Source of the DNA: Fidelibacterota bacterium
GTDB taxonomy: Bacteria > Fidelibacterota > Marinisomatia > SCGC-AAA003-L08 > JACNLC01
Length of the DNA: 64,000 bases
Direction of reading: 5' to 3'
Assembly: GCA_014381725.1 (NCBI GenBank)
Contig: JACNLC010000052.1
Location: forward strand, 744 to 64,743
The translations under genes were made by a program, and so were the position numbers. The notes beneath the pieces are model-generated. The model had not been told where the DNA came from. It made no database searches and saw nothing but the letters and a program-made list of their open reading frames with translations. Shown piece after piece: positions 1-64,000 of this stretch; within the stretch, counting starts at the first letter, position 1, and each line of letters starts with the position of its first letter.

Positions 1-411
1 CCTGTTTTCCAAGCCAACAATCATAGATAATCTGTAAGTTGTTAGTATTATGATACTACCAAAAAGTGCATTCAATAATCTCGCAATAATTGACGAACTA
101 CCAAAAAAATAAAAAATACTACCAAGTAAACTACCATAAGATGAAACGGAATAAATTCTATCGAACGGATATTCTACTCGTATTCCAGTAAAATAATCGT
201 ACACTTTTTGAGCAGCTGAATAAAAAGTTGCTTCATCCCAATCATATGGAAAAAGATGGTATTTTTCTTGTAAGACAGAAATTGCAATACGAATCAATAA
301 ACCACAAATAAATATCGTTGACAGTGTTCTATTTTTACTCCATACAACAACATAAAGCAACAGAGATATTGCTAAAATATTAGTAATACCAATTAGTGTT
401 TGGATAGCCAA
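1..411 (-). CDS. Partial (N-terminal part only, continues past window start) polytopic membrane protein, possibly GT-C type (ArnT/PMT_2-like) glycosyltransferase
   Basis: Not in the ORF track. My translation of the minus strand from TTG at 411-409 gives LAIQTLIGITNILAISLLLYVVVWSKNRTL...HLFPYDWDEATFYSAAQKV...GSIIILTTYRLSMIVGLENR. It has hydrophobic helices plus a loop with a D-E motif, as in the first loop of GT-C enzymes. It sits directly downstream of the wzz/wza-like genes. The start codon is uncertain. Confidence 0.35.
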   Translation of the reverse strand, partial: MAIQTLIGITNILAISLLLYVVVWSKNRTLSTIFICGLLIRIAISVLQEKYHLFPYDWDEATFYSAAQKVYDYFTGIRVEYPFDRIYSVSSYGSLLGSIFYFFGSSSIIARLLNALFGSIIILTTYRLSMIVGLENR

Positions 412-412
412 A

Positions 413-1441
413 TTATTTATTAGTTTTTACTAGTTTTTCTCTAATTCTTATAGTGTAAACATAAATAAATGATAGAATTAAACTCAATATTAATACTGAG
501 ATCACTATCAATATCCTCCTCGGTTTCGATTTTTCTACTGCTGACTCACCCGCATCTAAAATATTGATTACAGGAGCCGATCTCAATTCTTCAATCTTAG
601 CTATTTCATATTGCTGACGGAGTGTTATATACACCTGCTGATTGACTTCTACATTTCTCATCAACCGTCCTCTGTCGAGTTGTAAGTCAGGAGTATCCAA
701 AGCCATTGGATGTTTCTTGCGAAATTCAGTTAATGCTACTTCTGATTCGGATAATTCTCCCTTAGAACTTGCCATCCGACTTTCAATAAATTGACGGTGT
801 TCAGAAGACTGGACTAACATTTCTTCACTAACATATTTTTTGATGTAATCTGCCATAAAGTTAGCAATATCAGCTGCTAATTGTGGTTCTTCAATCAAAA
901 TTGATACTACAATTAATCCAGAGTCCTCTTCTCTTACGGATAATAGTCCACCTAGATTTTCTATCGCAGATTCTAAATATGCTGGATAAGGATCATCTTT
1001 TTCAGATGAAGAAAATAGCCCTTTAATAAATACTCGCAGACTAAACCCTGTAGTATCATCAATTTCCCAATATTTAACCAAATTAACAGGATAATCAAAT
1101 TTCTGCGAATTCCATTTGTTCTGAATAACTGCTTTTTTTAAGATTCTGCTATTAACAATATCAGGAATGTTGAATGATGTTTGACTTTGTCCTCCAATAT
1201 TTATCCCGAATGTTGATGCTATGCCACTAAGGTTCCCCATTGAGCTACTGTTTCCTCCTTCGTAAACCGGATATATTGACACATACGAACGATAGAAAGG
1301 TGTTGCCCAAAGACTGTAAACAATCGCAAGTATCGTTATTATTCCAGTAAAAGAAATAATGAACTTCTTCTTTTTCCATAGCAATTGAAATATCTCATAT
1401 AAATCTATTTCATTATTTTGATTCATTTGTTTATTATTCAT
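413..1441 (-). CDS. Polysaccharide chain-length determinant (Wzz-family) protein, no kinase domain
   Basis: N-terminal motif IDLYEIFQLLWKKKKFIISFTGIITILAIVYSL (Wzz domain plus TM), a long periplasmic coiled region, and a C-terminal TM (RRILIVISVLILSLILSFIY). It lies next to an export protein. Confidence 0.7.
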   Translation of the reverse strand: MNNKQMNQNNEIDLYEIFQLLWKKKKFIISFTGIITILAIVYSLWATPFYRSYVSIYPVYEGGNSSSMGNLSGIASTFGINIGGQSQTSFNIPDIVNSRILKKAVIQNKWNSQKFDYPVNLVKYWEIDDTTGFSLRVFIKGLFSSSEKDDPYPAYLESAIENLGGLLSVREEDSGLIVVSILIEEPQLAADIANFMADYIKKYVSEEMLVQSSEHRQFIESRMASSKGELSESEVALTEFRKKHPMALDTPDLQLDRGRLMRNVEVNQQVYITLRQQYEIAKIEELRSAPVINILDAGESAVEKSKPRRILIVISVLILSLILSFIYVYTIRIREKLVKTNK

Positions 1442-1477
1442 AGTTATCTCTGTTTAGTTTGTTGTATTTTTTTCACT

Positions 1478-3079
1478 CTATAATCCTAACGCGCTTTGTA
1501 TAACTAAATATATTGTAGCAATTTGTCCAACAACAGCTGTAATTTCTTTAAATCTTGTCCACTTATTATATTCTAATTTTTCAGCAATAAATATAATATC
1601 TCCATTTTCAATCAATACTCTGTTTGAGAAGGGGACCCTCTGTCCTGAACTGAATTTTATAATATATCTATCTCGTGTTGAATTGTTAGTAAGTCCACCT
1701 GCCATACTCACATAGTTTTCTATAGTTTTATCTTGATAAAATGGATATCTCCCAGGGTAAAGAACTGCTCCGAGTACTTCAATATACTCTACAATATTAG
1801 GGATGGTAATAATGTCACCTGAGTTTATCACATAATTCATGATTGATTGAGTGTATTCAATACTTGACGAACTGATTAACCCTTTTGTTATTCCTGATCT
1901 TGCTTTCAAGTAAGCTTTTTCAGTGTCACTTCGGTTTTCATTAGGAATTAGTCGTATTCTATCCAATTCGTGATCTCTGATACTTGATATTTGCTTATTG
2001 TTAATAATAATTTTATTCTTGTCTGCTTTATTAGAATAACCACCACATTTATTCATTAATTCTCTAATTGTTGTAACTCGGGCTTCCACACTATATTCGC
2101 CTGGATATTTTACTTCACCCTCAATTCTGATAATATCTTGTCGTTTATATTCTTTCTTCATACGGACAATAATATGATCAGAAGAATGAATTAGAATTTG
2201 CTTAGATTCTTCAACTTTATCAATATTGATTGTTTCTTTATGAATATCATCAATAAATCGAGTGATTTCAATTTTATTTGAGTCAGCATTAATTGTAAAA
2301 CCTCCAGCTAACTGTATTAAATCATAAACAGATTCATTTTCAACAAACTCATATTTACCAGGAATTCCAACTCCACCGAATAATCCAACATTTCTACTCA
2401 CTAATTGTACATCTACGATATCTCCTTCAAGTAAATTTGGATTTAGTTCATTCAATCCAAACATATTGTATTTTACAAGGTCAACCTTAAGTGTTTCTGA
2501 GTTACGATGCAATAAGATATTCCTTTTTGAAATTGGTTCTCTGAAATTATCTTCTGCAGAAACTGTAAGCGAATCATCTCCAATCTGCCACAACACATCA
2601 GAAACTCTCGATAGTGGATTAACAACTACGAATCCAGGATTTTCTACTGTTCCAACTACCAACACTTTGAAATGACGAATTCCTGTAAGTGTCATATAAA
2701 CCGATGCCGTCTGATATTTTTTCAAACACTCTGATTTAATTTTGTTAATAGCATTTTTCAAAGAAAGTTTGTCCACAAATATTGTCCCTACAGCGGGAAT
2801 TAACACTTCTCCCATTGGAGAAATTGTTAATGTTTTGGAAACAATACCATCCGAAGCAACCATATTAAACAACAGCTCATCACCGGGTCCAACAATATAA
2901 GTTTCCGGATTGATTGTTTTATCAAGATATATCGTTTCATCATTTGTTCTTTGTGTAAATTTATCTTGTAATGACACATCCTGAGTTACACTCGGAATTT
3001 CTAGTTCCATATTGAATCCGGGATATTGTGCAAGCATAAATACTGGAATTATGAACAGTAATATATATTTGAATTTCAT
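1478..3079 (-). CDS. Polysaccharide export outer-membrane protein (Wza-like, Poly_export plus repeated SLBB domains)
   Basis: Signal peptide MKFKYILLFIIPVFMLAQ, Poly_export-like motif IVGPGDELLFNM, and several soluble-ligand-binding beta-grasp-like repeats (VxVxGxVxxPGxY). I prefer the ATG at 3079, preceded by GGAGGG, over the GTG at 3094, which overlaps the upstream gene. Confidence 0.75.
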   Translation of the reverse strand: MKFKYILLFIIPVFMLAQYPGFNMELEIPSVTQDVSLQDKFTQRTNDETIYLDKTINPETYIVGPGDELLFNMVASDGIVSKTLTISPMGEVLIPAVGTIFVDKLSLKNAINKIKSECLKKYQTASVYMTLTGIRHFKVLVVGTVENPGFVVVNPLSRVSDVLWQIGDDSLTVSAEDNFREPISKRNILLHRNSETLKVDLVKYNMFGLNELNPNLLEGDIVDVQLVSRNVGLFGGVGIPGKYEFVENESVYDLIQLAGGFTINADSNKIEITRFIDDIHKETINIDKVEESKQILIHSSDHIIVRMKKEYKRQDIIRIEGEVKYPGEYSVEARVTTIRELMNKCGGYSNKADKNKIIINNKQISSIRDHELDRIRLIPNENRSDTEKAYLKARSGITKGLISSSSIEYTQSIMNYVINSGDIITIPNIVEYIEVLGAVLYPGRYPFYQDKTIENYVSMAGGLTNNSTRDRYIIKFSSGQRVPFSNRVLIENGDIIFIAEKLEYNKWTRFKEITAVVGQIATIYLVIQSALGL

Positions 3080-3080
3080 T

Positions 3081-4403
3081 TTACTTCCCTCCACCTAAAA
3101 TATAATAATTTCCTATTGTTTTATAATTTCTCAATGTATTTCGTGTGTCAACAATAACAGTCGCATTCTTTGCAATCATATCTCTATCAAATTCATCGTG
3201 ATCAGTTGTTATTACAACACAATCATAATTCGAAATAGTAGTTGAATCGATATTTTGTGCAACCAACTTCGTCCCGTTAAAGCGTATCTCATTCACATAC
3301 GGATCCGCAAATTCTATATTTGGATCTCCAATTTCAGATAATAGTTCCATAACTCTAATCGCTGGAGAATTTCTAATATCATCAACACCCTTTTTGAATG
3401 CCACACCCAAAAATATAATTTTGCTCTCTTTGACTGCTTTTCCATTTTCAGATAATGCTCTCAATATCAAATCGCGGACATAATGTGGCATATCTTCGTT
3501 GGTTTTTGCCGCTAATTCTATGAATTGAGAATGAAAATCGAACCCCTTTGCCCGCCACGAAAGATAATACGGATCGACTAAAATACAGTGACCACCAATA
3601 CCAGGACCGGGTTTAAATGGCATAAATCCAAAAGGTTTGGATGCAGCTGCGTCAACCACTTCCCAAATATCAATATCACCCATTCTATCGCACATTTGAG
3701 CCATTTCGTTAATCAGAGCAATGTTTACACTCCTAAAAATATTTTCAAGAAGTTTTTCCATTTCAGCAACTTTCGCGTTGGATACTTTATAAACATTTGG
3801 CAACGCCTGTTTAAGAACAATTTCTGCCATTTCACCAGATTTTTTAGATACACCACCAACAACAATAGGAGTTGTATCTGAAGTCCAAGTAGTGTTTCCC
3901 GGATCAATTCTCTCAGGAGAAAATGCTAAGAAGAAATCTTTGTCTAACTTGTATCCTGTTGATTCTAAAATTGGCAAAACCAACTCTTCAGTTGTTCCTG
4001 GATATGTTGTGCTTCTCAATACAATAATTTTACCACTACTCATTGCTTTGAGAGCTGTTTTCGATGCGGATTCCATAAATCTAGTGTCTGGAACTCTGTT
4101 TTTAGTAATTGGCGTTGGTACGCAAATAAAAATAACATCCGTATTTTTGAGTTCACTTTCATTTGTTGTCGCTGAAAACAATCCATCATTAACGGCCTTT
4201 TTCAAAACATCATCATCAACATCACCAATGTAATTCTCGCCTTTGTTAACCAAATCAACTTTTTCTTTGCTAACATCGTACCCAATAACTCTAAATCCTT
4301 TTTGAGTGTATGTTGTTGCAAATGGCAACCCAACATAGCCCAAACCGATAATTCCGATTATCGCATTTTTTGATTCAAATTTTTGTTTAATAGTGTTTAT
4401 CAT
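3081..4403 (-). CDS. Nucleotide-sugar dehydrogenase (UDP-N-acetyl-hexosamine dehydrogenase family, WecC/WbpA/TviB-like)
   Basis: N-terminal Rossmann motif IGIIGLGYVGLPFA, central FSPERIDPGN, and catalytic-Cys region GPGIGGHCILVDPYYL. Confidence 0.8.
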   Translation of the reverse strand: MINTIKQKFESKNAIIGIIGLGYVGLPFATTYTQKGFRVIGYDVSKEKVDLVNKGENYIGDVDDDVLKKAVNDGLFSATTNESELKNTDVIFICVPTPITKNRVPDTRFMESASKTALKAMSSGKIIVLRSTTYPGTTEELVLPILESTGYKLDKDFFLAFSPERIDPGNTTWTSDTTPIVVGGVSKKSGEMAEIVLKQALPNVYKVSNAKVAEMEKLLENIFRSVNIALINEMAQMCDRMGDIDIWEVVDAAASKPFGFMPFKPGPGIGGHCILVDPYYLSWRAKGFDFHSQFIELAAKTNEDMPHYVRDLILRALSENGKAVKESKIIFLGVAFKKGVDDIRNSPAIRVMELLSEIGDPNIEFADPYVNEIRFNGTKLVAQNIDSTTISNYDCVVITTDHDEFDRDMIAKNATVIVDTRNTLRNYKTIGNYYILGGGK

Positions 4404-4954
4404 TTTTCAATATCCTGTTTATAAACTTCGGCATTTCTTAATTTTGGTTGATATAAATCTTTTTCAGATAATATTGGATTTTCAATCGGCCATTCAATTC
4501 TGATATCATCATCATTCCAAATTATTCCTCTATCATCTTCTTTATGATAAATTTCAGTACACTTATATGTAATTTCTGCATCCTCAGATAATACACAATA
4601 TCCGTGTGCAAAACCCGGCGGAATATATAATTGTTTTTTGTTCTCAGCTGAGAGAATTTCACCAACCCATTTTCCGAAATTTGGAGAACTTTTCCGAATA
4701 TCAACTGCAACATCAAAAATATCACCTTGTAATACTCTAATAAGTTTACCCTGTGGATATTCTAACTGATAATGTAGCCCTCTTAATACTCCTCGAGTAG
4801 ATTTCGCTTGATTATCTTGCACAAAGTTGGCATTTATTCCACCATTATTAAAAATATCTTCTCTATAGGTTTCCATAAAGTATCCTCTCGAATCTCGGTA
4901 AACAACGGGTTCGATAAGAATCACATCCGCAAGTGAAGTTGGAGTAAATTTCAT
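4400..4954 (-). CDS. rfbC: dTDP-4-dehydrorhamnose 3,5-epimerase
   Basis: Cupin epimerase motifs [16 protein letters not shown] and [10 protein letters not shown]. 4-nt overlap with neighbours. Confidence 0.9.
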
Positions 4955-5817
4955 CGTCTCAATAAATTCTCCAAATAATCTTTGTAAGTATTCGCAGGAG
5001 TATTTTCAAGTAAATTAACAAATTCATCTTTAGAAATAAAACTCTGTGAATACGCAATTTCTTCAATACATCCAATTTTAAGTCCTTGTCGAGCTTCGAT
5101 TGTTTCTATAAATGCACCAGCTTCCATCAGACTTTTGTGAGTCCCAGTATCTAACCACGCCACACCACGACCGAGTATCTCTACACTCAATTTGTTGTTT
5201 TCTAAATATTCTATATTGACATCAGTAATTTCTAACTCACCACGATTAGAGGGACTAATATTCTTAGCAACTTCAATTACATTATTGTCATAAATATACA
5301 AACCGGGAACAGCATAGTTTGATTTTGGATGCTTTGGCTTTTCTTCTATACTTATTACTTTTCCATTATCGTCAAACTCAACTACTCCATATCTTTCTGG
5401 ATCGTTGACCCAATACCCAAAAACTGTAGCTCCATCAAAATTATCTAACTTTGCTTTAAGTTTATCCAAATAACCGTGACCATAAAATAGATTATCACCT
5501 AAAATTAAAGTTACTGCATCATCTCCAATAAAATCTTCTCCAATAATAAATGCTTGAGCTATACCCTTTGGCTCAGGTTGAACCGAATATTGAAATTCCA
5601 TCCCGAGTCGTTTTCCATCACCAAGCAATTGTTTGAATCTTGGCGTATCCTCAGGTGTAGAAATAATCAAAACTTCACGAATCCCCATCAGCATTAATGT
5701 GGAAAGCGGATAGTAAATCATTGGTTTATCATAAACAGGCATCAATTGTTTACTGGCTACTAATGATAGCGGATATAATCGGGTTCCAGATCCACCTGCT
5801 AAAATAATTCCCTTCAT
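4951..5817 (-). CDS. rfbA: Glucose-1-phosphate thymidylyltransferase
   Basis: [17 protein letters not shown]..., [32 protein letters not shown]. Confidence 0.92.
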
Positions 5818-6870
5818 TTACTTTACTCCCAATCTTTCTTGTTTGTATTTGTTCGATTGAATATTTTGCCACCAAATTTTATTATTCAAATACCACTCGA
5901 TAGTTTTCTTAATCCCTGTTTCAAATGATTCTTTAGGTTCCCAATTGAGTTCTCTTTGTATTTTTGAAGCATCAATTGCGTAACGGAAATCGTGACCAGG
6001 ACGATCCGTAACAAATGTTATCAATTCTTCATAAGATTTGATTTTGGTTGATGGCTGAATTTTATCCAATATTTTACAGATTGTCTTAACAACTTCTAAA
6101 TTGGTTTTTTCTGTATTTCCACCAATATTATATGTTTCTCCGACTTTCCCATTCGTCAGCACAGAATAAATAGCATCACAATGATCCTCAACAAACAGCC
6201 AATCTCGAACATTTGAGCCAGTGCCATAAACAGGTAGAGACTTTCCATCCAGACAATTCAATATCATCAATGGTACAAGTTTTTCTGGAAACTGAAATGG
6301 TCCATAATTGTTTGAGCAATTCGTAATTACCACAGGCAAACCATAAGTTCTATGCCATGCTCTAACCAGATGATCCGATGACGCTTTTGATGCAGAATAT
6401 GGAGAACTAGGATCATACGGAGTAGATTCTGTGAAAAATCCATTATCATCCAATGAACCAAAAACTTCATCGGTGGACACATGCAAAAACCGAAATGTTT
6501 TCTTTCTATCATCAGATAGTTTACGATAGTAGTTCATTGATTCTTCTAGTAATACTGAAGTACCAACAATATTTGTCTGAATAAATTCAGATGGTCCATC
6601 AATTGAACGATCTACATGCGACTCAGCGGCAAAATGGACAATCGCATCAGGCTTGAAATCTGTGATGGTTTTCCCAAAATACTCTTTATCGCAAATATCT
6701 CCATTTATAAATCGATAATTATCTGAATTTTCAACTGATGACAATGTCTCAAGATTTCCAGCGTATGTCAATTTATCATAATTCAAAACTGAATTATTAT
6801 TTTCAATAATCTGTTTTACAACAAAATTTCCACCAATAAATCCAGCACCACCTGTGACTAATATTTTCAT
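5818..6870 (-). CDS. rfbB: dTDP-glucose 4,6-dehydratase
   Basis: [35 protein letters not shown] (SDR YxxxK). Confidence 0.92.
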
Positions 6871-8177
6871 TTTAGCTTCCCTACATTATCGAATTCGAAA
6901 CCAGCATTTCTCCATTTAGATGGATTGTAAATGTTTCTGCAATCCAACATTACTGGAGTTTTCATCCATCCCTTAACTTGATCAGGATTTAGCGTTCGCA
7001 ATTCATTCCATTCTGTAATTAGAATTGCACCATCTGCATTTGTTAAAGTTTCTTCGATTGATAAACTGTATTCAATTTCAGGATATTCTTGCTTCATGTT
7101 AGGAATTCCTTCAGGATCAAATGCACTAATATCTGCACCATCATTTAACAATTCCCTTAAAATAACTAACGCAGGTGTTTCTCTAATATCGTCAGTTTTG
7201 GGCTTGAATGTTAATCCAAGAATTGCAATTCTTTTACCATTGATATCATTCTTCATTAGCTTTCTGAATTTTTCAACCATTGTAATTTTTTGGCGTTCAT
7301 TTGTTTCCATTGTCGCCTTTACCATCAAAGATTTTACACCTACTTTTTTGGCAATACTGTACAAACCTTCTGTATCTTTTGGGAAACAAGAACCACCATA
7401 ACCTGGTCCTGCATGCAAAAATTTAGAACTAATTCGTCCATCAAGTCCCATTGCCTTAGAAACAGTGTAAATGTCAGCTCCAATTTTATCGCATATTAAT
7501 GATATTTCATTGATAAATGAAATTTTGGTGGCTAAAAATCCATTGGAAGCATACTTTATAAGTTCAGCCGTTTCTGGATTAGTTTCAACTATTGGAGTTT
7601 CTCTTAGAAATAGAGGTCTATAAACTTCACGCATAACCTTAAATGCTTTCTCTGAATTTGCTCCTATAACAATTCTATCAGGAATCATAAAATCACCAAT
7701 TGCAGATCCTTCACGCAAAAACTCAGGGTTTGATACAATATCAAAATTCTTATCAGAGCAACCAAGACTTGCTAGTTTTTCTTGAATCAATTTTGCAGTC
7801 CCAGGTGGAACTGTAGATTTGGTAACAACGACCGTATATCCATTATGGTTTTTGGCAATAGTTTCAACTACAGAATACACATAAGACATATCAACTTCAC
7901 CTTTGCCATCGGATGGCGTACCAACGCCAATGAAAACTACTTCAGAACTCCTTACTGCATCTTCTATATCCGTCGAAAAAGATAATCGTTTAGATTCTTT
8001 ATTTCTTTTAATGAGTTCCTCTAATCCAGGTTCGTAGATAGGAATTTTTCCTGAATTCAAAAGATCAATTTTTGTTTGATCAATGTCAACACATCTAACT
8101 TGATGCCCAAAATCTGCAAGACAAGTTCCTGCAACTAATCCGACATAGCCAGTTCCAATAACTGTGATATTTTTCAT
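6867..8177 (-). CDS. ugd: UDP-glucose 6-dehydrogenase
   Basis: [48 protein letters not shown] (catalytic Cys). Confidence 0.88.
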
Positions 8178-10256
8178 TTAGAGTAATCCTATTTTTTTTC
8201 TAATTATCCACTCAGCAGTTAATAGTACAATAAATATCCACCAATAGCGATAAAAAGAAATTGAGCTCAAATGATAATCATTGTATTTTTCCAAAGGTGT
8301 TATTTTAAGATGATTTAACAGAGAATCCAACGCAATTATATTATTGTAAATTCCTCCAGTTAAACTTGCAATTCTTTGTAACCCTGTTCTATTTTGTATC
8401 AAATTTTTTAACTCGGTATGAATAGCTTGTACAATAAATTTTTGAGGTTTGCTATTTGTAGTTTGGCCATTTTCCCATTTTGCTTTAGTGAAAATCTCAA
8501 AACTACCTGATTTGTCCGCGATAAAATCACAATTATAGGATTGTTTTTTTTCGTTAAAATGTAACGGTATTTGTATTTCTGAGGTTTCTCCATCACTTGC
8601 AACAATCAAATTAACATCAGTTGGTTTATCTGACAAATGTGGATTTAACATTACATCTATATCAATCTGGTCACCCAAACAATACGAAGGTTTGCTAGTG
8701 TGAATATTTATGAGTTTATCCTCCGATATTAGTTCGGATAAGACAATATCATAGCAAAGCTCATATAGTGATTTTTCTTGTTCTGTTGTGCTGAGTTTAA
8801 AGTGCGTTTTAGACAACTCAGGCATAAATACACCCGTAATAGAATGGTTCCTTAACTGATTTTGATAAATAGCCAAACTTGCATCGGAATATTTAACAAT
8901 TGAATATCCATTATTTTGTTTGAGTGCCCAAGAATGGATTTTTTGTTGAGGTGGAAACATTTCTACTACCGATAAATCAGTTAGTAAATTCTGTGTAAGG
9001 TTCCCTGCTTCCAAAACCAATAATACTGGTTTTCTTTGAAGAACAGCGGATATCCCAAAATATTCTGCAATTAACTTAGCAGATTGCAAGTTTGAGTTGG
9101 GTCCTTCAAAATATAATATCGAAATTCCATTGAGCTCCGCATAAGAAGATATTTTATCAAATTGAGATTTATCAAGATAATTATTTGGGAAATCGTCAAG
9201 GATTATAATTTCGTGATTCTGGTTAAATTTACTGTTTAAGTCCTTATTCCAATTACCTATATTTTTTCGATAAATGTGAGTAACTTCAACCTGCGGAAGA
9301 TTTTGCAATACTGCTTTAATGAAACCAGTATTAGAAGATAATGCTCCAGAAATTAATAAAACAGACTGTTTTTTGGAAACAAGGTTAAGATTGAAAGACC
9401 ATTTATTGTTTTCCTTTTCAATTTCTTGCAAATCCGATACAATTTTTATCATCATTTGCTCTGTTAAATCATCCGAGTTCAAATTCATTGATACATCAAC
9501 AAAGCTACTGCCTTTATTAATATTTTTCTTTATAGAGTGGATAATTTTATCATCATTATTTATTAGCATCACTTGAACTAATAAATCATTTTCGATAGAA
9601 GCTTCTATCGAGATATCCAGTGCAACAGAATCACCTACGATAATTGAACGAGGATACTCAACATTCGCAATTCTGATGTCATTTTCAGCATTCAAACTCC
9701 CAAAACCGAATGAATAAACTGATAATTGTTTGTCGAAACTAATAGAGTTCAAATCTGCACCTGCAGTAAATATGCCATCAGAAAATAGAAAATTAATTTT
9801 GGAATTATTTAAAGAGATGATATTTGGTAATTCTGTGAAATCAGTGAATTGATCATCTAAAGAAATTTCCGAAACAGTTGATATTTTTCTAAACTTCTCA
9901 CCAAAATAATATGTTTTTGGATTTAGTTTATTTTCATCAATCCACTCATTTACATTTTGTTTTATATCGGAATAATTTAGTTCACTTTCATCAAGATGTT
10001 GTTTCATACTAAGTGATGTATCGTAAAATACAGATACAGAAGGATATTCGAGTTTGGACGATATGAAATTTAACAAAGGATCAAGCAACAAAAATACTAA
10101 TCCTGTAAGTGTTAAACTTCTTAATGTAATGAGTAATATTTTCCAAAAATCAAGTTGTTGTTCTACAGATTTCCAATACCGTATCATCAAAACAATAAAG
10201 ATAATAGCAAAAATAATTGCAATTGATGGGAATCCCAATAATATGATATTAGTCAT
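8178..10256 (-). CDS. Uncharacterised membrane-anchored protein with BatA_N-type N-terminal double-TM domain and C-terminal TM anchor
   Basis: The N-terminus (MTNIILLGFPSIAIIFAIIFIVLMIRYWK...LRSLTLTGLVFLLLDPLL) resembles the aerotolerance-regulator N-terminal/two-anchor domain. The C-terminus YRYWWIFIVLLTAEWIIRKK is typical of that family. The middle has a GATase1-like-looking stretch (EIIILDDFPNN...ILYFEG). Function unknown. Confidence 0.45.
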   Translation of the reverse strand: MTNIILLGFPSIAIIFAIIFIVLMIRYWKSVEQQLDFWKILLITLRSLTLTGLVFLLLDPLLNFISSKLEYPSVSVFYDTSLSMKQHLDESELNYSDIKQNVNEWIDENKLNPKTYYFGEKFRKISTVSEISLDDQFTDFTELPNIISLNNSKINFLFSDGIFTAGADLNSISFDKQLSVYSFGFGSLNAENDIRIANVEYPRSIIVGDSVALDISIEASIENDLLVQVMLINNDDKIIHSIKKNINKGSSFVDVSMNLNSDDLTEQMMIKIVSDLQEIEKENNKWSFNLNLVSKKQSVLLISGALSSNTGFIKAVLQNLPQVEVTHIYRKNIGNWNKDLNSKFNQNHEIIILDDFPNNYLDKSQFDKISSYAELNGISILYFEGPNSNLQSAKLIAEYFGISAVLQRKPVLLVLEAGNLTQNLLTDLSVVEMFPPQQKIHSWALKQNNGYSIVKYSDASLAIYQNQLRNHSITGVFMPELSKTHFKLSTTEQEKSLYELCYDIVLSELISEDKLINIHTSKPSYCLGDQIDIDVMLNPHLSDKPTDVNLIVASDGETSEIQIPLHFNEKKQSYNCDFIADKSGSFEIFTKAKWENGQTTNSKPQKFIVQAIHTELKNLIQNRTGLQRIASLTGGIYNNIIALDSLLNHLKITPLEKYNDYHLSSISFYRYWWIFIVLLTAEWIIRKKIGLL

Positions 10257-11262
10257 GACAAACAGTATCTAGCATAAGATTAGGAACAGCACGCAAATTA
10301 AGAGAAGACATTTCTCCGTTTTTCAATCTCTCATATCCCGCCATGGCAATCATGGCAGCGTTGTCTGTACAATATTTCAAATCAGGAAAATATATGTTTA
10401 CACCCAGCTTTTGTTCCAAATTTTGTGCTTTTTGTCTAAATCTTTGATTAGCAGCTACACCTCCAGCAACAGCTATTTTTGATAATCCAGTATGGTCTAT
10501 AGATTTTTCTAATTTATCCAAGAGAGTATCAATAATTACTTCTTGAAAGCTCGCACATAAATTTGGAACATGATCTTTCAATTCATTATCGGATATTTTT
10601 CTTACAGTATAAAGTAAAGCAGTTTTAAGCCCGCTAAACGAAAAATCAAACTCAGAAGCTTTTACCTTTGGAATAGTAAAATGAAATGCTTTTGTATCTC
10701 CATTTTGAGCATTTTTTTCAATTTCTGGACCTCCTGGATAATTGAGTCCAAGAATTCTTGCACCTTTGTCAAAAGCTTCACCAGCAGCATCATCTCGAGT
10801 TTGGCCAACTAGTTGATAATCTCCAAATTTTTCGACTTTCCAAATTTGTGTATGTCCACCAGAAACCAACAAACAAAGAAACGGATAATCAAACTCAGGA
10901 TTATCTATCATATTTGCGAATAGATGCCCTTCCATATGATTAACACCCAAAAATGGAATTCCTAATCCTATAGCAATTCCTTTTGCAACATTTAGCCCAA
11001 CTAATAATGCTCCAAAAAGTCCTGCTCCATAAGTAACTGCAACTGCATTTAAATCAGTTTTTGAAATAGATGCTCTTTTCATTGCAGAATCAACAATTGA
11101 GATTATTTGATGCTCGTGCTCTCTGGACGCTACTTCTGGAACAACACCACCATACTTTCTGTGAATTTCTTGAGTAAGAACAACATTACTCAACAATTTT
11201 CCATCTTTAATAATGGAGGCTGATGTTTCGTCACATGATGTTTCTATCCCGAGTACAGTCAT
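10249..11262 (-). CDS. tsaD: tRNA N6-adenosine threonylcarbamoyltransferase
   Basis: VLGIETSCDETSASII, NHMEGHLFA, LLVSGGHTQ, YCTDNAAMIA. Confidence 0.92.
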   Translation of the reverse strand: MTVLGIETSCDETSASIIKDGKLLSNVVLTQEIHRKYGGVVPEVASREHEHQIISIVDSAMKRASISKTDLNAVAVTYGAGLFGALLVGLNVAKGIAIGLGIPFLGVNHMEGHLFANMIDNPEFDYPFLCLLVSGGHTQIWKVEKFGDYQLVGQTRDDAAGEAFDKGARILGLNYPGGPEIEKNAQNGDTKAFHFTIPKVKASEFDFSFSGLKTALLYTVRKISDNELKDHVPNLCASFQEVIIDTLLDKLEKSIDHTGLSKIAVAGGVAANQRFRQKAQNLEQKLGVNIYFPDLKYCTDNAAMIAMAGYERLKNGEMSSLNLRAVPNLMLDTVCHD

Positions 11263-11275
11263 AATTTATTGTTTT

Positions 11276-11315
11276 CGATAACAAAATGGGACCGAAAGTT
11301 TTACTTTCCGACCCC
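11276..11315 (-). terminator. Intrinsic terminator downstream of rpsA
   Basis: Minus strand reads GGGGTCGGAAAG-TAAAA-CTTTCGGTCCC followed by ATTTTGTTATCG. It lies about 25 nt after the rpsA stop, and its U-tract ends only about 13 nt before the tsaD ATG. Confidence 0.6.
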
Positions 11316-11339
11316 ATTCTTTATTGTTGTTATTTTTAT

Positions 11340-13673
11340 TTATTCACTCGCTTCAGTAGATTTACTTTCAGCTTCACTTTTTGCAATACTCTCTATAATC
11401 TCTTGTGGAATTTCAAGTTTATCACTGGTTGGTGCTTGTTTAGTAGCTACTTTTTCTTTCTTCTGTCTTCGCTGTTTTTTCTTTTCAGTATGTGTTGCTT
11501 CCATTACATCTTCGCCCCAATCCATCATCAAGATTACTTTTTTAGCTTCACGATCGATTTCCTGAACAACTGCTTCGTGAACAGTTCCTTGCTTGAATTT
11601 ATCTTTCATTTTCCTGTGTTCGTGCTTTGCGATATTCTTCATTGGTACGATACCTTCTAAGTCATTCTCTAATTTAAATATAATGCCTTTATCTAATACA
11701 CGAATAATCTCACCAGAAACAGTTTTACCTGAAGTGTAAATAGTTTTCAATTCTGGCCATGGATCTTCTTGAACTTGCTTAATTCCTAAAGCTAAGCGAC
11801 GATTTTCACATGACGCATCTAATACTTTTACATCAATTTCTTGTCCTCGTTTTACAACATCTTTTGGATGATACACATTCAAAATCCAAGACATATCTGA
11901 AATATGGACTAAACCATCAACACCTTCTTCTAATTCCACAAAAGCCCCAAATTGTGTTAGGTTTCGAACAATTCCCTTGTGAATAGAGCCAATTGGATAT
12001 TTAGTTTCAATATTCTCCCAAGGATTTTCCTGTAGTTGTTTAATACCTAGTGAAATTTTTCTTTCATTAAGATCTAAATCCAAGATTTTAGCTTCTACAG
12101 AATCACCTAATTTGAATAATTCACTAGGGTGCTTGATGTGTCGAGTCCAGGACATCCCTGAAACATGAATTAATCCTTCGATACCTTTTTCTAATTCGAT
12201 GAAAATACCATAATTCATCATATTTACAATTTTACCTGTAACAGACTGACCAATTGGATATTTTTCTTCTGCATTTTCCCAAGGTTCAGGTTCTAATTGT
12301 TTCATTCCGAGAGAAACTCGTGTTTTTTCTATATCAAAATCAATAACTTTAACTTTAACAACTTCTTCAATGTTAATTGCTTCTGATGGATGGTTAATTC
12401 TACCCCAAGTAATGTCTGTAATGTGGAGAAGTCCATCAATTCCACCAAGGTCAACAAATGCACCAAAATCTGTAAGATTCTTTACTGTACCTTCTAATAT
12501 CATTCCAACTTCAAGTTGTGAAATAATTTCTTGTCGTTTCTCTTTGAGATCTGTTTCAAGAAGTGCTTTTCTTGATAAAACTATATTTCTTCTAAGTTCA
12601 TTGAATTTTACAACTTTAAATTCATATTCTTGACCAACATGCTCATCAAAATCGGTAACAGGTCTAACATCAATCTGAGATCCTGGCAAGAATGCAAAAA
12701 TATCCCCAAGATCTACTACCATTCCGCCTTTGATTCTTCTTTGAATAACACCTTTAATTATTTCACCGTTTTCATAAGAAATTTTGATCTCATTCCATCG
12801 TTTGATGAAATCTGCTTTTTCTTTTGACAGGATAAATTGTCCTCTATTATTCTCAAAATTGACAACAAAGACATCTACTTTATCACCAATTTCTGGTAAC
12901 TCGGAAAACTCGGATTTACTAACAATACCTTCAGACTTAAAATTAATATCTATAAAGACATCCTTGTCAGTTATGTTGACAACGCTACCTGTACAAATCT
13001 CGTGTTCTTTTACTTTTGAAAGAGTATCAGTATATTGTTGCTCCATTTCTGGATCTATTGTGATCTCATCTTCTTCGCTATACTTATCAAGTTCTTCAGC
13101 TGTAATTTCTTTAATATTAAGCACTTCAGATCCAAGATAATCAATAAGTTCTGGTTCTGGAATTACTATAGGTGCAGGTTTATTGTCTACTTCACTTTCT
13201 TCGACAACTTCTACTTTTACATCTTCAACTTCTTTTGTTTCCTCTGAAGTGTCCAAAGTTTCAGGTGTAACTTCTGCTTTCACTTCTTCGACTTCCTGCT
13301 TCGTTTCTTTAATTTCTTCTTTAACTTCAGGCTTAGTCTCACCTTCAACTGCTTCTACAACTTCTTTTTCAGTAGTTTTAGGTTCATCTTTTGTTACCTT
13401 TTCAACTACTTTTTCAGTTTCAGCTATTTTTGTTTTAGCCGTAGGCTTTTTAGCTGTAGTTTTCTTGGCAGTAGTCGTTTTCTTAGTAGTTGTTTTTTTC
13501 TTAGCCGTTGCGGTCTTCTTCTTTGCAGTTGTTGTTTTTTTGGCTACGGCTTTCTTTTTAGTTTTAAGTTCCTCTTTTGGCAGTGAAGCCTTTTCCTGCT
13601 TTTTAGAGGGGGTTGCGGAAGTCTTACTTACCTTTTTTGTTTCAACTTCCTGGTTAACTTTTTTATCTACCAT
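11340..13673 (-). CDS. rpsA: 30S ribosomal protein S1 with about 190-aa Lys/Thr/Ala/Glu-rich N-terminal extension and basic C-terminal tail
   Basis: Six recognisable S1 (OB) repeats, e.g. GTVKNLTDFGAFVDLGGIDGLLHITD and GIVRNLTQFGAFVELEEGVDGLVHISD. The N-terminus contains KKTTTAKKKTATAKKKTTTKKTTTAKKTTAKKPTAK. Conserved cmk-rpsA pairing. Confidence 0.9.
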   Translation of the reverse strand: MVDKKVNQEVETKKVSKTSATPSKKQEKASLPKEELKTKKKAVAKKTTTAKKKTATAKKKTTTKKTTTAKKTTAKKPTAKTKIAETEKVVEKVTKDEPKTTEKEVVEAVEGETKPEVKEEIKETKQEVEEVKAEVTPETLDTSEETKEVEDVKVEVVEESEVDNKPAPIVIPEPELIDYLGSEVLNIKEITAEELDKYSEEDEITIDPEMEQQYTDTLSKVKEHEICTGSVVNITDKDVFIDINFKSEGIVSKSEFSELPEIGDKVDVFVVNFENNRGQFILSKEKADFIKRWNEIKISYENGEIIKGVIQRRIKGGMVVDLGDIFAFLPGSQIDVRPVTDFDEHVGQEYEFKVVKFNELRRNIVLSRKALLETDLKEKRQEIISQLEVGMILEGTVKNLTDFGAFVDLGGIDGLLHITDITWGRINHPSEAINIEEVVKVKVIDFDIEKTRVSLGMKQLEPEPWENAEEKYPIGQSVTGKIVNMMNYGIFIELEKGIEGLIHVSGMSWTRHIKHPSELFKLGDSVEAKILDLDLNERKISLGIKQLQENPWENIETKYPIGSIHKGIVRNLTQFGAFVELEEGVDGLVHISDMSWILNVYHPKDVVKRGQEIDVKVLDASCENRRLALGIKQVQEDPWPELKTIYTSGKTVSGEIIRVLDKGIIFKLENDLEGIVPMKNIAKHEHRKMKDKFKQGTVHEAVVQEIDREAKKVILMMDWGEDVMEATHTEKKKQRRQKKEKVATKQAPTSDKLEIPQEIIESIAKSEAESKSTEASE

Positions 13674-14341
13674 TATCCGAGTTTTACTCCTTGTTTTGTG
13701 TTTTTTACAATATCGATGATTTCCTTAACTTGCTCATCGATTGACAAATTTGTTGTATCAATAATTATTGCATCTTCTGCTTTTACTAATGGAGAATATT
13801 CCCGTGAAGAATCTATCTTATCCCGTTCTTTTATCCCTAAAATGACTGTGTCTAAATCTACAGTTTCACCTTGATTTTCGAGTTCCTTTAATCTCCGGAT
13901 TCCTCTTTCTTTTGCATCTGCAATAATGAAAAATTTATAATCAGCATTAGGAAACACTCTTGTTCCAATATCTCTGCCTTCCATTACAACATTTTCATTT
14001 TCAGACATTTTTCTTTGAATGTCAACCATCTTCTTGCGAACATCATAAATAGTGCTCACTTGACTGACATTATCATTTACAATGTTTTTTCTAATGTCAT
14101 CTGTTACATCCACTTCATCGATAATAATTCTTTTATTTGCATCAATATTCAAAGTGATATCTCGCAGATGTTTCTTAACTTCCGATTGATTATCAAAATT
14201 TATATTATGAGATAAAAAATATTGAGTTACTGCACGATACATTGCACCTGTATCGATATGGATAAATTCCAACTGTTCGGCTACTCTTTTAGCAGTCGTA
14301 CTTTTTCCAGAAGCCGCTGGACCATCAATTGCAATAATCAT
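13673..14341 (-). CDS. cmk: Cytidylate kinase
   Basis: MIIAIDGPAASGKSTTAKRVA, IDTGAMYRA, EGRDIGTRVFP. Confidence 0.92.
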   Translation of the reverse strand: MIIAIDGPAASGKSTTAKRVAEQLEFIHIDTGAMYRAVTQYFLSHNINFDNQSEVKKHLRDITLNIDANKRIIIDEVDVTDDIRKNIVNDNVSQVSTIYDVRKKMVDIQRKMSENENVVMEGRDIGTRVFPNADYKFFIIADAKERGIRRLKELENQGETVDLDTVILGIKERDKIDSSREYSPLVKAEDAIIIDTTNLSIDEQVKEIIDIVKNTKQGVKLG

Positions 14342-14442
14342 CTCTTCTAAATTTACCTCAATAAATAGCCGAGAAATTTACAGCTTAAATCGTATCTTAA
14401 CAAAATGTTATAGTGAAATGTAATTATTCTAAATAATACTCC

Positions 14443-15666
14443 CTATATATCGTAATTTATAATGTTGTTCGATATTGCTATTGTTACTACCGCAGATAGC
14501 AGAAATGAGCCACCGTAGCTTATAAATGGTACAGGTAATCCAGTAACTGGAACTAATCCAACTACCATACCAATATTGACAATAGTATGTACAAATAAAA
14601 TTGCTGTAAATCCGATTATTGATAAACTTGCAAAACGATTATGTACTCGACGCGCATAAACTATCAAACAATATATTAAAACGAAAAATAAAATTAGTAT
14701 AAATAAAATTCCAAATAATCCAAATTCTTCACCTGCAACTGAAATTATAAAATCTGTATCTCTAACAGGCAAAAATCTTAGATGAGTTTGCGTTCCTTGT
14801 CCATACCCTTTACCAAATATTCCTCCTGAGCCAATCGCAGTAATTGATTGTATAATCTGGTATCCTGCTCCACGCGGGTCTCTAAAAGGATCAAAAAATG
14901 TGAGAATTCGTTCCTGTTGATGAGTATACAATTTATTCCAAATTAGAGTTGATAATGTTCCAAATGCGATATTTATCAAAAAATTTCCAACTCCAATCAA
15001 GAGTTTTGGTTGACTGGTAAATAGAACAACTATTACGATGGCCATCCAAATATAAAATGAAAGTAGATTAAACGCAGCTAATATACTAACAACAGGGGCA
15101 AACACAATGAACAAATGATATGGTCGAATTCCTGCCCAATACAACATTGGAATCACAACTGCAAAATAAATGATTGCAGTTCCTAAATCAGGCTGACGAA
15201 ATACAATAATTGCTGGTAATACCGCAATTCCCAAAGTTATTGGAATTACTTTTTTTGGATTTATATGCTCGTGCTGGTCAGAAAGGAATTTTGCCAATGC
15301 AAATATTACGATCAATTTACCCATTTCTGATGGTTGAAAGCGTATTGGACCAAGAATTATCCATCTACTTGCTCCACTAATTACTGGCATAAAATAAGTA
15401 ACAAGAAGAGCAATAATCAGTAACCCAAACAGGATATAAGCGTATTCATAAAAGACTTGCGTTTTAACCACTTGTACTAAATAAAACACAAGAACACCTA
15501 CTCCAATCCAGACAAACTGTTTAAACAATGTAGAACCAATAAATTCTTGATTTTGACTAGTACTTTTAAGAAGCAGTAAACTAATACAACAAAGCAATAT
15601 TACAGGTAAAACTATTCGCCACTTAATTTCGAAATTTGGTTGATAGTGAAATAGTTTATTGAACAT
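14443..15666 (-). CDS. rodA: Rod-shape determining SEDS protein RodA
   Basis: FtsW/RodA/SpoVE family: about 10 TM helices, DLGTAIIY, TDFIISVAGEEFGLFG, PVTGLPVPFISYGGS. I prefer the ATG at 15666 (MFNKLF...), an 11-nt overlap with the mrdA stop, over the track start at 15762. Confidence 0.85.
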   Translation of the reverse strand: MFNKLFHYQPNFEIKWRIVLPVILLCCISLLLLKSTSQNQEFIGSTLFKQFVWIGVGVLVFYLVQVVKTQVFYEYAYILFGLLIIALLVTYFMPVISGASRWIILGPIRFQPSEMGKLIVIFALAKFLSDQHEHINPKKVIPITLGIAVLPAIIVFRQPDLGTAIIYFAVVIPMLYWAGIRPYHLFIVFAPVVSILAAFNLLSFYIWMAIVIVVLFTSQPKLLIGVGNFLINIAFGTLSTLIWNKLYTHQQERILTFFDPFRDPRGAGYQIIQSITAIGSGGIFGKGYGQGTQTHLRFLPVRDTDFIISVAGEEFGLFGILFILILFFVLIYCLIVYARRVHNRFASLSIIGFTAILFVHTIVNIGMVVGLVPVTGLPVPFISYGGSFLLSAVVTIAISNNIINYDI

Positions 15667-17428
15667 TATTCTCGTTATTATTTTGTATTTCCGCAAACAA
15701 TTTGAAAAGTTCTTTTGCAATTGGTGCTGCAGCTTCAGATCCTTTTCCACCATTTTCAACAAGAACTGCTAAACTCATCATTTTACCGTTTTCAGCTTCT
15801 ACATATCCTGTAAACCAAGAATGATCTTCACCGTGAGGATTTTGAGCTGTTCCAGTTTTTCCACGAACAATGCCATTTTCTGTTATTCTAGCATTTTTTC
15901 CAGTTCCCTTTTCTCCGTTAACAACATCATACATTGCATCTTGAATAAATTTCCAAGTAGATTGTTTGTAATCTAGTGTAATTGATGATTTTAGGCAATC
16001 TTTACTTAGATGTGGGGAATATGTTCTCCCATTAGTAGCAATTAAATTTATCATTTGCACCATTTGAATAGGAGTTACTAAAACATCACCCTGCCCAATT
16101 ACAAAACTTAATAAATTCCCAAATGCCCAACCTCTACTTGTATATTTTTTGTCCATATATTCTTTAGTTGGAACTATACCAACTGCTTCAGCTGGTAAGT
16201 CTATATTTGTCTTTTCACCAAATCCAAACTTCTTAACAATTGCAGCCCAATCTTCAAACGGTATTTGCTGAATCAATTGATAGAAATAGATATTACAAGA
16301 ATATTTTATAGCTTCTTTCAAATTTATTGATCCGTGACCAGCAGGATTCCAACAATGATAATATCGATTCCCAAAACGATATGCTCCATTACAATTTACT
16401 TTCCAATTTGATGAAATCCTACTAGATTCTAAAGCATAAATTGCTGACAATAACTTGAACGAGGAACCGGGAGGATATGTACCATTTAGTATTCGATTCA
16501 TTAACGGTTTTTCAGGATTTGAATTCCATTCATCCCAAAGTTCGATTGGAATTGGACCAACGAAAGATGATAAATTATAATCAGGCATACTAACGAATGA
16601 TAGAATATCTCCATTATACGGGTTAGAACAAATTATAGCACCTTTTTTACCACTCAATAGATTTTCAGCTAACAACTGAAGCCGTGAGTCGATAGTTAAA
16701 AACATTTCATCACCGGAAATTGCCAATTGACTCTCATCATATGATGTTATTCCTCGATCTCGCCCATAACTATCAACTAAATGATACTCGACACCATTTC
16801 TTCCTCTCAATCTTAATTCGTAAATTTTCTCTAAACCAGCTGCACCGTAAACATCATCAAGTTGGTAATTGAGATGTTTGTCAGATTTCGAGATAATCTC
16901 TTCTGTTACAGATCGTAAATAACCCAAAGCATGAGTCATTCTCACATCGTTGGGGTAAATTCTGGCGGGTAATCTTGAAAATAATAATCCAGGTAAATTG
17001 ATTCTATTCTCTTCTAATTTTGACATAGTTTCGAAATCTACATGTCGCTTTAGAAGTAGTGGTCGAAAACGAGCGATTGTTTTTTTACCGGTTAGTATTT
17101 TTTTCTGCAATTCATTTTTTGGAATATTCACCGATTTCGCTAGTAAACCAAAATCAAAGTTTTCAGTTACATCAATTGGTATAACTTTTAAATCAAAAGT
17201 AGGACGATTATCAACAAGTGGAATACCATTTCTATCATAAATTATTCCTCTTGGTGCTGAAATATTGATTTCACGAATACTATTAGCTCTCGCTCTGCTG
17301 GTGTTTTTATCAAATTGACTTACCTGAATGTTATAAAACCTATAAAATATAATTATAAAAATAATGGTCGTAATAACTAATAATGTGGTTGTTCTCCGCT
17401 GAGGTATTTGGATATAACTTCGAGCCAT
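15656..17428 (-). CDS. mrdA: Penicillin-binding protein 2 (elongasome transpeptidase)
   Basis: N-terminal TM, then SxxK (PGSSFKLL), SxN (YSCNIYF) and KTG (GKTGTAQ) motifs. Located between mreD and rodA. Confidence 0.88.
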   Translation of the reverse strand: MARSYIQIPQRRTTTLLVITTIIFIIIFYRFYNIQVSQFDKNTSRARANSIREINISAPRGIIYDRNGIPLVDNRPTFDLKVIPIDVTENFDFGLLAKSVNIPKNELQKKILTGKKTIARFRPLLLKRHVDFETMSKLEENRINLPGLLFSRLPARIYPNDVRMTHALGYLRSVTEEIISKSDKHLNYQLDDVYGAAGLEKIYELRLRGRNGVEYHLVDSYGRDRGITSYDESQLAISGDEMFLTIDSRLQLLAENLLSGKKGAIICSNPYNGDILSFVSMPDYNLSSFVGPIPIELWDEWNSNPEKPLMNRILNGTYPPGSSFKLLSAIYALESSRISSNWKVNCNGAYRFGNRYYHCWNPAGHGSINLKEAIKYSCNIYFYQLIQQIPFEDWAAIVKKFGFGEKTNIDLPAEAVGIVPTKEYMDKKYTSRGWAFGNLLSFVIGQGDVLVTPIQMVQMINLIATNGRTYSPHLSKDCLKSSITLDYKQSTWKFIQDAMYDVVNGEKGTGKNARITENGIVRGKTGTAQNPHGEDHSWFTGYVEAENGKMMSLAVLVENGGKGSEAAAPIAKELFKLFAEIQNNNENNVQ

Positions 17429-17913
17429 TATACAAGCTTGGAGTTAAAAATAAATTTGTTCATTAAAAACAAAAATGCTAGATTAATTGTAGCGTGAATC
17501 GAAACCAACATTGTTCCTACCAAAAATGTTGTTAAACTACCATTTAATTGAATAAAATAATAAATTGAGAAATGTACAAAGTAAATCCCAACTATAACTA
17601 ACCATCTGATCTGCTTAGACCAAATTCGTTCATAATCGAAAATCGAGCCCAGCAAATATCCTGTAATGGACTTGATAAAACTGAAAGCACCCAATAATTC
17701 AATTTGAGTTGTGATATCTTGAATAAAACCTAGACAAAAACCAAATAATACTGAACTAAATCTACCATAACGAAGTGCAATGTATGTCAAAAATAGTAGG
17801 AATAAATCTGGTTTTAGCAAAATACTTTTTATTGAAATAGATGGAAAAATAACTTGTAAAATTGCAGTTACAATTAACAAACCAAAGAACTTTAAGTATA
17901 ATTTTGTTTTCAT
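17428..17913 (-). CDS. mreD: Rod shape-determining protein MreD
   Basis: 161-aa protein with 5 TM helices, immediately after mreC in the mreBCD-mrdA-rodA order. Confidence 0.7.
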   Translation of the reverse strand: MKTKLYLKFFGLLIVTAILQVIFPSISIKSILLKPDLFLLFLTYIALRYGRFSSVLFGFCLGFIQDITTQIELLGAFSFIKSITGYLLGSIFDYERIWSKQIRWLVIVGIYFVHFSIYYFIQLNGSLTTFLVGTMLVSIHATINLAFLFLMNKFIFNSKLV

Positions 17914-18686
17914 TGAATTACAAACACATATCCTAGATTATGCAAAGTTGCTGATAATTTTACTACTACATTCTGAAATACTTCAACATCTTCAATATTG
18001 ATTGCAATAACTTCAGCAACAGGAATATTCGATGGATAAATATCTGAAATTCCTGAAGTTACTACTTTGCTACCTATGCTAATATTCGCACTTTTGGGAA
18101 TTCCGCTTATTACACCATACTCGCCTTGAGTTGGATGAAATATTCCCAATATTCTGCTTTCCCCTACTCGTACAGAAACTCTGAAATTTTTATCAGATAT
18201 TAATTGGACTGTAGAAGCATTTTCTCCAATTGAGATAGTTTTACCAAGCAATCCCTTCAAGTCAATTACAGCTAAATTTTGAACAAGTTGATCATTTTTA
18301 CCGACATCAATCGTAATAGACTGAACTGAAGAAGCAAAATGATGATTAACAACATTAGCAGGTTTCAGACTCAATGGAATATCTTCACTAAAGTTGAGCA
18401 TTTCTCGTAATTGCTTGTTTTCAAATTCATAATGAAGAAGTTGTTGATTGAGCAAAGTTAATTGAGTTACTGTTTCTGTTAGAATCTGATTTTGCTTTTT
18501 GACATTGAGAATATCTTTATACCATTTTTGTGGGCTCAACACTATATTGATGATATCAGAAACATCTGCTTGAACTTCACGAACTCGTACAGAGGAATTT
18601 GAGAAAAATAGGATTAGCGAAACAACTATCGCAATAAATAGAGCGATACTATCTTTAGTTGGGTAGCCGAAACTGGAAAGTTTCAT
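17910..18686 (-). CDS. mreC: Rod shape-determining protein MreC
   Basis: N-terminal TM, coiled coil (NQQLLHYEFENKQLREML), and a C-terminal beta domain (GLLGKTISI...VVTSGISDIYPSNIPVAEV). Confidence 0.8.
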   Translation of the reverse strand: MKLSSFGYPTKDSIALFIAIVVSLILFFSNSSVRVREVQADVSDIINIVLSPQKWYKDILNVKKQNQILTETVTQLTLLNQQLLHYEFENKQLREMLNFSEDIPLSLKPANVVNHHFASSVQSITIDVGKNDQLVQNLAVIDLKGLLGKTISIGENASTVQLISDKNFRVSVRVGESRILGIFHPTQGEYGVISGIPKSANISIGSKVVTSGISDIYPSNIPVAEVIAINIEDVEVFQNVVVKLSATLHNLGYVFVIQ

Positions 18687-18690
18687 TCCG

Positions 18691-19710
18691 TTAGATCAGA
18701 ATTCCCTTGTATCGTTTAAGATCTTCTAACACTTTACCCGTTCCTCGAACAACTGAGCGCAATGGTTCTTCTGCTACATGAACTGGTAATCCTGTTTTAT
18801 TTCGAATGTGCTGATCTAAACCCTTCAATAAAGCTCCACCTCCGGTTAATATAACTCCAAAATCAATTATATCAGAAGATAATTCAGGAGGAGTTCGTTC
18901 TAGAGCGTGTTTTATAGCAGTTGTAATTTGGAATATTGTATCAGTTAGAGCTTGCCTAATTTCATCTGAAGATATTTCAATTGTTTTAGGTATTCCTGAT
19001 ACCATATCTCGGCCTTTTACAGCAATTTTCGTTCCTTTTTCTCGAATAGCAGATCCAACCTTACATTTTATATTCTCTGCTGTTCTATCTCCAATTTCCA
19101 ATTTATGCTCATTTTTAAACCAATCAATTATTGCTTCATCTTGTTCATCACCAGCTATTCTGACTGCTTCTTTAACTACAATACCATTTAACGAAATTAC
19201 TGCAATTTCTGTTGTTCCGCCACCTATATCAACTATCATATTCCCAACAGGTTGACTAATATCTATTCCAATTCCAATTGCTGCTGCCATTGGTTCTTCT
19301 ATCAAATGAACTTCACTTGCATTAGCTCTTTCAGCAGAATCTCTTACAGCTCGTCTCTCTACATCTGTAACACCTGATGGAATACAAATTACCATTCTCG
19401 GACGAGCAATTCTGCTAAGTTTCATTTTGCGAATAAACCCGTGTAGCATTCCATCCGCCATCTTGAAATCTGCAATCACTCCATCTTTAAGTGGGCGAAC
19501 TGTTTGAATATCGTGGTGAGTTTTGCCGACCATAGCATTGGCTTCGTTGCCAACTGTAAACACTTTATCATCGATTACACTTTTTGCAACAATTGATGGT
19601 TCATCAATTACAATTCCCCTATCCTTTGCCCAAATCAAAGTGTTAGCTGTTCCAAGGTCTATTGCGATATCGCTACTGACTAATTTTGATATTGAAGATA
19701 TATTTGCCAT
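18691..19710 (-). CDS. mreB: Rod shape-determining actin homologue MreB
   Basis: DIAIDLGTANTLIW, VDIGGGTTEIAVISL, ILTGGGALLKGLD. The ATG at 19710 avoids overlap with purH (the track start at 19752 extends into purH). Confidence 0.92.
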   Translation of the reverse strand: MANISSISKLVSSDIAIDLGTANTLIWAKDRGIVIDEPSIVAKSVIDDKVFTVGNEANAMVGKTHHDIQTVRPLKDGVIADFKMADGMLHGFIRKMKLSRIARPRMVICIPSGVTDVERRAVRDSAERANASEVHLIEEPMAAAIGIGIDISQPVGNMIVDIGGGTTEIAVISLNGIVVKEAVRIAGDEQDEAIIDWFKNEHKLEIGDRTAENIKCKVGSAIREKGTKIAVKGRDMVSGIPKTIEISSDEIRQALTDTIFQITTAIKHALERTPPELSSDIIDFGVILTGGGALLKGLDQHIRNKTGLPVHVAEEPLRSVVRGTGKVLEDLKRYKGILI

Positions 19711-19718
19711 AATTTTCC

Positions 19719-21248
19719 TTAATGATAAAAATGTCTGATTTTTGTTAAACACATGGATAAATCTAATTCATCCGCCCTCTTAATTACTGTGTCATCTTTG
19801 ATAGAACCACCTGGTTGAATGACTGCACTAATTCCCTCTTCGCTTGCTAATTCCAAACTATCTGGAAACGGGAAAAATGCATCAGATGCTATAACTGCAT
19901 TCTCTAAACTTAACCCAGCTTCTTTTGCTTTTCTAATTGCGATTTTCACGGAGTCAACTCTGGACATTTGTCCTGCTCCTACCCCGAGTAATTGATGTTC
20001 ATTTGCAAATACAATTGCATTGGATTTTACAAATCTTACCAAAATCCACCCTAACTTCATTGCGTTAAATTCTGAACTTGTTGGTTTACGATTGGTTACA
20101 ACTTTGAGATTATTTAATTCCCCTTGATCTAAATCTTGCTGTTGATACAAAAATCCACCAGCAACAGATTTTATTCTATATTCATCTAATTGATAATTTG
20201 GTGTAATGGTGATAATTCTCAAATTCTTTTTCTTTTTTAAAATCTTTTTGGCTTCGTCCGAAAAAGAAGGTGCAATAACACACTCCAAAAATGGTTTGAC
20301 TAATTCAATTGCTGTATCCTCATCCACTTCTAAATTGAATCCTACTATCCCACCGAAATAACTTAAAGGATCCGTTGTAACTGCACGAAGATACGCTTCT
20401 TTCAGTGATTTCCCAATCCCAAACCCGCAAGGATTAGAATGTTTGATGATACTACAAGCAGGTTCATTAAATTGTAAAGCAATTGCAATTGCTGATTCCA
20501 TGTCAGCATAATTGTTAAACGATAGTGCTTTCCCTTGATGTTGCTCCCAAGGTATTTCTTTACCAGCTGGAAGATAAAAAGCAGATTTCTGATGTGGATT
20601 TTCACCATATCTGAGTTCATCAGATTTGTATAAATTTATACTGACTGTCTGTGGTAATTCTTGATCATCTTTTGCAAAATAATCAAAAATAGATGACTCA
20701 TATTGCGAAGTCATCGAAAAGACTTTAGTTGCATATTTCTTTCTTATTTCAATAGGAATCTGGCCATCGTTTTCTGTAAACTGTTGCTTAAAATCGTTAT
20801 ACAATTTTGGATCACATAATGGCACAACAGAATGATAATTCTTTGCTGCTGCTCGTATCATTGAAGGTCCACCTATATCAATAAATTCTATAGCTTTTCT
20901 AAAATCCAAACCTTTTTCGACTGCTTCTTGAACAAATGGATAGAAGTTGACAACTATTAAGTCAATTTTACTTCCGCCAATATTTTGCAAATCCGTAATA
21001 TGAGTTTCATTTTCTCTATCAGCAAGAATTCCACCAAATATTTTTGGATCAAGTGTTTTTACACGACCATCCATTACTGAACCCGTGCCAGTGATGTCAG
21101 ATACAGGTGTAACTTTCAAACCTGCATTTTCCAACGCTTTTTGTGTTCCACCTGTGGAGATTAACTCAACTCCACTGCTAGACAAAAACTGTCCTAATTC
21201 AACAATTCCATCTTTAAACCAAACACTTAACAAAGCTCTTTTAATCAC
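19719..21248 (-). CDS. purH: Bifunctional AICAR transformylase / IMP cyclohydrolase
   Basis: MGS-like N-terminus (ALLSVWFKDGIVELG...ISTGGTQKAL), IDIGGPSMIRAAAKN, C-terminal GAGQMSRVDS. Confidence 0.93.
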   Translation of the reverse strand: MIKRALLSVWFKDGIVELGQFLSSSGVELISTGGTQKALENAGLKVTPVSDITGTGSVMDGRVKTLDPKIFGGILADRENETHITDLQNIGGSKIDLIVVNFYPFVQEAVEKGLDFRKAIEFIDIGGPSMIRAAAKNYHSVVPLCDPKLYNDFKQQFTENDGQIPIEIRKKYATKVFSMTSQYESSIFDYFAKDDQELPQTVSINLYKSDELRYGENPHQKSAFYLPAGKEIPWEQHQGKALSFNNYADMESAIAIALQFNEPACSIIKHSNPCGFGIGKSLKEAYLRAVTTDPLSYFGGIVGFNLEVDEDTAIELVKPFLECVIAPSFSDEAKKILKKKKNLRIITITPNYQLDEYRIKSVAGGFLYQQQDLDQGELNNLKVVTNRKPTSSEFNAMKLGWILVRFVKSNAIVFANEHQLLGVGAGQMSRVDSVKIAIRKAKEAGLSLENAVIASDAFFPFPDSLELASEEGISAVIQPGGSIKDDTVIKRADELDLSMCLTKIRHFYH

Positions 21249-21252
21249 TTAT

Positions 21253-21903
21253 TTATTCCTCAATCCAAGATGTTTTATTTTTGCTTATCTTAATCCTATT
21301 CTCGCAAATTGCTTTGACTACTTCAGGATATATTTTATGTTCTTCGATAAGAACTCGTTTAGCTAAATCTTCCGGAGAGTCATCCGGAAACACACTTACT
21401 ATTCTCTGTGCAATTATTGAACCCTTATCATACTCCTCATTCACAAAATGAACAGTTGGTCCGGAATATTTTGCTCCAGATTCAATTACTGCTTTGTGAA
21501 CATTCATTCCGAATAATCCTTTCCCACCAAAAGCAGGTAAAAGTGCAGGATGGATATTAATAATCTTATTTGTATACTCTTTAACAATTTCTTTCGGAAT
21601 CAATTTCATAAATCCAGCTAAAACTACCAAGTCGGCTGTTGAAGCTCGTATACTCGATCGCATTGCATCAAGATAACCAAATTTATCAGGATATCCCTTT
21701 GAATTGATAATAATTGTTGATATCCCATTATTTTTTGCATACTCAATTGCCCCACAAGTTGGGTTGTTGCTAACAACTAGTACAATTTCAGCAGAAATTA
21801 TACTATCTTCAATTTTAGAGTGGATAGCCCTAAAATTTGAACCTCCACCGGATGCAAAAATTACGATTCGTTTAGTACTTTTTTGAGTTAAATTTTCAGT
21901 CAT
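21253..21903 (-). CDS. purN: Phosphoribosylglycinamide formyltransferase
   Basis: IVIFASGGGSNFRAI, LAGFMKLI, INIHPALLPAFGG. Confidence 0.9.
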   Translation of the reverse strand: MTENLTQKSTKRIVIFASGGGSNFRAIHSKIEDSIISAEIVLVVSNNPTCGAIEYAKNNGISTIIINSKGYPDKFGYLDAMRSSIRASTADLVVLAGFMKLIPKEIVKEYTNKIINIHPALLPAFGGKGLFGMNVHKAVIESGAKYSGPTVHFVNEEYDKGSIIAQRIVSVFPDDSPEDLAKRVLIEEHKIYPEVVKAICENRIKISKNKTSWIEE

Positions 21904-23225
21904 TTTGAAATAATTTCTCCTATTACGAAAGACTCAGTATTATCTAACAATTTTACTTGATAGATTTTGTTATTCAAATTTTTTGATGAAGTTACTCGCA
22001 CACGAATATAGTTTGATGTCATCCCTGAAGAAAATCCATCTTTACTTGTTTCAAACAAAACAGTTTGAGCAGTGTTAATAAACTTTTCAACATATTGTTT
22101 TTTCTTGTTATTACCGATTTGGTGCAAAATTACACTACGCTCTTTTTTCAATTGTTGATCAATTTTATTTTTCAGTTTTGAGGCAACTGTTCCATCTCTC
22201 TCAGAATATCTAAAAATATGCAAATATGAAAATTGTGAATTTGAAATAAAATCCACAGTTTCTTGAAATTCTTCTTCTGTCTCTCCTGGAAAACCAGTAA
22301 TAATATCTGTTCCACAACTAATGTTTGGGACTATCTTTTGTATTCTATCTTGAAGTGAGATAAAATCACTTATAAAATATTTTCGTCCCATTCGTTCTAA
22401 AACAGTATTGGATCCACTTTGTAATGGAATATGAAGATGGTTGCAAATATTATCTCGCTCCTTGACTAATTGAAGTAAGTTATCTGTTATTGTATTAGGT
22501 TCTATTGAACTGATACGAATTCTATGTAATCCACTTATTTGACTTAGTTTGTCCAATAAATCACACAGTTTAAGTGATTCTGCATTCCAAGTTCCGATAT
22601 TAATTCCAGTAAGAATAATTTCTTTAAAACCTAAATCAACCAATTTTTGAGCTTCTTCAATGCAATCATAGAGTTTTCTACTTCTAGCTCTACCTCTTGC
22701 AAATGGTATAATACAATATGTGCAAAAATAATCACAACCCTCTTGGACTTTCAAGAAGGCACGAGTTCGACCTGTAGATGAGATAAATGGAGATTCTTTG
22801 TAAGCAGTTATTTCTCCCGAGTCATTGACATAAACTAATGGATTTTCTAACTTACTACTCTCTATTTTATTAAGATAATCAAAGATTTGATATTTCTCGT
22901 GTGTACCAAGAATCAAATCAATTCCTTTGATACTTTTCAATTCCTCAGGACTAACTTGAGAATAACAGCCAACAACTATCACACGACAGTTTGGTGAAGA
23001 TTTAACAGCAGTTCGGATTGCTTGCCTACTTTTACTGTCTGCTGAATTAGTAACTGTACAAGTATTAATTATTGTTAAATCTGCTGGATTTCTAAATGGA
23101 ACAATTGTGTAACCATATTCTTCAAATCTCGTTCTTAGAGAATTGGTTTCAGCTTGATTCAACTTACACCCAAGTGTATGAAAACTAACAGTTTGAATTT
23201 TATCTATTTTCGTATTGATAGTCAT
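21900..23225 (-). CDS. mtaB: Radical-SAM methylthiotransferase, MtaB-like (ms2t6A tRNA modification)
   Basis: UPF0004 N-terminus (VSFHTLGCKLNQAE), radical SAM CDYFCTYC, C-terminal TRAM-like region. Confidence 0.8.
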   Translation of the reverse strand: MTINTKIDKIQTVSFHTLGCKLNQAETNSLRTRFEEYGYTIVPFRNPADLTIINTCTVTNSADSKSRQAIRTAVKSSPNCRVIVVGCYSQVSPEELKSIKGIDLILGTHEKYQIFDYLNKIESSKLENPLVYVNDSGEITAYKESPFISSTGRTRAFLKVQEGCDYFCTYCIIPFARGRARSRKLYDCIEEAQKLVDLGFKEIILTGINIGTWNAESLKLCDLLDKLSQISGLHRIRISSIEPNTITDNLLQLVKERDNICNHLHIPLQSGSNTVLERMGRKYFISDFISLQDRIQKIVPNISCGTDIITGFPGETEEEFQETVDFISNSQFSYLHIFRYSERDGTVASKLKNKIDQQLKKERSVILHQIGNNKKKQYVEKFINTAQTVLFETSKDGFSSGMTSNYIRVRVTSSKNLNNKIYQVKLLDNTESFVIGEIISK

Positions 23226-23500
23226 GAACTCACTTAACTAGGTAATGCAATTGTATCATTTTGTAATCCATAAAAGGATTTTCTTGCCAAATTTAGAATG
23301 TTATTTGATTTTATCACTGGAATTTACTCATAATTATCGTACCGAAATTTAGATAATTCATTCTTTTCTTCCCAATCTTTAGTATCCAGTTTGAAAGATA
23401 ATTCTCTTTTATTTAACTTCTCAACTACCTAAATTTTATAAATATTTCGAATACAAGAACAAGTATTACAAGATTACCAACACTTAAAATAGGATTATTA

Positions 23501-24283
23501 TTGAAACACTTATCTCAAAATGACTTTCAAAACTGGAGTGATTATTATCGAGAGTATCAACTCAGATTGGCAAAAGATTATTATATCCCTTTATTAGAAG
23601 AATGGGATTTCTCGGTTACAAGAAAGAAAATTTTAGATATAGGTTGTGGAGATGGTGGTTTTACTTCTGCATTTACTGATTCTGCAAACAGTTGCTCAGG
23701 CATAGAAATTAAATCTTTTGATTGGTCGAAAATATCGAATGTGAATTTTCTAGTTCAAGATATTACTAAATCTAATGCAGTGGAAAATATCGGGAATGAG
23801 TTTGATTTAATCATTCTTCGAGATGTTATTGAACATATTCCACTTGAAAATAAACAAATGTTTTTGGATTCGCTATCAAAGTTTGCACATTCAGAAACAA
23901 AAATATTGATTACTTATCCTCCATTTTACTCACCATTTGGTTTGCATCAACAAACTTTTTTGAAATCTAAATTAAGTAAAATCCCTTTTTTGAGTTGGGC
24001 ACCATCTATTCTCCTACAACCATTACTTAGACTTGTAAAAGAAAACGAAACTGCGATTGAAAATATAAAATACATTCGAGATTGTCGAATGACTATCTCT
24101 AATTTTGAAAAACTAATAAAGCAATCTAACTTTGTTATTGAACAAAACAAATTCTATTTTACTAGACCATCTCACGAAATTCGATATGGATGGAAAACTC
24201 GAATATCTCCATTTGGCAGTATTCCGTTATTAAGAGAGATTTTGGTTTTGGGGACTGTTTATTTGCTGAGTGCTGAAAAATAA
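23501..24283 (+). CDS. Class I SAM-dependent methyltransferase (substrate unknown)
   Basis: Motif I ILDIGCGDGGFT and post-I/II region DLIILRDVIEHI. TTG start. One of only four plus-strand genes. Confidence 0.7.
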   Translation: MKHLSQNDFQNWSDYYREYQLRLAKDYYIPLLEEWDFSVTRKKILDIGCGDGGFTSAFTDSANSCSGIEIKSFDWSKISNVNFLVQDITKSNAVENIGNEFDLIILRDVIEHIPLENKQMFLDSLSKFAHSETKILITYPPFYSPFGLHQQTFLKSKLSKIPFLSWAPSILLQPLLRLVKENETAIENIKYIRDCRMTISNFEKLIKQSNFVIEQNKFYFTRPSHEIRYGWKTRISPFGSIPLLREILVLGTVYLLSAEK

Positions 24284-24327
24284 TAGTGATTTCTTTTCCT
24301 TTTGTTTAATATCAAATTATCACCAAC

Positions 24328-25251
24328 TCATTCAAACAATGCCGTACTCAAGTACCGCTCTCCGGTATCCGGACAAATTACAAGTAGATTCTCGTTTTCT
24401 TTCATTCTTTTTGAAACCTGAATAGCGGACCAAACGGCAGCACCTGTTGATATGCCTGCTAGAATTCCTTCCTCTTTAGCAATTTTCTGGGTCATAAATT
24501 TCGCATCTTCATCAGTAACTTGAATGATTTTATCATAAATAGTTGTATCCAATATTTCTGGTATAAATCCTGCACCAATTCCTTGTATGATATGTTTACC
24601 GGGAGAACCGCCAGATAGCAATGGCGATTTTTTTGGTTCTACTGCTATAATTTGAATCTTTGGAAAATACTCGCGTAAAATTTTTCCTGCACCTGTAATT
24701 GTTCCACCTGTTCCAATTCCGGCTACAAAATAGTCTAATCCTGTTTCTTTGAACTCATCAATAATTTCCGGACCTGTAGTTTTTCTGTGAATTTCTGGAT
24801 TAGCTAAATTCTTAAACTGCATCGGCATAAAATATCCAAATTTTTTCTGTAACTCAATGGCTTTTGCGATTGAGCCTGTCATTCCTGGACCAGCTTCAGG
24901 TTTAATCAAGATAATCTCAGCACCAAAAGCTTTTAGAATAGCAACTCTTTCTTGCGAAACCGTTTCTGGCATCGTTAATATCAGTTTATATCCCCTTTGA
25001 GCAGAAATATATGCCAAAGCAATTCCTGTATTCCCCGAAGTTGGCTCGAGTATTGTATCTCCTGGTTTCAATAATCCTCGTTCTTCAGCATCGAGAATCA
25101 TGCTCAATCCAATTCGATCTTTAACACTACTCATTGGATTAAATGTTTCAAGTTTTCCCCAGACATTTATTGAAGGATTCTCCACAATTTCGTTGAATCT
25201 GACGATTGGTGTATTTCCAATCAATTCTAAAATATTGTTATATTTTGCCAT
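24328..25251 (-). CDS. cysK: Cysteine synthase A (O-acetylserine sulfhydrylase)
   Basis: NPMSSVKDRIGLSMI (PLP Lys), TSGNTGIALAY, GIGTGGTITG. Confidence 0.9.
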   Translation of the reverse strand: MAKYNNILELIGNTPIVRFNEIVENPSINVWGKLETFNPMSSVKDRIGLSMILDAEERGLLKPGDTILEPTSGNTGIALAYISAQRGYKLILTMPETVSQERVAILKAFGAEIILIKPEAGPGMTGSIAKAIELQKKFGYFMPMQFKNLANPEIHRKTTGPEIIDEFKETGLDYFVAGIGTGGTITGAGKILREYFPKIQIIAVEPKKSPLLSGGSPGKHIIQGIGAGFIPEILDTTIYDKIIQVTDEDAKFMTQKIAKEEGILAGISTGAAVWSAIQVSKRMKENENLLVICPDTGERYLSTALFE

Positions 25252-26132
25252 TAATTTTTCCGTTTCTTTTTAATTAACTTTGGATGTTCCGAAATAAATA
25301 CAACTGTATGGTCAGGAATATCTTCTTCAATCCAAGAATTTGCGCCTATATTTACATTATTCCCAATATTCACCGGACCTAAAATTTTTGAACCTGCACC
25401 AATGACTACATGGTTGCCAATATTTGGATGTCGCTTATACCCTTTTTTTAGGATTTCATTTTCATTCTCATCTTTTTCAAAATGTAAAGCACCCAATGTT
25501 ACTCCTTGATAAATCCTGACATGATCTCCAATTATGCAAGATTCACCAATAACAACACCAGTTCCGTGATCAATAAAAAAATACTCACCTATTTCAGCTC
25601 CAGCATGAATGTCGATTCCTGTCATTTTATGAATATGTTCGTTCAATTCTCTTGCATAAGAAGATGCACCTTTTTTGTAAATTTGATTAGTAATCCGTTG
25701 CACCATTACTGCACAAGTTGCCGGATAAGAGCGAATTATTTCAGTATAGCTCGTTGCAGATGGGTCTCCGCTATATGCCGCTTGAATATCCTTCTTCATT
25801 TTATCACGAATTTCAGGTAATTTATCAATAACCTCTCTGACAATTAAAGCCACTTTATCTTTGTCGGCGATATACGGATTTAGTCCCAAATATAGTGAAA
25901 GCCCAAAATCATTTAATTTACTTTCAAGTTGTGATTTATTATTAGGAACACTTAGAAATCCACAGTTCCAATAATTTGGGAATAGAAGTTCTTTCATATA
26001 TTCCAGTTCCGTAAAACAAGGCTCTCGCTTTGGAAAACTGATATGTTGATCTGATATAAACGGCTCTGTATCGGTTGAATACGAGCTAAGCAAATTGTCA
26101 GCTACATTTGTTTGTATTTGATAATATTTCAT
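25251..26132 (-). CDS. cysE: Serine O-acetyltransferase (long form)
   Basis: Left-handed beta-helix hexapeptide repeats (GAEIGEYFFIDHGTGVVIGESCIIGDHVRIYQGVTLG ... IGNHVVIGAGSKILGPVNIGNNVNIGANS). 1-nt overlap with cysK. Confidence 0.85.
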   Translation of the reverse strand: MKYYQIQTNVADNLLSSYSTDTEPFISDQHISFPKREPCFTELEYMKELLFPNYWNCGFLSVPNNKSQLESKLNDFGLSLYLGLNPYIADKDKVALIVREVIDKLPEIRDKMKKDIQAAYSGDPSATSYTEIIRSYPATCAVMVQRITNQIYKKGASSYARELNEHIHKMTGIDIHAGAEIGEYFFIDHGTGVVIGESCIIGDHVRIYQGVTLGALHFEKDENENEILKKGYKRHPNIGNHVVIGAGSKILGPVNIGNNVNIGANSWIEEDIPDHTVVFISEHPKLIKKKRKN

Positions 26133-26206
26133 ATTTGATTTTGTTTTATTATTAATTAATTATTTAACTAAAACTAATACTTTATTTACACACAAACAAC
26201 TGAATT

Positions 26207-26722
26207 TTATCTCAATTTAGTTCTATTATCATAATCTTTGCATTCATAACAAATTTCTTTTGAGATTACATTAAATTGTTGCAAATGTTTATATATCCAG
26301 CAACCAGCACAAAATCCAAATATTGATTCCAGACTTGCAAATAATAACAAAACTAATATGATTATCTTAGAAACTTCTATTAATCCAGATATTGCTAAAA
26401 CAAGTGAAATAGTTGATAATATACCACCAATAGTCTGTGCAAATCTCTTCGGCCGGCTATTTTCCATCGATTTGGGATTACCCAAAATTGGTATAATTAC
26501 TTTTGATGATAATAATGTTAAAGGACTGAAAATTTGACCAGCAATTACTCTAGCCCAAAATCCATAACTTATAAACACCAAAACAATCGAATTTTCTGTG
26601 AATAGATATACAATTGATAAAATGCTAACTAAAGTCGCTACAACTCTTATTGTATATACATTCACATACTCTGGATATTTTAACCAATTTAATTGAAATT
26701 TACTGTCTTTATTATTCTTCAT
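26207..26722 (-). CDS. Small 4-TM membrane protein, DUF4395-like, with C-terminal Cys motifs
   Basis: Four predicted TM helices. Conserved-looking FGFCAGCWIY plus C-terminal CYEC. First gene of the operon with cysE/cysK. The family assignment is from memory of the CxxC-containing DUF4395 pattern, not from a search. Confidence 0.4.
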   Translation of the reverse strand: MKNNKDSKFQLNWLKYPEYVNVYTIRVVATLVSILSIVYLFTENSIVLVFISYGFWARVIAGQIFSPLTLLSSKVIIPILGNPKSMENSRPKRFAQTIGGILSTISLVLAISGLIEVSKIIILVLLLFASLESIFGFCAGCWIYKHLQQFNVISKEICYECKDYDNRTKLR

Positions 26723-26741
26723 TGTTTACCCTTTCCTTTAT

Positions 26742-26780
26742 AAAACAAAAAACCCTTCTATCTATACACGATGAAGGGTT
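26742..26780 (-). terminator. Intrinsic terminator / candidate attenuator immediately upstream of the DUF4395-like-cysE-cysK operon
   Basis: Minus strand reads AACCCTTCATC-GTGTATA-GAT(A)GAAGGGTT followed by TTTTGTTTT. Only about 19 nt, containing AAGGAAAGGG, separate the U-tract from the operon ATG at 26722. Confidence 0.55.
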
Positions 26781-26803
26781 ATTAAAAGTTTTTAACAAAA
26801 TAC

Positions 26804-26878
26804 CTACTCTTGCATAGATCTCCCACATTGCTGGCAACAACAACAGTTTGAAAAAGTAGATATTTGTAGTTTCTTCAT
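26804..26878 (-). CDS. Candidate Cys-rich leader peptide (24 aa): MKKLQISTFSNCCCCQQCGRSMQE
   Basis: My translation of the minus strand: ATG AAG AAA CTA CAA ATA TCT ACT TTT TCA AAC TGT TGT TGT TGC CAG CAA TGT GGG AGA TCT ATG CAA GAG TAG. There are four consecutive Cys codons plus a fifth. The stop lies 23 nt upstream of the terminator hairpin. No clear Shine-Dalgarno sequence. Confidence 0.4.
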   Translation of the reverse strand: MKKLQISTFSNCCCCQQCGRSMQE

Positions 26879-26888
26879 TGCACTTAAA

Positions 26889-26917
26889 TTAATACTGAAG
26901 TTATTTAGATACAAGAA
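26889..26917 (-). promoter_or_regulatory. Possible sigma70-type promoter for the leader/cys operon transcript
   Basis: Minus strand reads TTCTTG - 17 nt - TATTAA. The predicted start would fall only a few nt before the leader ATG, making the leader ORF nearly leaderless. By-eye prediction only. Confidence 0.25.
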
Positions 26918-26923
26918 TTATAT

Positions 26924-26937
26924 TTGCTATTTAGCAA
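26924..26937. promoter_or_regulatory. Perfect dyad TTGCTA-NN-TAGCAA just upstream of the putative -35
   Basis: 6-bp perfect arms with a 2-nt spacer. That is too tight for an RNA hairpin, so it is more consistent with a dimeric DNA-binding protein site. It lies 11 nt after the GNAT stop. Confidence 0.25.
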
Positions 26938-26947
26938 TTATTGTTTA

Positions 26948-27385
26948 TTATTTATTAATTGTCTTCTGAAGTTTGTAATGTTGAATAGAATCAAATAGCA
27001 GGTGAGTTTTCTCATTTATAGTATACCCATGACGATAATAAAAGTCTAATGCTATTTCTCGGGCTTGGAGGATTATATTTTTAGCTCCATTCTCTTTGGC
27101 TAATTTTTCGAGTTCTTTGAGTAACTTAGAACCATATCCATTTTTTTGGAATTTCTCATCTACTGCCATCCAGCGGATTTGTGCAATTGAATCCTCAACA
27201 AAATGCAATCTCCCTACGGCAATCACTTTCCCAGAATCATCAACAATCATTCTATGCAAACAGACAGATTCATTATCGTCTATTTCACTTCCACGCGGTT
27301 GATTCCAAGGCTTGCGTAAAATCCTCCATCGAAGATTGTAATATTCTTCAAACTCTATTTTTGTTTTTGGGGTGATTATTTTCAA
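26948..27385 (-). CDS. GNAT-family N-acetyltransferase
   Basis: Acetyl-CoA binding motif A region IRWMAVDEKFQKNGYGSKLLKELEKLAKENG. 145 aa. Confidence 0.8.
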   Translation of the reverse strand: MKIITPKTKIEFEEYYNLRWRILRKPWNQPRGSEIDDNESVCLHRMIVDDSGKVIAVGRLHFVEDSIAQIRWMAVDEKFQKNGYGSKLLKELEKLAKENGAKNIILQAREIALDFYYRHGYTINEKTHLLFDSIQHYKLQKTINK

Positions 27386-27411
27386 ATTGAACTAAACTGG
27401 ATTTCTATTGA

Positions 27412-28971
27412 TTACCACCAAATCTGTTTCCCATTTTCGATTGTGAAAATTCGTTCTTCTTTTCTAGAGTCTTTTTCAACAAGCCAATATAAACAACCAA
27501 TGGGAACATTCTCAAAGAGCATTGGTTGTTTGGATGCAATTTTCGAACCTAGAGAGATCCACTCATCATTCCAATAAAAGAATTCATACTCTTTTTCTTC
27601 TTTCAAAAAAGTGATAATTTTCCCTTCAGTTGCTTGTGCAATTGTTTTTTGAGTAGTTGATACTAAACTTATATCGTGGATAGAATTCTTATCTAATGTC
27701 AATTCAGTTAAAGCCCCATTATTCTGAAGAATAAATGGATTATCCGCTTGAATCAATTCCTCATCAATATAGAACATCGGTAAATATGCAATATCGACTC
27801 CCATATCGGAAAACAGCACAGAATTATCAACTATTTCTGACCAATGAATCGCCTTCCAATCACCAGAATTGAAGACACATAAATATGCAAACCGAACACT
27901 ATCAGGAATTTCTGAAAACTCTAATCTAACATCTGAAACGGAAGTATATTGTTTAGTTACATCAGTATAATATTTCCCAGACAACCAACCAGGTGCTTTT
28001 TCCCACTCTTTGAGTTTGAATGCAAGGTTATCATATTGTTTAGAATAAGTTTTTCTATAAGCTTTTGCCATTTTTGTTCGGAGTTTATAAGTAGTCGGAT
28101 CGCTCTCGCACCCCATAAAAGGTATTGCTTCTCCATCGGGAGTTAGTATTGCATTCCAAGCGTGATTATTGCCAGTATCTGCCCAATGTGGTGTATAATC
28201 ACTTGTTACTGGAATCCCATTTGCTCGCATTGCATAAATAGCTAAATTTGTCATATCTTCGCATCGTCCCAGTCCTGTTTTGCACATTTCTGAGTAACCT
28301 TGATCAGTTGGATGTAGATAAAAACGAGGATCAAATTTAAACCAAGATTTAATATCCTGATTGATAAATTTTGCTACTTCAATCAAGTCATTTGAATCTT
28401 TAAGTTCAGATGAAATTCCAGTATATTTAGTTTGTAATTCTTTTCTCCAATGCTCTATAGGTTCATTACTTCCACGATATGGTAAAATGTTTTCTTTAAA
28501 GTCATTATAAGTAATATTTTTCGACCAAGTACTTTCTTCCCAAGACTTGAATGCAAACTCGATATTTTCGATAAGTAACTCAGAAGTAATTGTTTCCAAA
28601 TCCAAATCCAATTTCAATCTGCCATAATGTAACTCCCCAAACTCATCTTCAATCTGATTTAGTTTGACAATGATTGAATCATAATTATCATAATCGAGAA
28701 CATTGAATTCAATTTCTGTTTCTGTTGAATCAAAAAAGCCAACCTCAGAATAAAGATGATCCTCCATATTACCAATTAGATAATACAAAGCATCCAATTG
28801 TAATGAATCACCTTTTGTCTTAAAGTGATGAATTGCGTTTAGTAATTCCGACTTGTTTCCTTTTGCTTTAACTAAATTTTCTCTTACAGCTTTTGGATAT
28901 GAATTTGAATAGCACAGAAGAAAAAGCGATACAACTACACTAATAAATATAATAATTTTCTGATTTTTCAT
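27412..28971 (-). CDS. Secreted transglutaminase-like (papain-fold Cys protease superfamily) protein
   Basis: N-terminal signal/anchor. Core GLGRCEDMTNLAIYAMRANGIPV ... NNHAWNAILTPDGE fits the Cys...His...Asp transglutaminase-core arrangement. Confidence 0.65.
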   Translation of the reverse strand: MKNQKIIIFISVVVSLFLLCYSNSYPKAVRENLVKAKGNKSELLNAIHHFKTKGDSLQLDALYYLIGNMEDHLYSEVGFFDSTETEIEFNVLDYDNYDSIIVKLNQIEDEFGELHYGRLKLDLDLETITSELLIENIEFAFKSWEESTWSKNITYNDFKENILPYRGSNEPIEHWRKELQTKYTGISSELKDSNDLIEVAKFINQDIKSWFKFDPRFYLHPTDQGYSEMCKTGLGRCEDMTNLAIYAMRANGIPVTSDYTPHWADTGNNHAWNAILTPDGEAIPFMGCESDPTTYKLRTKMAKAYRKTYSKQYDNLAFKLKEWEKAPGWLSGKYYTDVTKQYTSVSDVRLEFSEIPDSVRFAYLCVFNSGDWKAIHWSEIVDNSVLFSDMGVDIAYLPMFYIDEELIQADNPFILQNNGALTELTLDKNSIHDISLVSTTQKTIAQATEGKIITFLKEEKEYEFFYWNDEWISLGSKIASKQPMLFENVPIGCLYWLVEKDSRKEERIFTIENGKQIWW

Positions 28972-28973
28972 TC

Positions 28974-29795
28974 TTATTTTGCTTTCATAGCTGGATTTGA
29001 ACCAGATTTAGCGGAACATTCTTCCCAAAGAAAACACCAATCGCACAACCTAGATTCCTTCGGATAGAAATTACTTAAATTATTAGATGTTATTATTATC
29101 TCATCAACTTTTTCGACTAATTGTTTTTTAATATTAAGAATATCAGATTCAGAATGTTTTACGCAAACCTCAATTCCCTTTCTTAGATAGTGCCATTTCA
29201 ATACAACTTCATCGACTTGCTCAAAATGTTGCTCAATTGCAATTTGGTACATTGCAAGTTGTAAATCTTTCTGTGCGGCCTTTTGCATTTTTGTCCTTTT
29301 ACCAGTTTTATAATCGTGGATAACAAACTTACCTTTTGAAGGTTGATCCAAACGATCAATGACTCCTTTAAACAAATATTTCCCATCAATAGTAAACTCA
29401 AGTAACAACTCAGTCTCAACCACTTTTTCAGAAAATATCGGGCCATACTTGTTATAATAGTTAGACAAGCATCTTTTACCGGTTGTATAAAGTTCGTCTG
29501 TAGTACAACGATAATTTGGAATATGAATTTTGTCATGCCAATTTTCTACCCAGATTTCATCATAAGTTCTACATATTCTGTCGAAAGTGATATAAGGTTT
29601 TGCACGGTTTTGTGGATTGTACAACCACTCAAGAGTTTCATGAACACATTTCCCCATATAAGCTTCAATGCTCTCTTGTTCTTTTCTAAGTCCGTCAATA
29701 TATACTATTTTAAATTGTTCTTTGCAAGTTTTGAATGTACTTAATCCAGAAAATGAAAAGTGATTATCTAATGATAAAATTGATTTTTGCTTCAT
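28974..29795 (-). CDS. PD-(D/E)XK nuclease, Cas4/AddB-like with 4-Cys (Fe-S) cluster motif
   Basis: N-terminal Cys (FKTCKEQF). Nuclease core GVIDRLD ... FVIHDYKTGK, followed by QLAMYQIA (QxxxY). C-terminal CDWCFLWEEC (CX2CX5C). No CRISPR or cas genes nearby. Confidence 0.75.
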   Translation of the reverse strand: MKQKSILSLDNHFSFSGLSTFKTCKEQFKIVYIDGLRKEQESIEAYMGKCVHETLEWLYNPQNRAKPYITFDRICRTYDEIWVENWHDKIHIPNYRCTTDELYTTGKRCLSNYYNKYGPIFSEKVVETELLLEFTIDGKYLFKGVIDRLDQPSKGKFVIHDYKTGKRTKMQKAAQKDLQLAMYQIAIEQHFEQVDEVVLKWHYLRKGIEVCVKHSESDILNIKKQLVEKVDEIIITSNNLSNFYPKESRLCDWCFLWEECSAKSGSNPAMKAK

Positions 29796-29796
29796 A

Positions 29797-30975
29797 CTAC
29801 CATACCCCTTGTATTAGTCTAAACTCTCCAAATCCGTTATCCTTAAATATGAATTGACGATTATCAGGATATGTCCAAATTTGATAAATAGCAGTGCTAC
29901 TTCTGCGGGTTGTTTCTACATTGTCTGGTTGACCGTGTACAATAAATATTCTTCCTCTGTCAGTTCTCCAACCAGTTCCAAATGTTGAGAAATGCTGATT
30001 TGCTTCTTCTACACGATTATAGAATTCTTCCATTAACTCGTTTTTATCTGTATCAGGAGATGGATCTTTCTTTTTCCAATAATCAACAATGAATAATTTT
30101 TGCTCCATTTTGCTTAATTTTTCTAATTTTTTAAATTCTACATCGGATAAAATTAGAGCAATAATTCCAACAGCTTCATCAATGTCTATCAGAAATTTGT
30201 CCATACCATGGCGTTTAATGAAAACTGATATTTCCTTTACACTTTCCATCAATTTTAACTGGATTTTCAGTTTCCCACTCCAATTATTTTCTAATGGTAT
30301 TGGAAGTAAACAAAATTCTTCTAATTTAATATCAGAAATTTTGAGTGAATCAAATAGTAATTCTTCTTCACCAAACATAACTGAATAAGACAAATTTTCA
30401 TCAATTAATTCTTCAGAGATTTGGAACTTGCAAAAGAGAGTATCAATATCATCTTGGAACCTAGGTCCAACAAAACGTAGTGAATCATTTTGTTTAGTCA
30501 ATGGAATAACATCACTCATTATTTCAAATTGTTGAACTAAGATATTCTGATTAACATTCCATTGATGTCGGCTATCGGTATCTTGAACATTTAGTGATAA
30601 ACGATACTCGCCCTCTGGTTGACAAAATGTTGTAAAAGTGCTGATAGTTTTTTTTCTATTCCGTGTATCATCATAAAATTCCTCTTCGACATTCTCATTC
30701 CAACTATAATTATATACTTGCAAATTTGAGTTTAAATCAGTTACAGTTAGAGAAAGTTCAATTTCGGCAAAGAAACGATCTTGTTTTTTTGTGAATACTA
30801 AATAATCATACGGAATAAAAGCATAAAGTGAAATATCAAATTCATCCTGTGATTCATTAATCAATGTGTGAGAATACAACTTAATTTTAGATCGTTCTTC
30901 ATTCTTCTTAAAACTAAAAGGAATGCTACAGCTCCACAAAAGAACTAAAATAATTATGAAATATCTAATTTTCAT
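29797..30975 (-). CDS. GWxTD domain-containing lipoprotein (function unknown)
   Basis: Lipoprotein-like signal (ILVLLWSC). C-terminal FSTFGTGWRTDRGRIFIVHGQPD matches the GWxTD signature. Confidence 0.7.
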   Translation of the reverse strand: MKIRYFIIILVLLWSCSIPFSFKKNEERSKIKLYSHTLINESQDEFDISLYAFIPYDYLVFTKKQDRFFAEIELSLTVTDLNSNLQVYNYSWNENVEEEFYDDTRNRKKTISTFTTFCQPEGEYRLSLNVQDTDSRHQWNVNQNILVQQFEIMSDVIPLTKQNDSLRFVGPRFQDDIDTLFCKFQISEELIDENLSYSVMFGEEELLFDSLKISDIKLEEFCLLPIPLENNWSGKLKIQLKLMESVKEISVFIKRHGMDKFLIDIDEAVGIIALILSDVEFKKLEKLSKMEQKLFIVDYWKKKDPSPDTDKNELMEEFYNRVEEANQHFSTFGTGWRTDRGRIFIVHGQPDNVETTRRSSTAIYQIWTYPDNRQFIFKDNGFGEFRLIQGVW

Positions 30976-32596
30976 TTTGATGATATCTACTCCAATTGTA
31001 GAAAGCTATTCCATTGTTCGTGCCAAACCAAACCCAGTCTTCATCGCAATCTATTGTATAAATCTTTTGTCCGGGTATTCCATCCTCGTTTGTGTAAACC
31101 CATTCTCCTCCAGTTTTCAAGTTCAGTAATAGAACTTCATCAATCGAACTTATCCATACGAAATCCCCAGATAATGCAAAATCAACAACTTTATTGTGTA
31201 AAAGCTGGATTTTATCTTGTGGATTTATCTTCCACAATTGTCTATCAGAAGCAAGAACAATGTCTTCCTCTACTTTAACTTGTCTAATAAATTTATCTGA
31301 GAGAAATTCCCATTTTGATTTGGTTAAATCTTCTCGATATAAACCACCTTCTGATGCTATATACAAAAATCCACCTGAAATTTCTAAATCATATATTTCT
31401 AAATCACGAAATAATTGAAACCTATCCTCTTCGAGTGAAACGACAACATTCCCAATTGTAGAAAATTCGTTTATTCCACGAGCTGTAGCAATATAAATTG
31501 AATTTTCAATTTGCACCATATCCCAAACAGAACTATCTAATAACCCTCGGCGAACATGAACATTTTGCCATTCCCTTTTTCTTATATCCAAAATCAACAA
31601 ACCATCCATCGTTCCAATATAAAGGAAATCTCCAGAACGAAAAAAACAATTAACATTTGTGTTTTGGATACTAACGGACTCATCTGAATAATAATATTTC
31701 CACTCGTTTTCATCTTCAATCCATTGAGTCAAAAACATATTGTGATTATCAATAACTGCACCTTTTCTACGATATTCGCTATCAGCAAACCACCATTCTC
31801 CATTATTCTTGTCTTCAAATATTTCCGTAATAAATTTTTGCCCTGGTCCAATACTAACCATAGTGAATCTATTAGAATAATAAGGTTTCTTTAAAATGTC
31901 ACCAAAGATTGTACCAAACCACTCATTTCCTTCTGAATCAATCATTGAAACAGTTACTTGATGATTATCAAATCGTCTTTTGGAAAACATATTCTCTTGC
32001 GATTGATTTTCCAAAAATCCAATATCTCTAGAATTTTCTCCACTTTGACCAAATCTTGAGTAACCCCAATTAATCATATTTACATCAATCATTTCATCTT
32101 CTTCTAGATACTTAATCTCTCCAGTAAATGGATCAACTGGAACGATATATGAAGAAGTTTTAATATAAACATAATCACCATTACTACCGATATCTTCAAC
32201 ATCCAATGGATGGATAGTATTAAAATTTGTATCGTGTATTTCGTTCCATCGTGTTGCTAATGATGATTTGTAATTGATACCATCTTTATGTACAATCCAA
32301 AAGAAATCTGTGTAAGAATCATAATAATAATGGTAAATCTTCTTAGATGGTAAATATCTAGATGAAACATGATCATATACAATTTCTTTTGTTGTTCTGT
32401 CATACTCGTAAATACCATTATCCGAAGCAAAATAAATTTTGAATGGAGTTTCTGCAATTGCATTAATTGTGCCGGGATGAGATAGAATATACCAATCATC
32501 TTCTTGATAAATATAATTTTGAGAATACGTAATTGTGAGTAATAGACTTATGTACATAACTAAACTACAATTCCTAAATAAATGCAAGAAATTCAT
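30965..32596 (-). CDS. Secreted beta-propeller-like protein (Reg_prop-like repeats), function unknown
   Basis: Signal peptide, then recurring blade-like motifs: YIGTMDGLLILD, YIATARGINEF, YIASEGGLYRED, WFGTNNGIAFYNW. 11-nt overlap with the downstream GWxTD gene. Confidence 0.45.
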   Translation of the reverse strand: MNFLHLFRNCSLVMYISLLLTITYSQNYIYQEDDWYILSHPGTINAIAETPFKIYFASDNGIYEYDRTTKEIVYDHVSSRYLPSKKIYHYYYDSYTDFFWIVHKDGINYKSSLATRWNEIHDTNFNTIHPLDVEDIGSNGDYVYIKTSSYIVPVDPFTGEIKYLEEDEMIDVNMINWGYSRFGQSGENSRDIGFLENQSQENMFSKRRFDNHQVTVSMIDSEGNEWFGTIFGDILKKPYYSNRFTMVSIGPGQKFITEIFEDKNNGEWWFADSEYRRKGAVIDNHNMFLTQWIEDENEWKYYYSDESVSIQNTNVNCFFRSGDFLYIGTMDGLLILDIRKREWQNVHVRRGLLDSSVWDMVQIENSIYIATARGINEFSTIGNVVVSLEEDRFQLFRDLEIYDLEISGGFLYIASEGGLYREDLTKSKWEFLSDKFIRQVKVEEDIVLASDRQLWKINPQDKIQLLHNKVVDFALSGDFVWISSIDEVLLLNLKTGGEWVYTNEDGIPGQKIYTIDCDEDWVWFGTNNGIAFYNWSRYHQNEN

Positions 32597-32603
32597 ACTT
32601 AAC

Positions 32604-34130
32604 CTAATTGAAATTCTTTTTTTTAAGTAAACTCTTGCCAGTCATTGCTTGGGGTTGCTTTAGATTAAAATAATCTAAAATTGTCGGAGCGATATCGGCT
32701 AATTTTCCGTCTCCTCTTAATGCAATATCAGTTTTTGGTGAATCAACAATAAATGGAACTGGAAATAATGTATGAGCTGTATATGGTTCACCAGTTTCGG
32801 GATTTGACATCATTTCTAAATTCCCATGATCTGATGTTAAAAATATAGTCGCATCCTTTAGTTTCGCTTGTTCAATGACCAACGCTAGACATTCATCAAC
32901 AACTTCGATTGCTTTGATTCCAGCAGGCAGAATGCCAGTATGTCCGACCATATCAGGATTGGCGTAATTCAAAATAATGGTTTCAAATTTATCTGATTTA
33001 ATGGCATCTATCACTTTTTCAGTAACTTCATAAGCACTCATTTCTGGTTGTAAATCGTAAGTTGCTACTTTGGGAGATGGAATCATTATCCGTTCTTCTC
33101 CTGGGAATATATGTTCATCACCTCCATTCAAAAAATATGTAACATGTGCATACTTTTCAGTCTCAGCGATTCTGAGTTGACGATATCCTTCTTTAGATAA
33201 AACTTCCGGAAAAATATCAGCCAATTTCACAGGAGGAAATAGCACTGGAAATTTAAATGAATCTTGATATTCGGTCATGCTTACATATTGAATTTCTATA
33301 TTTTTTGTTTTAAATTCATTAAAATCTGTTTCAGTAAAAGCTGTAGATATTTCTCTCATTCTATCTGCACGAAAGTTGAGGGCTAAAACACCATCGCCGT
33401 TATTAATGTTCTTGAATTTTCCAATTATTTTTGGAGTAATGAATTCATCTGTAATACTATCTTGATAGGAATTTTCAATAGCTGATATCGGATTATCAAA
33501 TCTATCTCCTTCACCAAACACCATTAACCGATACCCTCTTTCAACACGATCCCATCTTGTATCTCTATCCATTGTGAAATATCGTCCGCAGATTGAAGCA
33601 ATTTCCCCAATTCTGATTTCATCAAGATAATTTTGCAAATCTTTGATATAGTTTTTTCCACTATTTGGAGGTGTATCTCTTCCATCCATTATTGCGTGAA
33701 TGGATACATCTTTTAGTCCAAAGTCTTTTGCTGCTTTTATAATATATTTCAAATGGTCAATATGACTATGAACTCCTCCATCACTTATCAAGCCCATTAA
33801 ATGTAGAGTAGATTTTTGATTTTTGATTTTGGTAAATAGGTTAACTAATACCGGATTGTTTCGAAGAATATCTTGTTTGATATCATCATTTATTCTAACC
33901 AAATCTTGTTTGACGATTCTTCCTGCACCAATGTTTGTATGCCCAACTTCAGAATTACCCATAACTCCATTTGGCAAACCAACTGCATTGCCAGATGTTT
34001 CTAGAAGAACCATCGGTTTACTAGATATTAGCTCGTCCAAATTTGGTGTGTTAGCTAAAGCATAAGCATTGGATTTTTTTTCATCTCGTATTCCAAAGCC
34101 ATCGAGAATTATTAGGATAAATTTAAGCAC
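32604..34130 (-). CDS. gpmI: 2,3-bisphosphoglycerate-independent phosphoglycerate mutase
   Basis: LIILDGFGIRD, GNSEVGHTNIGAGR, SDGGVHSH, TSDHGN. GTG start. Confidence 0.92.
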   Translation of the reverse strand: MLKFILIILDGFGIRDEKKSNAYALANTPNLDELISSKPMVLLETSGNAVGLPNGVMGNSEVGHTNIGAGRIVKQDLVRINDDIKQDILRNNPVLVNLFTKIKNQKSTLHLMGLISDGGVHSHIDHLKYIIKAAKDFGLKDVSIHAIMDGRDTPPNSGKNYIKDLQNYLDEIRIGEIASICGRYFTMDRDTRWDRVERGYRLMVFGEGDRFDNPISAIENSYQDSITDEFITPKIIGKFKNINNGDGVLALNFRADRMREISTAFTETDFNEFKTKNIEIQYVSMTEYQDSFKFPVLFPPVKLADIFPEVLSKEGYRQLRIAETEKYAHVTYFLNGGDEHIFPGEERIMIPSPKVATYDLQPEMSAYEVTEKVIDAIKSDKFETIILNYANPDMVGHTGILPAGIKAIEVVDECLALVIEQAKLKDATIFLTSDHGNLEMMSNPETGEPYTAHTLFPVPFIVDSPKTDIALRGDGKLADIAPTILDYFNLKQPQAMTGKSLLKKKNFN

Positions 34131-34236
34131 TTAATCTAATATCCTTCTTTTTGTTGACTTAAATTTATAACATTTTTGAGTTTATATTGATTGTTAAATC
34201 AAATTTATGAATGGATTCTGACTTTATGACCTTCAC

Positions 34237-34268
34237 AACGAAAACGCCCACCTGAAAAACGTTGGCGG
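34237..34268 (-). terminator. Probable intrinsic terminator after the OFOR-buk-ptb-567aa operon
   Basis: Minus strand reads CCGCCAAC-GTTTTTCA-GGTGGGCG followed by TTTTCGTT. The stem is imperfect (one mismatch). About 95 nt downstream of the stop at 34361. Confidence 0.45.
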
Positions 34269-34319
34269 ACAAGCCGAAGTTACGAACTTGTTTTATTTCG
34301 TTTGTTCGTTGTTTATTTT

Positions 34320-34354
34320 TTCCAACTATTCAACATCTAACATCCAATATCCAA
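34320..34354. repeat. Five tandem heptads (plus strand TTCCAAC TATTCAA CATCTAA CATCCAA TATCCAA)
   Basis: Read directly from the sequence. It starts 7 nt after the stop codon of the 567-aa gene. On the transcript strand it reads TTGGATA TTGGATG TTAGATG TTGAATA GTTGGAA. Confidence 0.5.
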
Positions 34355-34360
34355 CCTAGT

Positions 34361-36064
34361 TTACCTCTTAATTCTAAGTCCTTCATCTTCAAATATGAAT
34401 ATCCACGATGCTAGTTTGCCAATATCGATTGGTTCGTCAATTTTCCAGTATTTAGTACCGTGGTGAAAACGAGAGCTGGAATCTTCAACAGGTAATCCAT
34501 TTACATAATTCACAATATCAGAAATCCTAGATTTCCATAATTCCATATTGCTTTCACGGAGGTCTATCCAACCTGCATTTGCCCAATTGTTAAATTGGTT
34601 TGAGTTATACTTGATTTGGTTCTTATCCAACTGCACAGGGATTTTAACTGATGGACCTCGAAGTAGATTCTTTCCGTTATTTAACAAAATCGGTATCCCA
34701 ATAGAAATCGCTTCAACTCTTAATTTGTTGTTCTCCAATACTTCCTTTTGAAGCAATTCTGATAATTCTGCATCAGATTTCTCATTAACATCGTTAATGG
34801 TTCCACAAACATTTTTCAACAATTGTGCTTCGTAAAGGAGTTTAGATAATCTAGGAGGTCCAAGAATCTCGAATGCTACGCTTTCCACATTATTTTCTGT
34901 TTCTAGCCGTTTCATTTCTTCAATAGCATCATGTCGCATATAACCAGCACGATAGGTTGGCCCCATCACTGCATTATCTAGTGCATTAACAATATCAGAG
35001 CCAGTATTACCTCCAATGAGTTCTAAAATCACATTATCTGCAATTTCTTCTGGAGTTACAAACTCCATTTGTCCAGCAGTTGTTATTGCTTCAAATTCTC
35101 CCCTAGAAAAGATTCCATTCTCGCCTGTATCAATGTAAATTGATTTTAGCGTATCATTTTTTGATTCCCATTTTCCGTGTCCATTAAACGAAAATTGTCC
35201 GCTTAATTCTTCAGAATTTTCTGCTTTACAATCGAATAACTCTACTGGTCGCCCATGCTTTTTGATTTCACCATAATTGATTGCTTTCCACGCAATTGCG
35301 GCAGCTGGTTTAATTTCCTTCACAATAGGGCCGTCAGGAGTTCTGCCTGCCAAAAATAATAATAGAGTATGAGCACCAGCAAGTGAAGTTTTACTCAGTA
35401 AAACACGCGATGGTTTCTCTTCACTATGTGTGTATGGAATATTGAGTCCCATTCCACCAGTGCCCGTTGTCCCAATTTTAAGATAAACATTGGTTTTATT
35501 TTGCATCATACTAGCGTGCAAAATCTGAATATGCCGAATAATTTGTGGAATGTATAAAGTCGATAGCATTTTCTCAACTTCTACTCCAAGTTCATCTGTT
35601 AATTTGCTAGAATCTTGTGCTTTTTTTAACTCTTTCTTTAGATTGTAATATCCAGTATAAATATCTTGATAAGCTAATCCTGTAGCAGAATTTACTGAGT
35701 CAATAATAATATGTGGTTTATGTTTGTTCAATAAGTAGTTAATTGAAGATGATGTAAGTTTTTCATCATCTAATCCTTCCATTACATCTTCGAGTATCTG
35801 TTTGCGATAAATCGGATTATTTAAGATTTCATCACGAGGTAAATCTTTTAGACTTCTTCGAACAAAAATATTTCCCCACTCTGGAGTAAATGTAACTTCA
35901 GGAGCTTCTTGTGATAGTTGTAAACAAGCATCTTTTGCTTCATTTTCTTTCAACGAAATTACAATAATTTCTTTAGGTTTATATTCTGATAACCGACGGA
36001 TGACAGCCATTCCAACGAGTCCCCACCCACCTAATATTAATATGCGTTTTCCTTTAATATCCAT
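34361..36064 (-). CDS. Uncharacterised 567-aa protein with N-terminal Rossmann NAD(P)-binding fold
   Basis: GKRILILGGWGLVGMAVIRRL at residues 5-25 (GxxGxxG-like), then 500+ aa that I cannot assign to a known family. Last gene of the OFOR-buk-ptb operon. Confidence 0.4.
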   Translation of the reverse strand: MDIKGKRILILGGWGLVGMAVIRRLSEYKPKEIIVISLKENEAKDACLQLSQEAPEVTFTPEWGNIFVRRSLKDLPRDEILNNPIYRKQILEDVMEGLDDEKLTSSSINYLLNKHKPHIIIDSVNSATGLAYQDIYTGYYNLKKELKKAQDSSKLTDELGVEVEKMLSTLYIPQIIRHIQILHASMMQNKTNVYLKIGTTGTGGMGLNIPYTHSEEKPSRVLLSKTSLAGAHTLLLFLAGRTPDGPIVKEIKPAAAIAWKAINYGEIKKHGRPVELFDCKAENSEELSGQFSFNGHGKWESKNDTLKSIYIDTGENGIFSRGEFEAITTAGQMEFVTPEEIADNVILELIGGNTGSDIVNALDNAVMGPTYRAGYMRHDAIEEMKRLETENNVESVAFEILGPPRLSKLLYEAQLLKNVCGTINDVNEKSDAELSELLQKEVLENNKLRVEAISIGIPILLNNGKNLLRGPSVKIPVQLDKNQIKYNSNQFNNWANAGWIDLRESNMELWKSRISDIVNYVNGLPVEDSSSRFHHGTKYWKIDEPIDIGKLASWIFIFEDEGLRIKR

Positions 36065-36144
36065 TTTTATTTCCTTTCTTTAAGCTCAAAGCAATTAGCA
36101 AAGAGCATATAGTTAAAATCTTTTACAACAATTCAATTCTACTT

Positions 36145-36975
36145 CTATCCAACATTTGCGCAAATTCCTAACGCTATTGAGTTCAATCTCGCTTCCATTG
36201 TGTCCGAACGAGATAGAAGAATAACTGGTGATTTTGCTCCAAGTATAATTCCACCACCTTGCACTTCACCCAGTCCCATTAACGATTTTACAACAAAATT
36301 AGTAGTAGTAATATTCGGACCAATAAAAATATCCGTTTTGCCTGCAATTTTAGAGTGAATACCTTTTCTTTCTGCGGCTTTTTGAGAAATCGCAACATCC
36401 AAGGCAACTGGTCCTTCAATTGTGATAGATTTATCATTTTTATACCGCTTAACTGTTTCATCCGCAATTATTGTTTCTGGTATTTTTGGATTAACTTTTT
36501 CTATCAAAGATAATATAGCAATATGAGGGTGAGTAATTCCCAAAATATTCGCTAAATCTACTGCATTTTGAATAACAGAATCCAAAATTTGTGGAGTTAA
36601 TATCGGATTTACACCACCATCGGTCATCAGCATCAATCTATCGTATGAAGTCGGTTTGACAACCGCAATGTGAGATAATCTTCTATTGGTTCGAATTCCA
36701 AATTCAGGATTTAAAACAGCTTTAAGTATTGTGGCTGTATCAACATCACCTTTCATCAAAAGTTGGACTTTCTTCTCACTAATCGCTTGGACTGCTAAAT
36801 TGGCTGCTTGAATGTCGTTGTCATCTTCGAAAATTACTGGTGGCGTAATCCAACCAAGTTTTTCAGCTTCTTTAAGTGCGGAAAATATGTAATCCTGTTT
36901 CGGATTAACCACGCCAATTGAAATTGGTTCAATCAAAGAAATATGTTGATATAATTCTTCAAATGATCGAATCAT
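36145..36975 (-). CDS. ptb: Phosphate butyryl/acyl-transferase (PTA_PTB family)
   Basis: Size and pattern are typical of Ptb (GVVNP...ALKEA...; MKGDVDT; LMTDGGVNP; ILSRSD). 4-nt overlap with buk. Confidence 0.8.
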   Translation of the reverse strand: MIRSFEELYQHISLIEPISIGVVNPKQDYIFSALKEAEKLGWITPPVIFEDDNDIQAANLAVQAISEKKVQLLMKGDVDTATILKAVLNPEFGIRTNRRLSHIAVVKPTSYDRLMLMTDGGVNPILTPQILDSVIQNAVDLANILGITHPHIAILSLIEKVNPKIPETIIADETVKRYKNDKSITIEGPVALDVAISQKAAERKGIHSKIAGKTDIFIGPNITTTNFVVKSLMGLGEVQGGGIILGAKSPVILLSRSDTMEARLNSIALGICANVG

Positions 36976-38015
36976 ACATAATCCTTTGCTGTTTCAGTTT
37001 CTGATAGCACACGCATTGCTCCTCTAGCTAATGCTTCTAGTTCAAACGACCCGGGAAACACAAAGTACTTCTCGATAAATTTTAGATATTGCAATAAATT
37101 ATCTTTAAATTGTTCAGATTTAACTAAAGCACCTGTCAAAATCAAAGCATCAACATCACCTTGTAATGCGGTGTATTGACTGCCAATTTCTTTGGCAATT
37201 TGATAAATCATAGCTTTGTAGATGAGTCGAGTCTCTTCATCATTAGGAAGTTGGTCTTCTACCTCGCGTAAATCTTTAGTATTCAGATATCCCATAAATC
37301 CACTTTTATGAGATAATAAATCTGCAATTTCCTGTCTTGATAACTGCTTATCGAATACTAACTCCATCAATCCTGAAATTGGCATTGCACCGGCTCTTTC
37401 TATAGAAAAGGGTCCCATTCCAAACAACGCATCGTTTACATCCAGTATTTTACCACCAACTACTGAAGCAACTGAAATACCGCTACCCAAATGGGCTACA
37501 ACAAACCGACTTTTTGCCAAATCCACTTGTAATTTTTTAACAGATTTCCGAACACAATGCTTAATGTTAAGTGCGTGGCTTCGACTCTTGCGTTCAATCC
37601 CAGGAACGCCTGAAACTCTTGCTTTATCAACCATTTCATCAGTAGTTACCGGGTCAACTATAAATGAAGGAAGATTCTTCTCTATTGCAAAACGATGTGC
37701 TAAAATAGCTCCCAAATTTGACGCGTGGTTGGAATATTTACAACTTCTGTAATCATCTAACATTGTTTCAGATATCTTGTAAACACCACCTTCCAGCGGT
37801 TTAAGTGGACCACCACGACCAACAACTGCATCTATTTTTTCGATTGATGAAATTAGTGGTTTGATTATGTTGAATCGCGATTCTTCTTGTTCGGAAAGAT
37901 TAGATGATAGCGGTTTTTGGGTATGGTCAATTTCCTTACGCCAGATTTCTCTTGAGTTCTCAAAATATCCAATTTCGGTCGTTACAGACCCGGGATTAAT
38001 TACTAGAAAAAAGAA
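36972..38015 (-). CDS. buk: Butyrate (branched-chain acyl) kinase; start codon unresolved
   Basis: ASKHA acetate/butyrate kinase. The track ORF (36972-37763) lacks the N-terminus. The same frame stays open upstream and encodes ...FFFLVINPGSVTTEIGYFEN... (the phosphate-1 motif LVINPGS). There is no in-frame ATG/GTG/TTG between that motif and the upstream stop at 38037-38039. See findings. Confidence 0.8.
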   Translation of the reverse strand, partial: FFFLVINPGSVTTEIGYFENSREIWRKEIDHTQKPLSSNLSEQEESRFNIIKPLISSIEKIDAVVGRGGPLKPLEGGVYKISETMLDDYRSCKYSNHASNLGAILAHRFAIEKNLPSFIVDPVTTDEMVDKARVSGVPGIERKSRSHALNIKHCVRKSVKKLQVDLAKSRFVVAHLGSGISVASVVGGKILDVNDALFGMGPFSIERAGAMPISGLMELVFDKQLSRQEIADLLSHKSGFMGYLNTKDLREVEDQLPNDEETRLIYKAMIYQIAKEIGSQYTALQGDVDALILTGALVKSEQFKDNLLQYLKFIEKYFVFPGSFELEALARGAMRVLSETETAKDYV

Positions 38016-38184
38016 TCCAAACCCTCCTATTATGATTTATGAACAAAGAACATCGAGTAAAGAATCTTGATATTATTTTACTTATCAAATCCAAAATCGT
38101 TAGTCCTTGCTCGATATTCATTTTATCCATCATTCTTAACTCACATCTTACAGATTGTAAGTCAAGTTCGATTTAGTTTTTTAC

Positions 38185-38730
38185 TTATACAAACTCGCCA
38201 ACGAGTTCTGCTCCCTTGAGCAGAGCTTTTTCGTTGAGTGGAATTAAATGATGGTGTCTTTCTGGAAGAACTTTTTTAAGTGCTTCCAAAATTGATTCAT
38301 TTTTTACTACAGAATTTAAAGCTAAAAACGCTCCCAAAATAATCATATTCATAGTTTTAGGATTATTCAATTTATTCGCTTCAACAACAGCTGGAATTTT
38401 ATAAGTTGATATATCATCCCGAGTTGAAGGATTCATAATATTGTTCGCTTCATATAAAATGTGACCACCAGGTTTTACCGCTGATTCAAATTTATCCATC
38501 GAAGGTTGATTCAAAATAATTGCAGTATCAAACTGATTGATTATTGGAGAACTAACTCTATCATCTGAAACTACAACAATACAATTCGCAGTTCCACCAC
38601 GCATTTCTGGTCCATAGCTTGGCATCCAAACGACTTCTTTATCTTCAACCATTCCGGCGTAAGCGAGTGTCATCCCCATTGACAAAACTCCTTGTCCGCC
38701 AAATCCTGCGATAATGAGTTCTTTATTCAT
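38185..38730 (-). CDS. 2-oxoacid:ferredoxin oxidoreductase, gamma subunit
   Basis: IAGFGGQGVLSMG...SYGPEMRGGTANC, typical of the OFOR gamma domain. 181 aa. Confidence 0.88.
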   Translation of the reverse strand: MNKELIIAGFGGQGVLSMGMTLAYAGMVEDKEVVWMPSYGPEMRGGTANCIVVVSDDRVSSPIINQFDTAIILNQPSMDKFESAVKPGGHILYEANNIMNPSTRDDISTYKIPAVVEANKLNNPKTMNMIILGAFLALNSVVKNESILEALKKVLPERHHHLIPLNEKALLKGAELVGEFV

Positions 38731-39530
38731 TATTTTCCCTCCTTTGGTGGAGTTTTAATATCACCCAATTCATAGAAATCAAACATATTGTCTGCCATCC
38801 ATTCGTTTGATTGAATCGGGGTCATTTTCCAACCAGAAGGACAATTAGAAACAATTTCCACAAAACTAGTTCCTCCTTTGCCTTCTATCTGATATTTGAA
38901 AGCATTCATTAGTGCTTTTTTAGTTTTACGAACTGCCTTTGCAGTGTGAACCGACTGACGAGTTACATAATATGCTCCCTCCAAAATAGCCAACATATTT
39001 GCGATTTTCAATGGATGACCCATTAAATCGAGATTTCGTCCTTCAGGACTTGTAGAAGTTTTTGCACCTTCTAGTGTTGTCGGAGCCATTTGACCACCGG
39101 TCATTCCATAAATTCCGTTATTAACAAAAATTATAACTATATTTTCACCACGGTTAACAGTATGAATAGTTTCTGCAGTTCCAATTGCAGCTAAATCTCC
39201 ATCACCTTGATATGTAAACAAAATTTTATCGTTGAATATTCGTTTGATTCCAGTTGCGCAGGCAGTTGCTCTTCCGTGAGCTGCTTCTTGCATATCCACA
39301 TTCAAATAGTTATAAGCTAACACGGAGCAACCAACAGGAGCAATTCCAATAGTTCTGTCGGTAATGCCCAGTTCTTCTACCACTTCCATTATCAACCGAT
39401 GAGCAACAGAATGTCCACATCCCGGACAATAATGGTTTGGAACATCAAATAAAATACTCGGTTTTTCCCATACTTTTTCCATATTTTCTGTTTTCTTAAA
39501 AGTTGGAGTTGAAATTGTATTTTCAGCCAC
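38730..39530 (-). CDS. 2-oxoacid:ferredoxin oxidoreductase, beta (TPP-binding) subunit
   Basis: YCPGCGHS near the N-terminus, GDGDLAAIG (TPP/Mg motif), NNGIYGMTGGQ. Confidence 0.9.
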   Translation of the reverse strand: MAENTISTPTFKKTENMEKVWEKPSILFDVPNHYCPGCGHSVAHRLIMEVVEELGITDRTIGIAPVGCSVLAYNYLNVDMQEAAHGRATACATGIKRIFNDKILFTYQGDGDLAAIGTAETIHTVNRGENIVIIFVNNGIYGMTGGQMAPTTLEGAKTSTSPEGRNLDLMGHPLKIANMLAILEGAYYVTRQSVHTAKAVRKTKKALMNAFKYQIEGKGGTSFVEIVSNCPSGWKMTPIQSNEWMADNMFDFYELGDIKTPPKEGK

Positions 39531-39532
39531 TG

Positions 39533-40618
39533 TTACACCTCCATTTTTGTTTTTGTGTGAGCAGAATATAACTCACGAATTTTAGATAAAATGGCATCAG
39601 GTTGAGGAATCATTCCACCCATTCGACCGTAGAAATCAACCGATACTTTTCCGTTTACAGCAAGTTTAACATCTTCTAACATCTGCCCAGCATTCATTTC
39701 AACTACGAGCATTCCTTTAACTTGGTCAGCCAATTTATTCAAAATATCATACGGATAAGGATATAAAGTAATTGGTCGAAGAAGACCAACTTTAAGTCCT
39801 TCTTCCCTAGCTAATTCTAGTGCTTTGTGACAAACTCTTGAAGATAATCCAAATGCAACAATCAAGAAATCAGCATCTTCCGTTTCAATAGTTTCATAAC
39901 GGACTTCGTTTTTTTCAATTTCTCTATATTTTTTCTGAAGTTTGAGGTTGATTTGTTCCATTTGTTCGGACTGTAAGTGAAGAGAAGTTATCACATTTTG
40001 CTTGCGACCATTTTCTCTCCCGGTAGTTGCCCAAGGTTTATCAACTAAATGTTCATCCAAATTATATTCAGGAAATTGAACAGATTCCATCATTTGTCCA
40101 AGTGCTCCATCGGTAAGAATCATAGTTGGAGTTCTATATTTATCTGCAAGGTCAAATCCCAAATAAGTAAAATCAGCCATTTCTTGAACACTATTCGGAG
40201 CTAAAACAATCATTTTGTAATCACCGTGCCCACCACCTTTTACTGCTTGAAAATAATCGCCTTGTGAAGGTTGAATGGTTCCAAGTCCTGGTCCACCTCG
40301 CATTACATTAACCAAAAAACAAGGAAGTTCTGCGCAGGCAATGTAGGAAATTGCTTCTTGCATCAAACTAAATCCCGGACCACTGGTGCTTGTCATTGTT
40401 CTTGCACCTGCACCGGAAGCGCCATAAACCATATTTATTGCGGCAACTTCGCTTTCCGCTTGGACAAAAGCACCACCTCGTTTTGGAAGTTCACTAGACA
40501 TATATTCCAATAATTCAGATTGAGGAGTAATCGGATATCCGTAATATCCCTGAACACCGGCACGAATCGCCGCTTCTGCGATTGCCTCGTTCCCTTTCAT
40601 TAATAATTTTTTACTCAT
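39533..40618 (-). CDS. 2-oxoacid:ferredoxin oxidoreductase, alpha subunit
   Basis: LMKGNEAIAEAAIRAG...YPITPQSE...SEVAAINMVYGASGAGARTMTSTSGPG. Confidence 0.9.
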   Translation of the reverse strand: MSKKLLMKGNEAIAEAAIRAGVQGYYGYPITPQSELLEYMSSELPKRGGAFVQAESEVAAINMVYGASGAGARTMTSTSGPGFSLMQEAISYIACAELPCFLVNVMRGGPGLGTIQPSQGDYFQAVKGGGHGDYKMIVLAPNSVQEMADFTYLGFDLADKYRTPTMILTDGALGQMMESVQFPEYNLDEHLVDKPWATTGRENGRKQNVITSLHLQSEQMEQINLKLQKKYREIEKNEVRYETIETEDADFLIVAFGLSSRVCHKALELAREEGLKVGLLRPITLYPYPYDILNKLADQVKGMLVVEMNAGQMLEDVKLAVNGKVSVDFYGRMGGMIPQPDAILSKIRELYSAHTKTKMEV

Positions 40619-40634
40619 AATTATCCTTTAATTT

Positions 40635-40901
40635 CTAAACACTAACGGTCTGTATTTTTTCTACTGATTTACTTTTTTTCTTAAGATTCTCTCTATATAC
40701 TGTGATGATAGCTTCAGGACAAACTAGTGCACAATTAGTGCAACCTGTACAAGTGTCGTTTGTCATCTCGGCATAACGATATCCTTTTTGATTAATTTTA
40801 TCTGAGAGAACTAATGTGTCTTGCGGACATTCGTGAACACATAAATCACATCCTTTACAATACTCGATTTTTATCGAGACAAATCCTTTTACTTTTGCCA
40901 T
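40635..40901 (-). CDS. 2-oxoacid:ferredoxin oxidoreductase, delta (2x[4Fe-4S] ferredoxin-like) subunit
   Basis: Two CxxCxxCxxxCP motifs: CKGCDLCVHECP and CTGCTNCALVCP. The delta-alpha-beta-gamma order matches oorDABC-type enzymes. Confidence 0.85.
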   Translation of the reverse strand: MAKVKGFVSIKIEYCKGCDLCVHECPQDTLVLSDKINQKGYRYAEMTNDTCTGCTNCALVCPEAIITVYRENLKKKSKSVEKIQTVSV

Positions 40902-41199
40902 AAAATATTCCTTTATAGTGAAAATTTCATTACTAATATAAGATTGTAATTTACGATTGTTCCGATATGTATTGTTGGATTTTTTGGATGATTTATATAT
41001 CTATTAAAATCTAATTTATTTTTGTCAGTGATTGACTAATATCACAATATCTCTCTTAAGTCAGATTTACTTTGTCTTTACCAAGTTGAATTCCCGCTTT
41101 TTGGGACCATCTTAGATGGATTCCACCGTGTTAATCTGGATTTGCAGGATGAGTTGATTTTCAAGATTATCAAAAAGTTTTTCATCTTGTTCATAGTTT

Positions 41200-41242
41200 A
41201 ATCCTGCCTGCCCGGTAAGGAGCTTGCGACTGTACAGGGATT
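41200..41242 (-). other. GC-rich inverted-repeat element directly after the FAD-oxidoreductase stop (terminator-like hairpin without U-tract, or structured RNA)
   Basis: Plus strand AATCCTG-cctgcccggtaaggagcttgcgactgta-CAGGGATT. It is locally far more GC-rich than its surroundings and contains the palindromic CTGTACAG. Confidence 0.3.
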
Positions 41243-41252
41243 ATGACTATTT

Positions 41253-42365
41253 TTACATTGTATTTTCTATATACTCTCCAAAAGCTAAGGAACTAGTCAA
41301 CCCTGGGCTTTCTATTCCCAACAGACTTATCCAACCATCATCCTGTTGTTTTATAACAAAATCTTTTTGAGGCTCATTCTCTTCATAAAGTTTCGTTCTA
41401 ATTCCAACCATATCAGGAATTATTTCATAGTCTTTAAGCGATTTCCAGTATTGCTCTACATTTTCTCTAAAAATATTTTCTACATTGTCAAACTGTGAAT
41501 AATTTTCTACATTGTCCTCCAAATATACAGCATCTGGTCCCAATTTTACTTCTCCATTTAGTCCAGTAATTGTATGAATTCCTAAAAATGTTTCAGTTGG
41601 CAACGGATAAACAAGATGATTTAAAGTATTTCGTGCATCTGGCACCTGAAAAAAATGCCCTTTACAAAAATGGATTCTTTCGTCAACTTGATATCCTGCT
41701 TTTTGAGAGACTTCATCGGCATACAGTCCAGCTGAATTTACCACTTTTTGAGTAGTAATTTTGGTGAGTCCTTCTTGCATAGACTTCAAAGTAAGTTTGA
41801 ATCCGTTAGAAATTTTATGGGATGAAAGGAATTTTGTTTCTGGAAGAAAATGACCACCTAACATTTTGAATTGAGCTAAGAGGACATCCATCAAACGATC
41901 TGCAGATACTATTCCGGATTCTTCACTAAATATCGCTTTAACACAATTGATATTTGGTTCAATTACTCTTACTTCTTCTTGAGTTAGGGTTGTAAGTCCT
42001 TCGACTCCTTTTTCTATTGCATTGTTGAAAAGTGAATCTAATTTATCAATTTGAGAGTTATCTGTAGCAACAATAAGTTTCCCTATTTTTTTGTGGGGAA
42101 TTCCATGTTTTTCCAATAATGGATATAGTAATCTTCTACCTTTAATACATAATTTGGATTTTAGCCAATTCTTCGGATAATAAATTCCTGCGTGGATAAC
42201 TTCGCTATTTCTACTAGATATTCCTTGTCCGTGTTTGGAATTTTTCTCGATGACCACAATTGACCAATTAGGATATTTTCTTATAAAATATTCACCTATC
42301 GCCAAACCAACAACACCGGCTCCGATAATGACTAAATCAAAGTTTGGTTTATCACTTTTTTCCAT
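41253..42365 (-). CDS. FAD-dependent oxidoreductase (DAO family, LhgO/COG0579-like)
   Basis: DLVIIGAGVVGLAIG (dinucleotide fold), SSRNSEVIHAGIYY, C-terminal GIESPGLTSS. Confidence 0.65.
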   Translation of the reverse strand: MEKSDKPNFDLVIIGAGVVGLAIGEYFIRKYPNWSIVVIEKNSKHGQGISSRNSEVIHAGIYYPKNWLKSKLCIKGRRLLYPLLEKHGIPHKKIGKLIVATDNSQIDKLDSLFNNAIEKGVEGLTTLTQEEVRVIEPNINCVKAIFSEESGIVSADRLMDVLLAQFKMLGGHFLPETKFLSSHKISNGFKLTLKSMQEGLTKITTQKVVNSAGLYADEVSQKAGYQVDERIHFCKGHFFQVPDARNTLNHLVYPLPTETFLGIHTITGLNGEVKLGPDAVYLEDNVENYSQFDNVENIFRENVEQYWKSLKDYEIIPDMVGIRTKLYEENEPQKDFVIKQQDDGWISLLGIESPGLTSSLAFGEYIENTM

Positions 42366-42396
42366 TTATAAAATATACTATTTCCACTTCTCCATT

Positions 42397-43167
42397 TTAC
42401 TTCACCTGTCTTTGCCTTTCAAACAAAATTGCACTAACCGAAGCCGATACATTGAGTGAGTTAATCTTTCCTTTCATCGGAATTGTTGCTAAGAAATCGC
42501 AATCTTTTAAAACTGCTTTGCGGATTCCTTTCCCTTCACTCCCAACCACAATTGCAATTTTTCCTGAATAATCAATTTGATGCCACTGTTTTGCTGAAAT
42601 ACTATTCTCTAAACCAACAATCCAAAATCCATCATCTTTAAGTTGTTTCATCAAATTTCTAATGTTTACAACCTTGAAAATCGGTAAATGAATAAATGCT
42701 CCTTGACTAACTTGCAAAACGGTATTCGTAATACCTGCGCTATGATGCTCCGGAATAGCAATTCCTTCAATTCCAGCACATTCTGCAGTTCGCATTATTT
42801 GACCTAAATTCTGTGGGTCTTCAATATTATCAGCAATTAGTATGCAGATATTGCCTTTAGCATTTTTGAATGATGGCACATTTTGCACAACTTTACCATC
42901 AAAATGGACGACAACTCCCTGAGTTCGTAATCCTTTATATTTTTTCAGAAAAGTTTCTTTATCTAAAACTTGAACTTTCCCCTGATGAAGTTTAATGCTT
43001 GATTGGATTCGTTTTTCGATAATTGCTTTACTATCTTTTTGCAGATGGATGGAATGTATGGAAAATCGCTTTGTTTTAAGGATTTCTGTAACTCCATTCA
43101 GCCCGTAAATCATAAATCCAAATGATTCAGTTGATTTCTTGTTTTTGTATTTTGATTTTTGTCTCAT
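42397..43167 (-). CDS. rlmB: SpoU/TrmH-family 23S rRNA 2'-O-methyltransferase (RlmB-like)
   Basis: N-terminal substrate-binding domain (IYGLNGVTEIL), then SPOUT motifs DNIEDPQNLGQIMRTAE, IVVGSEGKGIR, IPMKGKINSLNVS. Confidence 0.72.
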   Translation of the reverse strand: MRQKSKYKNKKSTESFGFMIYGLNGVTEILKTKRFSIHSIHLQKDSKAIIEKRIQSSIKLHQGKVQVLDKETFLKKYKGLRTQGVVVHFDGKVVQNVPSFKNAKGNICILIADNIEDPQNLGQIMRTAECAGIEGIAIPEHHSAGITNTVLQVSQGAFIHLPIFKVVNIRNLMKQLKDDGFWIVGLENSISAKQWHQIDYSGKIAIVVGSEGKGIRKAVLKDCDFLATIPMKGKINSLNVSASVSAILFERQRQVK

Positions 43168-43279
43168 ATAATATTCTGTAATTTAGTATTCAGTTACTAT
43201 TCGTATATTTCACCGCAGATAATGATACCTAAATTTATGATTTTCAAGGTAGTTTTTCTTAATAAATATGTAAATTGTT

Positions 43280-43660
43280 ATGAGTTCAACACAAATAATA
43301 AGAATTGATAAATGGCTGTGGGCAGTGAGGATTTACAAAACTCGCTCGATGGCGACTGATGCGTGCCATTCTGGAAAAGTGAAAATTGGCGGTAAAAGCG
43401 TAAAACCATCTCGACAAATTAGAATTGGTGAAATCATATCTGTTCAGAAAGATTATGTAAAAAGGCAATATAAAGTCCTAGGATTAATTGAAAAACGAGG
43501 TTCTGCTAAAATTGCTTCAGAAAATGTTGAAGACATCACACCTGAAGAAGAACTTATAAAATTGAAAACTGCAACATCAATTCCTGTAGCAAAACGAGAA
43601 AAGGGTAAAGGGCGACCAACTAAAAAAGAACGACGACAAATGGGAAATATCAAATGGTAG
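43280..43660 (+). CDS. hslR: S4-domain RNA-binding protein, Hsp15 (HslR)-like ribosome-associated heat-shock protein
   Basis: IRIDKWLWAVRIYKTRSMATDACHSGKVKIGGKSVKPS, followed by a basic C-terminal tail. Confidence 0.78.
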   Translation: MSSTQIIRIDKWLWAVRIYKTRSMATDACHSGKVKIGGKSVKPSRQIRIGEIISVQKDYVKRQYKVLGLIEKRGSAKIASENVEDITPEEELIKLKTATSIPVAKREKGKGRPTKKERRQMGNIKW

Positions 43661-44349
43661 CCAAACAATTATTAGGCGAACTTAGGAAGAAATTTTCAGC
43701 TAAACAAAATCCAGATATCGCAAAAGGTCAGCAATCATATATGAAATCTGAAATGCCATTTTGGGGACTTCAAACTCCTGCACGGAGAAAAATCTATCCT
43801 CCAATTTTTAAAAAGTATGCTCCGCAAACAAATTCAGATTACAGAAAAATCATCATTTATATATTTGAGAATGCAAAATATCGCGAAGAATGGTATGCTG
43901 GATTTTCTTATGCTCAACAATTTATGAAATATATCATCGAAGAAAATGTAGATTTATATTTGGATTTGGTTCGTATTACTCAATGGTGGGATTTAGTTGA
44001 TGGAATTGCCACTAATCTCATCGGACCTGCTTTACAAAATTGTGAAAATATGCACACTTACCTGAATAATTGGATTGTTGATGAAAATATGTGGGTTCGT
44101 CGAACTGCAATTTTAACCCAACTAAATTACAAAACCGAAACTGATTTTGATTTACTATCAACATTAATAACTAAAACTTGGCACGAAAAGGAGTTTTTTA
44201 TTCGGAAAGCTATCGGATGGGCATTGCGACAATATTCTTATATTTCATCTGAATCTGTAATCGATTTTATCAATAATAATCAAAATAATTTGTCAACATT
44301 ATCTAAATCTGAGGGATTAAAAGCTCTCAAACGAAAAGGAATAATTTAA
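43654..44349 (+). CDS. DNA alkylation repair protein (AlkD/AlkC-like HEAT-repeat family)
   Basis: QQSYMKSEMPFWGLQTPARRKI and FFIRKAIGWALRQYS are typical of the DNA_alkylation family. 7-nt overlap with hslR. Confidence 0.78.
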   Translation: MVAKQLLGELRKKFSAKQNPDIAKGQQSYMKSEMPFWGLQTPARRKIYPPIFKKYAPQTNSDYRKIIIYIFENAKYREEWYAGFSYAQQFMKYIIEENVDLYLDLVRITQWWDLVDGIATNLIGPALQNCENMHTYLNNWIVDENMWVRRTAILTQLNYKTETDFDLLSTLITKTWHEKEFFIRKAIGWALRQYSYISSESVIDFINNNQNNLSTLSKSEGLKALKRKGII

Positions 44350-45608
44350 TGAAATATCACAAAATAGGATTAATTTTCGTTCTACTTTTAACATTAAACT
44401 GCAGTTATTTTACTCAACACGGACGAGCTTTAAATCGAGCTCAAAAAGCATATCAAACCGGGAGCTATGACACTGCTGTATCAGAATGCGTTTATTCACT
44501 CAAAAATAAACCTGACTATGAAAAAGCTCTACAATTGATGGATGTTGTGTTTCCTGTCGCAGTTAGAACTCATCACAATAAAATTGAACGATTAGAATCA
44601 TCTTCCGAGAAGTTTACCTGGGATAAAATTGTAACTGAATATCAGCGACTTATTCATTTAGTAGATTTAGTAAATTCTCTACTTACTCCTCAAGTTGAAA
44701 CTTGGAAATTTAAAGCTGGAGTAATGGATTACTCAACTCTTATAATCTCCGCAAAAAACAAAGCATCTGAAGTTCATTATCTTGAAGGTAAGAAACTGAT
44801 GTTACAGGATTCAAGAGATTCATACAAAAAAGGAGCTGCTCATTTCAAAACTGCTCAGGAGTTTACTTCAAACTATAAGGATTCTGAATCACTTTATGAT
44901 GAATGTCGCAAATCCGCCTTGATTCAGATTGCAATTCTACCGTTTGAAAATAAATCCGGAAAGAACAAGTATAACGGAATTGGAGAAACTCTGACAAACG
45001 AAATCATATCTAAGTTACTCGCGAATGGCGAAGTAATGGAATTTATAGATATTGTAAGCAGAGACCAGCTGAATTTGATAATTGAGGAACAAAAGTTTTC
45101 TCATTCGGGTTTGGTTGATGATGATTCTATGATTGAATTGGGAAATATTCAAGGAGTTCATCATTTGATAATTGGCGATGTAACTCAAGTTATGGCTACC
45201 AAGCCTAAACGCTCGAAGGACAAGCGAAGAATTACGCGAGATGTTGTGATTGACAAAGAAACTTACAAAGACAATAAAGGTAAAACAAAAAAGCGAAATA
45301 TTTATGGGAAAGTCCACGCGACTTTAACTATTCACGAAATTGTTGTAGATGCTACTGTTACTGCGTCTTACCAAATTATTGATGTTGAAACTTCAAAAAT
45401 ATTATCTTCAGATAATTTAACTGGAACAGCACATTTTGAGCATAATTGGGGAACTTATAGAGGAGATAAACGAGCGTTAGGATATCGAGAAAACTCTTTA
45501 GTCAGAGAAAAAGAAATTGCTCCTCCATCCAAAGAAGAAATGATACTCCGCGCAGGAAACAAATTATCTGATAAATTGATTAATTCGATTACTGATGAGC
45601 TGAAGTGA
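44349..45608 (+). CDS. Lipoprotein with C-terminal CsgG/LpoB-like domain
   Basis: Lipobox LLLTLNC. Helical N-terminal region. C-terminal IAILPFENKSGKNKYNGIGETLTNEIISKLL...VSRDQLNLIIEEQKFSHSGLVDD...GVHHLIIGDVT is the CsgG-family pattern. Confidence 0.6.
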   Translation: MKYHKIGLIFVLLLTLNCSYFTQHGRALNRAQKAYQTGSYDTAVSECVYSLKNKPDYEKALQLMDVVFPVAVRTHHNKIERLESSSEKFTWDKIVTEYQRLIHLVDLVNSLLTPQVETWKFKAGVMDYSTLIISAKNKASEVHYLEGKKLMLQDSRDSYKKGAAHFKTAQEFTSNYKDSESLYDECRKSALIQIAILPFENKSGKNKYNGIGETLTNEIISKLLANGEVMEFIDIVSRDQLNLIIEEQKFSHSGLVDDDSMIELGNIQGVHHLIIGDVTQVMATKPKRSKDKRRITRDVVIDKETYKDNKGKTKKRNIYGKVHATLTIHEIVVDATVTASYQIIDVETSKILSSDNLTGTAHFEHNWGTYRGDKRALGYRENSLVREKEIAPPSKEEMILRAGNKLSDKLINSITDELK

Positions 45609-45660
45609 ATTTCCTATCATAAGCAAAAATTAGATCAGAATACGCTGATAAAATCTGAGA

Positions 45661-46860
45661 TTATGTAACTTCAATTCCTTTTTTGAGGATTTTTGTAATT
45701 TGATTATTTCCGAGCCAATAAGGGATTTCTTCTAGTGAATTGAGATTCCAAAATAGTAAATCTGCTTGATAACCAATTTGGACACAACCAATTCTGTCTT
45801 CTCTATTCAACGATTTTGCTGCAATATAAGTAACTCCTTTGAACGCTTCTTCAATTGTCAATCCACAGTGTAAAACAGCTAAAGACATAGCAATAGTTAA
45901 CGATTGTAATGTAGAAGAACCTGGATTAAAATCTGTAGCAATAGCAACTTCACAACCGGCATCAATAATTTTTCTTCCAGGAGCATAAATGTGGTTTCCT
46001 AAAAACAATGTTGTTCCAGGAAGCAATGTTGCAATCACATTATTCTTTGCCATTGCTTCTATACCATCATCACTTACTGCCATTAAATGATCGGCAGAAA
46101 CTGCACCAACTTCCGATGCCAACTCAGCTGCGCCTGAATTTACAAATTCATCAGCATGTAATCGTGGTTTAAGTCCGTATTTCTTAGCCGTTTCTAAAAT
46201 CTTTCTCGATTGTTCGACAGTAAAATAACCAATTTCACAAAATACATCACAATATTCCGCAAGTTCATTTTCAACAACTGCAGGAATTATTTCATCACAT
46301 ATCAAGTTCACATATCCATCGTGGTCATCTGCAAATTCAGGTGGAAATGCATGAGCTCCTAAAAATGTAGGAATAATATCTAACTCGGATTCTTCATTCA
46401 ATCGCTTAATAATTCTAAGCATTTTAAGCTCGTCGTTTAGATTAAGCCCATAACCAGATTTTGCTTCAATAGTGGTTGTTCCATTTTTGAGAAAACCATC
46501 CATACGATTATAGCTTTCACTAAATAACATATTTTCGTCAGATTGTCTAACGCCTTTTATGGATGATATTATACCACCTCCAGCTTGAGCAATTTCGGAG
46601 TAGGATTTTCCAGCTAATCTCATTTTAAATTCGCTGGCTCTATCTCCACAAAATACGGGATGAGTGTGAGAATCAATGAAACCAGGAGTTATGAAAGCTC
46701 GATTAGCGTTAACTTCATTGTCTGCTTTTTTGACTTTTTTGGCAATTTCAACTATGAAACCATTTTCTATCAAAATTTCTTTTGACGAGCTAGTTACAAC
46801 TTTTTGATCTTTTTCTGACCAAGTAGCAAATGCACCTATATTTGTGATTTTAGTTTTCAT
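45661..46860 (-). CDS. hutI: Imidazolonepropionase
   Basis: [26 protein letters not shown] (amidohydrolase metal ligands). Confidence 0.9.
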
Positions 46861-48527
46861 ATTGTCTCTTTGTCCATCATCGGAATTTTTAGATTTCTAT
46901 CTTTTGCGACTGATATTGCTTTTTCATATCCAGCATCAGCATGTCGCATTACACCAGTACCTGGATCATTTGTCAGAACTCTGTTAATTCTCTCTTTCAT
47001 TTGAGGAGTACCATCAGCTACAATTACTAATCCTGAGTGAATCGCTAGACCCATTCCTACACCTCCTCCGTGATGGATTGATGTCCAGCTTGTACCTCCA
47101 GCTGTGCTTAGTAGTCCGTTTAAAATTGGCCAATCTGCAACTGCATCTGAGCCATCTTTCATTGCTTCTGTTTCTCGGTTCGGAGACGCAACAGAACCTG
47201 CATCTAAATGATCTCTCCCTATCACTATTGGAGCTTTTAATTCTCCTGATGCAACCATATCGTTTATTGCTTCTCCAAATAGATTTCTTTCTCTATATCC
47301 TAGCCAACAAATTCGTGCTGGTAATCCTTGGAATTGCACTTTTTTCTGAGCCATTGTAATCCAGCGTTTTAGTGCAATATCCTCTGGAAATAACTCAAGT
47401 ACTTTTGCATCAGTTTTGTAGATGTCTTCAGGATCTCCCGATAATGCTAACCAACGAAATGGTCCTTTCCCTTCGCAAAACAATTGGCGGACATAAGCAG
47501 GTACAAAACCGGGATAATCGAATGCGTTTTCTATCCCTGCATTATCTTTTGCCTGTCCTCTAAGATTATTTCCATAATCAAAAGCAATTGCCCCCATTTT
47601 CTGTAAATCAAGCATTGCTTGGCAATGAACACCCATCGATTTATATGACATTTCAATATATTTTTTCGGATTACTTTTTTGGAGTTTCATCGCTTCTACA
47701 AAAGATAACCCGTGAGGTACATATCCGTTTAATTCATCGTGGGCTGATGTTTGGTCTGTCAATATATCCGGAACGATTCCTCTTTTAACAAATTCAGGGA
47801 GGACATCTGCAGTATTCCCAAGTAATCCAATAGATAGGGCCTTGCCTTTTTCCTTTGCATCCAATGCTAATTTTATTGCATCATCGATATTATCAGTATG
47901 TGTGTCTAAGTAAGCAGTATCCAATCTTCGTTGAATACTATGTGGGTTAACTTCAACTGTGATGTTAACTCCTTCATTCATCGTTACAGCTAGAGGTTGA
48001 GCACCGCCCATCCCTCCAAGTCCACCTGTAAGAGTTAAAGTGTGTTTTAGAGTTCCACCAAAATGTTGATTAGCAACTTCAGCTAAAGTCTCATAGGTGC
48101 CTTGTAGAATTCCCTGTGTTCCGATGTAAATCCAACTTCCAGCAGTCATTTGACCATACATCATTAAACCAATTTTGTCGAGTTCTCTAAAATGCTTCCA
48201 ATTAGCCCAATTTGGTACTAACATCGAATTTGATATAAGTACCCTTGGAGCCCAATTATGAGTTTTGAACACACCAACAGGTTTACCTGATTGAACCAAT
48301 AGTGTTTCATCATTCTCTAATTCTTTAAGCGATTTAAGAATGGCATCGAAACATTCCCAATTCCGAGCAGCTTTCCCGTAACCGCCATACACAATAAGTT
48401 CATCTGGATTTTCTGCAACATCCGGATCTAAATTATTTTGTAACATTCGGTAAGCAGCCTCTTGGTGCCACCCTTTACACACCAACTTTATTCCTTGAGG
48501 TGATTTAACTTTACGAGAATGTGCCAT
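46857..48527 (-). CDS. hutU: Urocanate hydratase
   Basis: [39 protein letters not shown]. 4-nt overlap with hutI. Confidence 0.93.
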
Positions 48528-48621
48528 ATTAAATATATCTCCAAAATATTAGATTGTATAAGAAAGTACAGTAAATACTAGTGGATAATTTACGCAGATT
48601 TTAGAATTTGAAATAAAGGAA

Positions 48622-49827
48622 TTAGTCGCTGAATGAATGCCCAAGCGCATCAAGAACAGGAATAAACCAATCTAGATTATTTTTATGAGAATCATAAGAG
48701 AATACACAGACACCGTTAAACCCATTTAATCTAGTTAAAAGCACTTTGTCAGCAGCAGATTGAGCATCTTGATTGTAAGTTGCCACACCCATCACTACTT
48801 TATCTAATTCAAAAGAAGAAAGAACTGTTTTCATTAATTGAATGTCTTGATTAAAGTACTTTATTTCTTTATAATAATTCATCGGAATCACAAAATCTAC
48901 AAGGTTAGTTTTTATCCAAAATTGCCAATCTTGATACCATCTCGTTTGTGCTTTACTTATATTTGGTTTTACTGCTGCACTAAGTAAAATTTCTTTACCA
49001 GAACTATCTATATCGGATTTAATCCAACTTACAAGTTCAGAAATTTTATCAGCCCTAAATTGATTCCAAGCATTGTGCATCGAATCAACAAACGACTCTT
49101 CCCAACCAAATCTAGTACTTATAATTCCTCTAGCGATATCTAAAGGATCTATGCCATAGATTTCATCAAAATCATCTCTTCCTTCTGGGTTATATCCGTA
49201 GAAATCGTCCTGATAGCGTATATAATCCAGATGAATCCCATCAACATCATAATTATTAATAACTTCAGCATATACTGTTCGCAAGTAAGGATTTACTTCC
49301 GGGTGGGTTGGTGCTAAATAAATTCCCTCCCATTGCGGTGATTGAGGAGTACTTAAATCAATTCGCCAATCCATTTTTGAATGGTGGTTAGCCTCTGTCC
49401 ACTCAGGATGTCTAAGATAGATATGCTTATCATTATTAGGTGGTTTTTTACCTGACCATAAAATGTAACTGTTCATCCAAGCGTGGACTTCTAATCCAAG
49501 GGAATGTCCTAGCTGAACAGCATAATGTAAAGGATCAAAGTCATCAGCAATATTAGGATTTTTAACAACAATACTAGATTGATAAAATGCATCACCTCGT
49601 CCTCGAACTTGTACAAATACTTTGTTAAAGTCAGATTTATAAGCATACATCAAAGCTGAATCAATTTGTTCGGAAGTGATCAAGCTTTCTCTGATAATCC
49701 ATAATCCACGAGATTGTAGTTCATCAAACTGAGAGAAAGATAATTGAGGAACAAAAATAAACAGGGCTATGAAACTCAAAGCCCTGTTATATGGAAATAA
49801 TAGATTCTTTATAAATCTAGTAAACAC
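48622..49827 (-). CDS. Secreted glycoside-hydrolase-like family 10 (GHL10/DUF187, YngK-like) protein
   Basis: Signal peptide. RGLWIIRESL, VQVRGRGDAFY, VDGIHLDYIRY are typical of GHL10. GTG start 9 nt after the rplQ stop; the start is uncertain because a terminator hairpin lies inside the first 25 codons. Confidence 0.7.
   Translation of the reverse strand: MFTRFIKNLLFPYNRALSFIALFIFVPQLSFSQFDELQSRGLWIIRESLITSEQIDSALMYAYKSDFNKVFVQVRGRGDAFYQSSIVVKNPNIADDFDPLHYAVQLGHSLGLEVHAWMNSYILWSGKKPPNNDKHIYLRHPEWTEANHHSKMDWRIDLSTPQSPQWEGIYLAPTHPEVNPYLRTVYAEVINNYDVDGIHLDYIRYQDDFYGYNPEGRDDFDEIYGIDPLDIARGIISTRFGWEESFVDSMHNAWNQFRADKISELVSWIKSDIDSSGKEILLSAAVKPNISKAQTRWYQDWQFWIKTNLVDFVIPMNYYKEIKYFNQDIQLMKTVLSSFELDKVVMGVATYNQDAQSAADKVLLTRLNGFNGVCVFSYDSHKNNLDWFIPVLDALGHSFSD
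49750..49788 (-). terminator. Strong intrinsic terminator of the ribosomal-protein/rpoA/rplQ operon, embedded in the 5' coding region of the next ORF
   Basis: Minus strand reads AACAGGGCT-TTGAGTTTCAT-AGCCCTGTT (9-bp perfect stem) followed by TATTTTTGTT. It lies about 50 nt after the rplQ stop. Confidence 0.7.
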
Positions 49828-49836
49828 TTTTTGAAA

Positions 49837-50259
49837 TTATTCAGTTTTTTCAGATTTTTCTTCAGTAGGGGTAGGTTCAACCTCAGATGCCCCCGCAAAA
49901 TCTACTAATTCAATTAGAGATACTGGAGCATTATCATTTTTTCTGTTATTTAGCTTAATGATTCTTGCATATCCGCCATTTCGGTCTTTACAAGCTGGAG
50001 CAATTTCGTGAATAAGTACATTTGCTGCGTTTTTTCCACTACTACCAGATAATTTTCTAAGTATTAGTCTACGGCCGTGTAAATCACCTTTTTTTGCATA
50101 AGAAATTAATCGTTCTATGTAAGGACGCAATTCCTTTGCTTTCGCATCAGTAGTTTGGATTCTCTTGTTAGAAATCAACGCCAATGCCATATTCATCATC
50201 AATGCTTTCCTATGGCTAGCAGTACGATTAAGTTTTCTTCCTTTTTTCTTATGTCTCAT
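49837..50259 (-). CDS. rplQ: 50S ribosomal protein L17
   Basis: MRHKKKGRKLNRTASHRKALMMNMALALI... Located after rpoA. Confidence 0.95.
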   Translation of the reverse strand: MRHKKKGRKLNRTASHRKALMMNMALALISNKRIQTTDAKAKELRPYIERLISYAKKGDLHGRRLILRKLSGSSGKNAANVLIHEIAPACKDRNGGYARIIKLNNRKNDNAPVSLIELVDFAGASEVEPTPTEEKSEKTE

Positions 50260-50264
50260 ATTAC

Positions 50265-51239
50265 CTATTCCTCAACATCAATATACTTTGAGATATCCAT
50301 ACCGAAATGTAATCCCATTTGTCCTAGTTTCTCCACCAATTCAGTAAGAGATTTTCTTCCAAAATTCTTGAAACGTAACATTTCATTTTCTTCTTTTGTA
50401 ACCAACTCAGAAATTGCTCTAATTCCAGCTGCTTGAAGACAATTATGACTTCTTACAGAAAGTTCCATTTCATCAATACTCTTCATTAAAGTTTTCTTAA
50501 CTTCTAGAGCTTCGTTAATTTCTTCTTCGTTAACTGCACGAATAGCACCTGAATCAGTAAATAAAAATAATGATAACTGCTGAATAAGAATACTAGCTGC
50601 GTGATTGATTGCATCTTTAGGATCAGTAGAACCATCAGATTCAACTTCAAGAGTTAATCTCTCATGGCCTTCGATAGATGCAGGAATATCTTGAACATTC
50701 CAAGATACATTTGTAATTGGATTGTAAATTGAGTCAATAGTAATTGTACCAATGGAATTATCAGGTCCGATATTTCTTTCAGCTACAGTATATCCTTTAC
50801 CTCGAGCAATTCTGATTTCCATAGAAACTTGTGTTTCATCTGAGATTGTTGCTATATGAGTATCAGGATTAAGAACCTCGAAAGCTTCAGATATTTTATT
50901 GATATCTGCTCCAGAAATTGTTCCCGGTCCTTGAACTGTTACAGTGATTATTTCTTGAGCAGATTCAGACATTTTGAATCTAATTTGTTTCAAGTTAAGA
51001 ACAATATCAGAAATATCTTCAACAACTCCTTCTGTTGTTGAAAATTCATGAGAAACTCCATCTATCTTAACTGATGTAATTGCAGCTCCTGGTAATGCAG
51101 TTAGCAACACACGACGCAAACAATTACCAATAGTAACACCATACCCTCTTTCTAAAGGTTCAGCTACAACTTTTGCGTAAGTCTCTGTTTCTTCAACAAT
51201 ACTCATACTAATTTCTGGAAAATGTTTATTTTTTGCCAT
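50265..51239 (-). CDS. rpoA: DNA-directed RNA polymerase alpha subunit
   Basis: GNCLRRVLL, C-terminal domain ELSVRSHNCLQAAGI. Confidence 0.95.
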   Translation of the reverse strand: MAKNKHFPEISMSIVEETETYAKVVAEPLERGYGVTIGNCLRRVLLTALPGAAITSVKIDGVSHEFSTTEGVVEDISDIVLNLKQIRFKMSESAQEIITVTVQGPGTISGADINKISEAFEVLNPDTHIATISDETQVSMEIRIARGKGYTVAERNIGPDNSIGTITIDSIYNPITNVSWNVQDIPASIEGHERLTLEVESDGSTDPKDAINHAASILIQQLSLFLFTDSGAIRAVNEEEINEALEVKKTLMKSIDEMELSVRSHNCLQAAGIRAISELVTKEENEMLRFKNFGRKSLTELVEKLGQMGLHFGMDISKYIDVEE

Positions 51240-51255
51240 GCAGATTAATCCTTAA

Positions 51256-51867
51256 TTATTTAGAATATAATTCAACTACCATTTGTTCATTAACAGGTTC
51301 AAGTATTTGTTCTCTTTCTGGAACACCATCGAAAGTACCTGTTAATTTTGCTTTATCCAATGTAAGCCAGGGCATTGGATTATCACCCTGAATCCTTCTC
51401 ATAGATTCATGTAACATTTCAATCTTCTTACTCTTTTCACGAACCTGAATCACATCACCAGGTTTTAAAATATAAGAAGGAATATTTACAATCCGATTAT
51501 TAACCATAAGATGTTTATGCGAAACAAATTGTCTTGCAGCTCTGCGAGTAGAAGCAAATCCTAATCTATATACAGTATTATCTAATCTAGATTCCAAAAA
51601 TATAAGCAAATTATGTCCTGTTGGACCTTGCTTCACTTGAGCCTTTTTGAATGCATTTCTAAATTGTTTCTCGAGTAGACCATACAAGTACTTAATTCTT
51701 TGTTTTTCTCTAAGTTGCATTCCGTAATATGATAATTTTCTTCTAAAAGATTGCCCATGTTGCCCTGGTGCATAACTTTTCCTTGGAGATGCGAATTTCG
51801 GTGATTCAAAAGCTGGAAATTCTAATCTTCTACAAACTTTTCCTCTTGGTCCTGTAAATCTTGCCAT
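51256..51867 (-). CDS. rpsD: 30S ribosomal protein S4
   Basis: MARFTGPRGKVCRRL..., S4 domain RLDNTVYRLGFASTRRAARQFVSH. Confidence 0.95.
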   Translation of the reverse strand: MARFTGPRGKVCRRLEFPAFESPKFASPRKSYAPGQHGQSFRRKLSYYGMQLREKQRIKYLYGLLEKQFRNAFKKAQVKQGPTGHNLLIFLESRLDNTVYRLGFASTRRAARQFVSHKHLMVNNRIVNIPSYILKPGDVIQVREKSKKIEMLHESMRRIQGDNPMPWLTLDKAKLTGTFDGVPEREQILEPVNEQMVVELYSK

Positions 51868-51882
51868 TTATAATATCCTTAC

Positions 51883-52269
51883 TTAAACTCTTCTGCGTTT
51901 TGGTGGTCTACAACCATTGTGAGCAATAGGAGTCACATCCATAATTGAAGTGATTTCTAAACCTTCTGCTCTGAGAGACCTAATTGCTGATTCTCTTCCT
52001 GAACCTGGTCCTTTAACTTGAACCTGAACTGTTTTCAAGCCCAAAGACATAGCCTCTGCAGCAGCCTTTTGAGCAGCTTGAGTTGCAGCAAATGGTGTAC
52101 TTTTTCTTGAGCCCTTAAAACCAACACAACCAGCGGATGCCCACGAAATAACATTACCAAACTTATCTGTTAAAGTAATAACTGTATTATTGAAAGTAGC
52201 TTTGATATGTGCTTGTCCTTCAGGTTCTACTTTCGCTTTTTTCTTTTTTCTAGCTCTTGGCCTAGCCAA
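51883..52269 (-). CDS. rpsK: 30S ribosomal protein S11
   Basis: [41 protein letters not shown] start. Confidence 0.95.
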
Positions 52270-52288
52270 AGTCTATCTCCTTAAATTA

Positions 52289-52654
52289 CTATTTTTTCTT
52301 AATTGCAGATCTTTTTTTACCTTTTCTGGTACGAGAATTATTCTTTGTATTCTGACCATTCACAGGTAAACCTTTTCTATGACGCAAACCTTTGTAACAT
52401 CCAATGTCCATCAATCTTTTAACATTACGGGTTACTTGTCCTTTTAATTCTCCTTCAACAAGATAATTATCAGCAATTACATTTCTAATCGCTAAAACAT
52501 GTTCTTCCGTAAGTTCATGGACTCTTATGTTTCCATCAACTCCGGCTGTTTCTAGAATTTTTTGAGAATATGTATGACCAATCCCATAAATATATGGAAG
52601 AGCAAACTCAATTTTCTTATTTCTTGGTAAATCTACACCAGCAATACGAGCCAA
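52289..52654 (-). CDS. rpsM: 30S ribosomal protein S13
   Basis: [28 protein letters not shown] start. Confidence 0.95.
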
Positions 52655-52665
52655 AACTAATCTCC

Positions 52666-52779
52666 TTAACCTTGTCTTTGTTTATGTTTTGGATTTGAAC
52701 AAATCACTCTAACTACACCATGTCGTCTGATGATTTGACATTTATTACACATTTTCTTCACAGAAGCGCGTACTTTCAT
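52666..52779 (-). CDS. rpmJ: 50S ribosomal protein L36
   Basis: Below the ORF-track size cutoff. My translation is [37 protein letters not shown]. Canonical position between infA and rpsM. Confidence 0.93.
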
Positions 52780-52787
52780 AAAAACCT

Positions 52788-53006
52788 CTACTTATACCTG
52801 TAAGTAATTCGCCCACGACTCAAATCATAAGGCGATAATTCAAGCTTGACCTTATCACCAGGAAGTATTTTGATAAAGTGCATACGCATTTTACCTGACA
52901 CATGTGCAAGCACAAGATGTCCGTTATCCAAAGTAACCCTAAACATAGCATTCGGGAGTACTTCAGTTATTGTTCCATCTACTTCTATACCTGGTTCTTT
53001 AGCCAT
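52788..53006 (-). CDS. infA: Translation initiation factor IF-1
   Basis: [35 protein letters not shown]. Confidence 0.95.
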
Positions 53007-53009
53007 AAC

Positions 53010-53753
53010 TTATATTGTTAAAATCTTTGCACCTTTTTTTTCTACAACTATTGTATGTTCAAAATGAGCTGATGGTTCCCCGTCAGCAGTACATACTGTC
53101 CAGTTGTCTTTTTTTGTAAAAACACTCGGGCTTTTCATATTTATCATCGGTTCGATTGCAAAACACATTCCAGATTCAATTTTAGGACCTGTTCTAGCTC
53201 GTCCATAATTCGGAATTTGAGGTTCTTCGTGGAGTGTTGTACCAATTCCATGTCCTACTAATTCTTTCACAACTCCGTATCCATTATCCTCTGCGTGCTT
53301 CTGTATCGCATAGCTAATATCACCAATTCTATTTCCAGGTTTTGCTTGCTCAATTCCTTTGATTAAGCATTCCTTAGTAACTTTCATTAGCTGTTTTTTA
53401 TCAGCTGATACTTTTCCAACACTAAAAGTTCTCGCATGGTCTCCGTAATATCTATTTTTCAATACTCCGACATCAATCCCGACAATTTCGCCTTCTTTCA
53501 ATTTGCGTTTGCCAGGAATTCCGTGTACAACTTCATCGTCAATCGAAATACACAATGTTGCCGGGTATCCAAATAATCCCTTAAACCCAGGTATCCCACC
53601 TTGTTTCCTTATAAATGTTTCAGCACATCTATCAAGTTCTAAAGTTGTAACACCAGGTTGAATCATATCCTCCAGCAAAATTAAAGTATCTTTAACAATT
53701 TGACAACTATGCCAAATTGTTTTGATTTCATCTGAAGTACGGATGTGGATCAC
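53010..53753 (-). CDS. map: Type I methionine aminopeptidase
   Basis: DVGVLKNRYYGDHARTF, GHGIG..LHEEP, FAIEPM. GTG start. Confidence 0.92.
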   Translation of the reverse strand: MIHIRTSDEIKTIWHSCQIVKDTLILLEDMIQPGVTTLELDRCAETFIRKQGGIPGFKGLFGYPATLCISIDDEVVHGIPGKRKLKEGEIVGIDVGVLKNRYYGDHARTFSVGKVSADKKQLMKVTKECLIKGIEQAKPGNRIGDISYAIQKHAEDNGYGVVKELVGHGIGTTLHEEPQIPNYGRARTGPKIESGMCFAIEPMINMKSPSVFTKKDNWTVCTADGEPSAHFEHTIVVEKKGAKILTI

Positions 53754-53768
53754 AAAACTATGACCCTA

Positions 53769-55103
53769 TTAGAATCTACGACGACCCTTGAGTTTGCCCG
53801 TTTTCAAAAAACCATCATAGTGTCGCATAACTAAATGACTCTCAATTTGCTGAAGAGTATCTAAAGCCACACCAACTATGATCAATAAACTTGTCCCACC
53901 AAAAAAACTGGCTAATGAATAGTCAACACCATCCACAATATTAACCAGAATTGTTGGGAATACCGCAACTGCAGCTAAAAATACTGCTGCAGGTAAAGTA
54001 ACCCTAGTTAAAATATTATCTATAAAATCAGCAGTATTTTTCCCTGGTCTAACTCCAGGAATAAATCCACCTTGTTTTTTCATATTATCAGCCACATCTA
54101 CAGGATTAAAAGCTATTGCAGTATAAAAATATGTAAACACAATTATCATTAATCCAAAGAAAATTGAATACACTGCATGCGTTGGAGAAAAAACTCTCAT
54201 AATAAATTCACCAAAAGCATTACCTTCAGGGAAAAAAGAAGCTAATGTATTTGGAATAAACATTAAAGCTTGTGCGAAAATAATCGGCATAACACCGGCT
54301 GTTAATATTCTCATTGGTATATGAGTTGCTTGGCCACCATAGACTTTTCTACCTACAACTCGTTTTGCATATTGTACTGGGATCTTTCTCAATGCAGTAG
54401 TAAATAGTACTACAATAAAAATTACCATAAACATTAGTGCTAACAAAATGATACTTTGAAAAGGATTTACCATATCATTTTTAATCTGAATAATCTGATT
54501 AAAAAATACATGTGGAGCTCTTGATAAAATACCGACCATTATTATAATTGATATTCCATTACCTATTCCGTGATCGGAGATTTGTTCGCCCAACCACATA
54601 ATAAAAACTGTTCCAGTAACTAGTGTGACTATTGTTACAAAGTAAAATGCTAAGCCAGGATTTGGTACTACCGGACCAACTGAAGTAGCTGGATAAGTTG
54701 ACAAAAACACAGCAACACCAATTGACTGCATAAACGCAATCATAACAGTTCCGTACCGGGTAATTTGTATGATTTTTTTCCTTCCCTCTTCGCCTTCCTT
54801 TTGAAGTCTTTGGAAGTATGGAATGACCGCACCAAGTAACTGAATAATAATTGAAGCAGAAATATAAGGCATTATTCCCAATGCAAAAATAGATGCTTGA
54901 GAAAAGAAACCTCCTGCAAACATATCATATAGACCCAATAGAGAATTTTCGAAATTCTGCATTACGGCTGCTAATGCTGCTTTATTAATTCCTGGAACTG
55001 GTACATGGCCACCCAATCTATAAACCAAAATAATAAAACCAACAATACCGAGTTTCTTTCGAAGATCTGGTATTTTGAATATATTAATGATTTTTTCTAT
55101 CAT
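53769..55103 (-). CDS. secY: Preprotein translocase subunit SecY
   Basis: 10-TM protein. LGIMPYISASIIIQLL, WLGEQISDHGIGNGISIII. Confidence 0.95.
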   Translation of the reverse strand: MIEKIINIFKIPDLRKKLGIVGFIILVYRLGGHVPVPGINKAALAAVMQNFENSLLGLYDMFAGGFFSQASIFALGIMPYISASIIIQLLGAVIPYFQRLQKEGEEGRKKIIQITRYGTVMIAFMQSIGVAVFLSTYPATSVGPVVPNPGLAFYFVTIVTLVTGTVFIMWLGEQISDHGIGNGISIIIMVGILSRAPHVFFNQIIQIKNDMVNPFQSIILLALMFMVIFIVVLFTTALRKIPVQYAKRVVGRKVYGGQATHIPMRILTAGVMPIIFAQALMFIPNTLASFFPEGNAFGEFIMRVFSPTHAVYSIFFGLMIIVFTYFYTAIAFNPVDVADNMKKQGGFIPGVRPGKNTADFIDNILTRVTLPAAVFLAAVAVFPTILVNIVDGVDYSLASFFGGTSLLIIVGVALDTLQQIESHLVMRHYDGFLKTGKLKGRRRF

Positions 55104-55540
55104 TGGTAAACTACCTTCCCACCAGCTTTTTCAATTTTTTCAATTGCTGTTTGACTGAACATATCAGCAGAAACTTCAACAGCAGATGTTATTTCGCCAT
55201 TGCCTAATATTTTCACAAGAGCATTAGCCTTTTTGATAATTCCATTTTCAATTAAAGTATTTATATCTACTTTTTCCAATTTCAAACTAGCAATTCTATC
55301 AAGATTAACAACTTGTACTTCTTTTCTAAAGTGATAGTTAGAAAATCCTCGTTTTGGCAATCTACGCATCAAAGGAGTTTGTCCACCTTCATAATGTAAC
55401 TTAGATTTGCTACCTGATCGAGATTTATAACCATTATTACCTCGTCCAGCAGTACGACCTTGACCTGAAGCATTACCTCTACCAATTCTTTTTCTGCCCT
55501 TTACGGAACCTTTTGCAGGTGTTAAATTTCCAAGATCCAT
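55100..55540 (-). CDS. rplO: 50S ribosomal protein L15
   Basis: KRIGRGNASGQGRTAGRGNNG. Confidence 0.95.
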   Translation of the reverse strand: MDLGNLTPAKGSVKGRKRIGRGNASGQGRTAGRGNNGYKSRSGSKSKLHYEGGQTPLMRRLPKRGFSNYHFRKEVQVVNLDRIASLKLEKVDINTLIENGIIKKANALVKILGNGEITSAVEVSADMFSQTAIEKIEKAGGKVVYQ

Positions 55541-55725
55541 TATATTTCCTCAACTTTCACAAGATGTTGAATTGCTTTTGCCATCCCTCTAATTGCAGGT
55601 GTATCTTTATGAGTCACAGAATGATTCATTTTTTTTATACCAAGTGCTTCGAGAGTCTTCCAAGTGCGTTTTCGATATCCAATTGCACTTTTTATTTGAG
55701 TAATTTTAATCTTTTTTTCTGCCAT
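55540..55725 (-). CDS. rpmD: 50S ribosomal protein L30
   Basis: KIKITQIKSAIGYRKRTWKTLEALGI. Confidence 0.92.
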   Translation of the reverse strand: MAEKKIKITQIKSAIGYRKRTWKTLEALGIKKMNHSVTHKDTPAIRGMAKAIQHLVKVEEI

Positions 55726-55736
55726 ATTTTTTATTC

Positions 55737-56240
55737 TTATGAAAATAATTCTCTAATTGTTATACCTCGTTGACGAGATACAGTTAATGGATCTCGCAAT
55801 TCTCTTAAACCTTTTTCAACTGCACGAACAACATTAACTGCATTTGAAGAACCTGTTACTTTAGATAAAATATCAGTAACACCAACCTGCTCCATTAATG
55901 CTCTAACTGGACCTCCAGCAATAATTCCTGTACCGGGTGATGCAGGTTTCAGAATAACTTTTGCAGCACCGTATTTTACTGTAATTGTATGAGGAATTGT
56001 ACCATTAATAAGTCTTACTTTAAAGATATTTTTCTTAGCATTATCTTTTGCCTTATTTACAGCAGAAATTACTTCGTTTGCTTTTCCAAAACCAATACCC
56101 AGATGTCCTTTACTATCTCCTACAGCAACAATAGAGTTAAACCGAAATCTTCTACCTCCGGTAATCACTTTTGTAACACGATTGATTTTTACAACAGTTT
56201 CTTCGTTTAGTTCCAGTTCAGATGGATTGATAATATTCAA
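55737..56240 (-). CDS. rpsE: 30S ribosomal protein S5
   Basis: INRVTKVITGGRRFRF, GIGFGKANEV. I prefer the TTG at 56240, preceded by GGAG at 8-nt spacing just after the rplR stop, over the track ATG at 56285. That ATG overlaps rplR by 32 nt and has no SD. Confidence 0.9.
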   Translation of the reverse strand: MNIINPSELELNEETVVKINRVTKVITGGRRFRFNSIVAVGDSKGHLGIGFGKANEVISAVNKAKDNAKKNIFKVRLINGTIPHTITVKYGAAKVILKPASPGTGIIAGGPVRALMEQVGVTDILSKVTGSSNAVNVVRAVEKGLRELRDPLTVSRQRGITIRELFS

Positions 56241-56253
56241 ATCAATATCTCCG

Positions 56254-56619
56254 TTAAAATTTAAGTCCAGCTTCGCGAGCGGCATCCGCTAACGCTTTTA
56301 CCCTACCATGATATTCATAGCCATTACGATCAAATATAACTTGAGTAATTTTATCTTTTAGTGCTTTCTCAGCAATATTTTTACCTACTTTTTTACTCAG
56401 TTCTGTTTTACTATCAGATTTTTCAATAGTTTTCTTAAAATCGTTTTCCAATGTTGATGTAGAAACCAAAGTTTTTCCTGCTACATCATCAATAATTTGA
56501 GCATAAATATGTGAATTCGATCTAAAAACTACTAATCTCGGATTAGTCCCAATTTTCAATCTACTTTTTATTCGACGGCGTTTATTTTCCCATCTAGCTC
56601 TTTTATCTTTATATGCCAT
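56254..56619 (-). CDS. rplR: 50S ribosomal protein L18
   Basis: [42 protein letters not shown]. Confidence 0.95.
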
Positions 56620-56624
56620 AATAA

Positions 56625-57167
56625 TTAGGCTCCTCCTACAGTTTTTCCAGCTTTACGACGGATATGCTCATCAAAATACTTAATTCCCTTACCTTTATAC
56701 GGCTCAGGTTTTCTATATGATCTAATTTTTGCTGCGATCTGTCCTACAAGTTGTTTGTCAATACCTTTGATAATGAGAATTGTAGGTTTCGGAGTTTCGA
56801 AAGTAATTCCTTCTGGTTGTTGGATATAAATTGTATGAGAATATCCTACATTTAAAATAAGAAAACAATCACTAGCTTTTGCAGTATAACCAACCCCAAC
56901 TAAATGTAATTCTTTTGTATAACCTTCCGATACCCCCACAACCATATTTGCAATCAATGCTCTAGTGAGGCCATGAAGCTCTCTATGCTTTTGTGAATCA
57001 GATGGTCGAGTAATTAACAAACAATTCTCTTTTTCAGTAATTTTCATATCTTTATGAAATTCTTGTACTAATTCGCCCAACTTCCCATTTACTGTTAATA
57101 CATTTTTTGTATTTTTTACAGTAATACCCTCAGGTATATTTATTGGTTTTTTACCAATTCGTGACAT
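56625..57167 (-). CDS. rplF: 50S ribosomal protein L6
   Basis: [17 protein letters not shown]. Confidence 0.95.
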
Positions 57168-57190
57168 TTTCTACCAAATTTATTTAATTT

Positions 57191-57589
57191 CTACCAAACT
57201 TGACACAATACTTCACCACCAACATTTAGCCGTTTGGCTTTTTTATCGGAGATGACTCCTTTTGATGTTGTAATAATTGCAACACCCATACCATTTAATA
57301 CTCTAGGTAAATTCCCTGAATCTGCATACACTCTTCTACCTGGTTTACTTATACGCTGAATTCCTTTGATTACCGGATCATTATTAAAATCATAATTCAA
57401 AAACACTCGAAGTGTATTTTGTTTATTATCTTTAATCAAAATGTAATCACGGATAAAATGTTCTTCCTTAAGTACAAATGAAATTCTATTTTTTAAATTT
57501 GAAGCTGGAATATCAACCCATCGTTTACTTGCCGCTTGTGCATTACGAATTCTAGTTAAATAATCAGCTACTGGATCTGTCATTGACAT
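57191..57589 (-). CDS. rpsH: 30S ribosomal protein S8
   Basis: TDPVADYLTRIRNA, C-terminal GGEVLCQVW. Confidence 0.95.
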   Translation of the reverse strand: MSMTDPVADYLTRIRNAQAASKRWVDIPASNLKNRISFVLKEEHFIRDYILIKDNKQNTLRVFLNYDFNNDPVIKGIQRISKPGRRVYADSGNLPRVLNGMGVAIITTSKGVISDKKAKRLNVGGEVLCQVW

Positions 57590-57600
57590 TTAATTTACCT

Positions 57601-57786
57601 TTACCAACTTGCTTTTGTTACACCCGGAATATGGCCCTTAAGCGCCATTTCGCGGAAACAAATACGACATAAACCAAACTTTCTATAAACTGCGTGAGGT
57701 CGCCCGCAATTATTACATCTCGTATAACCTCTTGTTGAAAACTTTGGTTTTCTTTTTGCTTTTACTACTAAAGCTTTTCTTGCCAT
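57601..57786 (-). CDS. rpsN: 30S ribosomal protein S14, short zinc-binding (type Z) form
   Basis: 61 aa with [20 protein letters not shown]. Confidence 0.93.
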
Positions 57787-58424
57787 TATGCCGCTTCCTC
57801 TTTTTCAACTGACTTTTTTTGCCGAATAGGCATTCCTAAGGAAAGCAACAGCTCATATGCTTCTTCATCAGAATGTGCATTTGTAACTATCGTAATATTC
57901 ATTCCTCTTACTTTATCAATTTTATCATAATCAATTTCTGGGAAAATAACTTGTTCATCAATTCCAAAATTATAATTTCCACGACCGTCAAAACCTTTAG
58001 CAGATAAACCACGAAAATCCTTAATTCTTGGTGTGGCTACAGAAATAAATCTATCCAAAAATTCATACATTCTAATTCCTCTAATAGTAACTCTAGCACC
58101 TACAGGATCTTTCGCACGGATTTTGAAATTAGAAATTGCTTTCTTAGAATATGTAATAACAGGTTTCTGTCCTGATATCAAAGTTAATTCTTGTACAGAG
58201 TTTTTTAAACTATTGGAATTCTCTTTAGCATCACCAAGTCCCATATTGAGTACAATCTTAGTGATTTTAGGAACTCGCATAGCATTAGTTAATTCAAGTT
58301 TTTCTTTAAGATATGAAAAGGATACATCCCTGTAATGTTTCAATAAACGAGGGATAATAACTTCCTTACTTGTTTTTTTAGAAGGTTGTTCCTTTTTCTT
58401 CTTTGTGTCTTTTTTTGTTGCCAT
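57786..58424 (-). CDS. rplE: 50S ribosomal protein L5 with about 25-aa Lys-rich N-terminal extension
   Basis: [33 protein letters not shown]. The N-terminus [22 protein letters not shown] precedes the conserved core. Confidence 0.93.
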
Positions 58425-58426
58425 AT

Positions 58427-58732
58427 TTAACCGATTATTTCACCTGTTGTTTTTGCTACTCTTGCTTTTTTTCCATTTTCAAGAGTTTTGTATCCTACTC
58501 TTGTTGGTTTCCCGTCAACAACCAATTTAACATTTGAAATGTGTATTGTTGATTCTTTCTCTAGAATTCCACCTTGTGGATTATCTTGTGTTGGTCGAGT
58601 ATGTTTTTTTACCATATTAACACCTTCAACTAAAATACGATCTTTCTTAGGATAGACCTTAAGCACACGACCAATTTTATTTTTATCGTTTCCTGTCATT
58701 ACTTTAACAGAATCACCTTTTTTAATTTTCAT
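58427..58732 (-). CDS. rplX: 50S ribosomal protein L24
   Basis: [26 protein letters not shown] (KOW motif). Confidence 0.95.
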
Positions 58733-58733
58733 A

Positions 58734-59102
58734 CTAAATCACCTCAGGAGCTAATGATAGAATTTTCATATACTGTTTATCTCGAAGTTCACGAGCCACA
58801 GGACCAAATACACGAGTTCCTCTAGGTTCTTCATTTCCATCAAGTAAAACTGCTGCATTCTCATCGAATCTAATATATGATCCGTCTTTTCTTCTCATTT
58901 CTTTTTTTACTCTAACGATAACTGCACGAGTAATATCACCTTTTTTAACCATTCCGCCAGGAATCGCTTTTTTTATAGAAACTACTATCAAATCACCCAA
59001 TCTTGCATATCGTTTGCGCGTACCACCAAGTACACGAATACAAAGAACTTCTTTTGCTCCTGTATTATCTGCTACTTTTAATCTTGTTTCTTGCTGAATC
59101 AT
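58734..59102 (-). CDS. rplN: 50S ribosomal protein L14
   Basis: [27 protein letters not shown]. Confidence 0.96.
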
Positions 59103-59126
59103 AAGATCTAACTCACTTTAATCTAA

Positions 59127-59390
59127 TTATTTTATTTCTAGTGCTTTCTTCTCAACTTCTACAACTCGCCAGTTTTTCAACCTACTCAATGGTTTTGATT
59201 CTATTATTCTTACAAAATCTCCAGCATTGCATAAATTCTTTTCATCATGTGCATAGTATTTTTTATTTTTAGTCACATATTTTTTATAAACTGGGTGAGC
59301 AATTTTACGGCTCACTTGAACAACAGCTGTTTTATCCATTTTGGATTCAATTACAATCCCTTTTAGCTGTCGTCTGTTTTCTTTAGCCAT
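59127..59390 (-). CDS. rpsQ: 30S ribosomal protein S17
   Basis: [29 protein letters not shown]. Confidence 0.94.
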
Positions 59391-59393
59391 TTT

Positions 59394-59600
59394 TTAATTC
59401 TCCTTACGAATATCTAATTCGTATTCTCTCAATACTGTTTTTATCTGTGCAATTTCTCTTTTCAATAGTGTAATTTGCTGAGGATGCTCTAATTGCTGAA
59501 GCACTTTTTGAAATCTCAAATTTACTAGAGCTTCATTATTATCTTTTAATTTTGTCTCTAATTCAGCAACTGACAATTCTGTAAGTTCGTGACGCTTCAT
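59394..59600 (-). CDS. rpmC: 50S ribosomal protein L29
   Basis: MKRHELTELSVAELETKLKDNNEALVNLRFQ. The ATG at 59600 abuts the rplP stop (59602). The track ORF extends spuriously into rplP. Confidence 0.92.
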   Translation of the reverse strand: MKRHELTELSVAELETKLKDNNEALVNLRFQKVLQQLEHPQQITLLKREIAQIKTVLREYELDIRKEN

Positions 59601-59601
59601 A

Positions 59602-60021
59602 TTACGCTCCACCCTCTCTTCGATGTACCATTTTTGTTTTGATCGGAAGTTTATGACCACAAAGTCTGAACGCTTCCTGAGCTGTCTCAGCGTCAACACC
59701 ATCTATTTCAAATAAAATACGACCAGGTTTTACAACTGCAACCCAGTATTCCGGAGCACCTTTACCTTTTCCCATACGAGTTTCAGCTGGTTTTTTTGTA
59801 ATAGATTTATGAGGAAATATCCTAATCCACAACCGGCCTAATTTCTTTACTTTTCTTGCAATCGAAATACGCGATGCTTCTATTTGTCTACTGGTTATCC
59901 AACCTGGTTCCATAGCTTTAAGGCCAAATGTGCCAAAGGCTACATAGTCACCAGTAGTTGACATTCCCCTCATTCTACCCTTTTGGGGTTTACGATATTT
60001 AATTTTTTTTGGAGCAAGCAT
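59602..60021 (-). CDS. rplP: 50S ribosomal protein L16
   Basis: [33 protein letters not shown]. Confidence 0.96.
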
Positions 60022-60030
60022 TTTTTCTTC

Positions 60031-60681
60031 CTAAACCTTATTTATTTTCTTTGCTCTAACTTCACCGTGATAAATCCACACTTTTATACCAATTATTCCA
60101 TAAGTAGTATTTGCTTCAACAATTGCATAATCTATATCGGCTCTCAGTGTATGTAGTGGGACTCTTCCTTCTCTAAAAGTTTCACTTCTAGCAATTTCAT
60201 TTCCACCTAATCTTCCACTAACACAAATACGAATTCCTTCAGCACCCATTGCAATTGTAGATTGGATTGCTTTCTTAACAGCTCGTCTGTATGATACTTT
60301 TTTAACTAACTGTTGTGCAATATTTTGTCCAACCAATTCAGCACTCAATGCAGGTCTTTTGATTTCAGAAATATTAACCTGAATATCATAACCTATCATT
60401 TGCTTAAGTTCATCCTTCAATTTACTAACTTCTTCACCACCTCGTCCAATTACAATACCCGGACGAGCAGTATGTACTGTAACTACTACTTTTTTAGGTG
60501 TTCTGTTTATTTCAACTTTTGCAATACTTGCAGATTTCAACTTAGGATGATTTGTAATATAATTCCTTAAGATGATATCTTCATATAATTTGTCAGCAAA
60601 ATTCTTTTCATCAAACCAAACAGAGTCCCATGCTCGATGAACACCTAAACGCAGACCAATTGGATTAGTTTTTTGTCCCAA
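60031..60681 (-). CDS. rpsC: 30S ribosomal protein S3
   Basis: GQKTNPIGLRLG, KH domain, GRLGGNEIARSE. TTG start. Confidence 0.95.
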   Translation of the reverse strand: MGQKTNPIGLRLGVHRAWDSVWFDEKNFADKLYEDIILRNYITNHPKLKSASIAKVEINRTPKKVVVTVHTARPGIVIGRGGEEVSKLKDELKQMIGYDIQVNISEIKRPALSAELVGQNIAQQLVKKVSYRRAVKKAIQSTIAMGAEGIRICVSGRLGGNEIARSETFREGRVPLHTLRADIDYAIVEANTTYGIIGIKVWIYHGEVRAKKINKV

Positions 60682-60689
60682 TATTTCCC

Positions 60690-61031
60690 CTAACTCTTCT
60701 TATCTGAAATAATAATTGTAATATGACTCGTTCTTTTCAGAATCGGTGTTGCTCTACCCATAGCAGCTGGTCTCCATCTTTTCATAGGAGTTCCGCCATC
60801 AACAAACGCTGTTTTGATATATAATTTATCTGCATCAAAACTTTCTTCCGAAGAAGACAAATTTGCAACTGCAGAATTAATAGTTTTAATAATATATCTT
60901 GCAGCTTTTTTATTTGTAAATCTTAATATTGTTAAAGCATCATTAACTTTTTTACCTCTAACAAGATCCATTACAAATCTAAGTTTGTAAGGTGATTGTC
61001 TAAGATGTCTCGCTCTTGCAGTTGCTTCCAT
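60690..61031 (-). CDS. rplV: 50S ribosomal protein L22
   Basis: ARHLRQSPYKLRFVMDLVRGKKV. Confidence 0.94.
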   Translation of the reverse strand: MEATARARHLRQSPYKLRFVMDLVRGKKVNDALTILRFTNKKAARYIIKTINSAVANLSSSEESFDADKLYIKTAFVDGGTPMKRWRPAAMGRATPILKRTSHITIIISDKKS

Positions 61032-61044
61032 ACTTAACCTTTAT

Positions 61045-61314
61045 TTATATCTTTCTGTCACCTGAATGTGCACGAAATATTCTTGTTGGTGAAAATTCAC
61101 CTAATTTGTGTCCTACCATATTTTCTGATACATAAACTGGTATAAACTTGTGACCATTATGAACAGCAAAAGTAAGTCCAACAAATAGTGGAGATATCGT
61201 AGATCTTCGTGCCCAAGTTTTAATCACTTTTTTCTTACTCGATTTCTTAGCAGCTGTAATCTTCTTTAACAATTTTGGGTCAACAAATGGACCTTTTTTC
61301 AATGACCTTGACAT
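61045..61314 (-). CDS. rpsS: 30S ribosomal protein S19
   Basis: [35 protein letters not shown]. Confidence 0.96.
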
Positions 61315-61317
61315 TTC

Positions 61318-62145
61318 TTACTTTCTCCGTTTAACAATATAACGATCTGATGCTTTATTCTTCTTACGAGTTTTGTATCCTTTAGCAGGAGTACCCCAAG
61401 GACTCACAGGATGTCGTCCACCTGAAGTTTTACCTTCACCGCCACCATGCGGATGGTCAACTGGATTCATAGCCGCACCTCTAACTTTAGGTCTTCTACC
61501 TAACCAACGACTTCTTCCGGCTTTTCCTAAAACAATGTTTTCATGAGATTTATTCCCAACAACTCCGATTGTAGCAAGACAATCTTGAGGAATCATCCTC
61601 ATTTCGCCTGAGGGTAATCTTAGTGTAATCAATTTCCCTTCTTTTGCCATAACTCTTGCATAGGTACCAGCACTTCGTGCCATCTGTCCACCTTTGCCAG
61701 GTTTCATCTCGATATTATGGATCAAAATACCTTCAGGAATATTTCCCAATGGCAAAGAATTTCCAGTCTTAATAGGAGTTGTGTCTCTAGAAGAAATGAT
61801 TTCGTTTCCAACTTTTAGTCCATCAGGAGCTAAAATATATCTTTTTTCACCATCTTCATATTGCAAAAGAGCAATTCGAGCTGAACGATTTGGATCATAT
61901 TCAATAGCAATAACATTAGCTTTTACATCATATTTATTTCTTTTGAAATCAATAAGTCTATAACGCCGTTTATGTCCACCACCTCTTCTTCTTGAAGTAA
62001 TGCGACCTTTGTTATTTCTACCACCAGTTTTTCTTAACGCTACTGTCAACGATTTTTCAGGGGTCTTTTTAGTAATTTCCTCGAAAGTAGATATAGTTCT
62101 ATATCGTTGAGTTGGTGTTGTTGGTTTTAATTTTCTTATTGCCAT
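61318..62145 (-). CDS. rplB: 50S ribosomal protein L2
   Basis: [27 protein letters not shown]. Confidence 0.96.
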
Positions 62146-62153
62146 AATATTCC

Positions 62154-62471
62154 CTAAACTTCGCCACCTACAAGATCAATTGTAAAACCATCAGACAAAG
62201 TAACGATGGCTTTTTTCCAGCTTGCACGAAATCCCGATGTTCTTAATACTCGTCCATTGCTTCTAACTGATGTACTTTTTCTTTTGCCTTTAAAATTAAG
62301 AGTCGCAACTTTTTCAACTTTTACATTGAATCTATCTTCAATTGCTTTTTTAATCTCAAGCTTATTCGCACTTTTCTCGACTTGAAATACATATTTACCC
62401 AAGTCATCAGTGAGAGCAGTACTTTTTTCACTCAAAATCGGTTTTATAATGATTGAACTTTTTATTGCCAT
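62154..62471 (-). CDS. rplW: 50S ribosomal protein L23
   Basis: [11 protein letters not shown]...[19 protein letters not shown]. Confidence 0.93.
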
Positions 62472-62472
62472 A

Positions 62473-63102
62473 TTAATTCGCCAATTGTGTGTTTATTATT
62501 TCAATTCCAGCTTTATCTATCAATAATTTCTGGCAATCCAACATATCGTATGTTGATGCAGAAGTAGCAGGAACTATATATACATTTTTCAAATTCCTAA
62601 CACTTAACCAAAGATTTTCACTCATATCAGCAACCATTATCGTGATTTTTGTGTCAGATAATTTCAAACTATCTAGTATAGCAGTAAAATCTTTAGTTTT
62701 AGGTGTTTCTACATTAAGATTATCTAAAACCATTAAGTTACCTGAAGCTACTTTATCTGACAAAACGCTTTTTCGAGCAAGTTGCCTAACTTTACGGTTA
62801 ATCTTAACATTATAACTTCTTGGTTTAGGGCCAAATGCAGCAGCACCATGAACTCGTGCAGGATTTCTCAAAGAACCAATTCTTGCTCTTCCAGTACCTT
62901 TCTGTCTCCATGGCTTTTTCCCACTTCCACTAACTTCACCACGAGTTTTTGATGAGCTTGTACCTTGACGCAAAGCCGCCATCTCAGATTTTACTGTCAG
63001 ATAAACACAATGCTTGTTTGGTTCTATCCCAAACACATTATCATTGAGCTCTACTTTAGAACTAGCTTTTTCACCTGTTTTTTTGTAAATATTTAATTTC
63101 AT
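62473..63102 (-). CDS. rplD: 50S ribosomal protein L4
   Basis: KPWRQKGTGRARIGS, position between rplC and rplW. Confidence 0.95.
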   Translation of the reverse strand: MKLNIYKKTGEKASSKVELNDNVFGIEPNKHCVYLTVKSEMAALRQGTSSSKTRGEVSGSGKKPWRQKGTGRARIGSLRNPARVHGAAAFGPKPRSYNVKINRKVRQLARKSVLSDKVASGNLMVLDNLNVETPKTKDFTAILDSLKLSDTKITIMVADMSENLWLSVRNLKNVYIVPATSASTYDMLDCQKLLIDKAGIEIINTQLAN

Positions 63103-63107
63103 ATTCT

Positions 63108-63734
63108 TTATTTAGTTATATACACAATACCGTTATTTGCACCTGGTACAGCACCTTTAACAAATAGAAGGTTTTTATCAGTATCAACTTGAACAATAAT
63201 TAGATTTTTCATAGTAACTCTATCACTACCCATTCTACCAGCCATACGAGAACCAGGCCATACTCTAGCTGGGCTAGCACTAGCACCAACAGAACCTGCT
63301 TTACGCATTACACTATTTTTCCCGTGTGTTCGGCTACCACCATGAAATCCATGTCTCTTCATATGACCAGCAAAACCTTTACCCTTTGAAACTCCTGTAA
63401 CATTTACAATATCACCAATGTCAAACATTTCAACAGTTAATGTATCACCAACTTTTGCACTATGTTTTGTTCCAACACGATATTCCTTTAACTCTTTTTT
63501 TGGAGTTGTAGCAGCTTTAGTAAAATGACCTTTAGAAGCTTTATCTGTTCGATTTTCTTTTTTCTCATCAAAACCAATTTGAATAGCATCATAGCCATCA
63601 GATTTTTCGGTTTTAATCTGCGTAATATTGCATGGTCCTGCTTCAATGATAGTAACTGGATAATCAACGCCTTCTTCATTAAAGATGCGTGTCATACCCA
63701 CTTTTTTGCCTATTATCATGTGATTATTTTGCAT
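63108..63734 (-). CDS. rplC: 50S ribosomal protein L3
   Basis: IGKKVGMTRIF, GKGFAGHMKRHGF. I prefer the ATG at 63734 (AGGA 9 nt upstream, 4 nt after the rpsJ stop). The track start at 63761 overlaps rpsJ. Confidence 0.94.
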   Translation of the reverse strand: MQNNHMIIGKKVGMTRIFNEEGVDYPVTIIEAGPCNITQIKTEKSDGYDAIQIGFDEKKENRTDKASKGHFTKAATTPKKELKEYRVGTKHSAKVGDTLTVEMFDIGDIVNVTGVSKGKGFAGHMKRHGFHGGSRTHGKNSVMRKAGSVGASASPARVWPGSRMAGRMGSDRVTMKNLIIVQVDTDKNLLFVKGAVPGANNGIVYITK

Positions 63735-63738
63735 ACTT

Positions 63739-64000
63739 CTATGTCCTAATCTCAATATCAACGCCAGCAGGCATATCTAACTTCATTAAAGCATCAACAG
63801 TTTTAGAAGAAGAGTTCATAATATCTACAATTCTTTTATGAATCTTCATTTGAAATTGCTCTCTTGATTTTTTATCAACATGTGGAGAGCGATTTACTGT
63901 ATAGATACTTCGCTTAGTAGGTAAAGGGATAGGTCCCAAAACCATAGCACCCGTCGTTTTTGCTGTTTTAACAATCTTGTCTGTTGATTTATCCAGCAAA
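63739..64000 (-). CDS. rpsJ: 30S ribosomal protein S10 (partial; N-terminus lies beyond window end)
   Basis: [39 protein letters not shown]. Confidence 0.94.

Follow-up and report, generated by a model that had tools for sequence, protein, structure and literature searches.

The minus-strand spacer upstream of the DUF4395-cysE-cysK operon of a marine Marinimicrobia bacterium probably acts as a cysteine-responsive ribosome-mediated attenuator of that operon. Within the window, i.e., the whole 64-kb stretch of DNA that was analyzed, this spacer carries a leader sORF with a run of four Cys codons and, directly before the operon, an intrinsic terminator; both are selectively conserved in a sister species, and homologous cysE genes in other lineages are repeatedly preceded by poly-Cys sORFs. 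The attenuator interpretation proposed in the initial annotation is thus supported, by the sister-species conservation and by this recurrence. The upstream neighbor is a transglutaminase-GNAT operon, and the downstream genes are the following.

26722-26207, minus strand: DUF4395 gene (Pfam match, E 4e-33), the first gene of the operon.
26132-25251, minus strand: cysE, serine acetyltransferase (Pfam, hexapeptide).
25251-24328, minus strand: cysK, cysteine synthase (Pfam, PALP).
26722-24328, minus strand: putative regulated operon DUF4395-cysE-cysK (Pfam; the same gene order in the sister-species loci L149/L140).

The sensing part of the proposed attenuator consists of the sORF and its Cys run.

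26878-26804, minus strand: leader sORF of 24 codons plus stop (ATG at 26878, TAG at 26806-26804), encoding the peptide MKKLQISTFSNCCCCQQCGRSMQE.
26845-26834, minus strand: Cys run TGT TGT TGT TGC (codons 12-15), the proposed ribosome stall site.

The sORF, with five Cys codons, four of them consecutive, was present exactly as initially described. The description of the surrounding proteins as Cys-poor was likewise correct, Cys making up 0.8% of the residues in the 62 predicted proteins of the window. Runs of four TGY codons were sought in all six frames of the 64-kb window, and the leader run, which is in the sense orientation of the cys leader, was the only one found (approximately 0.08 expected). 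The fifth Cys (codon 18) is not kept in the sister species. In the +2 frame, the TGT run reads as four Leu codons of a TTG ORF (26843-26712); this alternative was rejected, since the ORF has no ATG and related sORFs elsewhere have only the Cys frame in common. The fold of the whole spacer has a z-score of -3.0. No curated Rfam family matched 26723-26947 in a cmscan search of 20000-34000 (E<=10), which returned five chance snoRNA-like matches only, and no SAM or other riboswitch aptamer was detected by it in the window leader. The initial remark was that a Cys version is not recognized as a standard annotated regulatory element; Cys-codon leaders have, however, already been published.

Two further elements precede the sORF.

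26914-26886, minus strand: putative sigma-70-type promoter, TTGTAT (26914-26909), 17 nt, TAATTT (26891-26886), and 7 nt to the sORF ATG.
26921-26940, minus strand: conserved upstream element TAATTGCTAAATAGCAAATA, an imperfect palindrome (TTGC-N6-GCAA).

The equivalent of the promoter in L149 (TTGCAC-17-TAACTT-7-ATG) has the same geometry, though the stretch is only 45% identical overall; the pattern common to both species is TTGnnn-17-TAAnTT-7-ATG. This geometry, with the promoter predicted from two sequences, would fit a leaderless or near-leaderless sORF mRNA. The absence of an obvious SD before the sORF, noted initially as a weak point, was borne out; it is no problem for the model, since an SD core is present in only 27 of the 62 genes of the window. 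The upstream element is largely kept in L149 (TAATTGCTGAATGACAAATA) while its flanks diverge. It folds into a 5-bp hairpin in the window, which is weakened in L149, and is possibly a regulator site or the 3' hairpin of the GNAT gene.

The junction with the operon is formed by a terminator and a short spacer.

26780-26742, minus strand: predicted intrinsic terminator with the stem AACCCUUCAUC/GAUAGAAGGGUU (11 bp, one bulged A, 7-nt loop) and the U-tract UUUUGUUUU (26750-26742).
26741-26723, minus strand: 19-nt spacer, the purine-rich ribosome-binding region (AAGGAAAGGG) of DUF4395.

As initially stated, the hairpin AACCCTTCATC/GTGTATA/GATAGAAGGGTT (26780-26751) starts 23 nt past the sORF stop and is followed by TTTTGTTTT (26750-26742), and 19 nt, in which no promoter fits, separate the U-tract (UUUUUUGUUUU) from the operon ATG at 26722. 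The hairpin has an energy of -13.2 kcal/mol in the window and pair probabilities of approximately 1.0 in all folds; it escaped a simple terminator scan solely owing to the bulged A of its stem. With so strong a terminator this close to the first gene and no promoter able to fit between the two, conditional read-through is implied. Terminators adjoining the start codon of the next gene had also been listed elsewhere in the window. At least one of them (11315-11276) was confirmed, which shows that the terminator-before-gene layout is not unique to the leader. Apart from the leader terminator, two terminators of the window were checked for their distance and lie 24 and 45 nt past their genes, compared with 167 nt between the GNAT stop (26950-26948) and the terminator considered here. 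Sequestration of the DUF4395 SD by an RNA duplex was not seen in any of the folds, the region being unpaired or in a weak local loop. Its masking by the 5' arm (CCCUUC with GAAAGGG) was considered and rejected, as this pairing is not kept in L149, where the SD region (26741-26723) is 37% identical.

Candidatus Marinimicrobia MAG proteins match the operon products at 100% identity. Direct homologue searches returned no DUF4395 relative above 51% identity and no CysE relative above 62%, and only CysK (80%), together with a member of its 90% cluster, led to the sister species. Contigs of the same-species population (L081-L084) are uninformative for conservation, since their leader is identical to that of the window. 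The DUF4395 loci in GTDB genomes (n=80) belong to Chloroflexota, Actinomycetota or Leptospira, none to Marinimicrobia; only one of the 80 has a cys gene nearby, and the set is uninformative for the leader. Conservation was assessed between the window and the syntenic sister species (L149/L140), the only two species available.

CysE and CysK of the two species are 80% identical in amino acids, 76% in nucleotides and 52% at third codon positions. The sister sORF, MKLMKIQTIHNCCCCRQSGRSMQE followed by a stop, also has 24 codons, with the start and stop kept, and the distance from the sORF ATG to the DUF4395 ATG is 156 nt in both species. Identity is concentrated in the Cys run with the preceding codon (AAC TGT TGT TGT TGC, 15/15), in the terminator and in one further block.

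26824-26803, minus strand: invariant block GGGAGATCTATGCAAGAGTAGG, comprising the last six codons, the stop and GG, containing segment 2 (see below), and 22/22 identical in L149/L140.

The flanks of this block are 36-44% identical, and the diverged parts of the leader comprise codons 1-10 (50%), codons 16-18 (44%), the post-stop spacer (36%) and the SD region (37%). In the terminator, identity is 22/23 in the arms and 8/9 in the U-tract; of the four substitutions, two are in the loop, one in the bulge and one in the U-tract, all at unpaired positions. Were the terminator outside the regulatory decision, this degree of conservation of its stem and U-tract would be difficult to account for. The footprint that the initial annotation had named as the check on its proposal, i.e., the sORF, Cys run and terminator kept within a diverged spacer, was thus observed against L149/L140. 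The pattern AAYTGYTGYTGYTGY ... GGGAGATCTATGCAAGAGTAGG could serve as a leader signature for scanning further relatives.

We infer translation of the sORF, ribosome stalling, a leaderless start and, above all, the antiterminator step, which would involve two alternative pairings.

26865-26850, minus strand: segment 1, the 5' half of the leader hairpin; in MFE folds, AAAUAUCUACUU pairs with GAGUAGGUAUUU (26809-26798) and UUUC pairs with GAGA (26822-26819).
26816-26763, minus strand: candidate antiterminator 2:3, in which UAUGCAAGA (26816-26808) and AGG (26805-26803) pair with CCU (26777-26775) and UCGUGUAUA (26771-26763).

The transcript probably begins at the sORF AUG or immediately upstream of it, and the ribosome would then translate the 24-codon leader. 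With plentiful Cys-tRNA(Cys), it would reach the UAG codon (26806-26804), covering approximately 26821-26791 and with it segment 2; after ribosome release, segment 1 would capture segment 2, and the hairpin at 26780-26751 with its U-tract would halt RNA polymerase 19 nt before the operon. With scarce Cys-tRNA(Cys), the ribosome would stall with the first Cys codons (26845-26834) in the A site, covering segment 1 and freeing 26816-26803, which could pair with the emerging 26777-26763, delay the terminator and allow read-through into the cysteine genes.

The 1:2 duplex has an energy of -15.3 kcal/mol in the window, where 0.4% of shuffles are as good (P=0.004). In L149, the pairing reaches -8.5 kcal/mol (P=0.135) and cross-species pairings equal the cognate one; no covariation in it was found between the window and L149. 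The candidate antiterminator takes part of the terminator 5' arm and the whole terminator loop. When segment 1 is masked, the 2:3 pairing is the MFE structure of the 26826-26763 fragment in both species (-9.3 kcal/mol in the window and -8.5 kcal/mol in L149), and the nascent RNA of L149, with a ribosome simulated at Cys codon 12 or 15, folds best with 26816-26803 paired to the terminator 5' arm and loop. It is precisely 26816-26803 that would be masked by a ribosome at the stop codon. In the 2:3 register, 22 of 24 cells are paired (92%), compared with 29-62% in slid registers. The antiterminator initially proposed, AUGCAAGAG with CCCUUCAU, was never picked by folding, which yields the longer pairing 26816-26803/26777-26763 instead. 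Pairing of the start-codon AUGAAG with CUUCAU of the 5' arm (-9.7 kcal/mol) was also rejected, 31% of shuffles being equal to it.

Folding for mutually exclusive structures, suggested as a check in the initial annotation, thus returned an in-register 2:3 pairing under the stall mask, but a weak one. Its energies compare with -13.2 and -16 kcal/mol for the terminator in the two species, and 42% of dinucleotide shuffles pair the arm equally well. It is absent from the two-species RNAalifold consensus, which contains only the Cys-codon hairpin, a small stop-codon hairpin and the terminator, and shows no covariation between the two species, as the paired parts are invariant between them. Equilibrium folding with ribosome masks gives a terminator probability of approximately 1 at every simulated ribosome position, so any switch must be kinetic. 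With the 2:3 pairing weak and without statistical support, we still only infer the terminator/antiterminator switch.

In metagenomes, poly-Cys sORFs are enriched upstream of homologous cysE genes, with four in 14 kb of upstream sense strand and two in 380 kb of background (Poisson P 1.2e-6); the loci L142 and L144 are further cases. What the examples in other lineages have in common is limited to the Cys run and their location upstream of cysE; the peptides differ in sequence and end directly after the run. Most of these loci are without a canonical hairpin-plus-U terminator, which indicates that the poly-Cys family as a whole is independent of terminator output. The majority of the metagenomic loci look archaeal, and archaeal ribosomal-protein genes are present on at least two of their contigs. 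In all seven non-Marinimicrobia examples, the sORF ATG is preceded at 21-24 nt by a TTTAWATA box whose 5' flank is A-rich; such geometry is that of archaeal promoters and would yield a leaderless mRNA beginning at the sensor ORF. Oligo-T tracts follow the sORFs of the archaeal set. We tentatively suggest that the poly-Cys sensor ORF might be a module accompanying one cysE-cysK clade across the bacteria/archaea boundary. If so, the Marinimicrobia element would represent its bacterial descendant, newly equipped with a sigma-70-type promoter and a Rho-independent terminator. If the archaeal sORFs are functional, archaea, DPANN-type genomes among them, would have ribosome-mediated amino-acid attenuators; no description of such attenuators in archaea was found in the literature. 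These putatively leaderless sORFs are possibly the more valuable lead, making the question of archaeal attenuation directly testable.

The absence of canonical terminators from most related loci and the lack of an antiterminator with statistical support would both agree with a genuine Cys-tRNA sensor whose output is other than a terminator/antiterminator switch, i.e., DUF4395 translation initiation, mRNA stability or processing, or Rho, the hairpin being a constitutive leaky terminator or a stabilizing 3'/5' structure. So would the dissected mycobacterial poly-Cys sORF, which unmasks an SD without a terminator (10.1101/834739), and the first 8 nt of the 22-nt block (GGGAGAUC, SD-like, 5 nt before the in-frame AUG of Met22), which the antiterminator model leaves unexplained. 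We nevertheless consider this output unlikely, given that the DUF4395 SD is unsequestered in every predicted fold and only 37% identical, that few parts of the leader are as well conserved as the terminator stem and U-tract, and that the position of a strong terminator 19 nt before a gene with no promoter room argues for conditional read-through.

Conservation of the C-terminal GRSMQE and of the Cys run at the amino-acid level in both species could also reflect an independent Cys-rich micropeptide gene (e.g., metal- or redox-active) with its own terminator, an ordinary layout right after a small gene, the cys operon being served by unrelated read-through or by a promoter overlapping the hairpin. 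However, all seven codons of GRSMQE and the stop are identical in nucleotides, compared with approximately 54% expected for identical residues, which points to constraint at the RNA level. The N-terminal half is free to vary, other lineages share only the Cys run and its position, and the 19 nt before DUF4395 leave no room for a promoter, so that a micropeptide gene appears quite improbable. A chance ORF followed by the leaky terminator of the upstream transglutaminase-GNAT operon, the latter one of the refuting cases named in the initial annotation, is more improbable still and fits the conservation data poorly. The terminator at 11315-11276 likewise abuts a start codon, but the one considered here lies 167 nt from the GNAT stop, far from the 24-45 nt of the others checked. 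Moreover, the Cys run is the sole one in 64 kb and lies in the sense orientation; the run, the sORF length and the spacing are kept in the sister species while the neighboring spacer is at neutral divergence; and the cysE clade is preceded by poly-Cys sORFs more often than chance predicts (P~1e-6).

The favored reading, a cysteine-responsive attenuator, shares with the trpL, hisL, leuL, thrL and pheL attenuators a short leader ORF with a run of end-product codons and a terminator before the first structural gene. Also as in trpL-type systems, a leader hairpin, here a predicted one that is strong in the window but weak in L149, includes the end of the ORF, and a ribosome at the stop would cover the strand that could compete with the terminator. 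The window leader differs from them in that it would sense Cys. It lacks an SD, its start is probably leaderless, its antiterminator is a weak candidate, and its Cys codons lie in the apical part of the leader hairpin, not inside segment 1; there is no sequence relationship and no match to an Rfam leader family.

Poly-Cys leader sORFs of actinobacteria and mycobacteria have already been published (Seliverstov 2005, PMC1262725; Canestrari 2020, 10.1101/834739). In mycobacteria, a row of two to three or more Cys codons is enough to make attenuation Cys-responsive; the dissected case relieves an RNA duplex hiding a downstream SD, and no terminators were found there (10.1101/834739). Those leaders and the window have in common a short ORF that contains consecutive Cys codons and heads a cysteine-metabolism operon, the absence of an SD, a promoter geometry compatible with a leaderless mRNA, and, as proposed for the window, the logic of stalling at low charged tRNA(Cys). 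In contrast to them, the window leader has a conserved Rho-independent terminator and an unsequestered SD, and the phylum, operon and sequence all differ. Among cysS leaders, the uORFC-8-2 motif of Rhodobacterales (PMC8632094) and the leaderless 10-aa leader of Deinococcus deserti (PMC4007540) similarly combine a uORF containing Cys codons with a downstream terminator-like stem and U run, read as ribosome-mediated attenuation. They control a tRNA synthetase gene through two Cys codons in other lineages, whereas here four Cys codons precede a biosynthetic operon; no Rfam match or sequence similarity connects them with the window leader.

At the equivalent position in relatives, SAM-I and SAM-I/IV riboswitches lie directly upstream of DUF4395-cysM-mec-moeZ (L085-L087, 79-81 bits) or cysE (L094, 51 bits), so a sulfur-sensing leader is expected there. 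Their purpose is presumably the same, feedback control of sulfur amino-acid synthesis; they sense the metabolite directly by an RNA aptamer, whereas the window leader is a proposed translated sensor. Since Cys-codon leaders have already been published, it is a new example of a known principle, not a new class.

The control of cysteine biosynthesis is usually described in terms of proteins (CysB, CymR) or of T-box and SAM riboswitches. To our knowledge, leader-peptide control via Cys codons has been shown in mycobacteria only and predicted for a few cysS genes. The locus described here extends the Cys-codon leader principle, in its textbook form of a leader ORF and an intrinsic terminator, to Marinimicrobia (SAR406), an uncultured and globally abundant marine phylum. 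The leader most likely lets the cell raise the expression of its cysteine-synthesis genes when cysteine is short, and, being a defined cis-element, it can be looked for in metatranscriptomes to read out cysteine or sulfur limitation in situ.

The minus-strand spacer between the GNAT gene and the cysteine-biosynthesis operon contains the short open reading frame (sORF), hairpin, U-tract and 19-nt gap listed in the initial annotation, all of them present as described there:

26950-26948 (GNAT stop) and 26722 (operon ATG), minus strand, bounds of the spacer
26878-26804, minus strand, leader sORF with ATG start and 24 codons, product MKKLQISTFSNCCCCQQCGRSMQE, from sequence reading
26780-26751, minus strand, terminator hairpin AACCCTTCATC/GTGTATA/GATAGAAGGGTT, starting 23 nt past the sORF stop
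to 26742, minus strand, U-tract TTTTGTTTT, directly after the hairpin and followed by 19 nt to the operon start

The downstream operon encodes a DUF4395 protein, a hexapeptide serine acetyltransferase (CysE) and a PALP cysteine synthase (CysK), each 100% identical to Candidatus Marinimicrobia MAG proteins, and the upstream neighbours are GNAT, transglutaminase-like, PD-(D/E)XK and GWxTD genes. The predicted window proteins are Cys-poor, as had been noted (0.8% Cys), and a run of four TGY codons occurs once in all six frames of the window (34% G+C; ~0.08 expected). The hairpin has a folding energy of -13.2 kcal/mol and the entire spacer a folding z-score of -3.0; a permissive Rfam scan matched no known RNA family at the leader. 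As a prediction, the terminator is solid.

The nearest other relatives in the protein collection show 51% identity for DUF4395 and 62% for CysE. One CysK relative (80%) is found on contig L140, and the long contig L149 falls into the same 90% cluster as this CysK. The gene order transglutaminase, GNAT, spacer, DUF4395, cysE, cysK and, farther on, a radical-SAM gene is common to the window, L140 and L149. Between the two species, protein identity of CysE and CysK is 80%, with 76% in DNA and 52% at third codon positions, whereas DUF4395, at 44% protein identity, has evolved far faster than its operon partners. The L149 sORF (product MKLMKIQTIHNCCCCRQSGRSMQE) likewise has 24 codons, and its ATG lies 156 nt from that of DUF4395 in both species. 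Identity along the leader is distributed as follows.

Identity between the window and the sister species, by segment
codons 1-10: 50%
AAC and four Cys codons: 15/15
codons 16-18, including the fifth Cys codon pointed out initially: 44%
22-nt block GGGAGATCTATGCAAGAGTAGG: 22/22
post-stop spacer: 36%
terminator 5' arm: 11/11
terminator loop: 5/7
terminator 3' arm: 11/12, differing at the bulge
U-tract: 8/9
Shine-Dalgarno (SD) region of DUF4395: 37%

In this comparison of two species of Marinimicrobia type, the reading frame of the sORF is kept, as are its Cys run and the terminator, and the remainder drifts at a neutral rate; the initial annotation had named such a pattern as support for the attenuator. 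An imperfect palindrome TTGC-N6-GCAA, TAATTGCTAAATAGCAAATA (26921-26940, minus strand), close behind the GNAT stop and ahead of the putative -35 box, is also largely kept in L149 amid diverged flanks and could be a regulator binding site. DUF4395 itself (26207-26722) has an invariant CxxC...CxxC pattern. In marine relatives it shares an operon with cysteine-synthesis genes, its partners being cysE-cysK in the window and CysM-Mec(JAB)-ThiS/ThiF/rhodanese at L085-L091, and a cys gene lies within 3 kb of it at only 1 of 80 Chloroflexota, Actinomycetota and Leptospira loci, which suggests a sulfur-related role in the marine lineage.

Scanning metagenomes with an aligned set of this CysE clade provided 46 loci. 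Among them were the first five of the following sORFs with Cys codons upstream of cysE(-cysK), and the last two came via CysK relatives:

L098, 799-864, poly-Cys sORF MSKKQQNKKISFCCSCCCMCC
L111, 2390-2446, poly-Cys sORF MDLTKSTKSFFCCCCCNC
L112, 2376-2423, poly-Cys sORF MKCQNSMNMNCVCCC
L131, 115-159, poly-Cys sORF MGYANKFKFCCCCC
L137, 1180-1245, CC-type sORF MQRNRQTHECACFFECCSACC
L142, 2479-2541, poly-Cys sORF MFKQQRIKSKNFCSCCCCCC
L144, 1453-1515, poly-Cys sORF MVIKQQSKKNFCRCCCVCCC

Upstream sense strand totalling 14 kb has 4 poly-Cys sORFs, versus 2 in 380 kb of other sequence (P 1.2e-6). The peptides share little besides a lead-in of 9-13 residues and the Cys run, usually the last element of the ORF, which favours a putative codon sensor over a functional peptide. 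In three of these sORFs a complementary stretch just past the stop pairs with the last Cys codons: L098 (UGUGU:ACACA, ~850-880), L142 (GUUGC:GCAAC, ~2527-2556) and L144 (UGUUG:CAACA, ~1500-1530); these arms vary between loci yet remain complementary, and a T-rich tract follows 8-15 nt beyond (T6 in L142 and L144). The analogous hairpin in the window and L149 pairs GUUGUU with CAAU. The stretch from the poly-Cys sORF to cysE has repeated GGTGAT(A/G)A motifs in L098 (~915-985) and L131 (~195-250), and in L098 it also has a second sORF preceded by an SD, MINITIINSDDKFEEFEDK. A TTG-initiated 43-codon frame in the window (26712-26843, minus strand) turns the Cys run into Leu-Leu-Leu and crosses the terminator into the DUF4395 start, and the matching frame in L149 is open for ~40 codons; lacking an ATG and absent from the other poly-Cys loci, it was judged incidental.

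The sORF has no SD, in agreement with the initial annotation, and an SD core is present in just 27 of the 62 window genes. Both species share TTGnnn-17-TAAnTT-7-ATG within a stretch otherwise 45% identical:

26914-26909 and 26891-26886, minus strand, putative promoter boxes with the shared TTGnnn-17-TAAnTT geometry

This promoter would put the transcription start at or beside the sORF AUG, and we infer a leaderless or near-leaderless start, a geometry matching mycobacterial poly-Cys sORFs (10.1101/834739) and the Deinococcus cysS leader (PMC4007540), which are likewise leaderless. Outside Marinimicrobia, a TTTAWATA box flanked on its 5' side by A-rich sequence stands 21-24 nt ahead of the ATG in all seven sORFs, the predicted archaeal BRE/TATA geometry of a leaderless transcript. 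L142 adjoins ribosomal proteins L31e and S19e, L112 adjoins S13-S4-S11 in archaeal order, and Woesearchaeota and Aenigmatarchaeota are among the names under which CysE/CysK relatives are filed. Most of the seven contigs look archaeal, and their sORFs may be ribosome-mediated attenuators in archaea; a limited literature search, which does not prove absence, found no description of leader-peptide attenuation there.

In folds of the window, segment 1 (26865-26850), the 5' half of the leader hairpin, pairs with 26822-26819 and 26809-26798, spanning the stop codon, with the Cys codons paired to CAGCAAUG at the apex. This duplex (-15.3 kcal/mol) is equalled by 0.4% of shuffles; the L149 hairpin is weak (-8.5 kcal/mol, P 0.135), and cross-species pairings there equal the cognate one. 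With ribosome footprint masks placed at Cys codons 12-15, codon 18 or the stop codon, terminator probability at equilibrium was ~1 under every mask and no thermodynamically dominant antiterminator appeared. The candidate antiterminator joins UAUGCAAGA (26816-26808) and AGG (26805-26803) with CCU (26777-26775) and UCGUGUAUA (26771-26763), that is, with some of the terminator's 5' arm and all of its loop. With the 3' arm still untranscribed, it is the most stable fold of 26826-26763 (-9.3 kcal/mol), and its register is also the MFE in L149/L140 (-8.5 kcal/mol), with 22 of 24 cells pairing versus 29-62% in slid registers. Of upstream-strand dinucleotide shuffles, 42% pair the terminator arm equally well. 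The two-species RNAalifold result lacks this pairing, and no covariation is seen between the two species because the partners are invariant. A ribosome stalled at the first Cys codon would cover segment 1 and leave strand 26816-26803 free, and one at the stop codon would cover exactly that strand, which would be the textbook geometry. The pairing would account for the conservation of 14 of the 22 invariant nt and of UGU in the terminator loop. The invariant block opens with an SD-like GGGAG, and 5 nt on comes the AUG of Met22, in frame with the sORF (26813-26824, minus strand), forming a potential mini-ORF MQE-stop within the leader.

A chance ORF ahead of the GNAT terminator is contradicted by the sister-species conservation and by the poly-Cys sORF enrichment upstream of cysE; moreover, the hairpin starts 167 nt past the GNAT stop, a greater distance than for the two other, ordinary terminators that were examined:

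11276-11315, minus strand, intrinsic terminator 24 nt past the upstream stop and 13 nt before the next ATG (11262)
49750-49788, minus strand, intrinsic terminator ~45 nt past the upstream stop and ~100 nt before the next start

Since the former abuts its ATG without any leader ORF, as terminators can in this compact genome, this layout by itself proves nothing. A functional Cys-rich micropeptide would explain GRSMQE* being kept codon for codon poorly (~54% expected); this reading is disfavoured also by the freely varying N-terminus and by the Cys run alone being common to the family. The main rival is a Cys sensor whose output is non-classical (translation, stability or Rho), in line with the missing canonical terminator at most related loci and with the opening 8 nt of the invariant block, where the SD-like GGGAG precedes the Met22 AUG and whose conservation the antiterminator model leaves unexplained. 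Sensor and terminator are thus both well supported, and the switch between them is what we infer, since support for the antiterminator and the leader hairpin is weak and two further pairings, the one first suggested by eye and AUGAAG:CUUCAU, were no better than chance. All folding was thermodynamic, and the proposed switch is kinetic.

Although the initial annotation had recognised no Cys version of such leaders, and Rfam indeed has none, several are published: candidate leader peptides with Cys runs before actinobacterial cys operons, without terminators (PMC1262725); polycysteine leaderless sORFs of M. smegmatis, experimentally shown to relieve an SD-sequestering duplex (10.1101/834739); the Rhodobacterales uORFC-8-2 motif, which precedes cysS and combines two Cys codons with a terminator (PMC8632094); and the leaderless Deinococcus deserti cysS leader with two Cys (PMC4007540). 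The window element shares its sensing logic with all four, its terminator output with the cysS leaders and its biosynthetic target with the mycobacterial ones, whereas its sequence is unrelated to any of theirs and it belongs to another phylum. Cys-codon leaders are already known, and the element adds a case from another phylum. In other uncultured relatives, SAM-I riboswitches (79-81 bits) lie directly before DUF4395-cysM-mec-moeZ (L085 2725-2835, L086 2735-2845, L087 14-124) and a SAM-I/IV riboswitch (51 bits) directly before cysE (L094 697-813). A sulfur-responsive cis-regulatory leader is therefore what this position normally carries, and in the window a translated sensor has taken the place of the aptamer.
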